The translations under genes were made by a program, and so were the position numbers. DNA of 63,760 nt, the filler included, from Hausera hauseri (lineage: Eukaryota): assembly GCA_046269625.1 (NCBI GenBank). It is 11 parts of 11 records of this genome, joined end to end, with 100 filler letters (N's around TTAATTAATTAA, not from the genome) between each part and the next. Parts side by side here need not be neighbours in the genome. Positions count along the whole stretch, not along the records: positions 12,028 to 20,766 come from JBJURY010551006.1; 10 more parts are not named here. One strand, written 5' to 3'. Each line of letters starts with the position of its first letter. The stretch's first letter is position 1. This document shows, piece after piece, positions 1 through 63,760 of the stretch. The notes beneath the pieces were generated by a model. The model made no database searches. It was given only the letters and a program-made list of their open reading frames with translations, and was not told the origin of the DNA.

Positions 1-1646
1 CACCATATTACACGTGTATGTGTATCACTTTTTCTACCCCATGACTCATCGGCGAACCACTTCGTTTCTCATTACTGGAATGGGTCTGATCTGGTGCGCT
101 CACATCTACCTACTTTTATTTTTCAATTTTTAATTATTAATTTTTTATTATTGGCCATCGATTTTGATGCCACGGACTATAATATAATATACTTTGGTAC
201 TTATTTGGTATTACTCGCTCCTTTGCTTGCTCCAATCGTCGATGAGAACTGCGTCATCATACACCTGTTTCATCATACGTTTTTTCATGCACAATTTAAT
301 TACATCATTAATTTCACATAAATGCTTTCATTGTTATACTCATTTATTTGCATCTTCAATTTTACATACATTTTCAACCTCACAAATAACAGTAAAAATA
401 AAATAATATCATATGTGTAGTGCCGCGCTCCAAGACATAGCCTTGCATTTTCGACAATCGGGTCACCGTTTGAGACAGCTAGGCTGGAACTATTTTCGTC
501 CTGTCATTTTACCTTTTGGCCTGTGTTTGATTAACAGCCGAACAGTCCATATCAGTGTCAAATAAAATCAATATTCTTATTTCGTTGTTTATCAAGCTAC
601 CAAGTATTCTATTTTTTATTTCGACCGTTTGTTTCATAATAGTTGTTGAAAAGACCAACTAAAGCATGTCGAACGCATAAAAAATACTGAATTCATCGGT
701 TTTGCATAGTCCTGCAAAACGTACGAAAGTTAACTTAAGGCCCGTAAAATTTCTGTATTTTTACTGAAAGGGATTGACATGTGTCATAAATATAAGTGAG
801 AAATTTCATTACGACAATATCTTAATGCTCATAACCAACTATCGATCTGATGTAAAACATATCTCAACAATCTTACGTTCGAATTACTCACCAATCCTGA
901 ATTTAAACGAAAATATGGTGGATATCATGAGGAATCTAGTACAGTTCAATTAAATCGTAGTAAAAATATTGGATACATCAAATGCACAATTTGTTTTGAA
1001 GATTAGCAAACAAGAATAAATTATTTAAGTCAGGAAGTCAACGTATATAATGACTGAATAGACTCCTGTGAAGAAACAAGTAGAAAAAAGCAACTAATTT
1101 TTATTGAATATATTTTTGTACAGTTTCTGTTAAAATTTAGTATTATTTTACGAATAATTTAAAATTGAAAGCAACAGAGAATGATGTCAATTATTCAGTA
1201 TCATCGAACCAGAATTATTTAAATAAATTTGTACATTATAAAAAAGTAAATTTCTCAAATGTGGAAAATATCCTATTTTTACAATTCCTCCAAACGGCGT
1301 ACCACATCAGAAATAATGGAGTCGTGGGGGTTAGTGCACGATAGTCAAATTCACCCGACCTTTTTATTTTTTTTAATATACCAAAAAAGTAATCACTCGT
1401 ATCAGTCTGACATTTTTTTACTTTAATACAATTTCCGGTATTCGTTCAGCTTTGAATGTTTCATTATAAAAGATCCACCCGTTCATTCTATTTTGACAGT
1501 TACGGGAGTCTCATAACTATTGTCGATGGTAAGTTGGAGCTCCTAACATTCCCGGTAATAATTTACCATTGTTCAAAAGTAAAATTATTCCAGAAACATC
1601 GTTACCGATAATATGTACAATATTTTTTCAACACACGCACATCTAG

Positions 1647-1965
1647 AATTGGGCGTTTACAGGATTACCCAACTTCTCCGTTGGATTCTAACATTTGTTC
1701 ATTTTGTATTTTAATTTCACATACGTTTTTTGCACATACATATTTATTCAATCAATCATTATTTTCACATACATTAATTCTCATACTGATTTTGTATGCA
1801 TAATTTAGTTTTACACATATTCACTCATATACATTTCACAACAATCCCAGCCTCACACAAATAACATAATAAACGTAAAATGGTATATACAATATATTCA
1901 ACACATACAATTGGGTGTTTACCAGATAACCCAACTTATCCTTCGGGTTCCAACATTTCCCCCTC
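1647..1965 (-). mobile_element. LTR retrotransposon 3' remnant: polypurine tract plus LTR start, with a diverged second copy of the LTR start
   Basis: The minus strand reads GAGGGGGAAA (1965-1956) then TGTTGGAACCCGAAGGATAAGTTGGGTTATCTGGTAAACACCCAATT. A similar TGTTAGAATCCAACGGAGAAGTTGGGTAATCCTGTAAACGCCCAATT begins at 1693. Confidence 0.45.
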
Positions 1966-2450
1966 ATTGACGCAATCCAGTCTAACGCTGCATCATCATC
2001 TATTCTATCTAATTCCTGGTTGATTTTACACATCTTATTTACAGACCTCATCATTATTTCTGTTTCAATTTATTAATTCAACGACACGAACCCTTCCGTC
2101 AATTCCATGAAAAATTTTCATTATTTTCCCTACAGGCCACTGTCTTCTATTGCTGTTTTTCTCTAATAACCACACTTTATCCACAACAGTTACGTTTCCC
2201 ATATCGGTCATCAATTTTGTTCTATCTCGCCATCTTACTAACAATTCTTTTCACCAACGAAACCAACACTGATCGATTAAAGCTTGTATGGACCTTCAAC
2301 GTCTACTCAATCTATCCTTGATAGTCTTCTAATATTAAAATGAAATGCTATACAAAATAAAATGCGATATCATTTCCATCTCTAGATGGTATTGTTGCTA
2401 CTGTTGTCGGGTGCTATTATGATAATTTTATTGTAAGATAAAAATACACA

Positions 2451-3732
2451 CTACTGTGATCAAATATGAGTAAGACTTCCAAATATCGAATCGATATATT
2501 TTTCAGTTGGTAGTATTGCCATTGTCATCTATGTAAAATTTCGTGCCATTGTGTTCATTGGTTAAATAGTTATGCTTGTGCTTTGTGAACAGCCAAAAGT
2601 GAATTCATCAATTTTTAAAATATCTCAAATTATTCAACAAAGAAACATTAAATTTTGTGCGCGGAATGAAATTTGTCTCAGAAACGTTCAACATGCTGCA
2701 AAAGGAGTTTGGTGACAATTCTGTGTCAAGAGCAAGTGTTTTTGATTGGTATAAGTTATTCAAAGACGGTCGAGAACGCGTTGAAGATGAACCACATCCA
2801 AGACGACCAAGAACATCTACTGATAAACAACACATCAATGAAATCAAAGATTTGGTGCTCGAAAATCGTCGATTGACAATTAGAGACATTGCTGATGCTG
2901 TTGGTATTTCATTTGGATCGGTCCAAGCAATTTTGAAAGACCACCTGAACCTTAAACGCGTCAAATCTTGATTGGTTCCAAAAACATTAGATTTCTTTGA
3001 TAAAGAGCGTCGTGTTAATATCTGTAAAGAGATGTTGTCTGACTATGAACCAGTCATAAAACGCATTATTACGGGAGATGAGACTTTGATCTATGTCTAC
3101 GATCTAAAAACAACTGATCAATCGAGCGAATATCGTGCCAAAGATCAAGCAAGACCGAAAAGATTACGCAAAAGTCGTTCAAAAATCAAGGTCATGTTAA
3201 AAGTTTTCTTCGATTATCGTGGTACTATGCATTCAGAATTATTTCCATCTGGCCAAACTGTTAATATGGAATATTATTTGAATGTTATGCGTCGTTTGCG
3301 TGAAGCTATTCGCCTCAAGAGGCAGGAATTGCGGCGAAACAACTCTTGGTTTTTGCATCATGATAATTCACCTTCTCACACTGCATTGGTTCTTCATGAC
3401 TTTTTCGCCAAAAACTCGACCCATATCATTCCACAACCACCGTATTCGCCTGATTTAGCACCGTGTGACTTTTGGCTATTCCCAAAACTTAAGAGATCGC
3501 TCTGGGAACACCGTTTTGACTCGATTGAGAAGATACAAACCGAATCGAAGAAGGCACTGAAAGCCATTCCGGAATTTGAATTTAGCAAGTATTTTGAGGA
3601 TGGGAAAAAACGTTGACATAAGTGTATTGTGTCGGATGGGGATTATTTTGAAGGCGATGAAATAGATTTAGAAGAATAAATAAGGATTTAAAAAATTATA
3701 ACCAAAGTTTTACTCATATTTGATCACAGTAG
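2451..3732 (+). mobile_element. Tc1/mariner (DD34D) transposon, full length, inactive
   Basis: TIRs CTACTGTGATCAAATATGAGTAA(G/A)ACTT at 2451 and inverted ending 3732. The right flank is TA and the left flank is CA. Length 1282 bp. Confidence 0.95.
2608..3681 (+). pseudogene. Mariner transposase pseudogene
   Basis: HTH region (WYKLFKDGRERVEDEPH..RP, RRLTIRDIA) and catalytic motifs TGDET, HHDN(S)PSH, YSPDLAPCDF. In-frame TGA stops at about 2969 and 3614. Confidence 0.93.
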
Positions 3733-4574
3733 TATCATGTCTTTTGTATCTCTTGAAGACAGTCTACAATTTATTGAATTGTATTGTGGATATGGAGGAA
3801 AGAAAACATTTGGGACTTTGTCTCCATAGTAGCAAGGTTCTGTTCAACGTTTATATATGATTAGGAGGCCATCCGTACCTGTATTTCGAGACTTATCAGG
3901 ATAAGTTGAAACTCTTTGACTCTCTATCACTAGAATGGACGCTCTTTCATTAGGATAATGGAGCCCCATGTCATTTGGGCAAAGGTTACTTTACAGTGGC
4001 TTATACTAGGGTTTCCAGCCCGGGTAACCGGAAAACTTCCATTTTTATTAAATTTTAATAGCCTTGGAAAACCTGGACTGACAAAGCTTAACTCAGGGGG
4101 GCCCGATTTCTTTTATTATTTAATTAGACATGCAATTAACGAACATGTTAAATACATACGGAACTATCGAATATGTACAATACCATTCATATGCACTGGA
4201 CACAATAACTATTTGGAAAATAAATAATTTTTCTTATCTTAGAAGCAATATGGCGAAGAAAGTTTTATCGAAAATTCGTATACGATTTTTGTTCGATTTG
4301 AACTAGTCGAAGCTGAATGAATATTGTGCCTCAATAGTTAAATGGATGCTTTTTAAATTTTTTAAATAAATTTGTGAGACGGCCAGTTTTTTATGTTCTC
4401 AGAAAATATTATTAAAATTCCACTGGTATATTCAGAATTATTACCAACAATTAAATAAGAAACATCGGATAATTTTTTATTAACGAGCTTGAAATGGCTC
4501 CTTATTTTCTTCACGCAACTGAAATTTAATTAATATATTTTCTGCTTCTGATTGTGATTAGTTACACTTTATGA

Positions 4575-4674
4575 NNNNNNNNNNNNNNNNNNNNNNNNNN
4601 NNNNNNNNNNNNNNNNNNTTAATTAATTAANNNNNNNNNNNNNNNNNNNNNNNNNNNNNNNNNNNNNNNNNNNN
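4575..4674. other. Artificial contig-joining linker (first of ten)
   Basis: N44-TTAATTAATTAA-N44, with stops in all six frames. The same linker occurs at 11928-12027, 20767-20866, 27666-27765, 31925-32024, 35979-36078, 41775-41874, 49590-49689, 53784-53883 and 59650-59749. Confidence 0.98.
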
Positions 4675-4703
4675 ATTTATATATGTGTGTGATTATAAAC
4701 AAA

Positions 4704-5340
4704 ATGTACGAGAAATGCATCACCAACGACACGAAGCTCCAGAATAATGCAATTTTCCAGATTTTAGGCCCCAATGTAAGTGGAAAAACGCACTTTGTGT
4801 GTTAATTATTTCAGACCTACCGTGACGTGTTCCATTCACTGCCGTACAATCACATTCACTGGCATTAGGATGTTGGTGATGATGGTGAGTCCGGTTTGAC
4901 ACATCGTGAATTTTGTAAACTAAAATCGATAACTGTAATTGATGGATTTGATGAGAACTGGTCAGAAATTACGCAACGGTGACGTTATTGTCATCGACGA
5001 TTTATTTCTGGAAGTCACGAAACAATCGGACTTCAACAACCTGTTCACGAAGATTACACGACACCGCGGTGTGACGATTATTTTCATTTTACAAAACATG
5101 TTCCATCAAGACGGACATCATTGAATAAGAAATATGAACGTACACTATTTGGTGTTGTTCAAAAATCCCCGTGATCAGACTATCATTTATTATGTTGCAC
5201 GACAAACATTTCCTCACAAGCGAGCCTACTTGATAGATGCATATCAGAATGCTACAACCGATCCACACGGATACTTGTTTATTGACCTTACACAACATTG
5301 TCTCGATGGCATGCGTGTATGAACAGACATTTTCAATCAG
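4704..5340 (+). pseudogene. Polinton A32/FtsK-like DNA packaging ATPase
   Basis: Walker A ILGPNVSGKT (4761), Walker B VIVIDDL, then RHRGVTIIFILQN, N..YLVLFKNPRD and PHGYLFIDL. Frameshifts and stops are present. Confidence 0.88.
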
Positions 5341-5604
5341 AAAGATGAATGTGCCTATAAACAAAATCGAAAATCAACAACATGATTATCATGAAAATGA
5401 AGAATTTCCGAAAAACAATTGTTAAATGTAAACCTACCAAGCAGGTGTCCGACAAAAAACGTATATTAAAAGGAACTGCTACAGTTAAGCGATTAATTAA
5501 TTCTGTGATTCGAACAACAAAAGCAGCAACTAGACGCAAATTACCGTCACAGTGGCAACGGTTGTAAACAACTACGTCTCATTAGCATCAATACGTCCAA
5601 AAAC

Positions 5605-5931
5605 ATGCAATTCAAACGTAGTCAGCCTTACTTTATTGCTTTGCTCAGGGCACCTATCAGACATAAGCGAAACATGCTGCGATCATTCCCGCAATTTGTA
5701 GCAGACGATTTGATAAAAATTTTATACAATATCGTTGTGGGTCACGTTGACATTTGTAATGGAAAGCGGAATTTACTAAAGTATCGAAAACGACTCATTG
5801 GCCTTGCCAACGTCCGTAGTAAACAACTGAAACGAGATGTCATGTTCCAGCAAGATGAAGGATTCCTTGGTGCAATTCTACCGATTGTCATGTCATTACT
5901 TGGTGGACTCATTGGTTCTTCAGCAGCATAA
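5605..5931 (+). CDS. Polinton small conserved virion protein with C-terminal amphipathic tail
   Basis: 108-aa basic ORF ending QQDEG-FLGAILPIVMSLLGGLIG, located between the ATPase and integrase. Confidence 0.65.
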   Translation: MQFKRSQPYFIALLRAPIRHKRNMLRSFPQFVADDLIKILYNIVVGHVDICNGKRNLLKYRKRLIGLANVRSKQLKRDVMFQQDEGFLGAILPIVMSLLGGLIGSSAA

Positions 5932-6075
5932 TATAAACAACGACGGTAAGTATATGATGATTGGGCGATATGGGTGCATAGTTTTCATCATTTTGCACCA
6001 GTTTACCGAATCTATCATGAAAGTTTCGTTCAAATTGTTGTAATGCAAACAAAACCGGCACCATCAACGACAACG

Positions 6076-7110
6076 ATGGGCCACGTGTGGTTCGACCCGT
6101 GTCATCCTGTCGGGTATACTGGCGTCGACAAACTGGAAAAGACTGTCAAACAGACTCGGCAACAGATCCAACGTTTGATCGGGAAACAGTTAGCATACAG
6201 CCTAAACAAACCGATAAGAATGCGGTTTTCAACTAGTGCATACCGTGCTGCCGGTGTAAATAATGTATGGCAAATGGATCTGGTAAAAATTATTTCGTAC
6301 GCCAGCATCAACGATGGGTATCGTTACGTGCTGATGTGCGTTTTTGTGCTTAGTTGTTTTGCACGTGCAATTGCCGTGAAATCTAAATCCGGTAGAGATT
6401 GCAGACGCTGTTTAGACACTGATGCTACAACAACAGAAACAACAGTCGAAGCATTTACAAACGTATTTGAGTAAGGAATTCTACAACGCCTATGTTGCAA
6501 CGGTCTTAAAAAGGTTCGGCGTAAACTACTACTCGGTATTTTCCAAATACAAGGCTGCACTCGTTGAACGATTAAACGAACATTGCGCGGTCGCATAAAC
6601 AACTTCATTACGAAGCAAGGAAACAAACGCTGGATAGATGTACTGCCGGATATTATTCATGCATACAATCATTCGAAACATCGTGGCATCAATGGATTAC
6701 GGCCGGTTGACGTTATCGATGGTTTGAACATGTGGCTTCATATAAACCGAACACAACAACAGAGAATTAAATGCCCAAAATATAAAATCGGTGCTTACGT
6801 ATGTATTTTGAAAATAAGTACGACGCTACTCATTAAGAATTTCAATAAGAACTGGAGCGACGAGGTTTCCCGCATTTCGGCAATTAACACAAAACAAACA
6901 TCTGTCATGTACGTTTTAGAGGACGAAAACGGTGAGTAAGTACGCGCTAATTTCTACGAACGGGAACTGCAGGTACTGCTCGGGAAATCCCATGTATATC
7001 GTATTCAGGAAATTCTACGTTCACGTGGCAAAGGTTCGAATAAACAATATCTCGTCAAGTGGCACGGATACACTACACAGAGTTGGATATTTGCACCACA
7101 GAGTGAGTTA
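6076..7110 (+). pseudogene. Polinton retroviral-type (rve) integrase with C-terminal chromodomain
   Basis: WQMDL, YRYVLMCV.VLS.FA.A..VKSK, ER..RTL, RWIDVLPDII.AYN.S.HR.I, KNWS.E. The chromodomain reads YRIQEILRSRGKGSNKQYLVKWHGY..SWI. Several frameshifts. Confidence 0.9.
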
Positions 7111-8156
7111 TGAGCATTTATTTGGTATTTGATAGTAACAGATTATCAGAACATGAAAACAACAACAATACCGCTGAAAGGTTTACCATTGTGTTGGTCC
7201 AACCATTCAAGTTACGCCAGGAAGCCTGAGAAGTGGCTTTGGCGGAATTCACATTTAAAATTTCACCAATATCAATGTGTGAGAACAGTAAAATATACTA
7301 TACTCTACTAAGACAATCTCCTGCATCTAGTCGTTTGCAGTTAGTCCGAGACTCTAATGAAATATTTCACGTTCGCAATTACAAACGACAATATTTCCGG
7401 GTTTATATTTTTCATTTAAACAATCAATTGGTGCTAAAACACAAACAACAGATTGAATTGCAATTTAAATCACTAGCCGACACTCAGGCATGGGGTTTTC
7501 AATCTGTCAATTTGCGCTCGAAAGGTCTAGAGCTCGGTGGACATAGTATAATTAGTGAAAAATTGAACTTTTCCGAAAACACCATGAAAACTACCGATAA
7601 TACAGTGAATTAGCAAAAGACTGAATCATTCTTTTACTCTCATACAAGAGGAACTGGTTTTCTTACGGAAACGGAAGCAGAATTGTGCGCAAATATCAAG
7701 GCAGTAGCTAAATTGGCTCTCAATACATTTGAGTTAAACTTTGATGGTCGTATTTACTTTACACTACATGATAATGTTACATATTTTGCCTTTGATGAAC
7801 TATTAGAACGGAATCTGGGTTTTAAGAAACGAGAATTCCGTCAAACCGGTGGCGGGCGGCCAATTGTTGCTAAACAAAAACCACGTGTCTACGAAGCATT
7901 TCATCGAATCAATATTTTAACCTATCTAACTGAACCCGTATATGCTGGCGGAGACCGTAAACAACTATCGGCTTCTATTGTACTGGATTCGGACACATCC
8001 AAAATATCGGGCGAAACTGCTCACGTAAATATCATCCGGCCCATGCATTTATCATTGTCTCACAATTTTGTGCACAGTATTTCCGTCTATGTAGTAGACG
8101 AATTTTGGAAACCCATTAAATTTCTGTTTGGAGCCAAGACATATTTGATGCTATAA
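7110..8156 (+). pseudogene. Polinton minor capsid protein (penton), paralog 1
   Basis: N-terminal MSIYLVFDSN...EVALAEFTF. C-terminal LTEPVYAGG..QL, RPMHLSL...ISVYVVDEF.KPIKF. Confidence 0.72.
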
Positions 8157-8229
8157 TTTTTGTCGTCATCGTCGATAATAAACAAACTGTGTCATTATTA
8201 TCATTCTCATCATCATCATCATCGAGATC

Positions 8230-9348
8230 ATTAGTATTTACGTGGCGTTTCTAAGCAACAGTTGCCCGACGACTCGTCCGAACAATTCAGCCAGTGAATA
8301 CGTTACATATTGGAACAATCCTTTGGATTCATCTAGAAAATGGGAGGTTGCACTTACGGAATTTAACTTCCCCTACGAACCGGTGACATTGAAAGGTAGT
8401 ATGAAAATAACGTACAGCAAGTCTGCGACTGAAACAAAAACACATTCTTGTCCTTTGACAGTTACTAACAATAAAATAACAAATGCAGAATCGGCCATTT
8501 GCATAACCAACACAAATTACGATTCATACGGCAAGATCGGTGTTTTTATTTTAGGGGAAAACTTAGATTTTGTGGCAACTTTTGAATTTACTGTCACCTT
8601 TGAGTCCTCTGATGTGGCACAAAACTTTGGATTCAAAAATATAGAGCACAAAGGTAAACATATAAAAAGTGAATATGCATTTGCACCAAAATGAAGTCCC
8701 GTACATTACCAGACAACGGTGAAATATACCTATACAGCACAAAGGGTGTCAACACCATGCGTATTGATTGAAGACAATACCTGTTGCAAATCTGTATCCC
8801 GTCTCTGTCAACACTTTTTAAACCAAAAGTACAAGGTGATATTTAATGTTTTCGAGTCAGGTGCAAATGGATACATTAAATTTGAATTGGCTTAGGATAT
8901 TGTCGACATTTCATTGGACAAAGCTTTGGCCATGCTATTTGGTTTTGAAAAACAGCGGTTTGAGGCATCGACAAATACGAACACGGCGGTGGCATATGCT
9001 GCAACGCTTAAACCCAAATGAAAAACTGGTCTAAGTCAAATGTACATTTACGTGCATGTCACCGAACCTATTTTGGTCGGTGGAGTACGTGTACCGCTAC
9101 TCCGTGCAATTTATCCCGAAAGTAGCAAGTATACTGCTGGCGACAATGTCACTGTCAAGCTCGATAATCCAATGTACCTACTTGTGGCATCTACATCTAT
9201 AAACAATGTTGAAGTAAATGTCAGATGTGACGCGGGATACCTTATTGAATTTCCGTACGGTACCACAACCAGTCTAATTCTTCATTTCCGTCGAATCCAA
9301 CAACAACAAAAACATGATGGATTCCGAAATCGTTTCCATTTACAGTAA
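8230..9348 (+). pseudogene. Polinton minor capsid protein (penton), paralog 2
   Basis: FLSNSC...NSASEY...PL....WEVALTEF. C-terminal MYIYVHVTEPILVGGVRVPLLR...NPMY....INNVEVNVRCDAG..I.F..G.TSLILHFRR. Confidence 0.82.
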
Positions 9349-9673
9349 ACCGCAGCATGGTAGTAAACTGCCGTATTTTGTTGGTAAACAGTATGGCTCT
9401 GGATGGTTGCGTACACTGGCACGTTTAACATTTTCAGTGTTGAAGCGTATTGGAGTCGTGGCAGCAGAAACCGCACAGGATGTACTATATGAAAACAAAT
9501 CGACTTTCGCATCACTGAAGAAACATGCCTTGTTAGAAATAAAAAGCACTGCACCGGGAGTCGTTGAATCAGTCAAAAAACAATTCGCTGGCAATGGCTT
9601 GAGAAAACGCCGTAGAGCATCATCGAGCTCATCAACTATAAATAAACGTCGTTGTCTCACGATTTTCGATTGA
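9314..9673 (+). CDS. Polinton basic core-like protein (adenain-substrate type)
   Basis: QHGSKLPYFVGKQYGSG motif, QFAGNG, and an Arg/Lys-rich C-terminus ending IFD. Lies immediately upstream of the major capsid gene. Confidence 0.7.
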   Translation: MMDSEIVSIYSKPQHGSKLPYFVGKQYGSGWLRTLARLTFSVLKRIGVVAAETAQDVLYENKSTFASLKKHALLEIKSTAPGVVESVKKQFAGNGLRKRRRASSSSSTINKRRCLTIFD

Positions 9674-9684
9674 TTGATAGACAA

Positions 9685-10917
9685 ATGGCATCTACAAAAT
9701 CTGAATTGCTTATATTTGACAAAGCCGCACCATAAGTTGTTATTTACAATGTAGCATTTAAAGAAATCTACCCCTTTGATTCTGTTTCAACGAGCGATAA
9801 CATTGGCATTCAATTCAACATTATGGTATCGGACAATGAATATCACGATTTTATCGATACACTACTTTATGAAAAAGTCACTGTTAAAAAGGATGAATCA
9901 ACGGTTCTCGGTGCAACAGGCACTGTCACATCGGCTATTTATTTTTTCCTCACAATGTTCCAGGAAGCTTCACTGTCTTTAAACAGCGTCAAAATTGAAG
10001 GCAACACCGGTCTATACAGTATCGAAGCACCCATTGAAACAGCTCTGAATTACAGTACTAACACGAAAACGACTCATTTGACAAAAACCATCGGATATGA
10101 CGCCACTGCAGCAAACCGTCAGGTATGGGTGGCAGAATCAAAAGATCTTACAATACGTGGACCGCTGTACTTTGACTTTTTCGATCAGTCGAAATACCTA
10201 CTGCCCGGTGTTAAAGCATGATTTGGCTCAGATTCAGCGACAATGTCTTTTGTTTGAAAACTGCAGTTACAAATCTCAAACCCATACTGAAAATTACCGA
10301 GGCACGAGTATACGTACGTCGTGTAAAGGTAGAACCATCTATGCTAATGGGACATCGATTGGGCTTGGAAACACAAAATGCCTGTTATCCATTAAAACGC
10401 ATAGAACTCGTGTTTTACACTATATCCCAAGGTTCAACTACGTTTCACAAAAAGTCACTGTTTGACGACATGCGATTGCCGAAATTTGTGCTTGTTACAT
10501 TTCAAACGACCGTTCCACAAACGGGCAGTTATACCACCGATACGGAAACGTTCATCCATAGCAATGTAAATTACATCAGTTTGGGTAAAAATGAGGATTT
10601 CGTTGAGACATACGAGCAAGATTTTGAGACCGGCGATTATGTTTGCACATATATGCAATCTATCGTGCGCAACATGGGTTTACTGAACAAAAATGTTAAC
10701 AATGGCACATCGATGAATTTGTTCAAGTCCACCTATCCATTCTTCACCTTTGTCCTGGCTCTATATGATGACATTGAACAAATTCAACTATCTCAGCAGG
10801 GAAACCTACGACGGGATGTTCACTTTGGTAGTGTTGGAGCAATCTACCGTGATGTACATTTACGGTGTATTTAATGCCGAGGTTAAAATAACGAAAAACG
10901 GAACCGTCATTGTATAA
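9685..10917 (+). pseudogene. Polinton major capsid protein (double jelly-roll, hexon-like)
   Basis: Starts MASTKSELLIFD, then GPLYFDFFDQSKYLLPGV, LKITEARVYVRRVKV, A.YPL.R, LPKFVLV, QGNLR.DV.F and YGVFNAEVKI. Stops and frameshifts are present. Confidence 0.88.
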
Positions 10918-10967
10918 ATAAAATCCGCTGTGTCTCACCTTTTTGTTGTACTATGAAGTAATTTATT

Positions 10968-11366
10968 TTGACAACTACTACTATTGTGCTTAAATCACAT
11001 TTTACATTTAGCTCAACTGAGTTCAGTCAGTACGGAAAACTGCTCTTGGACGCGAAATTTCGTGGCATGTTTCCACTGGACTGTGTGCATCGTGATTTAC
11101 GACAAACTGGCGGCTTCACTGTCAATACACATACTTTGTCGTTACCTAGAAAACATTGGATTGCTGTGTACGTCCATCCGACCAACGTCGTCAGAGTATT
11201 CCATCCGCTTGGATTTTACTATCCGTTATCGTTAGTTTCTCAAATTGAAAGATAATCATTATCATCATACCATGTTGAATATAATATACTTCATTATTAA
11301 TATCCAATGACTATACTGTGTGGCCATTGATGCTTATTGTGGATTACATTACAATCAGTTTTATAA
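10968..11366 (+). pseudogene. Polinton adenain-like cysteine protease
   Basis: FRGMFPLD, VNTH....KHWIAVY, F(H)PLG and a downstream LCGH*C catalytic-Cys region interrupted by stops. Confidence 0.85.
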
Positions 11367-12564
11367 AATATATTTTATTTTGTTGCTGCTTTTGGTTTCT
11401 GTGTGTATGTGCAGTGAAATTCCGTTTTGTAAGCAAAAAACATAAAACTTGATTTTTAGAGCAATGATGATGATGATGATAATGATTTTCAACGACGATT
11501 TTCACAGACTTACAATCGTCTGATCGTGAGGAGGCAATAATATGAAATGCTCAACTATCGATGGGCTACGTTCTCAACACATTTCCACCACCGACTGACT
11601 TGTGCATGGGGAAATTTTGCCCATTTGAAATTTTCCCATCGAATTTTCCCCATGTCCCACCGTCCGACAACGTTGCAGCCGTGTCCACTGCAACCGCCAA
11701 TATCGGTTTACCCCTTGTAAGCATTTTCTGAGTGCTAGCAACATGTTTCCCGTTATACGTGAAACATTTCCTGTTTTGCTTCTTCCTCTTCTAGCGCCTC
11801 TCCCTTACATTTTAGTTATACCCCACATATATTAACTTTTGCTTACCTCGTCACGCGCTATCGATATCACTTTGTCCAAAGTTCATGCTCGACTTCCTTT
11901 TCGGCCGAGGGGTCCTGCGAAATTTTTNNNNNNNNNNNNNNNNNNNNNNNNNNNNNNNNNNNNNNNNNNNNTTAATTAATTAANNNNNNNNNNNNNNNNN
12001 NNNNNNNNNNNNNNNNNNNNNNNNNNNATACATACAAAAATTTTTACACAGTTTATACAAATTTTGCGCAAAACTTAGACAAAAATTAAATTTGGTCGTT
12101 TGGGAGATAATTTATAATCACCAAATATAACATGCGTGGTATTATCAATTAATTTTCGTTGCTTTTAACAATTATTAGCATAAAACTTTCGTGTTTAATA
12201 AATAGAAGCTGTTATGAAAAAAGAAGACCACGTCATGCAAATAAATCAAACAAATTTGAACCACTTTATTTCATTTTGAGCTGCTGAGAGCAGTCAACAC
12301 AAACTACGTTAACAAAAAGGAATAGTATCAAATCATTAAATACCTATTATATTACAAAAAGATCCAAATTACGATCCCGACAGCGAATACAAATAAATAG
12401 TTTATTTGCAATTTACAACATAAACTTCCACGAGGATAAAAATATAAGAATAATAATCTAGATCAGTGGAAAACAACTGGTTGCAGAATTTAATGTAATT
12501 AGATTTATGTACATATCGTATCTTTTGTACAGAATTTATACAATCTGAAAAGAAAAGAAAAATA

Positions 12565-15500
12565 TCAACAGATTCCTCGTAATTCCGAAAGAAAGAAATT
12601 TTCCAAACTATCGGCTGACTGATATTCACGCGTTGATTTGTCGTAGTATGTTCGACATGCTGTGAAAATTTTGTGTATGTCCAATTTGAAAGAACCCAAA
12701 TTCGAATATTTCATTCGATCTAATCTGTCTCGGGCAGTCGTCAGATCTGAACCGGAAACCATTAGTCATCACCCGTACGGCAAATATAAAAACATACCCA
12801 TCGGTGATCGAACTACTTTGTAATAACCCGGACTTTTCTTTTGATCGACAGGATACAAAAATGACACGGCGTCTTTATGTTTCTAAACAAAACACAAATT
12901 AGATGAAATATGATAAAGTTGTCCAATTAACCATCATTTTATTTAGCAGATCTGACAGCTTTTTGTGAATATCTGAATCGACTTTCCTTTCGTGATCAAA
13001 TTGAAAAGAACTCGACGATTGTTCTTTTTTCATCTTCTTCTTTCCTTTACCCTTAGAACAACTTGGGCATTTATAACTGCCCTCCATCTGTGTTGCTTCG
13101 TTGTCTGTCAGCCCAACACACGTTGGATGGTACCATTCATCACAATAGTCACAGGCAATATACAATCTGAATGTGAATGGTCAACAACCATAATTTTATC
13201 GGGTAAATAAGGTCACTTTGTAGGATCGTATGTTTTTCTACAACTGCAATAAATCTGATTCAAGTCCTCTTCAATTGGTTCCGAAGATTCATCTGATTTG
13301 ATACCGCTACAATTCTGGCATTTCCACGATTTTATCTGAGAAGCTTTCTTTTCGGTCATTCCAACACAAGAAAAATGAAACCAATTTAAACAAACATCAC
13401 AGCCAATGTAGTTTCTAATTTATGTCAATGTCAAAAGAATATTAGTAAAATGAACGTAAAAACTTACAGAGAACGATTGTATGGAGTTTTACAAATACAG
13501 TACAAACTGGATTCGTCATTACTTTCCGTTAATCGCAGTTTCTTCTCTAATTTTATTTCCTTTCCTGATGGAACTGTTGGTTCATGTGCATTTTTATTGG
13601 ATTTCTTCCGAGTTTTGGATGGAGTTTCTATCGGAGATAGATCTTCTTGGTACAGTTCAGCGTCGGAATTATAAGATTCTTTGTATGATCGCTTTTTCTT
13701 CACACCTTTTCTTGAAGACAATCGGTAGTTGTGCGTTGACGAGTCTGTTTCAGCAGCGTTTGCAATGCGTTCTTCGAAGTTTGCATCCACAGCCGGAGAC
13801 GTACTACCGGTTTCAACTTCCCGTTCGGTAAGTTCATCCGAACTACCTCGGTCTTTTTTCGTTTTCTTAATTTTTTTCGATTCTTTCTTCGCTAATTCGT
13901 TGAACTTCAGATCATCCAGTTTGTTTTGTGCGCGAATTGTTTCAATGTCAACAGTGTTTTGTTTCATTGAAATCATTCGATTGGAAATGGAACGTAATCC
14001 GCTGTCAAGATCGGTACATATATCGTCAAATTTGTTATCTTCACTACCCGTAGATTCTGATCGTCGTGACGATGACGTTCTATTACGACCTCGGCCTCTG
14101 CCGCGTATTTTACCGCGACCACGACCGCCAACTGTAAAAGGTACATCTGAGCGTGACATTTCTCGAATGTCCGTAAGGGGAACCGGAAGCACTGCAGGTA
14201 TATTGCTCGACTGAACAATTATGGGAGTTGACTGCATATCACATTTTGTATTTTCCACAGATGGAACTTTAGGAACCGTAGATTCAACGATCAATTTAGT
14301 TGATTTTATATCGTTTTTCATTACAGTCATATCAGGTAGAATGTTTGTCTGCTTTACAGTCGTAATCGGATTTTCAGGTGGGATCTGTGGCTTTTCGATA
14401 ATTGAAGGCACTGAGTTTTGCACCGTTGTGCTACAAATGATATTGTGCTCAATTTTAACAGGTTCGATTACCGGGTTGACTGGCTTTGGCATTTCGATGT
14501 TTGGAACAATCGAAGCAGCAAACGGCATAACCGGATAAGGAATTATTGGTCGTTGTGGAATCGGTGCGTCGTTTTTCTGGAATACGCGTTTATTGAGAAT
14601 AGAAGAAACCAGAGAATTGTGGCATTTAGGTTGAACAACGAAAGACCTTTTCCATTGAACATGCATTAAGAAATCTCTAATTTCCCAAAGTCCTAGATCT
14701 TCTTCACCCAACCATTCTTCGGAATACTTTTTTTCTGAAAGTCGGACTTCGGCCGTTTCTTCGGCGGTTTTGTAACGTGAGCGACGACTACGTGGTTTTG
14801 GAGTTCTATTAACACCTGGTATAAAATTCGGATCAGAATCTTCAGAATCTCGTTCACCGTCATCTGTGAAATTATCAGTATCAGCATAACGTGCCACTGG
14901 CCGGCGACCTCGACGACTCACCCGTTGTTTATTACCTGAATCCGTAGACTCCTCTGGTAATGTCGATATACAAATAGTAAGTAAATATGTGCATCGAGTA
15001 CAATATTTATCTAGTGGCCTCCATCCAATTAATTTCCGTTCCAACATATCCCCATTGGATAAAGTCTCTTTGAAAATATTTGGAAACTGTACTGAAGAAT
15101 TGACATTGTTTTCCCAATTAAGTAACATGTCATCCCAACGCAACGAATACCATAAAATCTTAAGACTCAAAGCTAAAGATGAAAGTCCAACGGATCCGAA
15201 ACTTTTAGATTTGTCGGTAGATTCCGATTGCGGTTCGGTTGCAAAGAGGTTACTGAATTTTGAGATTTTCTCGTAATTTTTGTTGAGAACTTGTGATACC
15301 CCGTACCTCCAAGTTGTGCAGAAACTGGGTCGGGCCGACGGATATGGCCAGTAGACGTTATTTGGACGTTTCTTTTCAACGTCGAACCCAGGGACTTCAA
15401 TTCTACCGCTTGCAAGAACTAAAAGACGCAAGGATTCCTTGCGAAACAGGAAAATATTTTTAATGTTGGCGCTATCTGTCTCATCTGGCCATCGGAAATG

Positions 15501-18434
15501 ATTAGGTGAAGGTAGAACGTATTCTTCTTCTTCTTTGTTAACCAATGCAGATGGTGATAGACGGAAGAGTTTGTATGGTTCTGATGTCTCGTTGTTAACT
15601 CGACTTATTTGAAACTGAAGTTCGGCAATATGTTTGTCTATCTGGTCGAGTTGCTGGTCACAATCGACAATCTCGTTACAAAGCGAATCAATTTCCTTTC
15701 TTTGCATTACTTCATCAGATGTATCTGTAATCGGAAGACGAGAATCGTTATTATGAGTTACTTTGCTTATCGTACGTCGGCCTTGGATTGGTGTTGTCTG
15801 TCGAGGTGTGCTGATCGGGTTATTTTGAAACGTACTCGTTATACCTGTTGTTACTGCACTACCGAATGTACCGACCAATGGTTTGTTTTGCTGCTGCGAA
15901 TCATGAGGTAACAACTTCTTGTACTGGGGCATTGTCTGGCTGCTGCTGATGCGAATTGGCACTTGGATGCCATTGTTATTTATATTACAAATGAGTCCCT
16001 GTTGGCTCAGTGGAACAACCTGGCCGTTGGACAATGTGGATGAACCACCCTGAACAATATTATTCAGAAGCAAAATGGGCTGGCCGTTAGGACTGATCTT
16101 TCGGATTTGCGGCGGGCCCGGCGCTGATTTACCAGCCAATTGAACGTTACCGGTATTGACTAACCGGATGAACGGACTCGTGGGAAATCGTACAAGTTGT
16201 GCTTGAGAAAAACACGGAGTACCAACAACTTGTGTTGGACGAGTGTTGATCATTAATCTATTCGGCTGGTTGCCACTGTTGTTTTGAGAAATATTTACTA
16301 AACACAGTCGATTAACGTTTGCTGAACTGCTGTTTACAAAAAGAGGTTGCTTCATGTTCACGTTTTGCAGAGTTGTCGTATCGGCGAAATTTGTCGAATT
16401 CATTGATGCTAGATCGGTAATGGTTGGATTTGATTTCACTGGAGTATTGAGTTCGTCATTGTCGTCAGCCCCATCAAATTGTGACACGTACGGTATGTTT
16501 TCATTTTGAAATCGCATACGCTTTTCACCAAAGTTGGACATTTCATAATTTGGAAATGGCCGTTTCTTATTGGCTAGCTGACCTCGCCATGATAGCAATT
16601 TACTATGGTCCTTTGAAAGGACATCAAGTCGACTTTCCAAGTCCTGTTTCTTGAGTGTCAATTCGTGTCGTTTGTTTGTAGATTCCGACAGATTTTTCTG
16701 ACACGAATCCAAGTCGTATTCTTTTACCGATCGTTGATATTCATTGACACGCAACGCCAAAATTGAATTGATAGAATGCGTAATATACGCTCCGTTTTTG
16801 TAAAACGTATCATTATCAATTTCACTGGAAATATCGATAACATCGAAAGAGGTTGATGCGAAATTTGGCGTACTTTTAATGGGCAGTTTAATAGCTGGGT
16901 GGAGATAAGGACAATAATTAATGTTCCCTTCGTCAGATATTTGTTGACGTGTTGAACAAAGAGTTGCGTATTTCCCCAAAGTCACTGTCGGTGAAATCCA
17001 ACACCATCCATTTCCGCCCATTCGTCTATATTCCTCGCCTTTTGTTTTCCAAATCATATGTCTCAAAAGTCCCGGGTTTCTCGTTTTAACAACTTCTCCT
17101 TCGGGTTTCTGAGTTTTCCGTTCTTGAATTTTAACACGTTTCTCTTCTTCTCTCTCTGCTGCCGTTATACGTTCCAGATAAAGATACCCCAATAAACCAG
17201 TCCAGCTTTTCTTAAAAGCACACGGCCGAATAGCCGTTTCAAACGTTGAGAGGAATTCAGCTAACGACGAAGCATTACGGACCCGTTGAATGTTGATTAA
17301 CCAATTCTTTCTCTCTGATTTCCAAGCCGGGCACATAAAAGATGAGAACATTTTCGTTTCAATGCTTTCCAAACTCAATCGTAAACATTGGAGCATATTT
17401 AACGGACCACCAAGAATATCATTTTCCGGCCTATTTATTGATAAATTAGAATTCGGCCAAACAGCCCGATTAGTTGGTTGACTGACGAACCAACTAAAAT
17501 CAATGCACTCATTAAACGAAAACTTATTGCCCAAAACCCGTTTCCTGTCTTTATCTTCCTGATGTTGAACTTTAGACAGAGCATCGAATTCCGTTGAATA
17601 TAAATTTTTATAAAACCTCCACATACCCTCATCACCAAGTCGATAAATGATTTTGTCTGATTCTTCAATTAAATTATAATTAACGATATCGGCAACTTCT
17701 TCCAATTGATTAGCACGAGTTTTTGCCGAGAGTCTGACGCGAATTGTAACACCATCAACACTGCGTACCAACAACCCTTCTTGATCCTCAACAACACCGA
17801 CGGGTAATCCGTTTAATGTTTTCAAATCATAGCTCTTTTCCACGATTGTATCAATATTGTCTGGTTCTTTGACAATCAACCCGTCGGCTGCATCTTCATT
17901 CTGTACATCAGTTTCATCACCAACGACATATTTTGCTATCTCTTCAAACAAAGCACTTTCAATTGGTTTCATATTTCCAATTGGAACGGATTTCCGAAAT
18001 TTACTCAATCCATGTTTCGTTAGAGTTTTAGTAACATTCATGGACTTCTTTATTTCTTCCACCAAACTATCGAATACATCACACAATTCTGATTCCCAAT
18101 CCCGAGACAATTGACTGCGCAGTTGTTCAACAGCATTCCACGAACTGTAATAAAGAACGCGTTCATATTCCGGTTTGAAGTTTGACTTGTTTTTCTGTAA
18201 AATAAATTCCGTCAAATTATCAATGTTATCGTTACGTGGTTCGATGATTAATCTTCGGGCAAGGAACCAATAGGTATTTCCAAATCGATCATAACCCAAC
18301 GGAGTTTTCTTGTGTTCCACCAGAGCTTTTTCTCCATCTAAATTACTTTCGTACAATCCGACAACTTTATGTTTAATGCAAATAGGACAGTTCCATTGAG
18401 ATTGCGGTACTGATGGTATACCCAAACAATCCAA
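12565..18434 (-). CDS. BPTF: BPTF/NURF301-like nucleosome-remodelling factor subunit (WHIM region, tandem C-terminal PHD fingers, bromodomain)
   Basis: 4.97-kb exon with PLGYDRFGNTYWFLARR, IWKTKGEEYRRMGGNGWCW, WPYPSARPSF..TW and LWEI. Four GT-AG introns at 13467-13415, 13216-13167, 12931-12883 and 12797-12747 give YCICKTPY..YIGCD.C..WFH..C, YCSCRKTY..YIACD.C.EWYH..C and a bromodomain (FLYPVD...PGYYKVVRSPMDL). Stop at 12565. Confidence 0.93.
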
Positions 18435-18920
18435 ATGCTAAACAGCTGAACAAGATTCACAGCAAAGAACTTCGCCTCTCGTCTGACTTATTCGACATAA
18501 GTCCTCGTGAGTTGTGAAAATTTCTCGAGATATTTCCGCTCTCAGTGATGGACCGTAGACGAATAAATCCAATGAAAATTCGAATACGTTAGTTCGATCG
18601 TCAAGACAAGCGAATAGGTACGATTCTGGAATGGTTATTATCTCTCCAGTTGTATCGATTGAGGTGATGTATTGTTGCCACATTTCCGGCCGTGTCATAA
18701 CATCCATCAAGAAATACGTTAAATTAACGCAATCCTTCTGATCCAATGAACACAATGACGTGTTCGCATATTCATCTTCACGAATTAGCAATTTTAATCA
18801 AGACATGAATTTCTGATAATAACATGGAATTTTCATTGGAAAGCATTGAATATATGAAATCTTCAATTTTAAATGGTGACAAATGTAAAATTTTATAATA
18901 TTGTATCAGTTTCGTACATC
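18435..18920 (-). pseudogene. BPTF: Degenerate BPTF N-terminal segment (DDT domain and first half of PHD1)
   Basis: ILHLSPFKIEDF..LLSEIHV, LIREDE, DQKDCVN..MDVMTRPE, LCCESCSAV*HLDC. Two frameshifts and a TAG stop at 18438. Confidence 0.8.
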
Positions 18921-19110
18921 TCTGACACCATTATTATGAGAATATATAATTCCAAAATACGAAGAATAAACCCAAATATAATTGCAAGGCTCCACGTTAT
19001 AAAAATATTATTAATGAAATTATAAAATAACAATCGACGACATATAAAATTCGGTCAAAATAAAATATCAAAAACAAATAAAAATCACGGATTCGGTAAA
19101 CATCATAAAT
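18921..19110 (-). mobile_element. LTR 3' end plus truncated tRNA-Leu primer-binding site
   Basis: The minus strand reads ...TCATAATAA-TGGTGTCAGA (PBS 18930-18921). Upstream blocks match the LTR end at 55990-56110. Confidence 0.65.
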
Positions 19111-19284
19111 TTTGCCCATATGAAACAACATATAAACATACAAATTAAAAAGCGGATTGTAAGTGCTGGGGCTATCAGCACTTGTAGCCAACAAAAAATC
19201 TGTGGATTTAAACTCGCTTGTTTAAATCCACAGTTTAAAAGTCAGTTGATAGTTTTCAAAAAGAAAAAAAGAAACAAGCACAAA

Positions 19285-20283
19285 ATGCCAGAAATCACAA
19301 GAATCAGGAGTCAGAAAAAGAATGTATTGACCAACGGTGATGGAATCCAAAGGAATGAATTGACCAACAGCGATGGAACAAAAATGAACGAATCGACCAG
19401 CGGCAGCGACAAGAAGAAAATGCCTTCCATGACCAGCAGCTATGATGGAAAGCAAATGTGTACTACCAAGGCACCGAAACTTGGGGAACCCATCTTCAAG
19501 GAAGGTGCGAAGGCCACACTAGTCGGCGTCGCCGTCTCTGAAAGGAATATGCGGCCCGTTCCGAACTACCGGATTCCTAAACGATCCCAACCAGATCTGG
19601 TAACGATACAAGACCTGGACGCCAGTCGAGCCTCGACATTCAAGCCAGACCAGCAATGCCTGACCCGGCGCGATACCGTTTCCCGCGAAAGACGACGCCG
19701 CAACACCGGCAAGCGAGCCCCGTACTGGTCCTACTCGGATTTTCTGACGGTACGGGAGCTGCTACAACGGATCCATTGGTGCGACACCTAGTCAGGTTGG
19801 GGTGGGATGACTCCTGCTCTTTACCCGTGGGAACACTATATCCGTTTTATGAGGACGGGGAAAATCGACGTCTCTTCGACTCGTCTGTTTTCCTGCCGGT
19901 TTTCCTTAGATTGATGGCGGCAGCCGACCGCCTCTACGAATCCTTGGCTTCCTCGGAGAGTCAGTTAATTCGAGGTCGCCGAACCATCGAAGCACTACGG
20001 ACACGGACGTGGAACTCCAGCTCGAACGACATTCGAGCCCATCCACGACTACTTCGCAAACTCAGGTCGTCTCGATCCACTACCGCGGACTCGTATGCCT
20101 CAGCAAACGGCGGTTGTCATGATAATAAACGTTTCGACAATTATACAGCTTTGTTCCTTTTTTTTTGTTTTATTGTTTTGGCGCCACGATGTTATGGGAC
20201 AGAGTTAAGGCCTTACCGTAGATTGTGTTCGAGTTTACTGGTTGCAGCTAGACTGTGGTGGCGCCCGAGTCCGCGGCACCACA
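19285..20283 (+). mobile_element. GC-richer insertion with unknown ORFs and an LTR-like terminus
   Basis: ORFs 19120-19791 and 19656-20288 include short 12-aa repeats (LTNGDG/LTNSDG/MTSSYDG). AATAAA near 20124. Ends GGCACCACA, the reverse complement of the TGTGGTGCC LTR start at 55110. Confidence 0.35.
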
Positions 20284-22165
20284 CATAGAATACGTACATT
20301 TGTTAAAATCAATGATCCGTCTTCGAAATGTCTCCAAAAGATCAATTAAAGTGGATTAAAATACAGTAAACTACAAACTAAAACAGTGGAGGTACAGCAA
20401 CGTGCAATAACAAGTAGAATTTTTACTCATTCAATAGGTGGCACGACGCAAAGGCAGATTTATATCGTGGTGTATCAATATTTTACGCTGCACCAATGAC
20501 TTTCGGTACATAAAGTTATTCACCAAATCTGAAGATAGATCCTCTCTCCTTAGAGTCCGCATGAATTGAACTGAATCAATAACCAAATTGTAAACATTTC
20601 TTAGACGGCACTTGTTCATTTTACACCATAGTTAGTTTTGACTGTCAATGAGAGCTATATCACTGCACGCCTATTTAATCATACACTAATTTCACATATA
20701 ATTTCAATCTCACTTATTTAATCACGTAAATTTCATGTACATAGTAAAGGGCACACCATCGCATATNNNNNNNNNNNNNNNNNNNNNNNNNNNNNNNNNN
20801 NNNNNNNNNNTTAATTAATTAANNNNNNNNNNNNNNNNNNNNNNNNNNNNNNNNNNNNNNNNNNNNTTCGATTAACTGCTAAATTTGAATGTGTGGCATC
20901 GATGCCCTGCAGCTCCGACGATTCCAGTCGCAGCATTACGAAAGCTCAGTTTCACTTCCATTCCTTTTGGATCTGATCCTCTGCCATCCATACAAGCATT
21001 TACAATTCTGATGTACGATACGGCCTGAAACAAAAGTACTACATTATACGCAGCCTTCGGTGCTCATACCACAGAGCACCTCAGGAAGGTTGTTTTCCAA
21101 GATTACGGTTTCTTTCTCTGTGCTTTTTAGTCAAAAGTGAAATATTTTATATTTCGTTTATAGTACAACATAGATGGAATAGTAAAATCCTGAGACACTT
21201 ACATAAAAGATTTCTTTAGTCTGGACGATTTCGTCTGAGCACTTTGTTTGTGACTGAACCAGTTTCACGTCTTAAAGTTTAGACAAATTGCTTCCAAATA
21301 CTGAATATTTCCATATTCTGTTCAAATGTTTCATTTCATTGGTACATTTTTCGAATGTCGAAGTCTATATAATGATGGAAATTTAATTTTGCCAGTCAGA
21401 TTTTCTAGTACAACATAGCTTATAGAGAATTAAAATGATCTAAGCTGCAACTGCTAATCAAAAAATTTTAATTTTACATTATTCGAGATAATTATCTTGT
21501 CAGTAACTATCATTTATTGATTTTATTTTAGTTTGTAAATTACATTATCAAATTAATTCCGAATGTCTGTCTATTCTTGAAACGTACTGAGATTATTAAA
21601 TATAGCTTTTCATAAGAATTAGAAAATTTTGAATCTTCATCATGTTCAGTCTCCGTCAATTTAAAGGGAGCGACTTATCTTTCAACATTTGAATTAAATT
21701 GGCAAGAGAACGAGAGATAGAGAGCACATCCTTATCTATCCTATCTTATTGGTAATGTTTAGGGGCAATGCACACGTGCGTCTCTTTACTATGGTTTAGT
21801 TGGTCGTACGTTAGTGATTTGGGACGCAATCCAACAGAAGGTTGGGCCACTACCAAATTAATTTCGAACTTGATTTAATAAGCCAACATGTTTCAAAGTA
21901 TATGTTGACCACAAATAAAAAATAATCATATGGAAATTAACCAAATGAAATATGCCAGTATTTATTTTTAGTCAACAGTATAAGTAGTCATTGTAAATAA
22001 ACTCATTCAATAACCACTACTGTGTTAGTATTTGAAGGTGGGCCCTATCCAACACCCAACTATAGCAATGATGAATTACACTCAAATTTATTTAAGATTA
22101 TGCAGGTAAGTTCTAACGTTCTCATTAGAATGTTTGCACTAATTTTATTATGCCTGTACTGCGTG

Positions 22166-22796
22166 TGATTCCTGTGCAAGGTTAAATAGGTCTCGTCTTA
22201 TCTATAGAGTTTAACCTGGATTTTATATCTTAGTGTGAGTCAAGTCCCTCTTAAAGAGCGACGAAAAATTATAAGCCAGTTTAAAATACAAGTTTATTAA
22301 CAATAATAACAAATACCAAGACGAATCGAATTTCCCAATGGGTCGACTTCCAAATCTGATTATCGGGCTGCTCACCGAGAACGTTACGAATCAAGTTTTT
22401 CAAAATGATCTGGCGCTTCCAGTCGCTCGATCAATATTCAAGTTCCTTTCGCTTTTCACTATTTACACACTTCAATACTTCTCGTTCCAACTGATTTTTC
22501 ACTGCCTTATATAGTTGGCAATTCGTGGGAGAATCGATTATGATTAATTTTCAATATTTCTTCTGGCAATTTATAAATAATTCTTTTCAATTTCTCTTGA
22601 TTATTCAACATTGTGGGATAATTTGTAATCGTTTTCTGAACAATTTATGTGCATATTTGTGAGCGTAAGCCGATTAGCCCATTCAATTTAATAATAATTT
22701 GTACTTAAATTCTGATTAATATTCTAAATATTCGTTTTCGGTTTCACTTTTATTTACATTTACACATTTTGTTACCATCTACGGCCTTTTATATCA
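22166..22796 (-). repeat. 3' LTR of Gypsy copy A
   Basis: Starts TGATAT immediately after the PPT. Contains TATATAAG (about 22512-22505) and AATAAA (about 22298-22293) on the minus strand. The candidate end ...GAATCA at 22166 gives TGAT/ATCA termini; the end position is tentative. Confidence 0.7.
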
Positions 22797-22808
22797 TTTC
22801 TCCTCCCT
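22797..22808 (-). other. Polypurine tract
   Basis: AGGGAGGAGAAA directly abutting the TG of the LTR. Confidence 0.75.
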
Positions 22809-22887
22809 GAACGGCACTCTCGGATGTGCCCATTGCGTCAGAAAAGGTGCCGCGTCTTAAGGGGTTCATTCGTCCGCGTAAGTCCGC

Positions 22888-23304
22888 TTACGAATCTGAT
22901 TCATCGCGTGGCGATCGCATTTCTAATCGGTATGCTGCAGTAGGCCTCGGAGGAAGTATCTCCATTATTTTATTATTCTCTGCGTTAGAGAAATATCGTA
23001 ATCTCGTAGATTTGACCCGACATACTGGGCAGGTCGTCTTCCCGTTTTCCAGGGTCCATATTTCTAAGCAACACCGACATTTATTGGTGCAATCCTTATT
23101 ATCTAGTACTACGAATCCTTGATAGAGGCTTGCGTCGCAAACGGAGCATTCTTCCTTTTCGCCTCTATCTAGATCTACAATATCTTGATTGACTTCAATT
23201 CGTTCGAACACAAGTCCTTGTTTATCCTGGTATAGATAACCATATAATTGTTTTTGCTTGGGATCTATGGAACTCTTTTTGGGGTCATCCGATACGGTTA
23301 CCAA
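22888..23304 (-). CDS. RING-finger protein or domain inside the Gypsy element
   Basis: CSVC-x15-CTNKCRCCLEIW-x7-TCPVCR is a RING-type spacing with the conserved W and CPxCR. The His ligand position is altered. Confidence 0.75.
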   Translation of the reverse strand: MVTVSDDPKKSSIDPKQKQLYGYLYQDKQGLVFERIEVNQDIVDLDRGEKEECSVCDASLYQGFVVLDNKDCTNKCRCCLEIWTLENGKTTCPVCRVKSTRLRYFSNAENNKIMEILPPRPTAAYRLEMRSPRDESDS

Positions 23305-23309
23305 CGTTC

Positions 23310-25306
23310 ACTCGATGATTTCTTGTTGGTCTAAATTTAATATTCCTGTCTTGTATATTTTCTTCAACTGAACACGAACTTGGGTGTATACCGGGATAGT
23401 TAGTCGTTTGGTACCGTTTCTCGATTGAAATATTGTGCTAAATATTTACCAATTTGTGCATCTTCTCGGACAACCATTTCCGCTTACGATTCTCCTCGGG
23501 ACAGTGGAGACGTAAAATATTGCTTCTTTAATCTTTCTTTTACTATAATATTCGGCCATGACGAGTATTTTGGTGTATTCCTTAATTTGACCGAACTCCG
23601 TTACTACTATGGGGGTCAGTTCTTTCCAATTCTTTCTGTGAACATTTACCTCGGTTCTCGGTGATTCATAACGAGAAATTTTCATTCCCTGTTCGTTGGG
23701 CTTTTCGACTTTCTGCCGTTTCGGTTTAACCTTCTGGCTTGTTGCTTCCTCTTGAGTATTTGGTGCAAGCTTGCTGCTAGGTAGGTTTATCTCCGGTATG
23801 ATTGTTACTGGTTTTATTTTTCTTCCTGCTTATATAATCACAAAGGGAAAGTTTCGTCTTCTGTATCTTCTGGGGTTTTCTGGTTCTAATTTTCGTAAGT
23901 TTAGCTTCTACTCTTCTTTTCTGGTGGGAAATTTGATTATGTACGGTTTTAGACTTATCATAATTATTAGGGATTTCGTCGTTCCATTTGACCTTGACTA
24001 GTCGATTGGGTTTCTTGGTTATTTCTGCTTGGTTTTATCTGTTTCTGTTTGGGCAATTGGACTGGCTTGGTTTGAACAGTGATTTGAAAATTGTTACCTC
24101 TTTGTGGACCTATATGCCTGTGTACAGGGTATTCACTGAATCCTCTGCGAAATTTCTGCATCAAATTGTTGGGATTGATGTCAGACATCAAATTCTACAC
24201 GGGATTTCTTGGCTTCCATTCATGATCCCATCGTAGAGAAACGTAAATATCTCTTACGAGTTTTGTTCTCCGACTTGCTGTGAGTATCTTATGGAAACGG
24301 AAATATTCGCAATTTATGGCTTCTAACATCATTTTGAATTGGCATTCTCGTGATGCCAGAGGAAGCAAGCATCCTCTTTTTTCCATTAGAGTGCTCTCTG
24401 TTCGACTTACGACTGTCGGATTGCGACTCAACTCGCGGATTTCAGCTATATATTCTTGTCTGATTCCTAGCCTTTTCATCTCATGCACTGTATATCCTGC
24501 TACAATGAAATCATACAAGCAATGGCTTATGTCTTGTATTTCAAGGAAATCCTTACCCTTTTCGAGTTGCAACTTTGTAATTCCTGTAACATCAGGAAAG
24601 GTATCCTTCACTTTAGTTCTGGGCGCTATTATCTTGTTTATTACTTTCTCCGTTTACATTTCTGATGGAAACTGGTGTATACTATCCATCTTCTTTCTCT
24701 CCATAGTTCACTGCTATGATCCTAATATTTCTGCCGTGTGGAACTAGTCTAAACGATTTTCCATGCTGTTCTATTTTGTCTTCCGAAGGCTTCTGCAGGC
24801 ATAAGATTTGTGGTAAGGATTTCATTATTTGAGTACGTAATGTCAGTTCAAACATGATTTTTGTTGGAATTTCTGCTATTCTAAACTCTAAAGCATAATC
24901 CATGAGGTTAGAGCAGCGTAGCTCATAGGTACTAAATTTCCATTGTTGGCCCTTTGGAGTACTCCAGGGCTGTCCTACGATACTGTACTGGATCTCGCCA
25001 TCAGCGACATGTATGCACATTTGCTGATGTGTCGGTTGATATGGAATCAAATCTCTCAACAGGTATGCTTGTGCATCCTTTGAGTTTCTCATTTTGTATA
25101 AACGAACTAGTCGGTTTTCTTCTAAGCCTCACTTTAATTCATAAACTCTCATGGTCAATTTCCACATAGGTTTTATTTTTCAGGTTTTCTCCAATTTGAC
25201 GATATAGACTTTTCGACGGGAGATTTAAGACTGTCACGTGCTGTTGCAAGAAATCATCTATCTTGTGTCTGGGACCGTGTACTGGAATCTTCGCTTTCTC
25301 GGCCAT
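23310..25306 (-). pseudogene. Unknown accessory ORF(s) of Gypsy copy A, broken by stops and frameshifts
   Basis: Chain of co-oriented ORF fragments (25306-25139, 25092-24682, 24611-24195, 24191-23967, 23685-23446) starting MAEKAK after a splice-acceptor-like site. Confidence 0.55.
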
Positions 25307-25411
25307 ATTTACTCTTCTGAAATAGAAATAAAGATCAATCCTAAGGCAGATCATCGTCTTGAAACAAAACATTTTCTCTGTCTGATGATAGGATAACCAG
25401 ATCTGTAGTTG

Positions 25412-26730
25412 TCAGGTTATTCTATCATAAAGTTCGTCTTGGTAACCTTTCACCCGTTTACCTCCTTGCTGATTTTTGCAGTCCTTATTACAATTTTTGG
25501 AAACTAGAAAAATCGTCTCGGTTATCATGGCGAGAACGAAGGTTGAGAAACTAAATATAGATATTTTCGTTAAGTTATTCGTTTTGGTAGAATTTTCCGT
25601 TGTAATAGAAATTTGGATGATAGTATCCTTATTTTGCATTACTCGAATTTCGTTCGGGGTTCGTCACGTAAGGGTTTTATGTTTTCTACCTTCTGCGGTA
25701 ACTTGAATTATATAGTCGTATTGCGGTCGTAGCGATTTACACTCAGTGTTCTGACTATCTTTTCTTAACATCACAATTCGGCTAGTATACAGGGTACGAC
25801 ATTCAATTTTGATCTCGTAATTTAACGTTTCATCGACGTAAAATAGTATTCTGTTATGGCCTACCAAAAATTTAACAGGTATATTTTCTAGTTCTCTCTC
25901 GGGTAGTTTACTTGAAGTGACAACATCTGTAGAAATAGTTGCGCTTGAAATAGATGGTTTTCTCGTAGTTATTGGAAGGGAAATTTTCCATACTCGAATT
26001 TTTGGATAATATTTTCTTAAGTACTTTGTTCGTTTGGATAATTATTATATAGATCGAAATTCACTTTGTGCTCATGGCCCAGCGGTATTTTGCAACACGG
26101 GTTTGGTTGGTTCTGCGCGATATAACAGTATTTCACTAAGGGAGTTGATTTCTTTATCGGTATAAATTGAATGGAAATTTGTCTGTCGTCTGGTAGTTCT
26201 ACTTTGGTTTTTATCTGTATACATTGGTTTTTGATGTCTTTGAAGATTCTGATTACGTTATGATCTAAAATTCATCTTAGTGGATCGGTACTTTGAATTA
26301 TATCGTTCGTATTAGTTTGACTTATCTCATTCTGTTTAAGCATATCTATACTGAGCTTCGTAAGTATATGGACTTGAATTCCACGTATATTATAGTAGGA
26401 CATTTGCAATTCGTATTTGTATTTTCGTCAAAAATCTAACCTTCAGCATTTCCGTTGAGCTCCGTGAGGGAAATAACAGGTTCTTACTGCAGCGTTGGCT
26501 TTGTCTATGAACAATATTCGAAATTTTACATGGTCTCTAACGGGTTTGCTTGCTTTAAACCAAGCGCAGGGTTTTCCCAATACATATCGTAAACTTAGTG
26601 ATTTTAAATTTGGTATATCTCTTCGTTTCTCTGCATGTTGTTCTTCGGACAATCCGGAAATATTTTTCGGCATATATGATGCAATTAGAGAGCGCTACTA
26701 TTTGCACGTATGATATAGGCCTAGTGCTTA
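25412..26730 (-). pseudogene. Env-position type-I membrane protein with FN3-like domains (copy A)
   Basis: Hydrophobic signal, two Cys-rich repeats, S/T linker, KSLRPQYDYIIQVT, TM ISIFSFSTFVLAMITETIFLVS and tail ELYDRIT. Homologous along its length to 32061-33395. Confidence 0.75.
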
Positions 26731-26779
26731 TTGAGGACGTTTTCTTTTTTATGCTACGATTTTGATTTTCGTTAATTGA

Positions 26780-27665
26780 GCATAGATTATAACGCTTATT
26801 CGGCGTAATTTCCGTTCTAATAACTCTGTATTGATACGAATTTGCCGTTTTTGTTAATATAAACTGTAGTCGTCGTGGTTCGGATAACTTCGTAAGGTCC
26901 TCTTCCGGTACAAATAAGTTTCAAGGATGTCTTTCTTAGCTACTGAATAATGTGCATAAACCCAACTTGCTTGTTCTAGATCATGCGGTTTATCTTTCTT
27001 GTCATACTGTCTTTTAAATTGCTCGTGGTATCCTTGAGATACTTCTTTTGCTACTTCCAAACACTTTTGCAGTCTTGTCTGTAGCACTTCGGCAAAATTC
27101 TGTTCTAAGTCTTCTGGATTTGCTGTATACGGTATCATTCCTAGATCCGTCAGTAATAGGGCTTTTCTGCCACATATCATAAAGAATGGAGTAAATCCAA
27201 TCGAAGGGTGTGGTGTAGTGTTAATAGCAAATTGTGTACCTTCTAAAAATTCATTCCAATCTTTTTGGTCCTTCACGACTATTGTTGATAAGATTCGTAT
27301 GACTGTTGCGTTCATGCGTTCGACCATTCCGTTACATTGAGGGCGATAAGCTGTCGTGGTTAATCGTTCAATTTCAAATATTCTGGTAATTTTATCGAAT
27401 AATTCACTTGTAAAATTTCTTCCTCTATCTGTCAAGATTTGTTCGAGGGCCCATATCTACAGACAATTTTTCTTACTACGGCTTCTGCCAGAGTTTCAGC
27501 TTTTTGATCCATTAATGCCATTAGTTCGACAAAATGAGTTAATCGGTTTATACATGTCAGGATGTATTTATTACTTCTATGAATTGTAGGCAAGAGTCCT
27601 ACAAAATTCATGGACATCGCTTGCATCGGTCTGTCCGGTACATTTATCGGTTTGAGTTCGGCAAT
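26780..27665 (-). pseudogene. Gypsy integrase (copy A)
   Basis: SM(N)FVG.LP, TDRGRNFTS, TTAYRPQCNGMVERMN, W...L....FAINT, GFTPF and a GPY region. Confidence 0.93.
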
Positions 27666-27765
27666 NNNNNNNNNNNNNNNNNNNNNNNNNNNNNNNNNNN
27701 NNNNNNNNNTTAATTAATTAANNNNNNNNNNNNNNNNNNNNNNNNNNNNNNNNNNNNNNNNNNNN

Positions 27766-27875
27766 TACACAATATGCTTTTCATTTTCTGGAATGCTGTT
27801 TTTGCCTGTGCAATTCTGCTTTTGATTTCCGTGTCACATCTGACATCTGATGTTACAAGAGTTCCAAGGTTGATT
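27766..27875 (-). mobile_element. Non-LTR (RTE-like LINE) RT C-terminal fragment
   Basis: The minus strand translates LGTLVTSDVRCDTEIKSRIAQAKTAFQKMKSIL. Confidence 0.6.
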
Positions 27876-28789
27876 ATAACAGTCTTGACTTTTCTTTCCT
27901 TTTTGGTTCAGCTCTTGTGTATTTTTTTTAATGAGCTTGTGAGGGGAATCTGAGAAACCAAAGCAAACTATACCTAACAAAATACGAGGCAGCCCCCGGA
28001 AAGTAACAACAATAACCAGTACAGAATAACCAGGGCTAGACTGAAAGAATCAGGCGCAACATTTCTAATGGACAGACGGTGCACGAATAAGACGAGGGCA
28101 CACAATCATTTATACGTTAAATGTCTGAATGTTGGAGGTAATTACGTGGAGAAATAGCCTGACGTGTTTAGAGACACTATAACAAATTTTGTTCTGGAAT
28201 ACGTACTGGTTAATATCTTTATTACAGAACGGGCACTACTTTCCGAAAGGTCCTGGTATCACCTTATACAATCTTACAAGAAGGAAGTCTGCATTACAAT
28301 GAACTATACAAGGTAGAAGAGGACGATGAACATTGCAACAGAAATGTCAGCTAGGGCTCTGATAGCTTGGGGAAAAGCAAGAAAGACGCACAGTGGTCTC
28401 GTCTCAGGTAACTTTCTGTGTCAAAGGTAGGGAGAAAGAAAGAGTGAGACACAACCACACGTTCTGTTTTTTTCATCACAATTTAGGCGACTGTATTACT
28501 ATATCTTCAAGTTGACAACGACTGCCTGATGAGAGAGCATTACATGCAGTCATTCTAAAGGATTCACACAGCATATTGGTGAAGTTTGATCAGCATAAGC
28601 TTCGGCAAAAAAAAAAAACGGCTTGTACTTCTTGATCACCGCCGTGTTGAAAGTGCTACGTAGATATACAGCCCAGATCGTGATGGGGTATGAGAAAGCG
28701 GTGAGATATCAGTCAGATGCTCGTACAGGAGATTGATGTCTCTGAGACATTAGAACAGAATGTGGAGGAGTAATTGACGAGTGTGTATG

Positions 28790-31700
28790 CGAGAATAATG
28801 GACATCAGTATACGCAGGAGTAACAGAAGGAAATGGCATGTGGGGAGAGAACGGAAATGCATTCTGGCGGGAAAAAAACCATGAACTCACAATCACAGAA
28901 TTCCTGTGATAAATAGTAGGCACGAAAATAGAGGAATCAGTGCCACGGGCGTTAAAGAATGAAAAAGGGAAAGAAGTAAAAAATAAATAAAAGGATGCTA
29001 GAGCGTACTTTACCAAAGTTTCTGAGGAGATAAGTGAACAGGAAGAAATGGTAGCTCTGAGAACAGTGGAAGTATGGCTAAAGACTAAGAATAAAATGAA
29101 AAAAGCATTAATGCTGTTTGACGATGTTAGTACCAAGAGCTTCGTCGATTCAAAACTATGTGAAGAACTAGGTGTCGATAAGAAAACAGAAAGGTTGACG
29201 ATAAATGTCTTCGGAGGGAAACAGACTGAGATGTCTTTTGACAGGGTCAAAATGGTGTTGATAAATATTGACCGATCGATAGAAGTCCAATTTAAGGCGA
29301 TAGCTATGAAAAATCCAACCGGAAAGATGAGGGCAGTGAACTGGTCCACAGAAAAACAAAATAGTTCCATATAAAGCATTTAAGGTTCCCCACATTGTCA
29401 AACAACTTAGAGGTGAATGGTATTGTTGGGGCGAACTTTACAGAGTTACACAAGTCAATCAAAGAGGTATATAGCAAAAGCGATGCGCCGGTAGCGCGAT
29501 TAACTCCGTTAGGCTGGACCTGTGGAGGACAAATAAAAAAGGAAAGGAAAAACATAAATAGTAATTTCATAAGGACTTTTTGGACAAGGACAGAGAAAAT
29601 TCAAAATAATCTGAGCCACTTGTGGGAGGTCGAGTTTAACATGAGCGCAAACGAGTTTGAGAGGAATAAACAAAATGAAGAGGCAATAAAACGGATATTA
29701 AAAGAAACGACTCATGAAGAAAATAGGTACTGCGTGCCGTTACCATGGAAGGGAGTAATACAACCTGAAATGGAAAACAATAAATGGATGGCAGAAAAAC
29801 GATTGAAAACTCACAAGAATAAGTTAGATAAAGATGAGGAGGCAAAAGCGACCTATGAGAAGGTAATAGAAGCACATACGAAATAAAAATATATCAGAGT
29901 GGTAAAAGAACAAGAGGAACAAGAGACGGCTTGGCTGTTTTCACATTTTCCGGCCATGAAAGTTGATAGGCAAACCACAAAATGCCGGATAGTTTTCGAT
30001 GCTGCTTTAAAATATCGGGGAAAGTGTCAGAACGATTTACTGAATCCTGGACCGAAATTACAATTGGACATTATAGACATTATATTAAGGACGAGAAAAC
30101 GGCCATGGGTTGTCATATGTGACATCCAGAAAATGTTCCTGCAGAAAGAGGTGAAACAAGAAGACAAGAAATACTTAAGGTTTCTTTGGTATAAGGAAAG
30201 GAAACTCAAGACATACGAGTTTAATCGGCTAGTATTTGGGTTGAACGCCTCTCCATGTCTGGCACAATTAGTATCAAGACATAACGCTGAGAGATTCAAA
30301 GACAAATTCCCCAGAGCCGTAGAAACAATAGAACACTCTAATTACATGAACTATTGCATCGACTCAATCGGCAGTAAGAATGAAGCCGTATCGTTATACA
30401 GCGAACTAAATGAGATTTGAAAAAAGGCTGGGATGAAACCACACAAATGGGTGTCAAACTGTAATGAATTGATAAAGATAATACATACCGCGAGCCAAGC
30501 CAAGGAATTCCACATACTGGAAAAAACTGATATTGTTACCAGGACGTTGGGGATGAAGTGGAAGATCGAAGAGGATACATTCAAGTTTGGAAACCGTAGT
30601 AAACAAGAAATAGAGATAACTAAAAAAATTCTATTAAGCGCATTGGCGAAAATGTTCGACCCGTTAGGTTTTCCCAGTTGTTATATGTTGTTGGGTAATG
30701 TGTTTCTACAACAGCTGTGGATGATAAAAGTAGATTTGGATGAAAAAATCCCAAACAAATTGAGTGAGAAAATAAGAGAATAGATAAAAGGTATGGAAAA
30801 TAATAAAGGTGTCAAGGTATCTGTATTTTAAGGAAGGTACGGACAGTCAGGTACATATTTTCTGCGACGCATTAAGGTGGGATTATGGGGTGGTCGCTTA
30901 TTTAAGATCGACAGTGGAAGGGAAGATTAAAGTGGTAATCATATGTTTGAAAGGTAAGGTGACACCGGTGAGGTTAGTCGTCATACCAAGACTGGAATTG
31001 ATGGCAAAATGTATTGGAGTTAAGTTAGAGAGAAAAGCGAGAAGAACTCTGGACAACAACAAGGAAGAGATACAGTACTGGATGGACAGAATGAACGTAT
31101 TATATTGGACAAAAGGCTGTAACAAATATTACAAAACGTTCATTGCGAACACAGTAGGATTTATACAAGAAGAAACGACTGGGAAACGATAGAACTATGT
31201 GAAGTCGGAACATAACCAAGCGAACTATCTTTCTTGGGGACTATACGTCGACGAACTACGAGACAAAATAGAATGGTGGAATGTTCCAGAGTTCCTCAGA
31301 AAACTAAAAGTTCAATGGCCAGTTCAACCCAGAAAACTAATCAAACCAAAGAATGAGAAGAGAAAGGATGCAATTATATTGACGCCTTTGGGAGAGCGAG
31401 TCACAGGAGGAGAGTATCAGAATCATGATAATGAGGCAAATGTCGAACAATGTGCCTGGTCTTGTTAGGAAGAAGTGATTAAACAGAAAGAGAAATTCTT
31501 CTGAGAGAAGGAAATAAATTAATTGAAGTACAATTAAGAAGGAAAGCAAAACTAGAAATAATCAAAGAGTACCAAGAAAAGGAGTTTTGCACAGAAATAA
31601 TGGATTTGAGGTCTAAGAAGGAGATTAGCTACAAGAGCGTTATTGCAAAATCTAACCCCGTACTAAATGACGAGGGGATATTGAGATCGTGTAGTCGGTT

Positions 31701-31924
31701 GATAACGACATCTTGGTTAAATTGGGAACAAAAATACCCTATAATATTGTCCTCGAAGAATACTGTAACGAAGCTAATTATTGAGGACACATATTTAAAT
31801 TTACGACATGCGGCGAGAATCAACCACAAAGTTGCGGAATTAAGTAATAGGTATTGGTTCCCCAAGATGAAGAAGCTCGTCAAAGCTTACCAAAACTATT
31901 GTATAATCTGTAGGAGGTCAAATG
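28790..31924 (+). mobile_element. BEL/Pao LTR retrotransposon pol, degenerate
   Basis: Protease-like LFDD.STKSFV, TPLGW, RYCVPLPWK. RT TTKCRIVFDA, CDIQKMFLQ, FGLNASP. FDPLG, FCDA, IPRLEL (Pao RNase H/A17). Integrase zinc-binding RH..INH..R.W....C..C. Confidence 0.93.
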
Positions 31925-32060
31925 NNNNNNNNNNNNNNNNNNNNNNNNNNNNNNNNNNNNNNNNNNNNTTAATTAATTAANNNNNNNNNNNNNNNNNNNN
32001 NNNNNNNNNNNNNNNNNNNNNNNNCTCTGTCTGATGATAGGATAACCCGATCTGTAGTTG

Positions 32061-33395
32061 TCAAGTTATGCTATCATAAAGTCCGTCTCGGTGCCCTTTT
32101 ACCCATTTATCTCCCTTCCGATTTTTACAGCGCTTATTACAATTTTTTGAAACTAAAAAAATTATCGCCGTTAATATGACAAGAACACAAATTGACAAAC
32201 TTAATATAGCTATTGTTGGTAAACTGCTTGACTCAATAGAACTTTTTGTGGTAAACGCATTTTGTGTACCAAGATCTTTATATCTCATTACTTTGATTTC
32301 GTTGCCAAGAGTTCGTACTGTAAAAGTTTTCGGTTTTTTACCTTTCTCGGTGATTCGGATTACATAATCGTACTGCGGTCGTAATGACTTGCGTTGCGTT
32401 TCCTGATTATTCTTTCTCAGGACCACAACTTGGTTGGTGTGCAGGGTGCGACATTCAATTTTGACGTCTTGAGTTGACATTTCTTCAGTGTAAAGTAGAA
32501 TTTTATCACTTTTTGACAAAATCTTAACTGGTATGTTCCATAGTTCTTTCTCCAGCATTTCATTCGAAGTGACGATCGCAGTAGTGCAACTTGTACTTAG
32601 AACTTTAGATGGGTTTCTCGTAGTGGTTTGGAAAGGAAGCTTTTATATTTCGTTTTTCGGACGATATCCCCATAAATAAGTACTTCGTTCTTCGGGGTAC
32701 GTATTATACAAGTCGAGTTGCAAATGATACTCCTGTCCTAGTTGCAGTACACAGAACACACTAGGTCGTCGTTTGGACAAATAACAATACTTCGGAATAA
32801 AAACCGAAGAATTCAATGGTATAAATTGGACAGAAATTGGTCTGTCTCCAGGCAACTCTATTTTTGTCTCAATTGGAAAACACTGGTCCTTTAACTTTTT
32901 GTAGATCCCAATAATGTTGTAATCTAACAGCCGTTTAAGTGGGTCAGTACTTTAGATTATCTCATCCGTCTTGGCTCGATTCGTGTCATTTCTTTGAGGC
33001 ATCCTTATTAGAAGTTCAGTAAGTATATAGGCTTGGGCTCCCGGTTGGTTATAATAGAACATTTAAAGTCTGTATCGGTAGGTTTGTCCGAAATTCAAGG
33101 CACAACATTTCTTATGAACTCCGTACGGGAATTCGTATGTTCTCATCGTGTATCTAGTTACAAATATTATTTGAAATTTCACATGGTCCTGAATAGGTTC
33201 ACTTGCTTCGAACCACGCACATGGCTTACTCCAATCCATATCGTATACTCTAAGTGACTGTAAATTTTCAATATTCCTCCGTCTTGCCACATACTGTAAT
33301 TTTTCGGTTTGAGTTATCGACTTCGCCTTCGGCATATATGAAGCGATTAACGATAAGGCGAGGATTATCTGCACGTATGATACTGGTTTGGTCAC
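32061..33395 (-). pseudogene. Env-position type-I membrane protein with FN3-like domains (copy B)
   Basis: Signal VQIILALSLIASY, domain 1 KPCAWF..KKCCALNFGQTY, domain 2 KYCY..FCVLQLGQEY, domain 3 SLRPQYDYVIRIT, TM IAILSLSICVLVILTAIIFLVS and tail GLYDSIT. Confidence 0.78.
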
Positions 33396-33419
33396 TATCG
33401 TCGACGTTTCTTTTCTTTA

Positions 33420-35900
33420 TCAGTTTTGCTTGATCGCAAATTGGGACGTTTAACGGGTCTTATCTCCGTTTTAACTACTCTTTTAATCGATATGACCTCT
33501 TCCTTGCCGTTTTTATTTATATAAACCGTGGTCGGCGTAGCTTTGTAACTTCATAAGGTCCTCTACCTGTCCTAGTAAGCTGAAGAGACGTTCCTTTCTT
33601 TGCTACTGGATAGTATACGTAAAACCAGTTTCCGGGTTCCAGATCGTGTGGTTTAGCCTTCTTATCATATTGCTTCTTGAAGTGTTCCTGGTATTCTTTA
33701 GATAGTTCCTTGGCTATCTCCCAACACTTTTGTAATCTCAATTGCAGTACCTCGACAAAATTTTGCTCTAAATCTTCCGTTCTTGTTGTGTATGGGATCA
33801 GTCCTAAATCTGTAGGCAATACAGCTTCTCTTCCGTACATTATAAAAATGGAGTGAATCCTGTTGCCGAATGTGGAGTAATATTAATGGCAAACTGTGTA
33901 CCTTCTAAGAACTCATCACAATCTTTCTGGTCTTTGCGACTACTGTCGATAAGATTCGTATAACTGTCGCGTTCATTCGTTCGACCATTCCATTACATTG
34001 GGGATAATAAGTTGTGGTAGTTAATCGTTCAATCTCGAAAAGTTTTGGTAATTTTGTCGAACAATTCGCTCGTAAAGTTTCTTCCTCGGTCTGTCAAGAT
34101 TTGTTCGGGTGGCCCGTACCTGCAAATGATTTTCCGGACTACTGCTTCTGCCAAGGTCTCGGCCCTTTGGTCTAATAACGCTATAAGCTCGACGAAATGA
34201 GTCAATCGGCCTACACCGGTCAAAATGTATTTGTTATTCTTGTGGGTCGTAGGCAATGGTCCTACAATATCCATAGACATTGCTTGCATTGGTCTATCGG
34301 TCACGTCAATAAGCTTAAGCTCGGCGATGTAGCCTTTAACTTTTCTTTGTTTGGTTGCGCATATTTCGGAAGCATTCACACAATTCCTTACGTCAATATA
34401 AATGCTCGGTCAATAGTACTTATTTAATATCTTTTCCAATGTCTTTTTCCACGACATGTGTCCGGCTAAGTATGATTCATGTTCAGCCATGAGGGCTTCC
34501 GTTCATAATCCCTTCGGTATGACGACTAATTTTCGTTTTTTTTTGTTCACAGTATAACACATTTTCGTTGTTAAAATCTCCGGCGACGCAGTATTTCTGA
34601 CCATATCGTCCTAGGTGTTTCCGTAACTGATGACCTTTGGGTGTTACGTTGGTATCAACAAATTCGATAATCTGTTGTATAACCCTGTCTTTTCTCTGTT
34701 CGACAGCAATCTTTAATGCCTAATGTGAGAGTCCGTTGTCTTTCTACTAAATCTTCAAGGTGTGCTTTCCTCATTAATGTAACTGCGCTTGTTTTGGTTT
34801 TAAGTCTCGATAGTACGTCAGCATCGACATGCTTATTTCCGGGTTTGTATTGGAATTCAATATTGTAACGTGAAATTTCCTCGATCCATCTGTTAAGTCT
34901 ACAAGTTGGATTATTTGCACTACCCTTCAAAGTCGTAACTGCTTTATGATCAGTAACGATTACGCTCTTCTGTCCGTATACGTACTCATTAAAATGTCGC
35001 AAGGCTTCTTTTACGGCTAATGTTTCTAACTCTGTAACGGAATAGTTCTTCTCTACTTTCTTTAGAGAACGTCCTCCGTAAGCAATCAGGTGTTTTAGAT
35101 CCTCGTCGTCTCGTTTCTGAGCTAATTCATATTCGATACGTTCCTTACTGGCGTCTGTTTTGATTATAAACGGTAGGTTGAAGTCAGGATATCTTAAAAC
35201 ATGTTCACTAGTGAGAATTTTCTTCATTTCATTAAAAGCCTTTTGTTCGACATCGGTCCATCTCCATTTGATCCCCTTTTTTAGCATACCATATAAAGGT
35301 GCGTTTATCTTCGCATTGTCCGGTACGTAAGTAGCACAATATCCACACAATTCCAACCAGTGCCTCAATTCTTTTTGATCCTGGGGTTCCATACAATCCG
35401 ATATCTTACTTAATAGTGATTTATCCGGCTTCGACCCTCCTTCTCCGACTATATGTTTAAGGTACGATACAGCATTTTGGGCCCATTTACACTTCTTGGG
35501 ATTCAGTTTCAATCCCGCTTGCTCCAATCTCATGAGTGTACCTTCAATGTCTTTTAAGTGATCCTCTTCCGTTTTCGACGCAATCATAACGTTGTCCAAG
35601 TAGCCGAATGCGTGTTCCAGTCCCATTAGCATCTTATTCATCATGAGAGTAAAGATGGCTGGTCCGATAGTGATTCAAAATGGCATAACATTAAATTCGT
35701 ATATACCGTCGTGTCTTAAATGCCGTTTTTCAACGATATTCCTCCTCTATCTCTACTTGCCAATATCCAGATTGCAAATCGAGCGTGGTGAACCATTTAG
35801 CTCCCGAAAGTCTATCTAAGGCTTCCTTTAGCGACAGTAACGAAAAAGATTCCTTCATCATAAGTATATTTAATGCTCGATAGTTGATACAAAATCGGTG
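33420..35900 (-). pseudogene. Gypsy pol (RT-RNase H-integrase), copy B
   Basis: RFCINYRALN, LDLQSGYWQV, YLD(N), LKLNPKKC, TDAS, NYSVTELE, TDHKA, YKPG..H..AD.LSR, HH/CC zinc region, SMDIVGPLP, TDRGRNF and GPY. Confidence 0.95.
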
Positions 35901-36078
35901 TGTGAGGAGGAATTCAGGAAGCCAATATAAAGTGAGGAAATTCATAAGAGGAGGAAAATAAGGTTCATTTACTGATTGNNNNNNNNNNNNNNNNNNNNNN
36001 NNNNNNNNNNNNNNNNNNNNNNTTAATTAATTAANNNNNNNNNNNNNNNNNNNNNNNNNNNNNNNNNNNNNNNNNNNN

Positions 36079-37153
36079 TCATTGACCCATTTTTCGACTT
36101 CTTCATAAATATTGAAATGCGGCTCAGTAAGTGCGTATCCCATCGATGAAAACAAATGGTAATCAGAAGGAACCAAGTCTGGTAAATACGGCGGACGGGG
36201 TAGCAACTCCCAGCTAAGAGCTTTCAACGTATCTTGAACTAGTTTTGATTTGTGTGGCGTTGCGTTATCATGGCGCAAAATTACCGTACTATATCTTCTA
36301 GCCCGTTCTGGTTGTTTTTCTACTAACGCATGGTTCAAAATGATTTAACGGTTTCAACAGATTTTAGGAGCTCATAGTACAGTACACCTTTCTGATTCCA
36401 CCAAACACAGAACATTATCCTCTTTTCGAATCGATTTGGTTTGGCGCTTGATGTGAATGGTTCACTTGGACTTACCCATGATTTTTTTTCCTTTAGGATT
36501 CTCAAAATAAATCCACTTCTCGTCCCCAGTAACAATGCAATGCAGATAACTCTTTCTTTCGTGTCTTTGAAGCAAAATGTCGTAGGTGATTTTTTTCGGG
36601 TTTCTGTCTTTCAGTAAATTCATGTAGCACCAATTTTCCACAAATTTTGAATCTTTTCCATAGCTTTTAAACGTATAGAAATCGTTTACTGTTGATCATT
36701 TAAAGCTTCTGCCATTTGCTTTTTACTTAAAATGTCATTTTCACCCAATATTGCTTGCAATTCGGTTTCTTCAAACTTTTTCGGTGATCTTCAACGTTTT
36801 TCATTTCTCACACCACAATGGCGACTTTTGCATCGTTGAAATCACTCTTTGCATGTTGGGTCTGCTATACCATGTTTATCATAAGCTTCGACAAGTATTT
36901 GATGCGCTTCAGCTGCACTTTTCGTCAAAAGAAAATAAAAACATAATGAGATCCGCAAATCGCAATTTTCTGCACCAAAATTTGACATTTTCCACGCGAT
37001 AAAAACTATGTTCTTGTTTAACACTTGGAATATTGTATAATAAATATTGTTGACAGATGTCAAAGCAATAAAAAATTTAACATCTGCAATCGGTAACACT
37101 GTACTGCACATACAGCCATCTATGTGCAAACGATGATTTAATATTCATAAACC
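36079..37153 (-). mobile_element. Mariner transposon (Mos1-like), degenerate, 3' end cut by gap
   Basis: MSNF..KSAAEAHQILVEAY, KKSWV..P...KPNRF, VWWNQKGVLYYELLK, HDNATPH and PYLPDLVPSDYHLF. Confidence 0.92.
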
Positions 37154-37155
37154 TA

Positions 37156-38426
37156 CGTAGCGTGTTCAACAAGTACCCGACCTAACAAAGAAAATATGTG
37201 GCTAAGGACCTGACACATTTTACAAGCACACCTATATCTGTCTAGGTTTGCAATATTGGTTTTGTTTTACTTTATCAGTCTGTGGCAAAAATATTTCAGC
37301 GGAATTTGAATTTTCGTCTTAGTCATGATTTCAGAGGTCGGAAACCTCAGTGTAATCAAGTTTTTCGTGTTACAGAAGAAAACATGCAGCGAAATCTTTG
37401 AGCTTCTGCAGTCGACATACTTGGACAATGTCTCATCACTAACAACTGTAAAATATTGGGTGAGAGAGTTTAAAGGTGGACGCACCTCAATATCTGGTAA
37501 AGAAAGAGAAGGCCGCCCAAAAAAATTTTTAACTACGTGGATGAAAAATTGCAGAAAATCATACAAGAAGAGCGCCGAATCACCACGAGATCACTGGCAA
37601 CCGGACTGAACATCAGCCTCGGTAAGATCTCTACAAAATTGAATGCATTGGGCATCACAAAACTATGTTTCAGATTTGTTCTCCATCTCTTGACTGGTGA
37701 GATGAGACAAAATCGAATGGAAAGCTGTCAAAACAACTTGGCTCTTTATGAACAACATGGGGAGACTTTACTGGCAAATTTAATTATGAAGGATGGAATC
37801 CCACTTAACAGTGCGGCGTGGACATTGCTTGGAAAGAAGCCGTCTTTGAAGATGCGGCAGAGACAAGCCATAGACAAGCGATGATACTTTCCGTATTCTG
37901 GGATCAAAAGGCCATCATCCACACGGACTTTGCGGATAACGGCGTCAAAATCAACTCCGCATATTACAGTCAGCTCGTTGCAACCACCAGGAATAAAAGA
38001 AGAAAGCAAAGGAACACACCACTATGGTTCCTGCAAGACAGTGCGCCAGTGCATATGGCGGGTGTTTCTCGAGCCAGAATCGAAGCTGCAGGACTGATGC
38101 TTGTGGATCACCCGCCATACAGTACAGATTTGTCACCGACCGACCTTTGGATCTTTAGACACCTCAAGAAGCATTTACGAGGGAAAACTTTCAGTCCAAT
38201 GACGATTTGAGGGTCGCTGTGGAGACTTTCTTTGATGACAGCCCTCCGGACTTCTTCAAACGGGCGTTTGAAAAGTTGGTGGATCGTTGGCAGAAGTGTA
38301 TGGAGAGAAATGGGACTTATGTTGAGAAATGATAGCTAGATATATGTTTGTCTTTTTGTGTAATAAAAATTACGTGTTACTGAAATTGCTTTCTGCCTCA
38401 GGTCGGGTACTTATTAACACTCCACA
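37156..38426 (+). mobile_element. Mariner transposon, full length, degenerate
   Basis: Imperfect TIRs (CGTAGCGTGTTCAACAAGTACCCGACCT versus inverted TGTGGAGTGTTAATAAGTACCCGACCT) with TA on both flanks. Transposase motifs WVREFKGGR, GRP, SVFWD, QDSAPVH and PPYSTDLSPTD. Confidence 0.92.
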
Positions 38427-39235
38427 TAGGTATGAAGAAATTGTCATAATATTGAGTGAGGTACTTGGTTTCAGAAACAAATTTACAACTTTGCTTTACT
38501 ATCTTCAATATCAAACTAAAAATAATGTGCAATTCCTGGTGCCAGTAAACAAAAATACTTTCCGAGTATAAAATGGTTTGTGTAAAGTTGCGTGTAATAT
38601 GCGACCGTGATATTTTCATTTGTGTATTAAATAAAATCATAATAATTGGATTTCAAATAGGGGAATTACTTATGCAAGAAGTACCGATAATATAAAAATG
38701 ATTATCAAAAACGTATTACATATTTGAATTAAGCATTCAAAATTACATTATTATACAAAACGTCGTCATGATTTGTATTTAGAAGTAAAGTAGTGTGTTT
38801 TGCCAGAATCTTTGAGCGGCAAGAAGTGGCAGAAGTATGACTTTTTTGATTATTAAACATAGTGATTACTGTATTCTTGGATTTGATATTTTGGTGCTGT
38901 TAGTTGTTGGGGATTTGGTCAAATTCATTGGCAAATTTAAGGCGAGTTATACTTGTAATACTAAAGGCAGTAAGCACTGTTGTAGACAGGTTACTAGAAC
39001 TAGCAGACATTGAGTACATCTTGCTTGCATCATAGTAGATAGTGTATTAATTTACATTATTATTCTTTGCTATCTGCAGTTATTTGTGAGCATATTGGAA
39101 TAATAGTGATACTTTACTGTATCTGCTCTACATTACAGTTCTTATTTTATTAAAGAATCAGTGAGAAAACTGGAAATTTAAACAGAAAAATAGAAACCTA
39201 CGTGTCACACCTACCGCAGTGCTGCTGAATAAATA

Positions 39236-41752
39236 TTGATTGCTGAATTATTTTATTTGATAGGTATGGCTCTTGGAACACGTAGCAGATATTATATTTA
39301 TCTTCTGGGTCATATGAAAGATAGTCTGGTTGGTTCTAAATTGTCATCAGTAGGTGATTTCATGTGCCTTTATCTGCATAAACCTAAGACTGAATGTCAG
39401 ACAATATATGTAGTGGGACCATTCTGGCAAAAGGCAAGAATATCAATGAGACCTCGTTACTATGCTACTGAACAGTTGGAACATATAATTTTCAAATGGA
39501 AAAGGCTAAAGAAAGGCCGAGGACGTCGAATTGAAACACAGATGGCAAACAAAGAAGGCTTAACAGATACATTCTGCGATTTATTTGACATTGCTCATCA
39601 AGATGCATTGTCATTAATCATGGTTGAAAAAGACAGAGCCTTCCTGCTTGCACAACGTGAAAAAGGTCGGAAAGGTGCAGTGGCCGGCGTGGATACATCA
39701 CCGGTGAAGAAAGAAGCAGAATTGAGGAATAAACCCGATAAAAGCTGCAATTGGGAAGAAAAACAGAAAGCAGAACTAGATCTGTTGAACCGAAGCATTG
39801 CACTACCATCAAATGATGACACAGCATCAGATTCAACAGAAAATGAATTTGGAAATTCGATTGTTTGAGAAAACAAATTAACCAGAAAGAAAGAAAGAAA
39901 AATGCACTCACTGCTGATGGTATGGCATCACATGACCGCACAAAACTAACTCTAGCAGTACTGTGCACACACTCTCTGCTGTTGTTCATGCTTCTGGGCA
40001 GAAAGTTGACGACCTCAATATCAGACGTTCTTCTATCCAGCGTGTACGACAGAATCATCGTTTACTCACTCTAAGTGAGCTGAAATCGAGCTTTGATCCA
40101 CAGAAGCCATTAACCGTTCATTTTAATGGCAAGCTGATGATGGATTTAACTGCTGATGAAAAGGTGGACTGTCATCCAATCATTGTGTATGGGTCTGGAG
40201 TTGATTAGCTTCCCTGCATTCTTAAATTGAATACCAACACCGCTGAAGCCATGATCAATGCCATGCTGGAAGCTTCTATGTCATGGGGAATCAAGGATCA
40301 GACAAAAGCCCCCAGTTTTCATACCTCGCCGAGCAATACTGGAAGATAAAACGGTGTTTGTGTGTTGTTTCAAGTCAAGCTGAATTCAGACATTTGATAT
40401 TTGGCTTACCGTCATCATGTACACAAAATAATGCTAGCCGACGTATTTGTAGAAACAATGGGTCCATCAAGGGGCCCAGACATCGGACTTTTCAAAGGTT
40501 TCAAGTCATTTTGGCCTAGCATAATTTTCAATGATTACAAGTACAAGGCAGGAACTGATGACCCACAAGTAGCAACCGCAGTGCACGACTTTAAAGTAGA
40601 AACTATAGGTTTCTTAGTTGGAAAATACTAAGCTTCGTAATGACTACAGAGAACTACTTTCTTGGTGCTGAAGCTCCTCGTAATGTTCATATAATCAAAC
40701 CGGATTCACTGCGTCGAGCTCGCTTCATGACCAAGCTGATATATACATACACGATATTCTTCTTTCGACATTCTGACTTCAAATATACCGACTGTGAACA
40801 AAAAGGCTTGGCAGAACTGTGCATAATTGGTATTCAGGTCTACCTGAAATGGTGGTTCTTGTCTCAGCTACCAATCATCGCCCCAGCAAATAATTTGAAG
40901 CTTCTGCAAACACTATTCTTGTTCTATTCACAAGCAGCAAAAGGTGCACTAAAAAGCTCTGTGGACACCTCTGGTACTTGAGTGACGAGCTCATTGCATT
41001 ATCATTCTTTGACAGAGATGCCGTCCAGAAGAAAAAGTCGATGGTATCATCACTTCAAAAACCAGCGTCCGAAGATCCACCAAAGCAAATAACAGTTGAC
41101 ATCACCAAAATCAACAAAATGCAGTTGCATGATTTTGTGACGACGAATTCAAAGAAGATTTTTGACTTGTTGTCAATCCCAGATTCATTTCTGCAAATTG
41201 ATCCAAACATGTGGATAACCAACCCAGACTATCTGAAAACTAAGGAAATTGTACGTGCTCTGCGGGTAACAAATTACACTGCAGAGAGAGGTGTTGCCAT
41301 GATACAGGAATACAGTGGTCTACTGATTAAAAGTGAACAACAGACAATTTATTTCACAAGTTGTTGATGAGATTAGAAAGTCTTTTCCTGACAGTACTTC
41401 ACGGATTTTCTACATCTACAAGTATACAATCCACAGTTCTGATTTATTTAGGATGTGGAAGTAACTTATAACTATTAACTAATAGTTCTGACAATTTTCA
41501 ATTTTGTGAGCATGATAGCTGTGACATAGAATTTGTAGTGACTATATTTTAATTTACTTTCCAGTGTCAGTCTGCTGTCTAGTGCCAAAAATAACGTTTT
41601 CGAGAAAAATGGAATATTTCACTATGTCTGAGTACACCCTAAATGTAAACTAATTTGAATAAAATTTTGCACATTTTCTTCATTTGATATGGAGACTTGA
41701 CTGAGAGGGTGAGACGTTTAAAATTTCAATACTGAAAAATAAGGATCACCTA
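39236..41752 (+). mobile_element. hAT-superfamily (hATm-like) DNA transposon, degenerate
   Basis: LFDIAH, VHFNGKL (D1), F(H)TSPSNTG (D2), AYRHH (CxxH position), RARFMTKLIY, HLWYLS and NYTAERGV (E). Candidate right terminus ...AAGGATCACCTAA at about 41752. The left terminus was not found. Confidence 0.7.
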
Positions 41753-41874
41753 ATGTTTAGATTATTTGAATTGGNNNNNNNNNNNNNNNNNNNNNNNNNN
41801 NNNNNNNNNNNNNNNNNNTTAATTAATTAANNNNNNNNNNNNNNNNNNNNNNNNNNNNNNNNNNNNNNNNNNNN

Positions 41875-44800
41875 GCGTGATCGTGGTTTCAGTATTCCCA
41901 CCCTCTGGAAGAAAGCATTCTGTCTTGATCGTGGTTTACCTATTTCCACCCCTGGAACAAAGCATTCTGGCCTGATCGTTGTTTCACTATTACCACCCCT
42001 TGCACAAAGCATTCTGGAGTCATCGTGGTTTCAGAATGCCCACCCTCAGAAGAAAGCTTTCTGGCGTGGTCGTGGTTTAGTTATTCCCACTCCTAGAAGA
42101 AAGCATTTTGGCTTGATCGTGGTTTCAGTATTCCCACCCCTAGAATATAACATTCTGGCGTGATGCTGGATTTACTGTTCCCACTCCTGGAACAAAGCAT
42201 TCTGGCGTGATCTTGGTATCACTATTGCCACCCATAGAAAAAAGCATTCTGGCGTGATCGTGGTTTCAGAATTCTACCTCTAGAACATGACATTCTGGTG
42301 TGATCGTGGTTTCACAATTCCCACCCGTAGAAAAAAGCATACTGGCGTGATTGTGGTATCAGAATTCCCACTCCTAGAAAATGATATTCTTTCGTGATCG
42401 TGGTTTTATTATGCCCACTCCTAGAACATGACATTCCGGCGTGATCGTGGATTCACTATTCCCACTCCCTGGAACAAAGCATTCTGGCGTGATCGTGGTT
42501 TCATTATTCCCACCCCAAGAACATGACATTCTGGCGTGATCGTGGATTCACTATTCCCACTCCCTTTTTGCTTAAATTTTTGTAGTGAACAAAGGGATTT
42601 CTGGTGTAACCGTGGTTTTACTATTCCCACCCTCTGGAACAAAGCACTCTTGCGTGGTCGTGGTTTCAGTATCCCCACCCCTAGAAAAAGCATATTGTTG
42701 TGGTCGTGGCTTCACTAATCCCACCACTAGAACAAAGCATTTTGGCGTGATCGTGGTTTTATTATTCCCACCCGTAGAACATGACATTCTGGCGTGATCC
42801 TGGATTCACTATTCCCAGTCCCTGGAACAAAGCATACTGGCGTGATGGCAGTTTCACTATTCCCACTCCCATTTTATTTAAATTTTTGTAGTGAACAAAG
42901 GGATTTCTGGCGTGATGGTGTTATCACTATTTCCAACCCTAGAAAAAAGCATCCTGGCTTCATCGTGGTATAACTATTCCTACCCCTAGAAGAAAGCATT
43001 CTGGCGTGATCGTGGTTTCAGTATTCCCACCCTCTGGAAGAAAGCATTCTGTCTTGATCGTGGTTTACCTATTTCCACCCTTGGAACAAAGCATTTTGGC
43101 CTGATCGTGGTTTCATTATTCCCACCAGTAGAACATGACATTCTGGCGCGATCGTGGATTCACTATACCCACGTCCATTTTGTTTAAATTTTTGTAATGA
43201 ACAAGGGGATTTTTGGCGTGGTCGTGCTATCACTATTACCACCCCTAGGAAAAAGCATTCTGGCGTGATCTTGCTTTCACTATTGCTACTCATAGATCGA
43301 AGCATTCCGGCGTGATTGTGGTTTCAGTATTCCCACTCCTAGAACATGACATTCTTTCGTGATTGTGGTTTTACTATTCCCATTCCTAGAGCAAAGCATT
43401 TTGGCCTGATCGCGATTTCATTATTCCCACCACTAGAACATTACATTCTGTTGTGATCGTGGCTTCACTATTCCCATTCCCTGGAAAAATGCACTCTGGC
43501 GTGATCGTGGTTTCACTATTCCCACTCCCCTTTTGTATAATTTTTACTAGTGAACAAAGGGATTTCTGGCGTTATCGTGCTATCACTATTCCTACCCCTA
43601 GAAAAAAGCATCCTGGCGTGATCGTGGTTTCACTATTCCCACTCCCTTTTTGTTTAAATTTTAGCAGTGAACAAAAGGATTTCTGCGTGATCGTGGAATG
43701 ACTACTCCCACCCCTTGGAATAAAGCATCCTGCCATGATTGTGGTTTCACTATTCCCACTTCCTTTTTGCTTTAAATTTGGTAGCGAACAAATGGATTTC
43801 TAGCGTATCGTGGTTTCACTTTTCCCACTTCCATTTGTTTTAAATTTGGTAGTGAACAAATGGATTACTGGCGTGATCGTGGTTTCACTATTCACACCCT
43901 TTTGTTTAAAATTTTGGTAGTTAACAAAGGCATTTCTGGCGTAATTGTGGTTTCCCTATTCCCATGTTCAAATGCAAAGCATTCTGGAGTAACCGTGGTA
44001 TCACTGTTCCCACACCTAGAAAAAAGCAATATGGCGTGATCGTGGTTTCACTATTCCCACCACTAGAACAAAGCTTTCTGGTGTAATCGTTGTTTCACTA
44101 TTCCCATCCCCAAAAACAATGCATTCTGGAATGATCGTTGTTTCATTATTCCCACCCCTTTTTGTTTAAATTTTGTTAGGGAACAAATGGATTTCTAGCG
44201 TAATCGTGGCTTCACTATTCCCACACCTAGATAAAAGCATTCTGGCGTGATGGTGGTTTCACTATTCCCATTCCATGGAACAAAAGATTCTGTCGGCATC
44301 GTGGTTTCGCTATTCCCACCCCCAAAACACAGCATTCTGGCTTGATCATGGTTTCACTATTCCGACTCCCTTTTTCTTTAAATTTTGGTAGTGAACAAAG
44401 GGATTTCTGGCGTGATCGTGGTTTCCCTATTCCCATCCCCAAAAACAAAGCATTCTGGCGTAATCGTTGTTTCACTATTCCCATTCCCAGAAAGAAAGCA
44501 TTCTGGCGTGATCATGGCTTCACTATTCGCGCCCCTAGGACAAATCATTTTGCCGCGATCGTGGTCTCACAATTCCCATCCCCAAAAACAATACATTCTG
44601 GACTGATTGTGGTTTCATTATTCCCACCCCTTTTTGTTTAAATTTTGTTAGGGAACAAAAGGATTTCTAGCGTAATCGTAGTTTTACTATTCCCACACCT
44701 AGATAAAAGCATTCTGGCGTGATGGTGGTTTCACTATTCTCATCCCATGGAAGAAAAGGTTATGGCGTGATCGTAGTTTGACTATTCCCACTTCCTTTTG

Positions 44801-47800
44801 TTTAAATTTCGGTAGTAAACAAAGGGATTTCTGGAGTGATCGTGGTTTCACTATTCCCATTCCCTTTTGTTCAAATTTTGGTAGTGTACTAAGGGATTTC
44901 TGGTGTGAATATGGTTTTACTATTCCCACCACCTGGAACAAAAGATTCTCGCGTGATTGTCGCTTCATTATTTCCACCCACTTATGTTTAAATATTGGTA
45001 GTGAACAAAGGATTTCTGGAGTGATCGTGGTTTCACTATTCCCACCTCCTTTTTGTTCAAATTTTGGTAGTGAACAAAGGGATTTCTGGAGTGATCGAGT
45101 TTCCACTATTCCCACCACCTGGAATAAAAGATTCTGGCGGCATCTTGGTTTCACTATTCCCACACCCTTTACGTTTAAATTTTCGCAGTGAACACAGGGA
45201 TTTCAGGAGTGATCGTGGTTTCACTATTTCCACGCTGTGGAACAAAGCATTCTGGCGCGATCGTGGTTTCACTATTCCCACTCCCTTTACGTTTCAATTT
45301 TCGCAATGAACACAGGGATTTCAGGAGTGATCGTGGTTTTACTATTCGCACCCCTAGGACAAATCATTTCGCCGTAATTGTGGTCTCACAATTCCCATCC
45401 GCAAAAACAATGCATTCTGCAGTAATCGTGGTTTCACTATTCCCACACCTAGATAAAATCATTTTGGCGTGATAGTGGTTTCACTATTCCCAATCCCTTT
45501 TGTTCAAATTTTGGTAGTGTAAAAGGGATTCCTGGTGTGAATATGGTTTCACTATTCCCACCACCTGGAACAAAAGATTCTGGCATGATTGTCGCTTCAT
45601 TATTTCCACCCACCTCTGTTTAAATATTGGTAGTGAACAAAGGATTTCTGGAGTGATCGTGATTTTACTATTCCCGCCTCCTGGAAGAAAACATTCTTGT
45701 GTGATTGTTGTTTCACTTTTTCCGCCTACTTTTTGTTTAAACTTGGTAGAGAACATAGGGATTTCTGGCCTGATCATTGTTTTACTATTCACGCCCCCTG
45801 GAAGAAAAGGTTGTGGCGTGATTGTGGTTTGACTATTCCCATCCCCTGGAACAAAAGCTTATGGCGGGATCCTGGTTTCACTATTCTGACTCCCTTTTCC
45901 TTTAAATTTTGGTAGTGTACGAAGGGATTTCTGTCGTGATCGCGGTTTCCATATTCCCACCCCCAAAACACAGCATTCTGGCTTGATCTTGGTTTCACTA
46001 TTCAGACTCCCTTTTTCTTTAAATTTTGATTGTTCACAACGGGATTTCTGGCGTAATCGTGGTATCACTGTTCCCACACCTAGATAATAGCAATCTGCTG
46101 TAATCTTGGTTTCACTATTCCCATCCCGTGGAACCAAAGATCCTGGCGTGATTGTGGATTCACTATTCCCAACCCCTAAAAGAAAAGGTTCTGGCGTGAT
46201 CGGGGTTTCACTACTCTTACCTCTTCTGTTTAAAATTTTGGTGGTGAACAAAGGGATTTTTGGCGTGATCGTGATTTCACTATTTCCACCACCTTTTTGT
46301 TTAAACTTGGTAGTGAACAAAGGGATTTCTGGCCTGCTCATGGTTTCACTATTCCCGCTGCTTGGAACAAAACATACTAGTGAGAAGGTGTTTTCACTAT
46401 TCCCAGTCCATGGAACAAAAGATTCTGGCGTGATCGTGGTTTCACTATTTCCACCCCTAGAACAAAGCATTCTGGCGTGGTCGTGGTTTCACTATTCCCA
46501 CCTCCTTTTTGTTCAAATTTTGGTAGTGAACAAAAGGATTTCTGGAGTGATTGTGGTTTCACTATTCCCATTCTTTGGAACAAAAGATTGTGGACTGATC
46601 GTAGTTTCATTATTCCCACTCCCTTTTGTTTAAATTTTGGTAGTGAACAAAGGGATTTCTGGCGTTATTGTAGTATCACTATTCCCACCCCGTGGAATAA
46701 AACTTTCTAGCGTTATCGAGGTTTCACTATTCCCACCCCCTGGAAAAAAAGATTCTGGCGGCATCGTGGTTTCACTATTCCCACCCGCTTTTGTTAAAAT
46801 TTTCTTAGTGAACAAAGAGATTTTTGGTGTGATCGTGGTTTTACTATTCCCATTCCCTGGAAAAAAAAGATTCTGGCGGCATCGTGGTTTCACTATTCAC
46901 ACTACCTTTACGTTTAAATTTTCGCAGTGAACACAGGGATTTCAGGAGTGATTGTGGTTTCACTATTCGCACCCCTAGGACAAATCATTTCGCCGTAATT
47001 GTGGTCTCACAATTCCCATCCCCAAAACAATGCATTCTGCAGTAATTGTGGTTTCACTCTTCCCACCCCTTTTTGTTTAAATTTTGTTAGGGAAGAAAGG
47101 CATTTCTAGCGTGATAATGTTTTAACTATTCCCACCCCTAGATAAAAGCATTCTTGCGTGATCGTGTTTTCACTATACCCACTCCCTTTACGTCTAAATT
47201 TTCGCAGTGAACACAGGGATTTCTGGCGTGATCGTGGTTTCACTATTCCCACTCCCTTTTGTTTAAATTTTGGTAGTGTACCAAGTGATTTCCGGCGTGG
47301 TCGTGGTTTGACTATGCCCACTGTCTGGAACAAAACATTCTGGCGGCGTCGTGCTTCACTATTCCCACTCGTTTATCTTAAATTTTGGTAGTGAACAAAG
47401 GGATTTCTCGCGCGATTATAGATTGACTATTTCCACCCCCTGGAACAAAAGATTATGGCGTTATCGTGGTTTCACTATCCCGACACCCTTTTTCTTTAAA
47501 TTTTGGTACTGGACAGGGAGACTTGTAGCGCGATCATGGTTTCCCTATTCCCACCCCCAAAACAAAGCATTCTGGCGTAATCGTTGTTCCACTATTTCCA
47601 TGCACTGGAACAAAGCTTTCTGGCGTGATTATGGTTTCACTATTCGTACCCCTAGGTCAAATCATTTTGCCGTGATCGTGGTTTCACAAATCCCATCCCC
47701 AAAAACAATGCATTCTGGACTGATTGTGGTTTCATTATTCCCACCCATTTTGTTTAAATTTTGTTAGGGAACACCCCCTCCCACCCCCTCGAAGAAAACA

Positions 47801-48872
47801 TTCTTGTGTGATCTTGGTGTCACTTTTGATACCTCTTTTTTGTGTAAACTTGGTAGTGAACAAAGGGATTTCTGACATGATTATGGTTTTACTATTCCCA
47901 GACCTGGAAGAAAAGGTTATGGTGTGATCGTGGTTTCACTATTCCCACCCGCTTTTGTTTAAATTTTGGTAGTGATCAAAGGGGTTTCTGGCGTGATCGT
48001 GATTTCCATATTCCCACCCCCTCGAAGAAAACATTTTTTTTCGATCGTGGTATCACTTTTTCCACCTCTTTTTTGTGTAATCGTGGTAGTGAACAAATGA
48101 ATTTCTGGCGTGATCGTGGTATCACAATTCCCATCCGAAAGAACAATACATTCTTCAGTGATCGTGGTTTCACTATTCACGCCCCTTTTTGTTTAAATTT
48201 TGTTACTGTGCAAAGGGATTTATGGTGTAATCGTGATTTTACTATTCCCACCCCTGGATAAAAACATTCTGGCGTTATCGCGGTTTCACTATTCCCACTC
48301 GGTTTTGTTTAAATTTTGGTAGTAAACAAAGGGTATTTTAGGGTGATCGAGGTTTCTCTATTCCGAGCCGTACAAGAAAGCATTCTGGCGTTATCGTGGT
48401 TTCACTAATCCCACCCACAAAAACAAAACATTCTGTCGTCATCATGGCTTCACTCCTCACATCTCCTTTTTGTTTAAATTTGCGTAGTGAAAAAAGCGAT
48501 TCCTGGCGTGATCGTGGTTTTACTATTCCCATTCCGTTTTTGTTTTAATTATGGTAGAGACCAAAGGGATTTCTGGCGTGATCGTGGTTTCACAATTTCT
48601 ACCCCGTGGAAGAAAACATACTAGTGTGATCGTGGTTTCACTATTCCCACTCATATTTCGCTAAATTTCGGTAGTGAACAAAGGGATTTCTGGCCTCATT
48701 TAGGTTTGAATATACCGAACCCTTAAAACCAAAGATTCTGGTGTAATTGTAATTTCACTATTCCCACTTCTTTTTGTTAAAATTTTGGTAGTGAACAAAG
48801 GGATTTCTGGTGTGATCGTGGTTTCACTATTTCCACCACTTGGAACAAAAGATTCTGGTGTAATCGTCGTTT
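41875..48872. repeat. Satellite array of 47-bp and 70-bp units sharing a ~31-bp core
   Basis: Core TTCTGGCGTGATCGTGGTTTCACTATTCCCAC, followed by a short (CCCTAGAACAAAGCA) or long (TCCCTTTTTGTTTAAATTTTGGTAGTGAACAAAGGGA) arm. Example periods: 42484-42531 (47 bp) and 42531-42601 (70 bp). Confidence 0.96.
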
Positions 48873-49589
48873 AGTAGTGAGAAAATGTGCTTTCCGTCCC
48901 ACCGGGGGAAGGCGGGGTAATTGATAAATCGATTTTGCACATGTGCCGATCGATGGTGCACACTGTGCACTACCGATCCATAAAGTGCGTAGTAACGGTG
49001 CCGCTAGGCACCGTTGCTAAATGCACTTTTGCACTTTTCACTTATCGATCGCTGTACAGTGCACTATTGGTCGAATCGATCGGGACAAAGTGGCAATTGA
49101 TAGAGCACATCAAGTTGCATTGATTGGTGCACAGTGCAAGTGTGCAGCACATGTGCAAGTCTGCAAAAGTCAATAATATTGGATTTTCGCCTTTTCAAAA
49201 TCAATCTTTGAGGCTCGAGACCAGGTGCAATCGCAAGTGCACTTCACGTTGTATATAAATGTGCAGTTAGAATTTAAATCGATTGATTGGTTTTTGAATA
49301 ATTCGCAAGTGGGACCGACAGCACATAGGCCTTTCCGCTATAAATTTTAAATCAATGATATCAAAATGACACATGTACATGCGTGTGCAGTACGTGATGC
49401 ACTTTCAGTCAGTGCACAATTCAAGTGTGCACTTTTCCACTTTACACACTTTTGCAATTGTGCAGCGTAGGATTGATGGAATTGATCGGGGTCAAGTGCA
49501 GTTAGATAGAGAACATCGAGATGCACCTTGATGGATGGTGTGCAGTGCAAAAACATGTGTGCAAGTGTGCAAAAATCAATAATATCGAA
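48873..49589 (+). mobile_element. Second, gap-truncated copy of the AGTAGT-terminated non-autonomous element
   Basis: Starts AGTAGTGAGAAAATGTGCTTT and is colinear with 57280-57970. It cuts the last satellite unit in mid-core. Confidence 0.85.
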
Positions 49590-50169
49590 NNNNNNNNNNN
49601 NNNNNNNNNNNNNNNNNNNNNNNNNNNNNNNNNTTAATTAATTAANNNNNNNNNNNNNNNNNNNNNNNNNNNNNNNNNNNNNNNNNNNNCCTTTTATATT
49701 TTTTTTGACATGTATGTATTTTTGTTCCCTATTAAAAATTCTCGAGTCAAACAAAACATTTCAGTCTCATGATTTTGTATACCATCCTTAAAACCCCCCT
49801 TTTTTACCGTTGTCATATAATACACACTTACAACTTCTTTTTGATAATGTGTGTCCTTTGTTGGCCTGATCCCCTTTGAGTATGATTTAAACTTGGTACA
49901 ACTCAACATATATATTCCCATAAACTCCCCATATCCCTTATCAAAGGTATAATTATATAAAAAACATTGAAATTACATTTGCAAACATACGTAGCCATTT
50001 TTTTCGGAGTGCTCCTCTCCGGGAGATTCTCTCCACCTTTAAATGTTATCACCAACTCAGTCACTCTGATTTTATCACGCATATCAACAATCAGACAGCT
50101 CGAGTCGATAATCAGACATCCAGAATAAAAAGCAGAAAATAACGATAATATTCAAACCACATTCTAGTA

Positions 50170-51520
50170 CCTTTTGCGTAAATCGCAACATTCTTTCTTC
50201 TTTTTAATTCTGCAGCATATCAACAAAGTTCAAAATTTTTGACTTGGCTGCCACCGCTTTATCAGACTGACCGGTAACAATGACCTTCTTTTTTTCCCAT
50301 TCTTTGGTGGAATTGATATTTCACAATTATATTTTTCTCTAAGATCGTTAATTTTACTACCCTTTGATCCAATCAATGCTGGATAAAATTCATGAGGAAC
50401 ATCGACCTCAAGATCAAGAACCATAACTTTAACAACTTCTTCTTTGACTAATTCAATTTTATCCTTATGTCCAGTAATTATAATTCTGTATTTCGGTAAT
50501 TTTGAACAAGAAGTATCATCCTTTACGGATAACGTTGATGAGAATTGTGAATTGTCTCCATCGAGTCAGTTTTTCATAGCTTCTAAAACAAGACCATTTG
50601 CTAAGTTGTTTGATTTAGGAGACAAGCTTTTGCATGAATCATCTTCACTGAAACAACTATCCAGTCCGTTTATATAAGTACGATCGGTTGAATTTGAGAA
50701 AAGCTGAGATTCGATAATACAATTAGACGTTTCTGGATATAATAGAATTTTTATTTCAACTCTGTACCTCAAACTGATATTAGACAATTGTCTTGGAGAA
50801 AATTTTTTCAAATTATTGAGCTGATTTTCGTCGATTATTAATATATCTGTGACTGAGTTTTCATAATCTTCGATAATTTGTAAAATTTCCTTTTTAGCAC
50901 TGCACGTTCAATTCCGGACCATAAAATTCCAAAATTCCTTGACTCTGATTGTAATTATCGGATTGTTGGGGAACACCGATTTTACACTGATGACTCTTTC
51001 CAATTCGATTCAATTCACCGTTTTTTTGAAAATATATTATATGATCCATATGTACATATACAGTATCAGTAATGATTGAACCCATATCTAATTTGGCATT
51101 TGCTAAAATTTCCATGGTAGCAATTACGTTGTCTTTCTGGCCGATTATCTGGATTGAACTTCTGTCTTCGTGCTCTAATATTCTGACACTGAAGGATTCT
51201 TTAAGTTTTCGAAATTTGACTTCTAAGGAAGCGAAGAAAAATTCAGTTTCTTCCGTTGAAAGATTAAAGGTTTCTTCGTAATTTGATGCTGTGACTTCTT
51301 CAACAAAATTATGTAACTTTTCTTGGGCTTTAAAAAGACAATCTTTGATTCTTTTGACAATGACAGTATTAGACTCTGATTCCGGAGTTGGAAATCGAAT
51401 GGTTACTCGGCCACCACAGGCTTCTTTAAGGGTATTAATACGACTACCACCTTTGCCAATCAAAATTGTATGAAGAGATTTCGGAATTTCAATTCCAACT
51501 TCGATAATATTTGACTGAAA
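50170..51520 (-). pseudogene. HDLBP: Vigilin-like multi-KH-domain gene fragment, disrupted
   Basis: KH repeats IPKSLHTILIGKGGSRINTLKEACGGRVTIRFP and VPHEFYPALIGSKGSKINDLREKYNCEISIP. Frameshifts near 50900 and 50295, and an in-frame TGA at 50566. Confidence 0.75.
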
Positions 51521-53883
51521 ATAACAAACCAAAATTAAAAAATATTTTTGACACAACCTGATATTGCTTAGTATTTATACAGGCTAATTAAGTCAAGACG
51601 GGTGTTCGTAAATAATAAATATAATTCCTTCATAGAAACCTACTTCTAGGAACTTTCTTCATAAAGTTGTACAACAAGGTATTCTAGACCTACTTCCTAA
51701 TTTACTTGCATAGTTTTAATAAAGACCCATGCGCCTCCAAAAAACTGCCTTGCGTTATGATGATACAATTTCCGCAGCAAATTCGAGAGATATGACATTC
51801 TGATTTCAATAATGTTACAGAATATCACAGCACTACTCAGAAAATGTAGTACTGCCAGAGTTCCATGAGGTAAAATTAAAAATTATTAATCAAAATACTT
51901 ACGTTATTTATTCCTTTATTAGTGGGTTTACTGCAGAAATCTAACATTTAATTAATATGCGTAAAAAACTTAATGCCTTACTCGTTGTTCGATTAGCTTA
52001 CATATTCAAATAGTGTTTTCTTTATAAATACGACTTACATTTAACATCAAAGTTCATTTGTGCTTTGAAATGTCCGTTATTTAATGTTTGGATTGTACTT
52101 ATCACATAATCCATAACTTTGTGAGTAGTATTTGGCTATGGACTCATACAACGTTTGCGATATCAATAGTAGTAGTTACAAATTAAACATTTGTATGGAG
52201 ATACTTATTTGATACTTGACAATAGAATAAAACTTATATATTTTACAATTACTAAGCGATTTTGAAAAAAAACGATTTTCATAAAATGGGTTTAGCTCGC
52301 ACCCACTTTCACCGACTTGCACATACTTCAGATCAACAGCGATTGTATTGGAACTATTTCGATATTATTACTTATGCGAGGCACACGCGTATCGTAGTTC
52401 GATTAATCACGTGTGACCGTGACGTGCATGTGTTCGACATGTGCGCTTGTAAGCCAGCTAGAACCACGCACTTTCTTGCTCTTTTTCCGCTTTCCCACTT
52501 CTTCACAACCCCTCCTCCTATTTCAAATCAATCGACTGCCCGCACTCCACCCTACATTTACTCCTATACATTACTGCTCATATTTTGCTTCTGGTAGACG
52601 TTCGTTTTCTTTTTCTGCATTTTGTGGCTTTGGATTTTGCGACAGAGGAATGCGGACAGCACCAGTGAACTCACCTTGGTCGAGCCGCTTCTGATTGGTC
52701 TATTGGTGCGTGGACCTCTTTTTTTTCGCCTACCTTGCCCTCTTTGACCGACTCTCCCACTTTTCCCGTGCATGCGAACGCCATATTTCCTATATTTCCT
52801 TCCTTTTATTCTTCATACACGCCTTTCCTTCTTTATCACAGTATACACATCCCCCAACCATTCGTACTCCACATCCCCATTCGAACCAGTTCTACCTTCA
52901 GGAAGATTCTGTTAGAAACAGGCAGTGCTTTGAAGGCGTCTGTTTCTTCTATGTGGCGTATGTTGATCTCATTAATGGTCTTTTCTTTTAAAGTAATCCT
53001 AGTCCAAAAACGTGGGAGGCACAGGGTTGTTTCTAGTCGAAGACGCCAACAGACCTCCCCCTACCCCCCCAAGAATAATTCACTGCAGACTACTAATCCA
53101 TCTCTACCGTCTCACAGTATCATACCCATTTGAATGCCAGTGTGGAATAGGCACCCAGACACAAGAAAACATATGCCCAACTTATCACGACATCCAATAC
53201 AAAACATGGCCAAGGGGAACAAAAATGATGAAGACATTATGGGTCTGCCACTTGATCCTGTGAAAGGATGTAGACTTTATCCTGCCCCTAGGACTGCAGA
53301 TCTAGCAAGACCCAAAGACTTTAACGCAGGCGAAGAATATAATTTCAGTCTACCCTATTGTTTGCGAAGCTATCTTCTTCCCAGTTCTCTCTCATTTTGT
53401 TTGTACATCAGCCTACACGTGTGTCTGTTCGCTTTAATAACTAAATACATGCTGTTCTTTGTATCCTATTGCTTGCAGGACCCTGTTTTTCTTCTGGAAG
53501 AAGCAAGCAATGGAAGAGTCAACGTCATAAACTTGTGTGTGGTTAAACTTGAAAACAACATAATAGTTGTGACCAAATACAACTTCACCGACGTCAGCAA
53601 ATACAAGTTTGTATTAATCAACATTGTTTTACAAAAAAAGTGTATACGTTATTTTGAAATGAATGTAAATGTAAGTGTATGTTGACTGTCGCATCATCGG
53701 GTAAGTGCCTGCCACGCTGACACACCTTTAATCGTAGGTCATCCGCCTGTGCTGAGTGTTATCTGGTTCCGTGGTTCTCGTTTNNNNNNNNNNNNNNNNN
53801 NNNNNNNNNNNNNNNNNNNNNNNNNNNTTAATTAATTAANNNNNNNNNNNNNNNNNNNNNNNNNNNNNNNNNNNNNNNNNNNN

Positions 53884-55300
53884 CGCTTCATCATCACGGA
53901 CCAGGGTCCACAGTTTGAATCCAACCTGTTCAAATCCCTTGTTAACCTATTGGGGATCCACCACATACATATTACGCCTTATCACCCCCAATCGAGTGGC
54001 CTCCTAGAACGTTTCCACCAAACATTGCAAACGTCACTACGAATCCTCGCAGAGTCCAACATTAGTTAAACGAATCTTCTTCCCATCGTTCTGCTCGGCT
54101 GGTGGAACACTGCGTCCACTTCTACAGGATGCTCACCTACTGAAGCCTTATTCGGAGCTCCTGTACGATCATTATTCGAAATAACCGCCCTATACGACAC
54201 TCCCACTGATGAGACCATACGGACGGCACAAAATCATTTCCTCGAGGTCAGCAAAGATTCGTTCTGCAGGCTATTTCACAAAGACAAAACATACTTACCC
54301 AAAGATTTGTATTCGGCAAGATTCGTGTGGTTAAAGAATCAGGCGCCTTGGGGTTTCCAACCATGTTACCTGAGGCCCTGTAAACTGATACAGCTACACT
54401 CACACAACGCCATTATCTCTAAAGACGGCAAAGAACTTACAGTACACATTACCAACTTAAAGCCCGCTTTTTATGTTGACGACACCTTACCAACCGACAC
54501 GTCAACCTCTTTTCTCATTCCTCCACTCCCTGCTATCCCTATATCTATTGCTACATCATTTCCACCTTCCCCTTCTGCGCCTAGTCCTGCTCTATCATTT
54601 TCTACACTTTCTACTTCTATCCCTACCACTCTTCCTATCGCTACCATCCCTTCTGTTTCATCTTCCTCTTCCACTCTTTCACCCAACTCAATTCAAATTT
54701 CTACTCCAACTTTTTCCTCTCTTCCATTATTAGTCACTACACATTTCATCACTCCTTCGTCTTCTAACACTCTCTTCAATGCCTTTAACCATCCGTTAAA
54801 TGCCTTTAACAATCTCTCTTCCTTCTTCGACCTCTTCTTCTCTTTATTTTGACCCATTTTCTCACGACACAACACCTACACCAAAATCTACCAATTTTTT
54901 CCCAACCTCAATCTCTGCAAACAAACACATCGCATAAAGACAAAACACGCAGAGTCACATTCAGCAAGTATAGCAGGGTAAAATCGATAGAAGGTACCCA
55001 ACGTCTTGTTCACACTAAGATCCGCTGACACAGACACTTTTCGTTTTGCGATCTTTTCTCTCTATCCTTTTACTCTTCATGGTTTTAACTTCCCCACGGG
55101 AGGGGGTAATGTGGTGCCCACATCGACCGCCGCCCACTGGCCCATTTGGTTGGGTACGGCCGGGCGTCCGCTGCCGGCGCGTCGGGCCCATAGGTGGGCC
55201 CCGATATTCCTACTCTTCGCTGTAAAAAATTCAATCCATAATTTATCGAAAATGATCCTATATTTTATACTCATCTTTCGTATTTCAATTTTGAATGCTA
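53884..55300 (+). mobile_element. Gypsy 3' fragment: integrase end, S/P/T-rich tail, PPT and LTR start
   Basis: ITDQGPQFESNLF, ITPYHPQSSGLLERFHQTL and VHITNLKPAF. PPT GGGAGGGGGTAA then TGTGGTGCC at 55110. Confidence 0.85.
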
Positions 55301-55346
55301 TTTATTACCTTTACATAAAGTCAAATTTTACACGAACCTATCTGCT

Positions 55347-55930
55347 ATGATTCCACTTCAAATTGCTCCATTCAAATATGAACCGAATTCCAATGAATAT
55401 AAAGACGTACTCATCACGAAAATTGAACGAATCTTGCGACCAAAATTCTCATGCGACATCGTCCTGTTTATCAAAGAAACACCATTTTACGGTCATCGTA
55501 TTGTTCTTGTTTCAGCCAATCTCTACTTCTGCTGTCTCGACGAATACGATTTTAATTCCACCATGCGAAAGACTCATACGAGAAATAAAAGCTGTGGAAG
55601 TTGTCCTTTGGAAACTACGCATGAACTACAAACTACTGGTAATGCTCAGAAACATTGAACATTTCCTTTCCATCTTTTGGGTTATTGAATCTTGTATATC
55701 AACTTTTAGTGCCAACAGTATATATCCGCAGTACAGCAAGGACCAAATTACTCAATCAATTTATTAACTGATGGTATAAACGATTAGCGTGCTTCATGGT
55801 TGTTGGATAAGGTCCGTGTGGCAATTTTGGCAGATTCAGTGTTTCGTGTACAGACTTTTCTGTAATTTTAAACGTGTAGAAAAGAAATTTTTTAAATAAT
55901 GTAAAGGTCTGTTTTCTTCAAGTGAAAAAC
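55347..55930 (+). pseudogene. BTB/POZ (Kelch-like) gene fragment
   Basis: CDIVLFIKETPFYGHRIVLVSANLYF matches the BTB N-terminal motif. A broken continuation follows near 55770-55920. Confidence 0.6.
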
Positions 55931-55989
55931 TTTTGGATTTAAAAAATACAATCGATTTTAGCAGCCATATTGAATTTTTTTTCAATTTA

Positions 55990-56129
55990 GATTTCATGTA
56001 TCAAATACAGCGACTTATTTTATTCTGCCGATTTTATTTGATCCTACAATTTACGATATTGGATTTATCATCGTCTAACATACGTCGTTTTCTTTCGAGG
56101 ATCATAATATTGGTGTCAGAAGTGGGATT
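55990..56129 (+). mobile_element. LTR 3' end plus tRNA-Leu primer-binding site
   Basis: TCATAATAT-TGGTGTCAGAAGTGGGATT (56111-56129) is complementary to the 3' end of eukaryotic tRNA-Leu (...AATCCCACTTCTGACA-CCA). Confidence 0.75.
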
Positions 56130-56177
56130 ATTGGATTGCTTGAAATCAGTAATCGGTAATGAATTGAAAATTACAAA

Positions 56178-57284
56178 ATGATAAATAATTCTGTTGAGAG
56201 CAAATCAATTTTTGTTTCGGGAGTTATTGAAGGATTTCATGGACGCTCCTGGACGCCAAGTCAGCTGTTTGATTTATTTCAGAGATTGGAGAATTTCGGA
56301 ATGAATACGTACGTTTATGCACCGAAACATGATTCGAAACATCGACAGTTATGGCGCACTTTATATACGAATGCAGAACTTATGCTGTTAAAATATCTTA
56401 TTGAAACATCAAAGCTGTGCAAGGTAACATTTGTTTATTGCATTTCGCCAGGTTTAGCCATTACTTTTTCTGATCCTACGGATATTTTCATGCTAAAACA
56501 AAAAATGTTGCAGGTATCTGAAATAGGCTTTGAATCATTTACAATGCTTTTTGATGACATTGATTCTAATTTAAAAGAAACTGATTCAAAAGTGTACAAT
56601 TCGTCAGCTCAAGCTCAGGTCTCAATAACAAATGAAATACATGATTTTTTAAAACGTCAGAAATTGTTTTTCTTTTGTCCAAAAGAATATTGTGGAACTC
56701 GAGCTGTTCCATCTGCTAAAGAGTTTGACTACCTAAAAACTGTTGGAGAATTTTTATTACCAGAAATTCGCGTTTTGTGGACTAGTCCAAAAGTTGTTTC
56801 GAAATTTATTCCGGTACTGTCAATCATTGAACTATCTGCCTTTTTGCGACGATTTCCTTTTATATGGGACAATATCCGCGCTAATGACTATGGTCAACGT
56901 AGACTTTTCTTGGGTCCGCATTATGGCCGTTCATCGAGTCTAATTCAATACGTCAGCAGAGTACTTACCAACCATAACTGCGAGTTCGAGGCTAATTATA
57001 TCGCAACCCACACGTTGGCTCAATGCACACAATGTTATAGAAAAGCGCTAAAATGTGCTGTTGTCGATTGGCTGATGGTTTTGTGTGATGTCGATAAACA
57101 TTTCGAAAATACACACAAAGTGAACAAAAAATTAATTATCGACAATAATTCATCAAATATACAGTTCTATACTGTTTCAAAAACACACTGTCAAACCTTT
57201 GCAGGATATGACTGCTCAGATTTTGATCCTTATACGCTGCAATTGAACTGCCAAATATTGCTACCATTCAATACCCCCAAGTAG
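56178..57284 (+). pseudogene. OGA: O-GlcNAcase (GH84) copy, intronless, C-terminally truncated
   Basis: GVIEGF(H)G, YVYAPK(H)D.KHR, ISPG, FDDI (catalytic DD intact), CPKEYC, WT(S)PKVVS, WDNI(R)ANDY and NCEFEANY. Several normally invariant residues are substituted. The ORF ends in the inserted element at 57280. Confidence 0.88.
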
Positions 57285-58561
57285 TGTGAAAATGTGCTTT
57301 CGGTCCCACATCAGGGGGGATCGGTAAATCGATTTTGCACATGTGCCGATCGATAGTACACACTGTGCACCGTTGCTAAGGGCACTTTTGCACTTTTCAC
57401 ATATCGATCGCTGCACATAGCACTATTGATCGAATCGATCGGTACAAAGTGGTAATCGATAGAGCACATCAAGGCGCATCGATTGGTGCACTGTACAAGT
57501 GTGCAGCGCATGTGCAAGTGTGCAAAATCAATAATATTGGATTTTCGAGTTTTCAAAAATCGATCGTTGGGGCTCGGGACCGGGTGCAATCGGTAGTGCA
57601 CTTGATGTTGTATATGAATGTGCAGTTAGAATTTAAATCGATTGATTGGTTTTCGAATAATTCGCAAGTGGGACCGAAGGCACATAGGCCTTTCCGGTAT
57701 AAATTTTAAATCAATGATATCAAAATGGTATATGTACAGGTGTGTGCAGTAGACGATGCACTTTCAATCAGTGCACAATTCAAGTGTGCATTGATTATCG
57801 ATCGGTGTGCAGGCGCACTTTTCACTTTACAAACTTTTGCAATTGTGCATCCTAGGATTGATGGAATTGATTGGGATCAAGAGCAGTTAGATAGAGCACA
57901 TCGAGATGCACCTTGACGGATGATGTGCAGTGCAAAAACATGCGTGCAAGTGTGCAAAAATCAATAATATCCTATTTTTGATAAATCAAATATGGCTGAT
58001 TAGCACTTGTGACCGGGTGCAATCGGAAGCAAACATGATGTAGTATATGAAAGTGCAGTTAGAATTTAAATTTATTGATTAGATATTGATTAATATCGAT
58101 CGAAACTTCAAAATGGTTATAGTTTCAGTGTGTTTTAAGCGTAGAGAAGCAAAATTCAACCCAATATTGCGCGGGGACAAACAGGAAATCAAGTATGCTG
58201 ACCTCGAATATCGAGATGAAAGTTCGATATTCGAAGATTTTCGAACTCAAAAATCGAAGTTCAAACTATTCGAAAAATGTGATGGTGGGAATCGATTCCC
58301 CATATTCGAAGACCCCCAAGTACATAAAAATTGCATCTCGAAAATGTACTGTATAGTCATAAAATCAATATTTCCAATTAAGCAAAATGTGCATTTAAAG
58401 TGCAGTAAAGCGGAAATCGATAAATCCTTAAGCGTACATGCCACCGTTGCTAATCACTTTTGGATCGATAGTGCTCCGGGTGCACTACCGATCGGCACAT
58501 GTTCAAAATCGATTTATCGACTCCCCCGGGGGTGGGGCAGAACCGCCATTTTCACACTACT
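57280..58561. mobile_element. 1.28-kb non-autonomous TIR element with AGTAGT termini (mini-Polinton-like)
   Basis: AGTAGTGTGAAAATG ... CATTTTCACACTACT, with the imperfect inverted repeat extending about 85 bp. Internal direct repeat with a period of about 430 bp. Dense in GTGCAC/TGCA/ATCGAT. No coding capacity. Confidence 0.85.
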
Positions 58562-59649
58562 TACATCGCATATTAGATGATGGAGTTTAATATGCAAGAT
58601 GGGAAAAATTATTAAGTCCAGATAATTATAAAGAAGTGATGATGAATTTTCTGAGAACATTGTCAAGAGGTTTTATAAAATTTGGTACCGTGTCAGCAGG
58701 AATTTTCACAATTTATTTAAGAGTTCAAACAGCTAAAGCCATTCTTTCATCATTACTAAATGCATATGAAATATATACTCTTACAGGTGTTTCGTTAAAA
58801 ATACTATCTGTTGTTTAACACCATTTGGTATGATATTAAAAGCGCATGATGAAAAAAGATAAAAGAATCTGGTAGAAAAACATGTTAATCTAGACAACAG
58901 AAAAAAGAACGCCACCAAACACCTCCACCAAGAATGAATATTGAAAACAATACCTACACAGAAGCAGCTATGACAAGCACAAATATCCAGAACTTTCCTC
59001 TAATTACTGAAAAGATTGAAAAGGAAATTAAATATCCTTATGGGTAGCATGAAAACAACAGGAAATTAATTGTTATACCAAGAGCACTTAACCAGACTGA
59101 TTTAATATATAGTGAACAACTTAAACAATTATGTCAGTATCCCGATTTAACATCCCTAGCACAAAATTGGAAAACAACCAGACCAGTGTCATCACCAAAA
59201 TTTACTTCAATTAGACCATCATCTCCATTACTAACTAATTCAATTTTAGTAGAAAATAAAACTTCTGAACTGCCGCTAAATGGCAAATTTATAGTTGAAA
59301 ATGGTTTCATTAGAACTACAGGTGTATATTCTTTATTAGCTTTAGTTGAAAATCCTAATAAAAAACAACTTCAGTCTATAAGTCGTACACACGAGCCAAG
59401 ACCACAAACCACCATACGTATTCGAAATATAAAAATAAGTGCTTTAATTGATACAAGAGAAACAATGACTCTGATACATCAAATGCTTATCTTAATGAAA
59501 TATCAACATGAGATAAGACTATCAAGTCATCAAATGGAGGTAATACATTACTTTTTGGACAGACAGTATTTTCTGCAGGATATTGGACTACTGAGATAAT
59601 TATTTATGAAAAATAATTAATAGTAACGATACAAGTAATGAAACAATTA
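58562..59649 (+). mobile_element. Gypsy gag-protease remnant
   Basis: RPQTTIRIRNIKISALIDT(R)ETMTLI resembles the retropepsin A-L-I-D-T-G motif, preceded by broken gag-like ORFs. Confidence 0.55.
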
Positions 59650-59858
59650 NNNNNNNNNNNNNNNNNNNNNNNNNNNNNNNNNNNNNNNNNNNNTTAATTA
59701 ATTAANNNNNNNNNNNNNNNNNNNNNNNNNNNNNNNNNNNNNNNNNNNNAAAGAATAAATAATTATGACACGTGACAGGATTGTCGGAAGCTCAAATCAA
59801 TAACCAGATGGACATGAACGACTTTTATTGAAAGGTTACAGAGATATTAGCAGATAAG

Positions 59859-60323
59859 ATGGTGATCGGAGCCAAAAGAATCGAGATGTTGATTAACCAT
59901 CTCAAATGCCCTCTTCGGCAAATAATCGGAGTTCGTGATATATTATATCACGAAGATGTCCTTCAAATATATCCATTGGGCACGGTTAATCAAAAGGAGT
60001 TGGCCAAGAAATTCTACGAAACCCGGAATATGCCACTCCGGAGCACTGTATTAATCCTGTGCTTTCAAGAAATATACAAGACATTAAAACGGAATAATGA
60101 TATAATCGTCGAAAATTGGGCTTCCGATAAGGTGCTAAAAACACCAACAGTAACAACTAGAAAGAGAAATTTTCAAATGGACGAGACAGTTTTCTTAGAC
60201 GGGGAACATATGAAATCGATGCAGTACGTTACAGATTTCCATCTGACAAATACATTCATGTGTCTCCTTGTTGATTCAAAAATTTGGGGCAAATTGTTTA
60301 ACCCCCATCAATTTGTTGAGTGA
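59859..60323 (+). CDS. Hypothetical protein, probably the 3' part of a gene
   Basis: 154-aa ORF with protein-like composition next to a gap. No recognised motif. Confidence 0.3.
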   Translation: MVIGAKRIEMLINHLKCPLRQIIGVRDILYHEDVLQIYPLGTVNQKELAKKFYETRNMPLRSTVLILCFQEIYKTLKRNNDIIVENWASDKVLKTPTVTTRKRNFQMDETVFLDGEHMKSMQYVTDFHLTNTFMCLLVDSKIWGKLFNPHQFVE

Positions 60324-61455
60324 TCAGTCAGTCAAATCATTCGGAACAGTCGATGTAATTCTATAAACATTCTATTTTCAAAACAATCGATATAATTCAT
60401 CATTAAACACAGCAGATATAATTCGATAAACGTTCTATATATGAAGACAAACTAAAAATATACGAACAAACATTTAATGTGTCTTACATTATGTAGTTGT
60501 CTTAATTTGGTATTTTTTATGATTTTATAAACATGTCTCTGTGTATAAATACCCATCACATCTTGGATTAATTTGACCAATTTCTCTGTATCATGTCCAA
60601 ATGTAAGATTTCTTTCATTATTTTACATATTCCTAGCATCCTTTTCAGTGAATTCTCAGTATTATTTACTAGTTCTTCAATGTCATTCGCTAAGCTGCTG
60701 TTTTGTAGACTGTCTCATTTCAGTTTTAAATGCTTGTGGTGCTTGAATGTGTCCTTCATTTTTTAAAATTCCCTCTCTGATCTGAGAGAAAATGATCTTT
60801 TGTTTGCTGGTTTCTTTATCATTTGTATCTGATCTGATCATCGTTCCGACAGGTCCACTCCATGATGTGCTTGTTCCAGTGGTACTACTAGACAGGTCAC
60901 AGAGCTTCTCCTTACGGGGTCGGTCCCATGCGTTGCACGGCAGTGCACCAGAGATATGGGATAGAATTCTAGTCGTCACTCATATAGAGCCCCAAGCCCC
61001 GTGCAGCCGACTTCGGCATTGCCATTTTTGGAATGTCTAGGATTTTCAAACTGGACCATCGTCTGAACCATGTAATTCAGTAGGATAGGGACAATCAGTA
61101 GGTGCGGCCAACAGACACCTCCTCCCACTTGAGTGTAGGAAGAGTTGGCAGAATCCTGTCTGTTCCGAACAGGGAGCACCAAGAGCCCACGATTGGACTC
61201 CATGAGGGTAGGGTGGCCTTGACTGACTCACTTAGAATTGTCAGCCCTTACTCCCCTAATATGTTGTTCAATGTAAATGTAAAAATTGATATTACAGTTT
61301 TTCCTGAATAAATAATTCTTTGTACCGGGCTGTCAGATATCAGATTTACTTGCTCGTGACCGGGCACTCGTTTACATCCCATAATTTCGTGAAATGTGAC
61401 CGGAGGATTCCTTGCTCCAGCAATTCCAACCAATCGATTAAGTGACCCGTACTTC

Positions 61456-62739
61456 TCAGAATGTCTCAAACTTAACGTGGCCTTTTGCATGGACTAGATG
61501 GGCGCGGAATCGGCCGCACATTGGAGTTGATCTCGTGCCAACAGCAGTATTGTCCCTCTGTAGAGTGAGTACTGTTTGAATCACTTCATTTGCACATATC
61601 TTTTTTTCTGCAGACTTTCGCAACTGGAATATGATCGCTGCCTGCTGCTCAACTTTTTTCTTCCAGTATGTTATTCGTTCCTGCTGTTGGACAAGTTGTT
61701 CTTGCATTTCCTTCATTTTGTCCAATAAATGATCTTCTGTTTGTTGCGATTGATCTGTTTGTTGCAACTGGTCTGTTTGTTGCGAATGGTCTGTCTGTTG
61801 GTCGCCTGCCTGTTGTTCACCTGGCTGTTGTTCTCTATCTTGTTCACCTGCCTGCTGGTCTGAGTGTTGTTCACACGCCTTCTGGTCTGACTGCTGTTCT
61901 GTCTGTTGGTCGCCTGCCTGTTGTTCACCTGGCTGTTGTTCATCTGCCTGCTGGACTGTTTTGTGTGGCTGATGTACCTGGGGCATGTTACTTGATTTCT
62001 TCGGCACTATCTCGAATCTCTTGTCGAGATTCTTGTGCCATATCTCCTCAGCCACATTATCCAGCTTGATAGACTCCAGTGTCTCATCAAGCTGGAGTTT
62101 CCGCCTCATTCTGTTCCGTCTCCTTCGCTCAGTGACTTTTTGGCACTGAGCAAAGAAGTCTGATCTGATGGCTATACGCTCCTGCGTATTATTAGCCTCC
62201 CGTTCAGCAGCGGCAAGTTTCTCCACTCGCTGCTTCGTCATTCTTATCTTCTGGTTGGCCGGCGGTAATATGCGTTTCTTCTTTTTCTCCACCGGCTCAA
62301 CCAGGAAATCATCGTCGGAGTCCGTCAATTGAATGTCCTTACGGACCTGGTTGATTACTGATTCCTAAATAAAATAATTAACATGCTACACATATAATGA
62401 ATAAATTTACTGTCATGCTATTGTCCATGTCCACAGGCAATTTCTTGTGTGGACGGACACGACTTGGTATATGTCCGTGTACTGTGGATGGTTTGTGTAC
62501 ACTGGATGGCTTGTGTACACTGGATGGTTTATCTAAAATAAAATGTAAGTATAAAAATAAAAATATAACTTACCAAGTGCCTTTGCAATAGACACTAACT
62601 CCTGCGTTATGCATGGCTCATACACAGGAGCATGTTTCACAGCACTGGGCACATATTCCGTGCCCTCTTTCCTTTGCTGCTCCAGTGCAACAATCACTAA
62701 CTTTTGTTTTTCGCCTTCTGTAATGTCGAATTTTGGCAT
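61456..62739 (-). CDS. Unknown multi-exon protein with Q-rich repeats and coiled coil
   Basis: ATG at 62739 after TATA/CCAAT. Short GT-AG introns near 62572-62533 and 62410-62364 lead into the 290-aa ORF with KKKKR, QQAGEQ/QQTDQ repeats and a coiled coil. The downstream continuation (to about 60683) is broken. Confidence 0.55.
61735..61955. repeat. Coding minisatellite (15-18-bp units, Q-rich)
   Basis: Repeated CTGTTGTTCACCTGGCTG / CTGTTTGTTGCGA units. Confidence 0.8.
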
Positions 62740-62773
62740 TGTAAGAAATGACAAAATAATAAGAGACACTAGC

Positions 62774-62813
62774 TTATATAACAATTTTCAACCAATCAAA
62801 TTTCGACCAATCA
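62774..62813 (-). promoter_or_regulatory. Double CCAAT plus TATA promoter for the leftward gene
   Basis: The minus strand reads TGATTGG-n8-TGATTGG-n11-TATATAAG, about 35 bp upstream of ATG 62739. Confidence 0.6.
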
Positions 62814-62859
62814 GATTTTAGACACACACATTGCCTTATTTGGCTTAACAAAACTATAT

Positions 62860-63080
62860 AGCTCACATTATATGTGTCTGAACAAAACCATTGTTGCGTA
62901 ATTGTCTGAACAAAACACACACACAACATTGTCAGAATTGTCCGAACAAAACTATATAACATTGTCTGAACAAAACACACAACACTGCCACATAATTGTC
63001 CGAACAAAACTATAGAACATTGTCTGAACAAAACACACACACAACATTGTCACATAATTATCTGAAGAAAAGACATTGTC
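62860..63080. repeat. Short tandem repeat (TTGTCYGAACAAAAC core)
   Basis: About seven copies of TTGTC(C/T)GAACAAAAC with variable CA/TA tails. Confidence 0.8.
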
Positions 63081-63613
63081 ACTTTATATTTGTTTTGACA
63101 TCACTATTTGTATGGATAAAAAATTTGTACATAGTGTTAGTCTATATGAACACAGAGTTATGTTAACAATTGTATGTAATATTAAACTATATAATAGTCA
63201 ACACTGACATGTAAAGTATTATGTTTAACACATTGAATGTGTTTAATAGTAAGGTGACATATAAGTATGGTTTTTACTAAGAATGAAATGGGACTATGCG
63301 AAGCGCCGCTTTTATATATATATGCATCTATTAATTCCATAACCACTATTTAATGCATCTATTTACTCCATAACCACTATTTAATGCGAAACGCAGCGCG
63401 AAGCGCCGCACGAAAACGGGTTATTTTGCGCACACACACACATAAACACATAAAGTAAAATTGTACATTATATATAGTTATCAACTGTCTCTTACACATG
63501 AAGTAAAATTGTATTTAGTTAAAAATTGACACATATAAAGAAATACAAATAAACTATATGAGACAAACTGTACATTGTTTAATAACAATCATTTATATTG
63601 CTATTCTTCATTT

Positions 63614-63654
63614 TGATTGGCTGTAATTTGATTGGATGAAATTTACTATAAATA
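63614..63654 (+). promoter_or_regulatory. Double CCAAT plus TATA promoter for a rightward gene
   Basis: TGATTGG-n8-TGATTGG-n11-TATAAATA, followed by ATG at 63700 and a candidate 46-bp GTATGT...TAG intron (63703-63748). Confidence 0.6.
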
Positions 63655-63760
63655 AAGTGTTGAAGTTTATATGTATGAAATATTATTCTACTTATCAAAA
63701 TGGTATGTATTTATTTTTCATTGTTTTTACTGTAATGTCACCATATAGATTTGCAACTTC

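Follow-up and report, generated by a model that had tools for sequence, protein, structure and literature searches.

The minus-strand segment at 18438-18919 probably represents the 5' end, now decayed, of a partial, multi-copy BPTF duplicate, and it starts directly behind a partial tRNA-Leu primer-binding site (PBS). The duplicate likely arose when a Ty3/gypsy-type LTR element was being reverse transcribed and synthesis switched to BPTF mRNA, and it was likely joined to the real gene by the assembler. The confidence placed in this whole reading is somewhat above even. The process would likely be LTR-mediated retroposition by template switching, followed by amplification and decay, which has already been described in animals.

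The window (the whole stretch of DNA analyzed, 63,760 nt) consists of 11 spacer-joined contigs. The BPTF-side junction is on the contig at 12028-20766, and a host piece from OGA (O-GlcNAcase) is found on the contig at 53884-59649 (Table 1). At both sites the host piece is sense-oriented with LTR-element sequence on its 5' side, and both PBS motifs are followed by host frames in the position where an autonomous element would carry gag-pol. On the 3' side, env-like and protease-like remnants are present at OGA, and the BPTF contig runs into a single-copy gene.

Table 1. Positions in the window of the features at the BPTF-side and OGA-side junctions.
Feature	Position	Strand	Remarks
First 10 letters of the PBS, tRNA-Leu type	18921..18930	-	Next three letters, 18920-18918, equal PBS positions 16-18 (weak extension)
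8 letters identical to those preceding the OGA-side PBS; candidate LTR end without canonical CA	18932..18939	-	
Decayed BPTF piece, DDT to first PHD finger	18438..18919	-	Frame shifted near 18910 and again near 18800; stop codon at 18440-18438; loss of conserved residues
Multi-copy 5' BPTF segment, likely extent of the captured piece	16100..18919 (approximate; lower limit 16017-16400)	-	Depth in run X1
Uninterrupted 1657-codon BPTF frame with WSD motif; likely the large exon of the functional gene	13464..18437	-	
3' half of BPTF, single-copy, with exons for PHD, PHD and bromodomain and four GT-AG introns	12527..16017	-	
Moderately repeated, T-rich stretch (47% T) preceding the BPTF-side PBS motif; candidate short LTR or U5; contains both blocks	18936..19192	-	Depth 33-213
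High-copy repeat block with 17-bp-arm hairpin (19197-19236)	19195..20284		
8 letters, one spacer letter and perfect 18-nt tRNA-Leu PBS (56111-56128)	56102..56128	+	
N-terminal catalytic piece of OGA, open from its ATG without intron, stop or frameshift; stalk and C-terminal part absent	56178..57074	+	
AT-rich segment preceding the OGA-side PBS; candidate short LTR	55870..56101	+	
Env-like (chuviral/gB-type) fusion glycoprotein, broken fragment	58591..58791	+	PF24664 E 1.4e-9
Retropepsin-like remnant	59330..59596	+	RVP E 0.0066, below curated cut-off

The start and decay of the BPTF piece

Homology to BPTF begins abruptly within the DDT domain, at about 18919 on the minus strand, directly behind the PBS motif. 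The DDT match (Pfam E 1.2e-9, model positions 15-49 of 58) is in sense orientation and the homology stops at the motif, as the earlier note had proposed from the letters alone; its reading of EMYE..YYKILHLSPF as a single frame has to be given up, as a frameshift lies near 18910. Profile matches start at 18909, and nothing significant was found by HMM upstream of that position. The 24 conserved residues that should precede YE score 37-60 in nine of ten relatives, and the best score reached in the window is -19.5, against a null of -26.9 ± 8.7. The closest BPTF relatives share 59% identity. Five candidates for the native DDT sequence were drawn from longer proteins, none of which passed, and none of eight pattern matches to BPTF relatives in viral contigs was confirmed.

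Two frameshifts and one stop interrupt 18919-18438, after which 1657 codons are open. At an equal rate of decay, three frame breaks in 482 nt versus none in 4974 nt have a probability of about 4e-14, and about 31 breaks would be expected in the open part, where none is present. The organism, an animal, has short introns, and four of 49-53 nt with GT-AG ends (13467-13415, 13216-13167, 12931-12883, and 12797-12747), chosen by eye and consistent with the tblastn breaks, are found in this gene. The description of the BPTF copy as intron-less is therefore not borne out for the contig; the multi-copy part of BPTF falls within one large exon.

Copies in run X1 and a likely mosaic contig

X1 is one public run, the only one found to cover the contig; it may be the source data of the assembly, and depth in it is not a copy number. 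No RNA run was listed as covering the contig, from which nothing follows about expression. The BPTF-side junction is spanned by a 114-nt X1 contig (18852-18965, depth 17.6, no differences). Another X1 contig (depth 5, 10 differences or about 10% diverged, two extra letters) has an alignment that begins at 18831, crosses the motif and ends at 18935, leaving 95 letters unaligned, probably from upstream. Three X1 contigs of the upstream repeat end at 18936. The continuation of the diverged copy through the motif suggests one capture that was then amplified, with variable LTR ends.

Positions 12527-16017 are covered by a single X1 contig of 3491 nt at depth 11.8 with no differences. At 16116-19035 the summed depth is 19-66 over many diverged X1 contigs, which represent several diverged copies of the 5' 2.5-2.9 kb. 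Among 40 of the 43 variant rows for the 5' part, 32 are coding, and at nine of these 32 the residue found in the relatives is present in another X1 contig, among them Tyr in place of the stop, and Trp at 18692. Other X1 contigs of the 5' part have a stop of their own, a Cys loss, and indels, and the one from which the stop is absent has itself lost a Cys. Among the listed X1 variants, no allele of 18438-18919 was intact throughout, which is not proof of absence as contigs drop variants. Synonymous differences make up seven of nine at 16626-17892 versus seven of 32 at 18411-18897 (Fisher p 0.004), the rows being tool-selected and the nine coming from the 40 rows listed out of 491.

The decay, together with the diverged copies of the 5' segment, points to a family of decaying copies, from which the contig likely passes to a functional gene. 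Since the 3' half is single-copy, fully open, and carries four introns, what the contig shows is likely not an intron-less retrocopy but a mosaic in which a decayed partial copy is joined to the real BPTF gene. It would cross from the one into the other near 18437. If so, the BPTF model on this contig is a mosaic, and the gene would be mis-annotated as lacking the DDT domain and the first PHD finger.

A correctly assembled single locus, in which the 5' end of a full BPTF allele or copy gave way to an LTR element and the 5' 480 nt were then brought to a pseudogene state by conversion or by decay, seems most improbable. X1 contigs identical to the window at 18408-18550, 18544-18691, 17927-18234, and 12527-16017 would agree with it, but the single-copy 3' half would then make this the sole full BPTF, missing DDT and the first PHD finger, and the sharp boundary of decay is what would be expected of a contig path that switches between copies.

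The primer-binding site and chance resemblance

The earlier note described a motif common to the BPTF and OGA sites, and this stands: it occurs exactly twice in the window, at 18921-18938 (minus) and 56103-56120 (plus), where 0.16 occurrences are expected at ≤3 mismatches, and when extended by one letter the two sites agree at 18 of 19 letters (18939-18921 and 56102-56120). On the OGA side all 18 letters of the PBS are perfect; on the BPTF side 10 of 18 are intact, perhaps 13. The OGA-side 18-mer equals the start of a tRNA-Leu(CAA) probe (PMC7997516, excerpt), and the first 12 letters of the PBS equal the Leu PBS of metazoan Ty3/gypsy elements (supplement rows of PMC13524379). As 18920-18918 equal PBS positions 16-18, two readings fit: the proposed junction inside the PBS, or a PBS that was complete and has undergone a short internal loss.

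That the motif at BPTF merely resembles a PBS, being derived by mutation from BPTF or from flanking sequence, is very unlikely. Taken without an anchor, the 19-mer match is unremarkable, being one of three cross-contig pairs at ≤1 mismatch outside known repeats, so that two further near-identical pairs arise by chance in the window; the 10-letter core alone is expected 0.09 times. One frame of the motif reads IIMVSEM, which loosely resembles the helix before YE, a likeness whose score is reached by 10.5% of random 12-mers against a profile with two misregistered rows. Anchored on the perfect PBS, however, the match is expected 8e-5 times in the whole window and has a probability of about 1e-8 within 10 nt of the given site, the breakpoint, and the LP-SS-DL block that all ten relatives possess is missing upstream in every frame. 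The PBS-anchored match is thus hardly attributable to chance.

Pattern scans of public collections returned five metagenome and 21 viral-collection matches, all with unrelated flanks and no PBS tail. In one of three viral-collection matches (L003), the PBS lies between an end in ..ACA and a 493-codon open frame, which has a weak match to a Gag nucleocapsid zinc knuckle (E 0.0036) and none in Pfam or PHROGs. There is no tRNA gene in the window, and the single Rfam match is below cut-off and not credible. A spliced leader was considered as the source of the motif and ruled out, as the junction at BPTF falls within coding sequence and the motif at OGA is complementary to a tRNA.

The sequences upstream of the two motifs

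Since every Leu-primed element has the 10-letter core, family identity can be judged only from the sequence upstream of it. The identity of the eight letters before both PBS motifs has a chance of 7e-5 by local composition, which rises to 2e-3 when the last three letters are discounted as a constraint on LTR ends. The matching upstream blocks reported in the earlier note exist and are collinear (19065-19044 with 56018-56037, and 18989-18959 with 56043-56074), but beyond the eight letters they are statistically borderline, with an overall range of p 0.03-0.5. The upstream segments align with a score of 110 versus a shuffle maximum of 117, reach p <0.05 in three of 16 settings and p 0.06-0.19 in all five of a further set, and give p 0.03 for a two-block score that was defined post hoc. 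Unrelated parts of the window align as high as these two segments, and no match was found between them by blastn.

Both upstream segments are T-rich and 230-260 nt long, with large indels between them. The LTRs of the Leu-primed Mag and Mdg3 elements are 145-264 nt (PMC3286476, excerpt), so the two segments are similar in size to Mag/Mdg3 LTRs. In the window, no TG..CA pair, second LTR, purine tract at the 3' junction, or target-site duplication was found that would delimit an LTR; both candidate LTR ends read TA, not CA, and the candidate starts are 19193 or 20285. Of the claim that both host genes lie behind the same LTR-PBS, the eight identical letters before a tRNA-Leu PBS are observed, and the shared LTR is drawn from those letters and the two weak blocks. 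On this sequence comparison, the same or a related family is likely represented at both sites.

The block at 19195-20284 appears in run X1 as a separate or nested high-copy block relative to 18936-19192, and no identification was obtained for it with Pfam, PHROGs, Atlas, or Rfam. It contains, on the plus strand, long frames of 247 and 235 codons that match no family, and a GC-rich hairpin near 20256-20283. The hairpin at 19197-19236, with near-perfect 17-bp arms, has a summed depth of about 11,000 in X1 and is an extremely abundant short element. Past 20284, the consensus of the loose ends has a minus-strand purine tract such as is found before a 3' LTR, which suggests an LTR boundary.

The OGA piece and its surroundings

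The OGA frame starts with an ATG 49 nt past the PBS, has an N-terminus like that of its relatives, and continues for about 300 codons until the homology ends near 57074. On this side the switch could have taken place at any point of the 49 nt that separate the PBS from the ATG. Thirteen of 93 invariant sites differ; in 15 relatives the number is 0-6, and a single fast-evolving relative reaches 12, so that decay is likely, not proven. The parental OGA was not found, the best relatives being 46-53% identical. The stretch at 57075-57281 was considered as the OGA stalk and rejected, as three of 16 alignments gave p <0.05, at inconsistent places.

On the 3' side of OGA lies a TIR element (57279-58562), followed by the env-like and protease-like remnants on the same strand as the PBS and OGA. 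The env-like fragment covers positions 521-582 of 653 in its model, and the protease-like remnant matches gag/protease clusters at 0.81-0.85, which is a lead only. The TIR element is non-coding, with inverted ends of about 90 nt and internal repeats, and occurs in two contigs (57279-58562 and 48873-49586). A frameshifted BTB-like fragment at 55347-55870 (plus; E 0.0055, weak) abuts the OGA-side candidate LTR and could be a third captured piece; a 10-nt purine tract follows just after it, at 55878.

Origin of the host pieces

For the junctions to arise by template switching, host mRNA would have been co-packaged and minus-strand synthesis would have shifted onto it. Synthesis would then have returned to the element at the PBS on the similarity of two or three letters, most simply through misdirected transfer of plus-strand strong-stop DNA, the 3' end of which would be the PBS copy. 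Two or three letters may fit both the end of the PBS and the codon before YE. The chimera would have gone on multiplying as a non-autonomous element before it decayed, and the OGA piece would derive from the same or a related Leu-primed family in a separate, second event. Plus-strand transfer is, most simply, the presumed source of junctions at the PBS edge.

A smaller but appreciable share of confidence goes to an origin by DNA-level events, in which a BPTF segment was duplicated as DNA (segmentally, or borne by a Helitron or TIR element) and a deletion or break repair set an LTR-PBS remnant in front of it, with no host RNA reverse transcribed. Intron loss is not shown for either piece, the upstream segments differ by large indels, and nested repeats make a patchwork of the window, a TIR element lying on the 3' side of OGA. 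A decayed vigilin-like fragment of KH repeats at 50230-51515 (minus; Pfam KH_1 E 2e-10 and 6e-12) has a 5' flank like a splice acceptor and no PBS; it is likely a DNA-level duplicate, and it shows that host fragments here also arise by other routes. Against this origin, two unrelated genes are both in sense and both ≤50 nt from the same PBS motif, the OGA start codon is included just behind the PBS, and random deletions would have no reason to stop at a PBS twice. Template switching onto host mRNA is therefore preferred for the BPTF and OGA pieces.

The earlier note went further and proposed one LTR family that systematically takes many host transcripts exactly at the primer site, which now appears rather doubtful. 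Much of what it described is present: two cases in 64 kb, with identical letters before the PBS, both pieces in sense behind a tRNA-Leu PBS, and BPTF truncated there and multi-copy; the BTB-like piece just upstream of the OGA-side segment (weak at its E of 0.0055) could be added. For the recurrence itself there are two cases (n=2), one of which, OGA, has a switch point placed only to within 49 nt; no LTR is delimited, family identity is borderline, and every metagenome and viral-collection pattern match is unrelated chance. In its fullest form, and with the same small probability, the plus-strand strong-stop end of a Leu-primed LTR family might be a recurrent capture point for host mRNAs (BPTF, OGA, perhaps a BTB gene), whose reverse-transcribed copies it would join directly to LTR-PBS, yielding many non-autonomous elements with an all-host interior, whose transcripts possibly feed small-RNA control of chromatin genes.

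If template switching followed by amplification and decay is the true account, a poorly sampled animal joins those with LTR-mediated retroposition. Should junctions be found to cluster at the PBS edge genome-wide, this would point to the second strand transfer, and not two minus-strand switches, as a main route of gene capture, a testable refinement of the standard model.

Other features of the window

A RING-like frame lies at 22891-23307 (minus; E 0.0055), and several frames at 24200-26900 and 32064-33400 (the latter minus), with no family match, are located on the 3' side of gypsy pol remnants, in a pair of related elements sharing 69% identity. Positions 2450-3733 and 36027-38210 hold decayed mariner-like transposase frames, identified by eye, with 29-nt inverted ends at 2450 and 3733, and a long array of degenerate tandem repeats, with frames open on either strand, occupies 41875-48300. 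A fragmented gene cluster at 5500-11250 (plus) has no confirming Pfam match; by eye it resembles a Polinton/adintovirus-like element.

Comparison with known systems

Host inserts beside LTRs in avian retroviral DNA were reportedly described by Dunn, Olsen and Swanstrom in 1992. Decayed, multi-copy host fragments are likewise left by Pack-TIR, Pack-MULE, and Helitron capture (compare PMC8277862), which is, however, DNA-based and keeps introns. Neither terminal inverted repeats nor Helitron ends were found at the 5' junction of the BPTF piece, the 3' junction of the copies being outside the window.

The type of PBS is shared with the Leu-primed Ty3/gypsy elements, namely Mag and Mdg3, which also have short LTRs (PMC3286476, excerpt), and the env-carrying errantiviruses (PMC13524379, excerpt). 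Unlike in these elements, there is no gag or pol behind either PBS here. A gB-type env is known both in Leu-primed Ty3/gypsy elements and in BEL/Pao (same excerpt of PMC13524379).

In HIV-1, an aberrant second (plus-strand) transfer misdirects plus-strand strong-stop DNA and gives junctions at or near the PBS (PMC12657518, excerpt). The acceptor in the cases excerpted there is a downstream viral position, with deletions and tRNA read-through, and not a copy of host mRNA as would be the case here. No report of host capture at the PBS edge was found in the open literature, subscription papers being outside its scope, and the terms "PBS" and "primer binding" do not occur in the main text or in nine of ten supplements of PMC5131818.

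The closest parallel is the LTR-mediated retroposition that Tan et al. (2016) described in metazoans, in which partial host mRNAs replace internal frames through switches driven by microsimilarity and are later amplified (PMC5131818, excerpt). The junction in the present case lies at the PBS edge, unlike in those retrocopies, for which alone intron loss and both LTRs have been demonstrated. A single switch site was reused in five retrocopies of BLASTOPIA (PMC5131818, excerpt). In common with the retrocopies of Tan et al., a partial host coding piece is fused in sense to LTR-element sequence and takes the place of the internal frames; the similarity at the junction may likewise be short, and the product would later have spread as a multi-copy non-autonomous element. 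The position of the OGA piece, between the PBS and the env-like and protease-like remnants on one strand, is also as in the structures excerpted from PMC5131818.

Follow-up and report, generated by a model that had tools for sequence, protein, structure and literature searches.

A Ty3/gypsy retroelement lineage of the invertebrate animal Hausera hauseri carries, behind its integrase, a gene (ORF3) that, judged from its sequence, is a type-I membrane protein gene under purifying selection and a trait of the family. We tentatively propose, and rate this a little short of probable, that the ORF3 stop codon is leaky, so that translation would yield two products, one a short surface protein and the other a long form anchored in the membrane and resembling an E3 ligase.

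Results

The window, that is, the whole stretch of 63,760 nucleotides that was analysed, consists of short H. hauseri contigs joined by N44-TTAATTAATTAA-N44 spacers. Two contigs, copy 1 (20867-27665, 6.8 kb) and copy 2 (32025-35978), end inside the element, and both copies are dead (Table 1). Read along its minus strand, copy 1 has a Ty3/gypsy integrase, then ∼3.8 kb of decayed coding sequence, and after this a polypurine tract (PPT) and a probable LTR. This confirms the order given in the first-pass annotation (integrase, membrane ORF, coding region, RING-like finger, PPT, LTR), and the minus-strand order within this one contig supports its claim that the cargo lies inside the element. Since runs of at least 12 purines followed by TG occur 12 times in the window (both strands), 3 of these 12 besides the PPT lying inside the copy 1 element, the PPT alone is weak evidence; no second copy of the putative LTR was found within the window, nor was a TSD, PBS or gag seen. 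An A-rich strand skew of 0.19-0.31 extends unbroken from the integrase to the PPT, compared with 0.05 in the flank. Stop-free runs of at least 70 codons covered 92% of 22888-25411 (minus strand) versus 14% in shuffles, a coverage that none of 300 shuffles reached, and 0% of the flank (20867-22165).

Copy 2 pol showed the order reverse transcriptase (RT)-RNase H-integrase, as in Ty3/gypsy (Metaviridae), with rve at E=1.4e-9 and RVT_1, RT_RNaseH and Integrase_H2C2 all over the Pfam cut-off. In copy 1, the decayed integrase core matched rve at E=0.06, and a GPY motif was read by eye. The solved structure nearest to copy 2 pol was Ty3 Gag-Pol (E=1.4e-36), against 4e-29 for a caulimoviral-type enzymatic polyprotein and 1.9e-18 or weaker for retroviral matches. 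By these scores the RT-RNase H region was nearer to Ty3 than to retroviruses. The closest database relative of copy 2 pol was 37% identical, and an RT tree of 33 unnamed relatives, built without reference clades, placed the copy 2 RT on a long branch (1.41) in no supported group. The two integrases shared 78% amino acid identity, with a dN/dS of 0.07 (190 codon pairs) whose lower bootstrap bound is 0.0 because of dS saturation.

Table 1. Features of the two element copies (positions in the window).
Feature	Position	Strand	Remarks
Ty3/gypsy pol of copy 1: integrase core and C-terminal region with GPY motif	26800..27665	-	Frameshifted; cut by contig end
ORF3 of copy 1, with signal peptide, three FN3-like (beta-sandwich) modules, a single transmembrane helix and a short tail	25412..26725	-	
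Hairpin around ORF3 stop	25384..25428	-	UGA (25414-25412) then CAACTA = CARYYA readthrough motif
Splice-acceptor-like pyrimidine tract and CAG (25319), then purine-n-n-ATG	25306..25332	-	Rival ORF4 entry, ∼100 nt past ORF3 stop
ORF4 path, ∼840 codons, starting in ORF3 frame	22888..25411	-	From codon-usage path and stop-free coverage
RING-like zinc finger, end of cargo	23020..23148	-	7/8 expected ligand positions filled
Polypurine tract AGGGAGGAGAAA	22797..22808	-	80 nt past last stop codon; TG directly 3′
Probable 3′ LTR, 631 bp	22166..22796	-	TGAT...ATCA ends; TATATAA at 22513; AATAAA at 22298; unpaired
Pol of copy 2, RT-RNase H-integrase	33420..35978	-	Decayed; Pfam
ORF3, copy 2	32061..33395	-	Single frame; three in-frame stops
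UGA-CAACTA and 12 open codons to contig end, copy 2	32025..32063	-	

In copy 1, ORF3 has decayed, with frameshifts near 26690 and 26020-25975 as well as five in-frame stops; it has no ATG ahead of the signal, and its tail ends in a Tyr-x-x-hydrophobic motif. The two ORF3 copies were 48-51% identical, and the dN/dS between them, a measurement proposed in the first-pass annotation, was 0.28 (bootstrap 0.20-0.36; 424 codon pairs), indicating faster evolution than that of the integrase. This selection signal was confined to the right frame, with a pN/pS of 0.44 versus 0.91 and 1.10 in the other frames. Among 1.84 billion representatives, two relatives were recovered, P0034 (E=2e-97) and P0035 (E=5e-45), both ending at the ORF3 tail motif. 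P0034 is an intact, stand-alone protein with its own Met and 4 N-glycan sequons; it matched copy 1 at E=4e-72 by tblastn and was 35% identical to ORF3 of copy 2 over 472 columns. The Tyr-based tail motif was present in all four ORF3-type sequences. A word-based homologue search with ORF3 gave no match among 2558 candidates and is insensitive here, since it missed P0034, an existing relative. Because the copy 2 contig ends 39 nt after the ORF3 stop, the claim of a family trait holds for ORF3, on the basis of selection and of P0034/P0035, and does not reach the 2-kb region (ORF4) and the RING finger, seen in copy 1 only. A fusion of ORF3 to pol was rejected as unproven: the integrase tail frame enters the ORF3 signal segment in copy 1 and does not in copy 2, and P0034 stands alone.

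Structure models suggest that the ORF3 ectodomain is likely built of three FN3-like modules. With a low-confidence model (mean pLDDT 40, module 2 without a resolved fold), all 42 nameable Foldseek matches among those listed were FN3/cytokine-receptor-type ectodomains, 6 listed matches having E≤0.001 and the FN3 fold E=1e-4. Comparison of the model with an FN3 monobody (VIA) gave a Z of 8.1, against a usual background of 7-8, and an rmsd of 2.8 over 81 aligned positions. Modules 1 and 2 repeat one another, their Cys residues being spaced alike (0/200 shuffles in five of six cross-tests, 1/200 in the sixth), and module 3 was not detectably a repeat of either in these tests. Pfam fn3 appeared in P0035 only, below the cut-off (13 bits versus 25, E=0.12), and ORF3 had no match among PDB sequences. 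A viral fold library returned FN3/Ig-repeat proteins of unrelated viruses with low TM-scores, and no retroelement Env was among the matches listed.

The env position of ORF3 after pol, the signal and transmembrane segments, the sequons of P0034, the conserved tail motif and an evolution faster than that of the integrase would all suit a true envelope of a new type, acting in attachment or fusion, in an infectious retrovirus-like agent. This is improbable, however, in view of the intact P0034, which lacks an R-x-K/R-R site and any hydrophobic stretch beyond signal and anchor; none of the ORF3 relatives, P0034 included, had a fusion-protein Pfam match, and the fold matches, made with the pLDDT-40 model, were FN3 ectodomains. 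The term 'retrovirus-like' of the first-pass annotation therefore does not stand in the envelope sense. From its sequence and models, ORF3 is apparently non-fusogenic and not a known fusogen, a role in attachment without fusion being possible. Neither P0034 nor the cargo frames gave a Pfam match to a GDSL esterase or DEDDy exonuclease.

In both copies, the UGA of ORF3 is followed by CAACTA. From this stop on, 38 of 39 nt are identical between the copies, a higher identity than in any other stretch of this length in the alignment; elsewhere the best windows reached 34 in ORF3 (1287 windows) and 36 in the integrase (764 windows). The 12 codons past the stop showed no synonymous change, and in copy 1 the frame remains open for 90 codons with coding-like codon usage. 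Both copies thus display the sequence features of CARYYA-type readthrough (UAG/UGA-CARYYA, conserved, with an open in-frame ORF). Of 6530 stop triplets across the window, 16 (0.25%) were followed by CARYYA; these include the 2 ORF3 stops, which were recognised post hoc and share ancestry. CARYYA works after UGA, with ∼15% readthrough in a reporter described in the available text (PMC4132726). The first-pass annotation made no mention of this leaky-stop signal, which places the region after the stop in frame with ORF3.

The stop codon lies within a conserved 16-bp imperfect stem, which both copies share: across 45 nt they differ at 3 positions, and each change either lies at a mismatch or retains or creates a G-U pair. 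The hairpin had a z of -1.9 to -2.6, chosen from 12 windows, and no Rfam match; a purely 3′ readthrough-stimulating structure was unsupported (z 0.06). Because the hairpin contains the stop, it cannot stand while the ribosome decodes it, and it could account for the sequence conservation without readthrough. On the strength of this stem, the stop might be bypassed at the RNA level, with A-to-I editing of the hairpin recoding UGA; alternatively, the hairpin might have no part in translation and serve in packaging or splicing. Yet the edited A would have a 5′ G neighbour, which ADARs disfavour, the CARYYA motif would be a coincidence at the frequency given above, and Rfam held no match, making this account very improbable.

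Downstream of the stop, the ORF4 path changes frame about four times (near 25130, 24690, 24070 and 23850) and is interrupted by in-frame stops at 25141, 24197, 23448 and 23310; we infer a single ORF, the sole copy being broken. It includes an all-beta piece (25128-24685) and a basic low-complexity linker (∼24100-23700). None of its pieces holds a transmembrane-like stretch (maximum hydropathy 0.92), which fits the requirement for a cytoplasmic tail. No ORF4 homologue was found in Pfam, NCBIfam, PHROGs, PDB or Atlas, nor by a word-based search with the all-beta piece, which gave nothing among 38 candidates, of lengths 165-525 only. NCBIfam and PHROGs yielded nothing meaningful, and tblastx of the cargo against the rest of the window gave 8 short HSPs (chained statistics) and no real match. 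In Atlas, the all-beta piece fell with ricin-B/beta-trefoil clusters (0.86-0.87, low recognition), and its PDB match was of 24 residues (E=1.5); this fold is a lead only, because the single-sequence model (pLDDT 37) matched nothing (best Z 4.7).

A zinc finger ends the cargo, as in the first-pass annotation, where it was called a RING; 'RING-like' is the term that holds, with one ligand lacking and zf-RING_2 (E=0.0055) at 17.4 bits, below the Pfam cut-off of 27.3. The Trp, Pro and Arg hallmarks were present by eye. Its best PDB sequence match was the listerin RING (E=0.0048), and the 45 PDB matches listed were mostly RING E3s with some PHD fingers; Atlas gave no usable match for this piece, and no BIR match was found in the cargo. 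ORF4 and the finger might be passengers of copy 1 only, a retrocopied host gene or an unrelated insertion beside a family gene ORF3, in that copy 2 ends so close to the ORF3 stop, no ORF4 homologue was found and dN/dS is not computable from one copy. We find this quite improbable: the ORF3-ORF4 junction is common to both copies, the coding signal is continuous without an intron-like gap, the cargo strand skew matches that of pol, the last stop lies just ahead of the PPT, and the ORF4 search was of the same word-based kind that missed P0034.

With its motif, open frame and conservation, the ORF3 UGA may be a programmed leaky stop within a host-manipulation cassette that the lineage would carry 3′ of pol, inside the element. 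Most ribosomes would release ORF3 as a surface protein that crosses the membrane once, bears three FN3-like modules and has a ∼30-residue tail; a minority would read through and extend it on the cytoplasmic side by up to ∼840 residues, with the RING-like finger at the end. The long form would have the shape of a receptor and the predicted activity of a ubiquitin ligase anchored in the membrane: its ectodomain would bind a host surface protein or ligand, and its RING would tag what is bound, or the proteins it signals with, for endocytosis or degradation; such tagging might help the element to persist or to spread between cells. Somewhat more tentative is the fuller version, of an undescribed, deep-branching animal Gypsy lineage in which readthrough would switch a cytokine-receptor-shaped surface protein from a short decoy or adhesin to a long membrane-anchored E3 ubiquitin ligase.

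ORF3 and ORF4 might instead be accessory genes in their own right, a layout known from complex retroviruses, the first a surface adhesin or decoy receptor and the second (ORF4, or ORF4 and ORF5) a soluble RING regulator with an RNA of its own, either spliced or started at an internal promoter. An acceptor-like tract and CAG at 25319, with purine-n-n-ATG directly after, would suit this, the low-complexity region could be intergenic as well as a linker, and Tor elements are described as using spliced and internal-promoter env RNAs (PMC4402516). Three in-frame ATGs lie at most 36 codons past the ORF3 stop. Such an ATG nevertheless accompanies 13 of the 103 acceptor-like sites in the window (and 1 of 3 looser sites in copy 1), and separate genes would leave the UGA-CAACTA, the in-frame continuation and the 12 codons without synonymous change unexplained. 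We therefore hold separate genes to be rather unlikely; readthrough and separate ORF4 expression may coexist.

Discussion

In the membrane-anchored RING E3s RNF43/ZNRF3 and herpesviral K3/K5, an ectodomain or transmembrane segment is combined with a cytoplasmic RING, and surface proteins are down-regulated; the RING lies close to the membrane and the ectodomain is of the PA type. The long form proposed here would work in the same way, by a likeness of layout, but its RING would lie ∼750 residues from the membrane, behind an FN3-like ectodomain.

Gypsy elements with several accessory domains, RING included, are known, and in this respect the first-pass claim of an undescribed architecture has to be narrowed. 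The giant planarian gypsy elements Burro/GYPSM1, as far as their descriptions go, likewise carry host-modulating ubiquitination/apoptosis cargo, with a RING-BIR IAP in Burro1 (PMC6431247, PMC13465017). Their cargo lies upstream of pol, in a polyprotein of ∼4,900 aa with an F-like env, whereas here, where the window covers the element from RT onward, it lies 3′ of the integrase, with an FN3-like membrane protein, a putative leaky-stop joint and no BIR match. Metazoan env-carrying Ty3/gypsy 'errantiviruses' share RT-RNase H-integrase followed by a type-I membrane glycoprotein gene; according to the text available, all 1,512 elements surveyed had an F-type or gB-type Env, and the survey would have missed the present type because of its env baits and 10-kb limit (PMC13524379). 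Bdelloid rotifer Vesta/Juno/TelKA elements also captured non-env ORF3s behind pol, some with transmembrane segments, but the available text describes one ORF3 (GDSL, DEDDy, F-like or short transmembrane), near-neutral where ours is under purifying selection, and mentions no RING or readthrough (PMC5408684). Oikopleura Tor is Gypsy-like, and its third ORF encodes a membrane glycoprotein whose expression relies on splicing or an internal promoter; unlike ORF3, Tor Env is furin-processed and fusion-like, and the portion seen mentions no further Tor ORF (PMC4402516). As would occur here, an in-frame stop is bypassed in SIRE1 (Sirevirus) and a downstream ORF expressed, but SIRE1, as described, is a plant Copia with its leaky stop between pol and env, whereas in this animal Gypsy the putative leaky stop follows the membrane protein tail (PMC2194720). 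The CARYYA motif is shared with tobamovirus readthrough, as described in part (PMC4132726). The arrangement of a 3′ membrane protein, putative leaky stop and RING-like finger was not found in the literature searched; Repbase/Dfam and paper supplements, outside that search, may hold the family. What appears new on the sequence evidence is the CARYYA-type signal joining ORF3 to the ORF4/RING path, Gypsy cargo, RING included, being known already from Burro and the rotifer ORF3s.

It is routine to call a membrane gene behind pol an env gene. ORF3 encodes a surface protein that is under selection, FN3-like and apparently not fusogenic. The range of LTR-retrotransposon cargo thereby widens, and ORF3 suggests that env-baited surveys overlook a class; if so, it would represent a new class of non-fusogenic 'env-position' gene. 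Should the leaky stop link ORF3 to the RING, a compact design would yield two products with which to manipulate signalling at the host cell surface, and the retrotransposon would possess a receptor-downregulating toolkit otherwise known from large DNA viruses.

Copies and classification of the element

Contigs of the window are separated by spacers of the form N44-TTAATTAATTAA-N44, and because they are unplaced and spacer-joined, adjacency across a spacer is meaningless. The element under study occupies the contig at 20867-27665 (copy 1, minus strand), and a second copy, 69% identical to it, fills the contig at 32025-35978 (copy 2). Reverse transcriptase (RT), RNase H, integrase zinc finger and integrase core of copy 2 each scored above the Pfam cut-off and follow the order of the Ty3/gypsy type; the closest solved structure to copy 2 pol was that of Ty3 (E=1.4e-36). 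The RT-RNase H region had no close relative among its 32 matches, the highest identity being 37%, and in a tree of 34 rows copy 2 formed a long branch outside every supported group. The element is a Ty3/gypsy element with captured cargo.

Position of the cargo within the element

The first-pass annotation had described cargo behind integrase, followed by a polypurine tract (PPT) and an LTR, and our measurements on copy 1 confirmed this observation. On the minus strand, 92% of 22888-25411 lay in stop-free runs of at least 70 codons, compared with 67% on the plus strand and 0% in the flank by the same measure; coverage in shuffled sequence was 14%, and none of 300 shuffles attained the observed value. 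A model of codon usage, with copy 2 as its training set, followed a single unbroken path through the cargo with about four frame changes. The AT skew was continuous, staying at 0.19-0.31 from integrase until midway through the putative LTR and measuring 0.05 further on. The final stop codon of the cargo lies 80 nt 5′ of AGGGAGGAGAAA-TG, the PPT and putative LTR start. The 631-bp unit 3′ of the PPT (22166-22796) carries TATATAA, then AATAAA, and ends TGAT...ATCA. It is probably, though not provenly, an LTR, since a purine run with TG is not uncommon (12 occurrences in the window) and no second LTR copy was found.

ORF3 encodes a membrane protein under selection

ORF3, the membrane-protein gene 3′ of integrase, is 48-51% identical between the copies, with a dN/dS of 0.28 (0.20-0.36) over 424 codon pairs; the value for integrase was 0.07 over 190 codon pairs, and control off-frames of ORF3 gave a pN/pS of ∼1. 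Searching 1.84 billion proteins with a profile returned exactly two relatives, both ENA records: P0034, intact at 479 aa and encoded on a contig of 4,939 bp, and P0035, partial, on a contig of 16,242 bp. P0034 has a Met start, a signal, one transmembrane (TM) segment and four sequons, and its tail end, Tyr-x-x-Ile-Thr, is common to all four sequences. At the junction with integrase (26920-26700, minus strand), the integrase-tail frame of copy 1 reaches the ORF3 signal segment without a stop; in copy 2 the two lie in different frames. An ATG near this junction is missing in both copies and present in P0034.

A low-confidence structure model of ORF3 (pLDDT 40) contained beta-sandwiches at residues 66-138 and 297-378. 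Structure comparison matched these, at that confidence, to FN3 ectodomains from cytokine receptors, fibronectin and RPTPs (top Foldseek E=1.1e-4, with 6 matches at E<=0.001; VIA, Z 8.1, rmsd 2.8, 81 residues). In a test on slices placed around a motif that had been picked by eye, modules 1 and 2 proved to be repeats of each other with identical Cys spacing; the same test detected no relation of module 3 to either. The Pfam fn3 match was weak (E=0.12), PDB sequence searches gave no match, and P0034 has no R-x-K/R-R site. On balance, the ORF3 ectodomain is likely FN3-like, and ORF3 is unlikely to be a fusogen. That it is a novel envelope is improbable, given the FN3 matches of the model and the lack of that site in P0034.

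The ORF3 stop region and ORF4

Each copy has TGA CAA CTA at the ORF3 stop, an instance of the CARYYA readthrough motif, which stands behind just 16 of the 6530 stop triplets in the window. Although the copies are almost saturated with synonymous change (dS 1.1), the 39 nt beginning at this stop are identical at 38 positions, topping the best other 39-nt windows of both ORF3 (34) and integrase (36). Past the stop the frame is open for 90 codons in copy 1, and in copy 2 nothing closes it before the contig runs out. Against readthrough, the stop also sits inside a conserved hairpin (z -1.9 to -2.6, the best value among 12 windows), which could by itself explain the conservation. RNA editing, against which the ADARs' disfavour of a 5′ G neighbour speaks, or another cis role would fit this hairpin but is highly improbable. 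Also weighing against readthrough, the stop is followed by a splice-acceptor-like site (25319) and by three ATGs in frame; these are consistent with ORF4, the path that begins there, being a separate gene with its own spliced expression, a somewhat unlikely reading.

The ORF4 path spans 841 codons with no TM-like stretch, and no homologue was found in Pfam, NCBIfam, PHROGs or PDB, nor in the Atlas (two pieces) or a word-based search (one piece). A QxW-type motif and a faint Atlas/PDB match to ricin-B-like beta-trefoils at 25128-24685 (minus strand) provide a weak lead to such a fold, which folding of this segment did not confirm. The finger at the cargo end fills 7 of 8 RING ligands and gave weak RING matches (Pfam, E=0.0055; listerin, E=0.0048). 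The interpretation of a lineage bearing both a surface protein and an E3 ligase was borne out in part and sharpened. ORF3 occurs in both copies, the RING-like finger in one only. The latter also suits ORF4 and its finger being a passenger of a single copy, which we regard as quite improbable.

Other features of the window

By eye, the Polinton-like ORFs resemble the genes for integrase, penton and major capsid protein of Polintons and adintoviruses; a Pfam search with two pieces gave no meaningful match. The BPTF/NURF301-like exon is a strongly divergent host gene. Together with the mariner, BEL/Pao and Polinton-like remains, it suggests that the DNA is from an invertebrate animal. The flank of the tandem array (48873-49586) recurs at 57280-57971 with 81% identity. 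The second Gypsy integrase and the retropepsin-like fragment share one contig, and the O-GlcNAcase-like and vigilin/KH-like ORFs are possibly retrocopies or host fragments carried by TEs.

Additional features of the window and the basis of each assignment
Feature	Position	Strand	Basis
Mariner-like transposase fragment	2972-3616	+	By eye
Polinton-like remains, decayed ORFs	5950-10874	+	By eye
BPTF/NURF301-like exon, 1,657 uninterrupted codons	13464-18437	-	WSD E=5.6e-6, PHD fragment
Overlapping pair of GC-richer ORFs (247 aa, 235 aa)	19048-20288	+	Pfam search, no match
BEL/Pao-like pol, decayed	27766-31924	+	By eye
Diverged tandem repeat array, 7 kb	41875-48872		Self-identity 62-70%, many offsets
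Vigilin/KH-like ORF, 226 aa, without introns	50894-51574	-	By eye; amid repeats
Integrase of another Gypsy family	53890-54555	+	tblastn
O-GlcNAcase-like ORF, 373 aa, without introns	56163-57284	+	By eye; amid repeats
Retropepsin-like fragment	59048-59599	+	RVP E=0.025

Comparison with known elements and proposed mechanism

Searches of open full-text literature, with subscription journals and Repbase outside their scope, returned no LTR element carrying an FN3 membrane gene or a RING joined by readthrough, as judged from result listings and abstracts. Related work includes PMC5408684 (rotifer ORF3 elements), PMC4402516 (Oikopleura Tor elements), PMC12440569 and PMC2238898. According to PMC6431247 and PMC13465017, the planarian Burro elements also bear RING-containing cargo, but upstream of pol, and the Env types in PMC13524379 are F and gB only.

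We tentatively favour, at somewhat below even confidence, a mechanism built on the architecture and selection observed here, in which ORF3 would be expressed from a subgenomic RNA and leaky termination at its stop would yield two products, a short surface protein and a longer, receptor-like one whose cytoplasmic RING would down-regulate a host surface target. RNF43/ZNRF3 and K3/K5 are membrane-anchored RING E3 ligases that serve as comparison systems. That the long form is a readthrough-linked membrane E3 is somewhat less likely than not.

Follow-up and report, generated by a model that had tools for sequence, protein, structure and literature searches.

In the 3' part of a decayed animal LTR retrotransposon, behind pol and an ORF at the envelope position, we identify a broken accessory gene, ORF3, which as read from sequence encodes an N-terminal conserved region, a pseudo-nuclease domain, a basic linker, a pre-RING conserved region and a RING finger, in that order. 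Extra 3' ORFs and DnaQ-like ORF3s are known from other elements; a catalytically dead DEDDh domain fused to a RING finger within an LTR element did not turn up in our literature search. To our knowledge, few counter-defence or export proteins are known from animal LTR retrotransposons, and for the majority of their extra ORFs no domain has been assigned. The anatomy of ORF3 is readable, namely as a pseudo-nuclease of the RNA-binding type together with a RING. Moreover, its intact natural relative, the protein P0005, can be expressed and assayed, which would make it directly testable whether Gypsy elements encode ubiquitin ligases against host silencing.

The element and its copies

The window, i.e. 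the whole 63,760-nucleotide stretch of DNA analysed, consists of contigs strung together by N-linkers, and the copy of the element studied here lies in the contig at 20867-27665. On the minus strand this contig presents, in order, the integrase tail, a broken ORF2, an acceptor-like site, the broken ORF3, a polypurine tract (PPT) and an LTR. The copy is cut at the contig start within pol, with gag, RT and the 5' LTR missing. What is left of pol, a broken integrase core and C-terminal part (26857..27659, minus strand), matches Pfam rve with E 5e-4 and shares 69% DNA identity with positions 32025-34298 of a sister copy on another contig (32025..35978, minus strand). The sister copy holds RT, RNase H, integrase, ORF2 and the hairpin described below; it too is cut by a contig end within pol, and its contig ends before the acceptor is reached.

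In the sister copy, Pfam detects RVT_1, RT_RNaseH and rve in the Ty3/Gypsy order, and its best PDB match is Ty3 Gag-Pol (E 1.4e-36). In the studied copy the PPT, AGGGAGGAGAAA (22797..22808, minus strand), is overlapped by the last codons of ORF3 and is followed by the 3' LTR (22023..22796, minus strand), which starts with TG at 22796, carries a TATA-like motif at 22513 and AATAAA at 22298, and ends approximately, at TAACA 22027-22023. This pol order with a Ty3-like RT, and a PPT followed by a 3' LTR starting in TG, are the features by which Ty3/Gypsy elements (Metaviridae) were recognized.

At a likeness of at least 80%, 5356 contigs of one public run, X1, align to the 6.8-kb stretch, and every depth bin of ORF3 is covered by such sister contigs, which points to a multi-copy family that includes ORF3. 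All sister contigs stem from this single run, which is possibly the window's own sample, so that they are not independent of it, and their summed depth is not a copy number. Their cover falls from 25,050 to 8 below ~22005, near the end of the LTR. A search of viral contigs, JGI metagenome contigs and phages yielded no relative. On the sum of these sequence features we assign the element as a decayed copy of a multi-copy animal Ty3/Gypsy (Metaviridae) LTR retrotransposon; its host is an animal that has a BPTF-like gene.

ORF3 is a single gene

ORF3 (~839 codons; 22789..25306, minus strand) is interrupted in the window copy by four frameshifts (near 25140, 24648, 23996 and 23800-23830) and six in-frame stops (25131, 24684, 24197, 23448, 23310 and 22890). 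As originally predicted, about 2.4 kb of co-oriented ORF fragments follow the ATG, filling 25306-22891 on the minus strand. When the piece in the RING frame was searched with HMMER against 1.84 billion representative sequences, three matches were recovered, with P0005 at the top (E 1.4e-59); the other two are a plant RING and a long protein of which only short stretches match. P0005, the only intact relative found, has 870 aa and is a single-member record on a 16-kb ENA contig. Its residues 56-870 correspond to ORF3 and align colinearly with 25267-22792 in five pieces, which outside the linker share 38-46% identity with the window. Since P0005 is intact and colinear from end to end, the fragments are taken to be one accessory gene, overlapping the PPT and running into the LTR. 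The single protein of ~800 aa that had been proposed is thereby borne out, at ~839 codons here and 870 aa in P0005.

The 3' end of the gene is informative in this regard. The stop at 22890-22888 is private to the window copy, for 45 sister contigs, accounting for 29,716 of 29,739 in summed depth, carry another base there. Past this stop the ORF3 frame stays open across the PPT, enters the LTR, where it soon reaches the stop 22791-22789, and ends in AVQGGEMI, matching the C-terminus of P0005, AVQGGEML. The original prediction had named two outcomes that would speak against it, absence of the region from sister copies and a separate nested insertion. Neither was found, as 22888-25334 is fully covered by sister contigs and colinear with P0005. 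Given that colinearity and an end lying in the PPT and LTR, a nested insertion is rejected.

Two of the conserved stretches of the protein, the N-terminal region (24727..25267, minus strand; P0005 ~56-243, 46% identity) and the pre-RING region (23152..23571, minus strand; aligned to P0005 ~604-740), gave no convincing family match in Pfam, NCBIfam or PHROGs. The linker between the pseudo-nuclease and the pre-RING region (23572..24100, minus strand) is basic, variable and of low hydrophobicity, has the lowest sister cover, and contains clusters that are NLS-like by pattern only, such as KKRRK at P0005 547. A word-indexed protein search with the query P0002 returned nothing, and with P0005 it returned only P0005 itself. 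This kind of search is insensitive, because P0005, a 40% relative of P0002, was missed with P0002 as the query. Among the best-supported 40 of ~1190 variants, the 21 that fall in the RING frame include 2 synonymous changes, and the 6 in the integrase include none; these rows are mostly private changes of the window copy and hence were not used as a test of selection.

That ORF3 might be a captured host gene, or a passenger with no role in the element, is suggested by the frequency of RING and DEDDh domains in hosts and by the recovery of just one intact relative. We regard this as very improbable, since ORF3 has no intron, no named host protein is among the three matches, and many sister contigs cover it; furthermore, its end overlaps the PPT and the LTR start just as the C-terminus of P0005 does, and two sequences of ~45% identity preserve the whole layout.

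A DEDDh exonuclease-like domain without catalytic residues

Residues ~245-415 of P0005, corresponding to 24216..24726 on the minus strand, are predicted from profiles and a fold model to form a DnaQ-like domain of the DEDDh exonuclease type. In a PDB sequence search, DnaQ (8h18, E 1.5e-4) and PolC (2p1j, E 4.4e-4) were the only two matches at E<=10. The region ~245-360 matches PHROG 192 (E 1.1e-4) and, below the cut-off, Pfam RNase_T (E 0.012); among the NCBIfam matches, five of six fall on residues 262-359 (E 0.004-0.085), four of them named PolC/DnaQ (E 0.004-0.011). A custom profile built from 92 DEDDh domains of bacteria and phages (12 + 80 sequences) scored 16.6 bits on P0005; the best of 1000 shuffles reached 3.3 bits, and the reversed protein -1.1. 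With the 92-sequence profile, hhalign covered 156 columns at E 4.3e-5 and a probability of 69%, compared with 0.3% for the reversed control; a shallower hhalign failed (0.1%). The window's own piece reached only 4.0 bits with the DEDDh profile, the scores for the exonuclease families all lie below curated cut-offs, and mainly the first half of the domain is covered. BLASTP against E. coli DnaQ gave nothing, and the A2 profile search had just one exonuclease, at E 0.67, among the 60 matches listed. As a lead only, ESM Atlas features for P0005 50-460 point to RNase_T clusters (0.87-0.89) and also to arenavirus nucleoprotein, within a range of 0.84-0.89.

An AlphaFold model of the domain, built with 41 DEDDh rows that bias the fold match, has a pLDDT of 67.8, with 70-89 over the first 100 residues. 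It matches DEDDh structures along the entire domain, the best being ISG20 (Z 15.2, rmsd 3.2, 159 aligned), followed by matches to the EXO-like domain of Exuperantia (Z 10.1) and to Maelstrom (8-9). The model is thus compatible with a DEDDh fold and is not an independent proof of it. Taken together, the DnaQ-like DEDDh fold is indicated by both profile and fold likeness, at scores below the curated cut-offs.

The catalytic D, E, D, H, D patterns are kept in 92/92 of the DEDDh references. In both P0005 and the window, the residues at motifs I and II are non-acidic; for motif III, where confidence in the alignment is low, neither sequence has an H or a D. The set of residues expected of an active DEDDh exonuclease (D and E, then D, then H and D) is accordingly lacking in both. 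As the catalytic residues are absent from P0005 and from the window alike, the predicted domain is classed as a pseudo-nuclease.

The C-terminal RING finger

At the C-terminus lies a C3HC4 RING finger (23020..23148, minus strand), degenerate in the window copy and canonical in P0005 (747-790). The P0005 RING has all eight zinc ligands at the expected spacing, scores 30.8 bits with zf-C3HC4 (cut-off 21) and passes two Pfam cut-offs; its best PDB matches are E3 ligases. The decayed window copy departs from the C3HC4 pattern, lacking the His ligand and one residue between ligands, and reaches 17.4 bits with Pfam zf-RING_2 (E 0.0055, cut-off 27.3). Its PDB matches are mostly RING domains, with some PHD fingers. 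ESM Atlas gave no usable match for the RING piece, and folding the RING-frame piece as a single sequence yielded a model too poor to use (pLDDT 30.5). The RING had originally been placed ~80 bp before the PPT; the RING stands, the distance does not, being ~210 nt, and it is the fragment's stop at 22890-22888 that lies 80 nt from the PPT.

ORF2, a membrane protein at the envelope position

Upstream of ORF3 lies the broken ORF2 (25412..26790, minus strand, start approximate), with an N-terminal hydrophobic stretch, an ectodomain, a C-terminal transmembrane helix and a short basic tail. Its hydropathy is 1.96 in the window copy versus 3.1 in the sister copy. Between the two copies, pN is 0.22-0.29 versus a pS of 0.51-0.73 in three blocks (integrase pS 0.76-0.88), which indicates purifying selection on ORF2. 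Pfam, NCBIfam, PHROGs and PDB sequences yielded no convincing family match, and sequence searches detected no likeness to F-type or gB-type envelope proteins. A word-indexed search with the ORF2 piece of the sister copy, of a type that is insensitive and covers longer proteins only, returned nothing.

A conserved hairpin and the ORF2 stop

The stop of ORF2, TGA 25414-25412 on the minus strand, is enclosed by a predicted 44-nt RNA hairpin (25385..25428, minus strand). The folding z is -2.68 in the window copy and -3.50 in the sister copy; of seven folds tried, the two that are significant both span 25428-25385. The two copies are identical at 41 of 44 nt of the hairpin and at 38 of the 39 nt from the ORF2 stop. 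All four hairpin variants with a share of at least 10% occur at unpaired places, which make up 12 of the 44, and the loose ends of diverged copies begin at its edges, 25428/25429 and 25385. No two-sided covariation was seen, and searches of Rfam and for tRNAs came back empty. Pattern searches for the hairpin gave no viral match and five metagenome matches, all without the 3' arm or convincing element homology, and these were set aside as chance.

The stop also begins a UGA-CAA-CUA stretch (25406..25414, minus strand), a CAR-YYA context of the TMV type. Its 9 nt are the same in both window copies, and its sole variable place among sister contigs, 25408, remains a pyrimidine. Within the window this context follows 16 of 6530 stop triplets. 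The UGA is in frame with ORF3, and 35 open codons lead from it to the ATG (chance 0.066); the sequence thus has the pattern of a type I readthrough site, a stop with CAR-YYA in frame with an open downstream ORF.

Splicing, readthrough or internal initiation

The hairpin and the UGA-CAA-CUA lie 67 and 95 nt, respectively, upstream of an acceptor-like site (25317..25338, minus strand). Here the minus strand reads TCTTTATTTCTATTTCAG and then, across the predicted junction, AAGAGTAAATATGGCC, so that the AG at 25318-25317 and the ATG at 25306 are found where the original prediction had put them. The site comprises a yUnAy branch-point-like motif (A at 25335), a pyrimidine tract and the acceptor TTTCAG. 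yUnAy is the branch-point consensus. The tract has 13 pyrimidines in 16 positions, more than that of any other of the 364 AGs on the minus strand of the element (22800-27660). Across 25270-25460, 399 sister contigs give 32 variant rows, none of them an indel; no variant row falls on TTTCAG (25322-25317), on 25337 or on the ATG at 25306, and common variants at 25336 and 25334 preserve yUnAy, with the branch A 18 nt before the end of the AG. The absence of a variant row is not proven identity, and cover of the tract is thin (summed depth ~300). A branch-point-like site, tract and AG are thus conserved before ORF3, as expected of a spliced accessory gene, and extra ORF3s of LTR elements typically come from spliced messages (PMC5408684, in excerpt). 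We consider it probable that ORF3 is made from a spliced subgenomic RNA with its acceptor at 25317.

Other features of P0005 bear on this prediction. Where the window has ATG 25306 it has no Met, its Mets standing at 1, 55 and 117, and no stop interrupts the 54 codons before Met55 (chance ~0.02), which span the acceptor-like stretch. Over its first 23 residues it is similar to the window's linker frame with p ~0.02, a frame chosen post hoc, compared with 0.3-0.6 for the other frames. An open, linker-like frame across the acceptor-like stretch favours translation through the site and argues against the splicing reading. A further observation concerns position 25308, where the base in most of the sister depth turns the six letters before the ATG into a textbook splice-donor hexamer; this is a point against the acceptor reading.

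Translation through the site could come about by readthrough of the UGA, alone or together with splicing, in which a fraction of the ribosomes would continue from the membrane protein into ORF3 and yield a membrane-anchored E3 of ~1330 aa with its pseudo-nuclease and RING in the cytosol. In favour of this are the in-frame position of the ORF2 stop, the CAR-YYA context, which both copies share and which the single common variant leaves intact, the lack of indel and stop-gaining rows among 30 linker variants, and the openness and weak similarity of P0005 over the linker stretch. CAR-YYA readthrough requires no downstream structure and, in plants and yeast, operates with any of the three stop codons (PMC13517186, in excerpt), and SIRE1 provides a precedent with pol and env split by an in-frame stop (PMC2194720, in excerpt). 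Against it, the linker has no synonymous excess (10 of 30 variants, 7.6 expected, P 0.21), and the absence of stop gains does not itself reach significance (P 0.18). The stop sits inside the hairpin, which would come unwound, and the downstream part folded by itself gives no significant structure (z -0.29 to 1.13). The conserved loop could instead serve protein binding and only look like CAR-YYA. The full set of branch point, tract and AG is conserved too, and in Tca2 a stop accompanied by a predicted structure did not permit readthrough when assayed with a reporter in yeast, according to the available part of PMC2194720. On balance, we view readthrough, the main rival, as possible but rather unlikely. 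The loose ends of diverged copies, inspected by eye, speak once for an open linker frame and once against it, and neither hint was counted.

Alternatively, translation could begin at an in-frame ATG at 25372, through an internal promoter, reinitiation or hairpin-aided internal entry, giving ~861 aa with a short hydrophobic N-terminus. By eye, Met1 of P0005 stands 22 residues before the match of the window Met at 25306, which is the same distance; no variant row falls on 25372-25370, and promoter activity has been described at the gag-pol junction of Tca2 (PMC2194720, in excerpt). However, Met1 of P0005 is no more than the first ATG taken by a gene caller, and a start at 25372 leaves the acceptor signals unaccounted for, so that we hold it improbable. 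The ORF2/ORF3 junction would offer a cheap reporter test for type I readthrough in a retroelement of an animal.

Proposed function of ORF3

In the scheme that we favour, ORF3 would be expressed as protein from the spliced subgenomic RNA and, judging by its basic clusters, would be nuclear. There its pseudo-nuclease may bind the intron-containing RNA of the element, by analogy with PML PXL, Maelstrom and EXD1, and the RING, as a putative ubiquitin ligase, would tag host silencing or nuclear-retention factors. The hairpin would be intronic in the ORF3 message and retained in the genomic and ORF2 RNAs, an arrangement like that of a Rev/RRE or CERV-type switch; binding of the hairpin by ORF3 is a guess. 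For this scheme as a whole, from splicing to the ubiquitination of host factors, we put the chances at about even, on grounds of sequence and analogy.

The same pseudo-nuclease, basic clusters and conserved hairpin in the predicted intron could instead belong to a protein whose main role is that of an adaptor for export or packaging, similar to Rev or CERV, or of a decoy protecting the element's RNA or cDNA from host nucleases, with the RING as a scaffold or dimerisation module rather than a degradation ligase. CERV, too, has an enzyme-like G domain without critical residues (PMC10309623, in excerpt). This seems unlikely to us, given that the P0005 RING is canonical and finds E3 ligases as its best PDB matches.

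Returning to the nuclear spliced protein, one could also conceive of a single hairpin-acceptor hub with two products, a spliced nuclear form acting as a Rev-like RNA-guided E3 against host silencing and a membrane-anchored form made by readthrough, in a four-gene plan like that of complex retroviruses. We judge this combination quite unlikely; if true, it would mean that an animal retroelement uses a readthrough signal of type I.

Comparison with known systems

LTR elements often carry additional ORFs in their 3' part (PMC7264820, in excerpt). A literature search of openly accessible articles turned up none in which an LTR element encodes a RING or DEDDh-RING ORF. The closest comparison by domain is the ORF3 of Vesta and Juno from bdelloid rotifers, in which a DnaQ-like exonuclease is likewise encoded in an extra ORF behind pol, with splicing assumed (PMC5408684, in excerpt); DnaQ-like ORF3s of rotifer elements are also named in the accessible part of PMC6338049. 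The rotifer domain is described as RNase D-like, of the DEDDy type and with intact catalytic residues, whereas the one described here is DEDDh/PolC-like and has lost them; in addition, a RING follows it here and a separate membrane-protein ORF precedes it, and the word RING is absent from the available text of PMC5408684.

Errantiviruses with env resemble the present element in having a membrane-protein ORF between pol and the 3' LTR, but differ in that ORF2 has no detected F-type or gB-type likeness and in that a further ORF follows ORF2 here (PMC13524379, in excerpt). In the accessible text of that survey of env-carrying elements, the words RING and readthrough do not occur. With TMV type I readthrough and soybean SIRE1, the junction shares an in-frame stop and CAR-YYA between two retroelement ORFs (PMC2194720 and PMC13517186, both in excerpt).

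The functional model is CERV of C. elegans Cer1, a multi-domain Ty3/Gypsy accessory protein made from a spliced mRNA with a TTTCAG acceptor, which similarly combines an NLS, a pseudo-enzyme domain and a Cys-rich module and is needed for the export of genomic RNA. It differs in its 5' location, in sharing sequence with Gag and in the G-protein-like nature of its pseudo-enzyme; its Cys-rich module is a possible C4 finger rather than a RING, and the word exonuclease is absent from the available text (PMC10309623).

Finally, PML isoform I resembles ORF3 in uniting a RING and a catalytically dead DEDDh domain, PXL, in one protein (PMC10123124, in excerpt), and this pseudo-exonuclease binds RNA (PMC13659232, in excerpt). 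The PML RING is N-terminal, within an RBCC, whereas in ORF3 the order is reversed and the RING is C-terminal (PMC10123124, in excerpt); the PML/TRIM19 architecture is not found in P0005, with no B-box family among its 19 Pfam matches at E<=1. PML is a host restriction factor against retrotransposons, whereas ORF3 is carried by the element (PMC10123124, in excerpt). If the two-product scheme were true, the element would, with ORF3, encode a mirror image of PML.

Accessory gene and membrane protein of the Ty3/Gypsy element

In the decayed minus-strand Ty3/Gypsy copy, six bases (25307-25312, minus strand) lie 4 nt past the acceptor-like AG and immediately 5' of the ATG of the accessory gene ORF3; they form a textbook splice-donor hexamer in the majority of the sister depth, that is, the summed depth of sister contigs from public run X1 aligned to this element. 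At the matching place P0005, the natural intact relative of ORF3, has the residues K-V-S.

ORF2, a conserved type I membrane protein, is present in the window in two copies, both on the minus strand (25415-26790 and 32064-33416), and belongs to none of the known protein families. Visual inspection of the ectodomain suggests a strand pattern, repeated three times, that recalls fibronectin type III, a likeness unsupported by sequence searches.

Other features of the window

Further mobile-element remains were recognized by eye: a decayed Polinton/Maverick-like piece with integrase-like and capsid-like frames (5509-10871, plus strand), a decayed BEL/Pao-like pol (28750-31980, plus strand) and Mariner-like transposase pieces (2603-3613 and 36027-38210). 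Repeats comprise a complex satellite with periods of 47-48 and 117 nt (41871-48900) and an interspersed repeat with about 90% identity between two contigs (49008-49586 and 57367-58094). Among gene-like frames, a vigilin-like KH piece (50897-51574, minus strand) and an apparently decayed O-GlcNAcase-like frame without introns (56163-57281, plus strand) were likewise assigned by eye, as was the name of a BPTF/NURF301-like host gene (13464-18797, minus strand), which has a Pfam WSD match and an open frame of 1657 codons.

Follow-up and report, generated by a model that had tools for sequence, protein, structure and literature searches.

How does an open O-GlcNAcase (OGA) reading frame come to lie directly behind a tRNA primer-binding site in the genome of Hausera hauseri? 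An earlier note on this DNA had answered that a host mRNA was captured by template switching into the leader of a Gypsy element. The window, i.e. the whole stretch of DNA that was analysed, is 63,760 nucleotides long; the piece treated here is the part of it taken from JBJURY010192194.1 (positions 53,884 to 59,649; assembly GCA_046269625.1). We give about an even chance to positions 55769–59649 being the 5′ portion of an LTR retroelement, chimeric and defective, that holds a captured OGA cDNA fragment. The LTR, an RNA-mediated origin and mobilisation as one unit are the parts of that answer which we infer.

Results

Layout of the locus

The features of the piece are collected in Table 1. Primer site, OGA, viral glycoprotein (env) fragment and gag/protease-like remnant all lie on the + strand, with OGA and env fragment in the same phase. 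The OGA has the sense orientation, follows the primer site and precedes the gag/protease-like remnants, and element sequence flanks this intronless copy on both sides. The shared strand, the 5′ to 3′ order and the OGA–env phase were counted in favour of capture. At least four unrelated repeats make the region as a whole a transposon graveyard.

Table 1. Coordinates of the features in the analysed piece (positions of the window).
Feature	Position	Strand	Basis or remark
Unrelated high-copy LTR retroelement, 3′ part	53884..55238	+	Pfam rve_3 E 2.5e-5, rve E 1.1e-3
End of integrase core	53884-54066	+	inside the unrelated high-copy LTR retroelement
Remainder of integrase C-terminus and Ser/Thr/Pro-rich tail, stop-free	54070-54849	+	unrelated high-copy LTR retroelement
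BTB/POZ-like ORF, weak, low copy	55347..55767	+	BTB-like portion 55347-55658 only
AT-rich stretch, candidate 5′ LTR end (U5), boundaries guessed	55769..56110	+	position relative to primer site
Primer-binding site, tRNA-Leu(CAA)	56111..56129	+	19/19 antisense identity, CCA included
Leader, 48 nt, primer site to OGA ATG	56130..56177	+	sequence
OGA ORF, intronless, 368 codons	56178..57284	+	Pfam, PDB, OGA profile
MITE-like element with terminal inverted repeats (TIRs), 1,274 bp	57284..58557	.	TIRs, TA duplications, abundance
Nine codons and TAA, in OGA phase across the MITE break	58561..58590	+	read through only with X at breaks
Viral fusion-glycoprotein C-terminal fragment, 75 codons and stop	58591..58818	+	Pfam PF24664
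Gag/protease-like coding remnant	58889..59599	+	weak Pfam RVP; look-alikes

Read data were Logan contigs of run X1, whose library type is not on record and whose depths are rough only; unique contigs have a depth of ~6–15 in this run, which holds 51% of the sampled words. The unrelated retroelement at the start of the piece carries a GC-rich hairpin in its terminal region. Its site depths are 440–75,000, versus ~6–15 for single-copy contigs, and the high copy number ends at ~55236–55238. No similarity was found between this element and 55235–56135. The BTB-like ORF scored below the Pfam cut-off (BTB, E 0.0055–0.0096), and its weak PDB matches were to BTB proteins in 14 of 14 cases (E 0.03–0.7). 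A second ORF in another frame overlaps it and extends to 55767.

Primer-binding site, leader and candidate LTR

The 19-mer TGGTGTCAGAAGTGGGATT is the antisense of the 3′-terminal 18–19 nt of tRNA-Leu(CAA), and agrees over its full length with nt 1–19 of an antisense probe published for mouse tRNA-Leu(CAA), complement of CCA included (PMC7997516). This agreement bears out both the tRNA-Leu site of the earlier note and its complementarity. With up to 3 mismatches allowed, the 19-mer had no second match in the window, and none arose in 100 shuffles. Within the piece ARAGORN detected no tRNA gene and Rfam gave no match. The CCA of tRNAs is not encoded by eukaryotic tRNA genes, and reverse transcriptase on a tRNA primer stops after 18 nt. 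That the match includes the CCA and ends approximately at this stop was counted in favour of capture.

The OGA ATG follows 48 nt 3′ of the primer site, as the earlier note had it (about 48 bp), and the leader contains an in-frame stop at 56160–56162. A GT at 56156 opens a 43-nt GT..AG stretch (56156–56198) that is absent in two X1 contigs.

The guessed boundaries of the candidate LTR are a TGAT at 55769 and an ATCA ending at 56104, followed by a 6-nt spacer. The CA nearest to the primer site is 6 nt off, slightly above the usual distance, which was counted against capture. A second copy of 55235–56135 was sought in the piece by a repeat finder, blastn (word size 7) and local alignment, and nothing rose above shuffled scores. 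Neither a second LTR nor a polypurine tract or target-site duplication was seen in the piece, which ends in the protease region, so that a 3′ LTR may lie beyond it. The LTR end at 55990–56110 stays a candidate: the piece lacks a second copy, and the reads give this stretch a low copy number.

The OGA reading frame

The ORF matches NAGidase/GH84 in Pfam (PF07555, E 8.5e-66, profile positions 2–264 of 295) and aligns with residues 60–333 of human OGA structures (E 1e-98). Since the latter alignment is free of gaps, the ORF was taken as intronless. It begins at the normal N-terminus, as does P0060, and the 5′ end of the coding sequence is complete. With a full-length metazoan OGA profile (843 positions), model positions 11–306 align to ORF residues 7–311 and nothing downstream matches. 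The ORF comprises the GH84 catalytic domain and the first stalk helix, then 57 open codons for which no homology was detected. Beyond the first helix the stalk is absent, as is the acetyltransferase-like domain. The last letter of the TAG stop belongs to the MITE, as the first base of that element. With an intronless frame, a complete 5′ end and a truncated 3′ end, the OGA is cDNA-like. The frame stays open over 368 codons in DNA of 36% GC.

The catalytic Asp-Asp is present as D125–D126, within FDDID at residues 124–128, a pair that aligns with D174–D175 of human OGA (human numbering). Of 79 near-invariant OGA columns, 14 are changed, where 38 metazoan OGAs show 8 changes at most, with a median of 0.5. 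The replacements include Y to H in GFYGRPW, T to K in CPTEYC, G to S in WTGPK and P to H in TNPNCE. The terminal tree branch of the ORF is more than twice as long as that of its sister. Because of the 14 changes and the long branch, the window copy is regarded as a decayed relic and is no working gene today. The earlier description of an intronless, sense-oriented GH84 ORF of 368 codons that keeps an open frame and the catalytic DD pair and has lost several invariant residues is thus correct.

The nearest relative is P0060 (53% identity). Among 1.84 billion representatives none was more than 58% identical to the ORF, and the best alignments over most of its length reach 53–56%. P0059 (Schistosoma rodhaini) scored best and was rejected as a close relative; its high score comes only from a duplicated GH84 segment in the model, and the identity is 44%. 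No relatives of the OGA were found in viral or metagenome contigs. A word search with the C-terminal piece for copies reading across the OGA–env junction gave no candidates in collections from which host proteins seem absent. A parental OGA gene was not found in the protein searches (best identity ≤58%), and this was counted against capture.

The MITE, the env fragment and the gag/protease remnant

What the earlier note had called a later insertion after the OGA is the 1,274-bp element with terminal inverted repeats. These are ~92 nt long and match at 71 of 92 positions without gaps, and TA duplications lie at 57282–3 and 58558–9. The element has an internal duplication of ~433 bp and no protein domain. 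Its family is extremely abundant (bin depth to 880,000 in X1) and is abundant also in runs X2 and X3. By these features it fits a TA-targeting MITE of the Tc1/mariner-like, Stowaway type.

Positions 58591–58815 match Pfam PF24664 (E 9.7e-12, 44.1 bits where the cut-off is 27, over profile positions 521–590 of 653). The fragment consists of a hydrophobic segment, a tail and a stop, is of the Monjiviricetes/chuvirus type, and shares strand and phase with the OGA. It is an env-like remnant, a fragment and not a gene. This viral glycoprotein fragment was absent from the earlier reader's description. No relatives of it were found in viral contigs. A reading of 58591–58815 as OGA stalk was rejected; BLASTP, PDB and the OGA profile gave nothing, and Pfam identified a viral glycoprotein.

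The gag/protease-like remnant reads in a single frame (52 and 183 codons) that a stop interrupts once, and continues towards the end of the piece, beyond which RT and integrase would lie. A retropepsin-like ALIDT motif lies near 59440, and the Pfam RVP match (E 0.016–0.025) is below the cut-off. Look-alikes were gag/aspartic-protease retroelement proteins at 0.81–0.85, to be read as a lead only. A word search with this ORF returned nothing from collections in which host proteins seem absent. The gag-like and retropepsin-like remnants of the earlier note are weakly confirmed by the motif, the sub-threshold RVP match and the look-alikes. Gypsy and BEL/Pao are both candidate superfamilies for the element. 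An env C-terminus 5′ of gag is a non-canonical order, which needs more than one rearrangement and was counted against capture.

Copy number and other copies

In X1 the element parts, from the LTR-like stretch and primer site through OGA and env fragment to the gag-like part, have a low copy number of ~3–10. The LTR-like stretch was found in 2–4 contigs, with a depth of 12–27 at 55765 and 55973. Site depths over the OGA were 20–92, with up to 8 distinct contigs on one site. The depth was 63.6 at the env end (58817), 67–155 over the gag-like part at 58920–58965 and 41 at 59130, and the protease part is high copy (3,400–13,500 at 59291–59318). From bin means the downstream part had been considered a high-copy family unrelated to the OGA; this was rejected, the site depths being low at 58817–59130. 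The common low copy-number class of the element parts was counted in favour of capture. A mobile LTR family is expected to have at least twice the depth at the LTR. Here the LTR-like stretch (12–27) is not more abundant than the OGA (20–92) or the gag-like part (64–155), which was counted against capture. The BTB-like ORF upstream is low copy too (bin depth 60–150); this would fit co-duplication of a larger segment and likewise argues against capture.

The other copies in X1 contigs are 4–14% diverged, and some are frameshifted. At five non-synonymous sites all other copies differ from the window copy, and at 3 of the 5 they keep the conserved residue. Two X1 contigs bridge the leader–OGA junction and join 56154 to 56198; the 43-nt gap is the only one with GT..AG ends among the 11 skip joints listed. 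This variant would fit a copy made from spliced RNA that spanned leader and OGA. Several diverged contigs cover both sides of the junction, and its presence in diverged copies was counted in favour of capture. So were contigs from a run of a related organism (organism C), in which OGA sequence 90–94% identical to the window copy and part of 55621–56199 were found. Of the junction of LTR, primer site and OGA that was to be counted as a repeated unit, the leader–OGA part recurs in two other contigs, and the LTR-like stretch is low copy.

Discussion

A proposed route by capture

If the OGA was captured, a transcript of the host OGA gene, or one formed by read-through or as a chimera, would have been joined to retroelement RNA during reverse transcription, a step that may be likened to retroviral gene transduction. 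The composite would then have been copied a few times, and all OGA-bearing copies would have decayed thereafter. The MITE would have landed at a TA in the window copy later and created the present stop codon. For the proposed capture of a host mRNA, the primer site, the cDNA-like OGA, its sense orientation and the recurring junction speak in favour; against it, the piece has no second LTR or target-site duplication.

The suggestion that the OGA had once been an anti-silencing cargo received no support, the copy being decayed and truncated and other copies carrying frameshifts. That a once-mobile element expressed the OGA domain from the leader, possibly fused to the env tail, and gained an advantage, e.g. 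by removing silencing O-GlcNAc marks, is in our view very unlikely.

Alternative explanations

A LINE-made OGA retrocopy that was inserted into the element fits nearly as well as capture. Like LINE processed pseudogenes, the OGA is an intronless copy of a normally multi-exon gene in neutral decay. Unlike them it has no visible poly(A) tail or flanking duplications, it is bounded on both sides by retroelement parts of the same orientation, and its junction with the leader is common to several copies.

The main rival, which also fits nearly as well, is an accidental juxtaposition; we consider it possible but less likely than capture. An OGA processed pseudogene or gene-duplicate fragment would then lie amid retroelement debris and would have been multiplied by segmental duplication instead of retrotransposition of the composite, deletions having placed it beside a leftover stub of U5 and primer site and the env fragment. 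In favour of such an accident are the graveyard of at least four unrelated repeats, an LTR-like stretch no more abundant than the OGA, a BTB-like neighbour at similar depth, the lack of a second LTR in the piece and the non-canonical order of env before gag. Chance would, however, have to bring four features onto one strand in the 5′ to 3′ order of an element, with OGA and env in phase (perhaps 1 in 20–50). It would also have to leave just 48 nt between primer site and OGA ATG, while the OGA shows neither a poly(A) tail nor retrocopy flanks and the 43-nt GT..AG variant suggests an RNA intermediate across leader and OGA.

It is hardly credible that the ORF should be the OGA gene of the host itself, or its sole one, made up of a single exon with a retroelement stub inserted upstream and a MITE in its 3′ part. 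The 368 open codons at 36% GC and the retained DD pair would fit a gene, as would the failure of protein searches to find a closer OGA, which is weak evidence since host proteins seem absent from the collections. Real OGAs, however, show at most 8 changes at near-invariant positions against 14 of 79 here, and the terminal branch exceeds that of the sister more than twofold. Several diverged copies exist, which keep the conserved residue at 3 of the 5 distinguishing non-synonymous sites, and a viral glycoprotein tail stands in place of the remaining stalk and C-terminal domain. As the copy is dead, the open GH84 ORF should not be annotated as an OGA gene; its interest lies in what it preserves of the capture mechanism.

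Least probable of all is an assembly chimera in which primer site, OGA and env neighbourhood were wrongly stitched at repeats: the piece is repeat-dense, X1 holds about half of the sampled words and no contig crosses the whole stretch, but unitigs of the public run bridge the leader–OGA junction (X1 may be the assembly's own sample, and then not independent), 55235–57164 is low copy and mis-joins are unlikely there, and the TA duplications of the MITE are clean and its inverted repeats matched.

Comparison with known systems

That LTR retroelements transduce host genes is well documented in plants and for retroviral oncogenes; to our knowledge, few cases have been described in invertebrate-type animal genomes. 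No report of an O-GlcNAcase as retroelement cargo was found in the literature. If paired LTRs were confirmed, the locus would be a clean animal case of a retroelement carrying a chromatin-linked signalling enzyme beside a viral glycoprotein remnant.

Acutely transforming retroviruses have the arrangement LTR, leader, captured cDNA, partial env and LTR. The present locus resembles them in that an intronless sense host sequence lies 3′ of a primer site and leader in a defective carrier, and in that the OGA is 3′-truncated and followed by a C-terminal env remnant in the same phase. It differs in its invertebrate-like animal host, in an endogenous carrier with a candidate LTR only, in the gag/protease-like sequence that takes the place of a 3′ LTR after the env remnant, and in that there is no evidence here of selection for the cargo.

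As to the cargo, the GH84 domain is like that of canonical metazoan OGA (human structures 5UHK, 5M7R and others), with ~55% identity (56% to the bird sequence that represents the vertebrate OGA cluster), the DD pair and most sugar-binding motifs. Unlike canonical metazoan OGA, it lacks the remaining stalk and the acetyltransferase-like domain and has 14 near-invariant residues replaced.

In plant LTR retrotransposon captures (maize Bs1; rice and sorghum surveys), both LTRs were documented and the parental genes identified (PMC7264820, PMC3726574). Genes transduced by LTR retrotransposons typically have the sense orientation and number one or a few copies (PMC7264820), which was counted in favour of capture here; the OGA fragment likewise has the same sense as the gag-pol part and few copies, and, unlike the plant cases, lies in an animal-type genome. 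Mosquito BEL/Pao elements have acquired a chuvirus (Jingchuvirales) glycoprotein as env (PMC7642597, PMC10084718). In the present locus, too, Monjiviricetes-type fusion glycoprotein sequence lies beside retroelement sequence, whereas only its last ~70 residues are present, and these stand 5′ of the gag/protease remnant instead of 3′ of pol.

Homology and decay of the OGA reading frame

The stretch analysed was 53884-59649 of the window. The O-GlcNAcase (OGA) frame is open over 368 codons and matches the Pfam NAGidase/GH84 family (E 8.5e-66). Residues 60-333 of human O-GlcNAcase align to it without gaps (E about 1e-98), so the frame is intronless over at least 0.9 kb, as the earlier note had described. 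A profile of 37 full-length metazoan OGAs aligned residues 7-311, covering the catalytic domain and the first stalk helix, and gave no match beyond residue 311. The last 57 codons are open, yet without detectable homology. The single read-through search carried an X at each break. That note had also read the catalytic pair as kept and invariant residues as lost, and both readings hold: D125-D126 is retained, and 14 of 79 near-invariant columns (invariance of at least 93% across 38 metazoan OGAs) are altered, whereas those real OGAs have a median of 0.5 altered columns and at most 8.

Among 1.84 billion representatives, none exceeded 58% identity, and the best alignments covering most of the frame reached 53-56%. 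Its closest relatives with a name are spread across birds, fish, sea urchins, molluscs, crustaceans and tunicates. A quick tree grouped the window OGA with a 385 aa OGA (P0060; 53% identity, SH-aLRT 95), with terminal branches of 0.96 and 0.41, respectively. The frame is thus a metazoan-type OGA of a lineage without a named representative, and the window copy is decayed.

The gene model of protein P0059 (Schistosoma rodhaini CAH8555359.1) carries two near-identical copies of the C-terminal two thirds of the GH84 domain (residues about 104-314 and 464-674), which inflated its score as top hit. Either a tandem duplication or an artefact of annotation or assembly may explain the doubling.

Coordinates of features and depth at sites in contigs of run X1
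Feature	Position	Strand	X1 depth
Upstream retroelement	53884-55238		440-75,000
Low-complexity integrase tail	54480-54849		
GC-rich island	55100-55210		
Weak BTB/POZ-like ORF	55347-55767	+	
LTR-like stretch	55769-56110		12-27
Candidate LTR (a guess)	55769-56104		
Primer site	56111-56129	+	
Leader	56130-56177		
OGA ORF	56178-57284	+	20-92; up to 8 distinct contigs at one site
MITE	57284-58557		bins up to 880,000
MITE internal duplication	57425-57661, 57857-58094		
Env-like fragment	58591-58815	+	
Env fragment end	58817		64
Gag/protease-like frame	from 58889	+	
Single position	58920		67
Single position	58965		155
Single position	59130		41
Protease part	59291-59318		3,400-13,500

Primer site, leader and candidate LTR

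Reverse transcription extends over 18 nt of a tRNA primer, and CCA is generally not encoded in eukaryotic tRNA genes; matching over 18-19 nt with TGG included therefore marks a retroelement primer-binding site. The 19-nt primer site, TGGTGTCAGAAGTGGGATT, agrees at every position with the first 19 nt of a published mouse tRNA-Leu(CAA) antisense probe that starts with the CCA complement (PMC7997516), in agreement with the tRNA-Leu site proposed earlier. With up to three mismatches allowed, the window contains no other match, and no shuffle gives one. A tRNA gene fragment was rejected because the match includes TGG, and neither ARAGORN nor Rfam found a tRNA there. The distance to the OGA ATG is 48 nt, the spacing previously put at about 48 bp. 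Fusion of an upstream frame into OGA was ruled out by an in-frame stop at 56160-56162.

In two X1 contigs 56154 is joined to 56198, so leader and OGA are linked in other copies too. The absent segment (43 nt, 56156-56198) includes the OGA start codon and has GT..AG ends, the sole such pair among the 11 skip joints listed. Its absence would fit a DNA copy of spliced RNA, a mini-intron having been removed in retro-copied DNA; a chance deletion is the alternative.

The LTR is the weak point of the element reading. A repeat finder, short-word blastn and local alignment all failed to turn up a direct repeat of 55235-56135 in the rest of the piece; the piece terminates within the protease-like region, and a 3' LTR could lie beyond. 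The candidate LTR (TGAT...ATCA) is a guess; 6 nt separate the primer site from the closest upstream CA.

The weak BTB/POZ-like ORF, overlapped by an other-frame ORF that extends to 55767, is a low-copy sequence in X1 and does not occur in the contigs of organism C. It represents either host flank or another captured fragment. Further upstream, the integrase ORF of the high-copy retroelement extends stop-free into a Ser/Thr/Pro-rich tail of ~120 residues. Near the 3' end of this retroelement, the GC-rich island (about 65-70% GC; context 31-45%) holds a perfect 7-bp hairpin (GGGCCCA/TGGGCCC) and has no Rfam match.

Downstream sequence

The later insertion that the earlier note had placed after the OGA frame is a 1,274-bp element with terminal inverted repeats of ~92 nt and TA at both sides, and is therefore read as a TA-targeting MITE. 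Its first base completes the OGA TAG. The internal duplication spans ~433 bp. Set against a unique-contig depth of about 6-15 in X1, the summed contig depth of this family is enormous, reaching 880,000; it is also abundant in two further organisms.

Past the MITE, the OGA reading phase runs nine codons on to a TAA. The next 75 codons, absent from that note, match the C-terminal part of the Monjiviricetes viral fusion glycoprotein family (E 9.7e-12, above the Pfam cut-off; profile positions 521-590 of 653), and no OGA similarity was found in them. A chuvirus-type glycoprotein fragment upstream of a gag/protease remnant is an unexpected order for a simple gag-pol-env element. The following frame (52 + 183 codons, one stop) carries the ALIDT motif reported before; its retropepsin signal is weak (E 0.016-0.025), and the gag-like assignment is a lead from protein-atlas look-alikes, which are gag/aspartic-protease retroelement proteins.

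Copy number and other copies

Depths and copies were taken from contigs of three runs. X1 holds 51% of words and is guessed, by size and even coverage, to be genomic DNA. From X1 depths, the LTR-like stretch, primer site, OGA, env tail and gag-like part form one low-copy class of roughly 3-10 copies. The OGA contigs listed are 4-14% divergent from the window copy, some with a 2-bp deletion (56718) or an AT insertion (57254). Every X1 contig contradicts the window letter at eight OGA sites (one at the first codon position, four at the second and three at the third). Five of these are non-synonymous, and at three of the five the residue conserved in OGAs survives in the other copies (T in CPTEYC, V in PVIWDN, V for A180), so the window copy accumulates changes without constraint. 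The run of a second organism, C, contains OGA contigs at 90-94% identity, together with part of 55621-56199.

Discussion

An LTR retroelement would have acquired an OGA cDNA fragment, and the defective chimera would have been copied a few times before decaying; we favour this reading, at about even odds. It is suggested by a unit that is low copy, sense and decaying, by four features (primer site, OGA, env tail, gag/protease) sharing the + strand and canonical 5'-3' retroelement order, and by the common phase of OGA and env tail. The main rival, possible but held tentatively, is that OGA, stub and env fragment were united by unrelated insertions and deletions and multiplied by segmental duplication: the LTR is only putative, the LTR-like stretch is no commoner than the interior, the BTB-like ORF just upstream has similar depth, and env ahead of gag is non-canonical. 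That this is the host's sole OGA gene is unlikely given decay, truncation, a viral tail and multiple copies, as is an assembly chimera, the leader-OGA junction being present at read level.

The anti-silencing cargo suggested earlier finds no support for present or past function, the copy being truncated and mutated and other copies frameshifted; such a role in the ancestral element is very improbable.

Genes transduced by LTR retrotransposons, known from maize Bs1 and from rice and sorghum surveys (PMC7264820, PMC3726574), are usually low copy, sense and decaying (PMC7264820). Chuvirus-type glycoproteins, too, are known to have been captured by retrotransposons (PMC7642597, PMC10084718). Searching the literature for O-GlcNAcase together with capture by LTR retrotransposons returned unrelated mouse-embryo papers only. 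Retroviral oncogenes are a known case of gene transduction by LTR elements, and the layout here is reminiscent of their capture.
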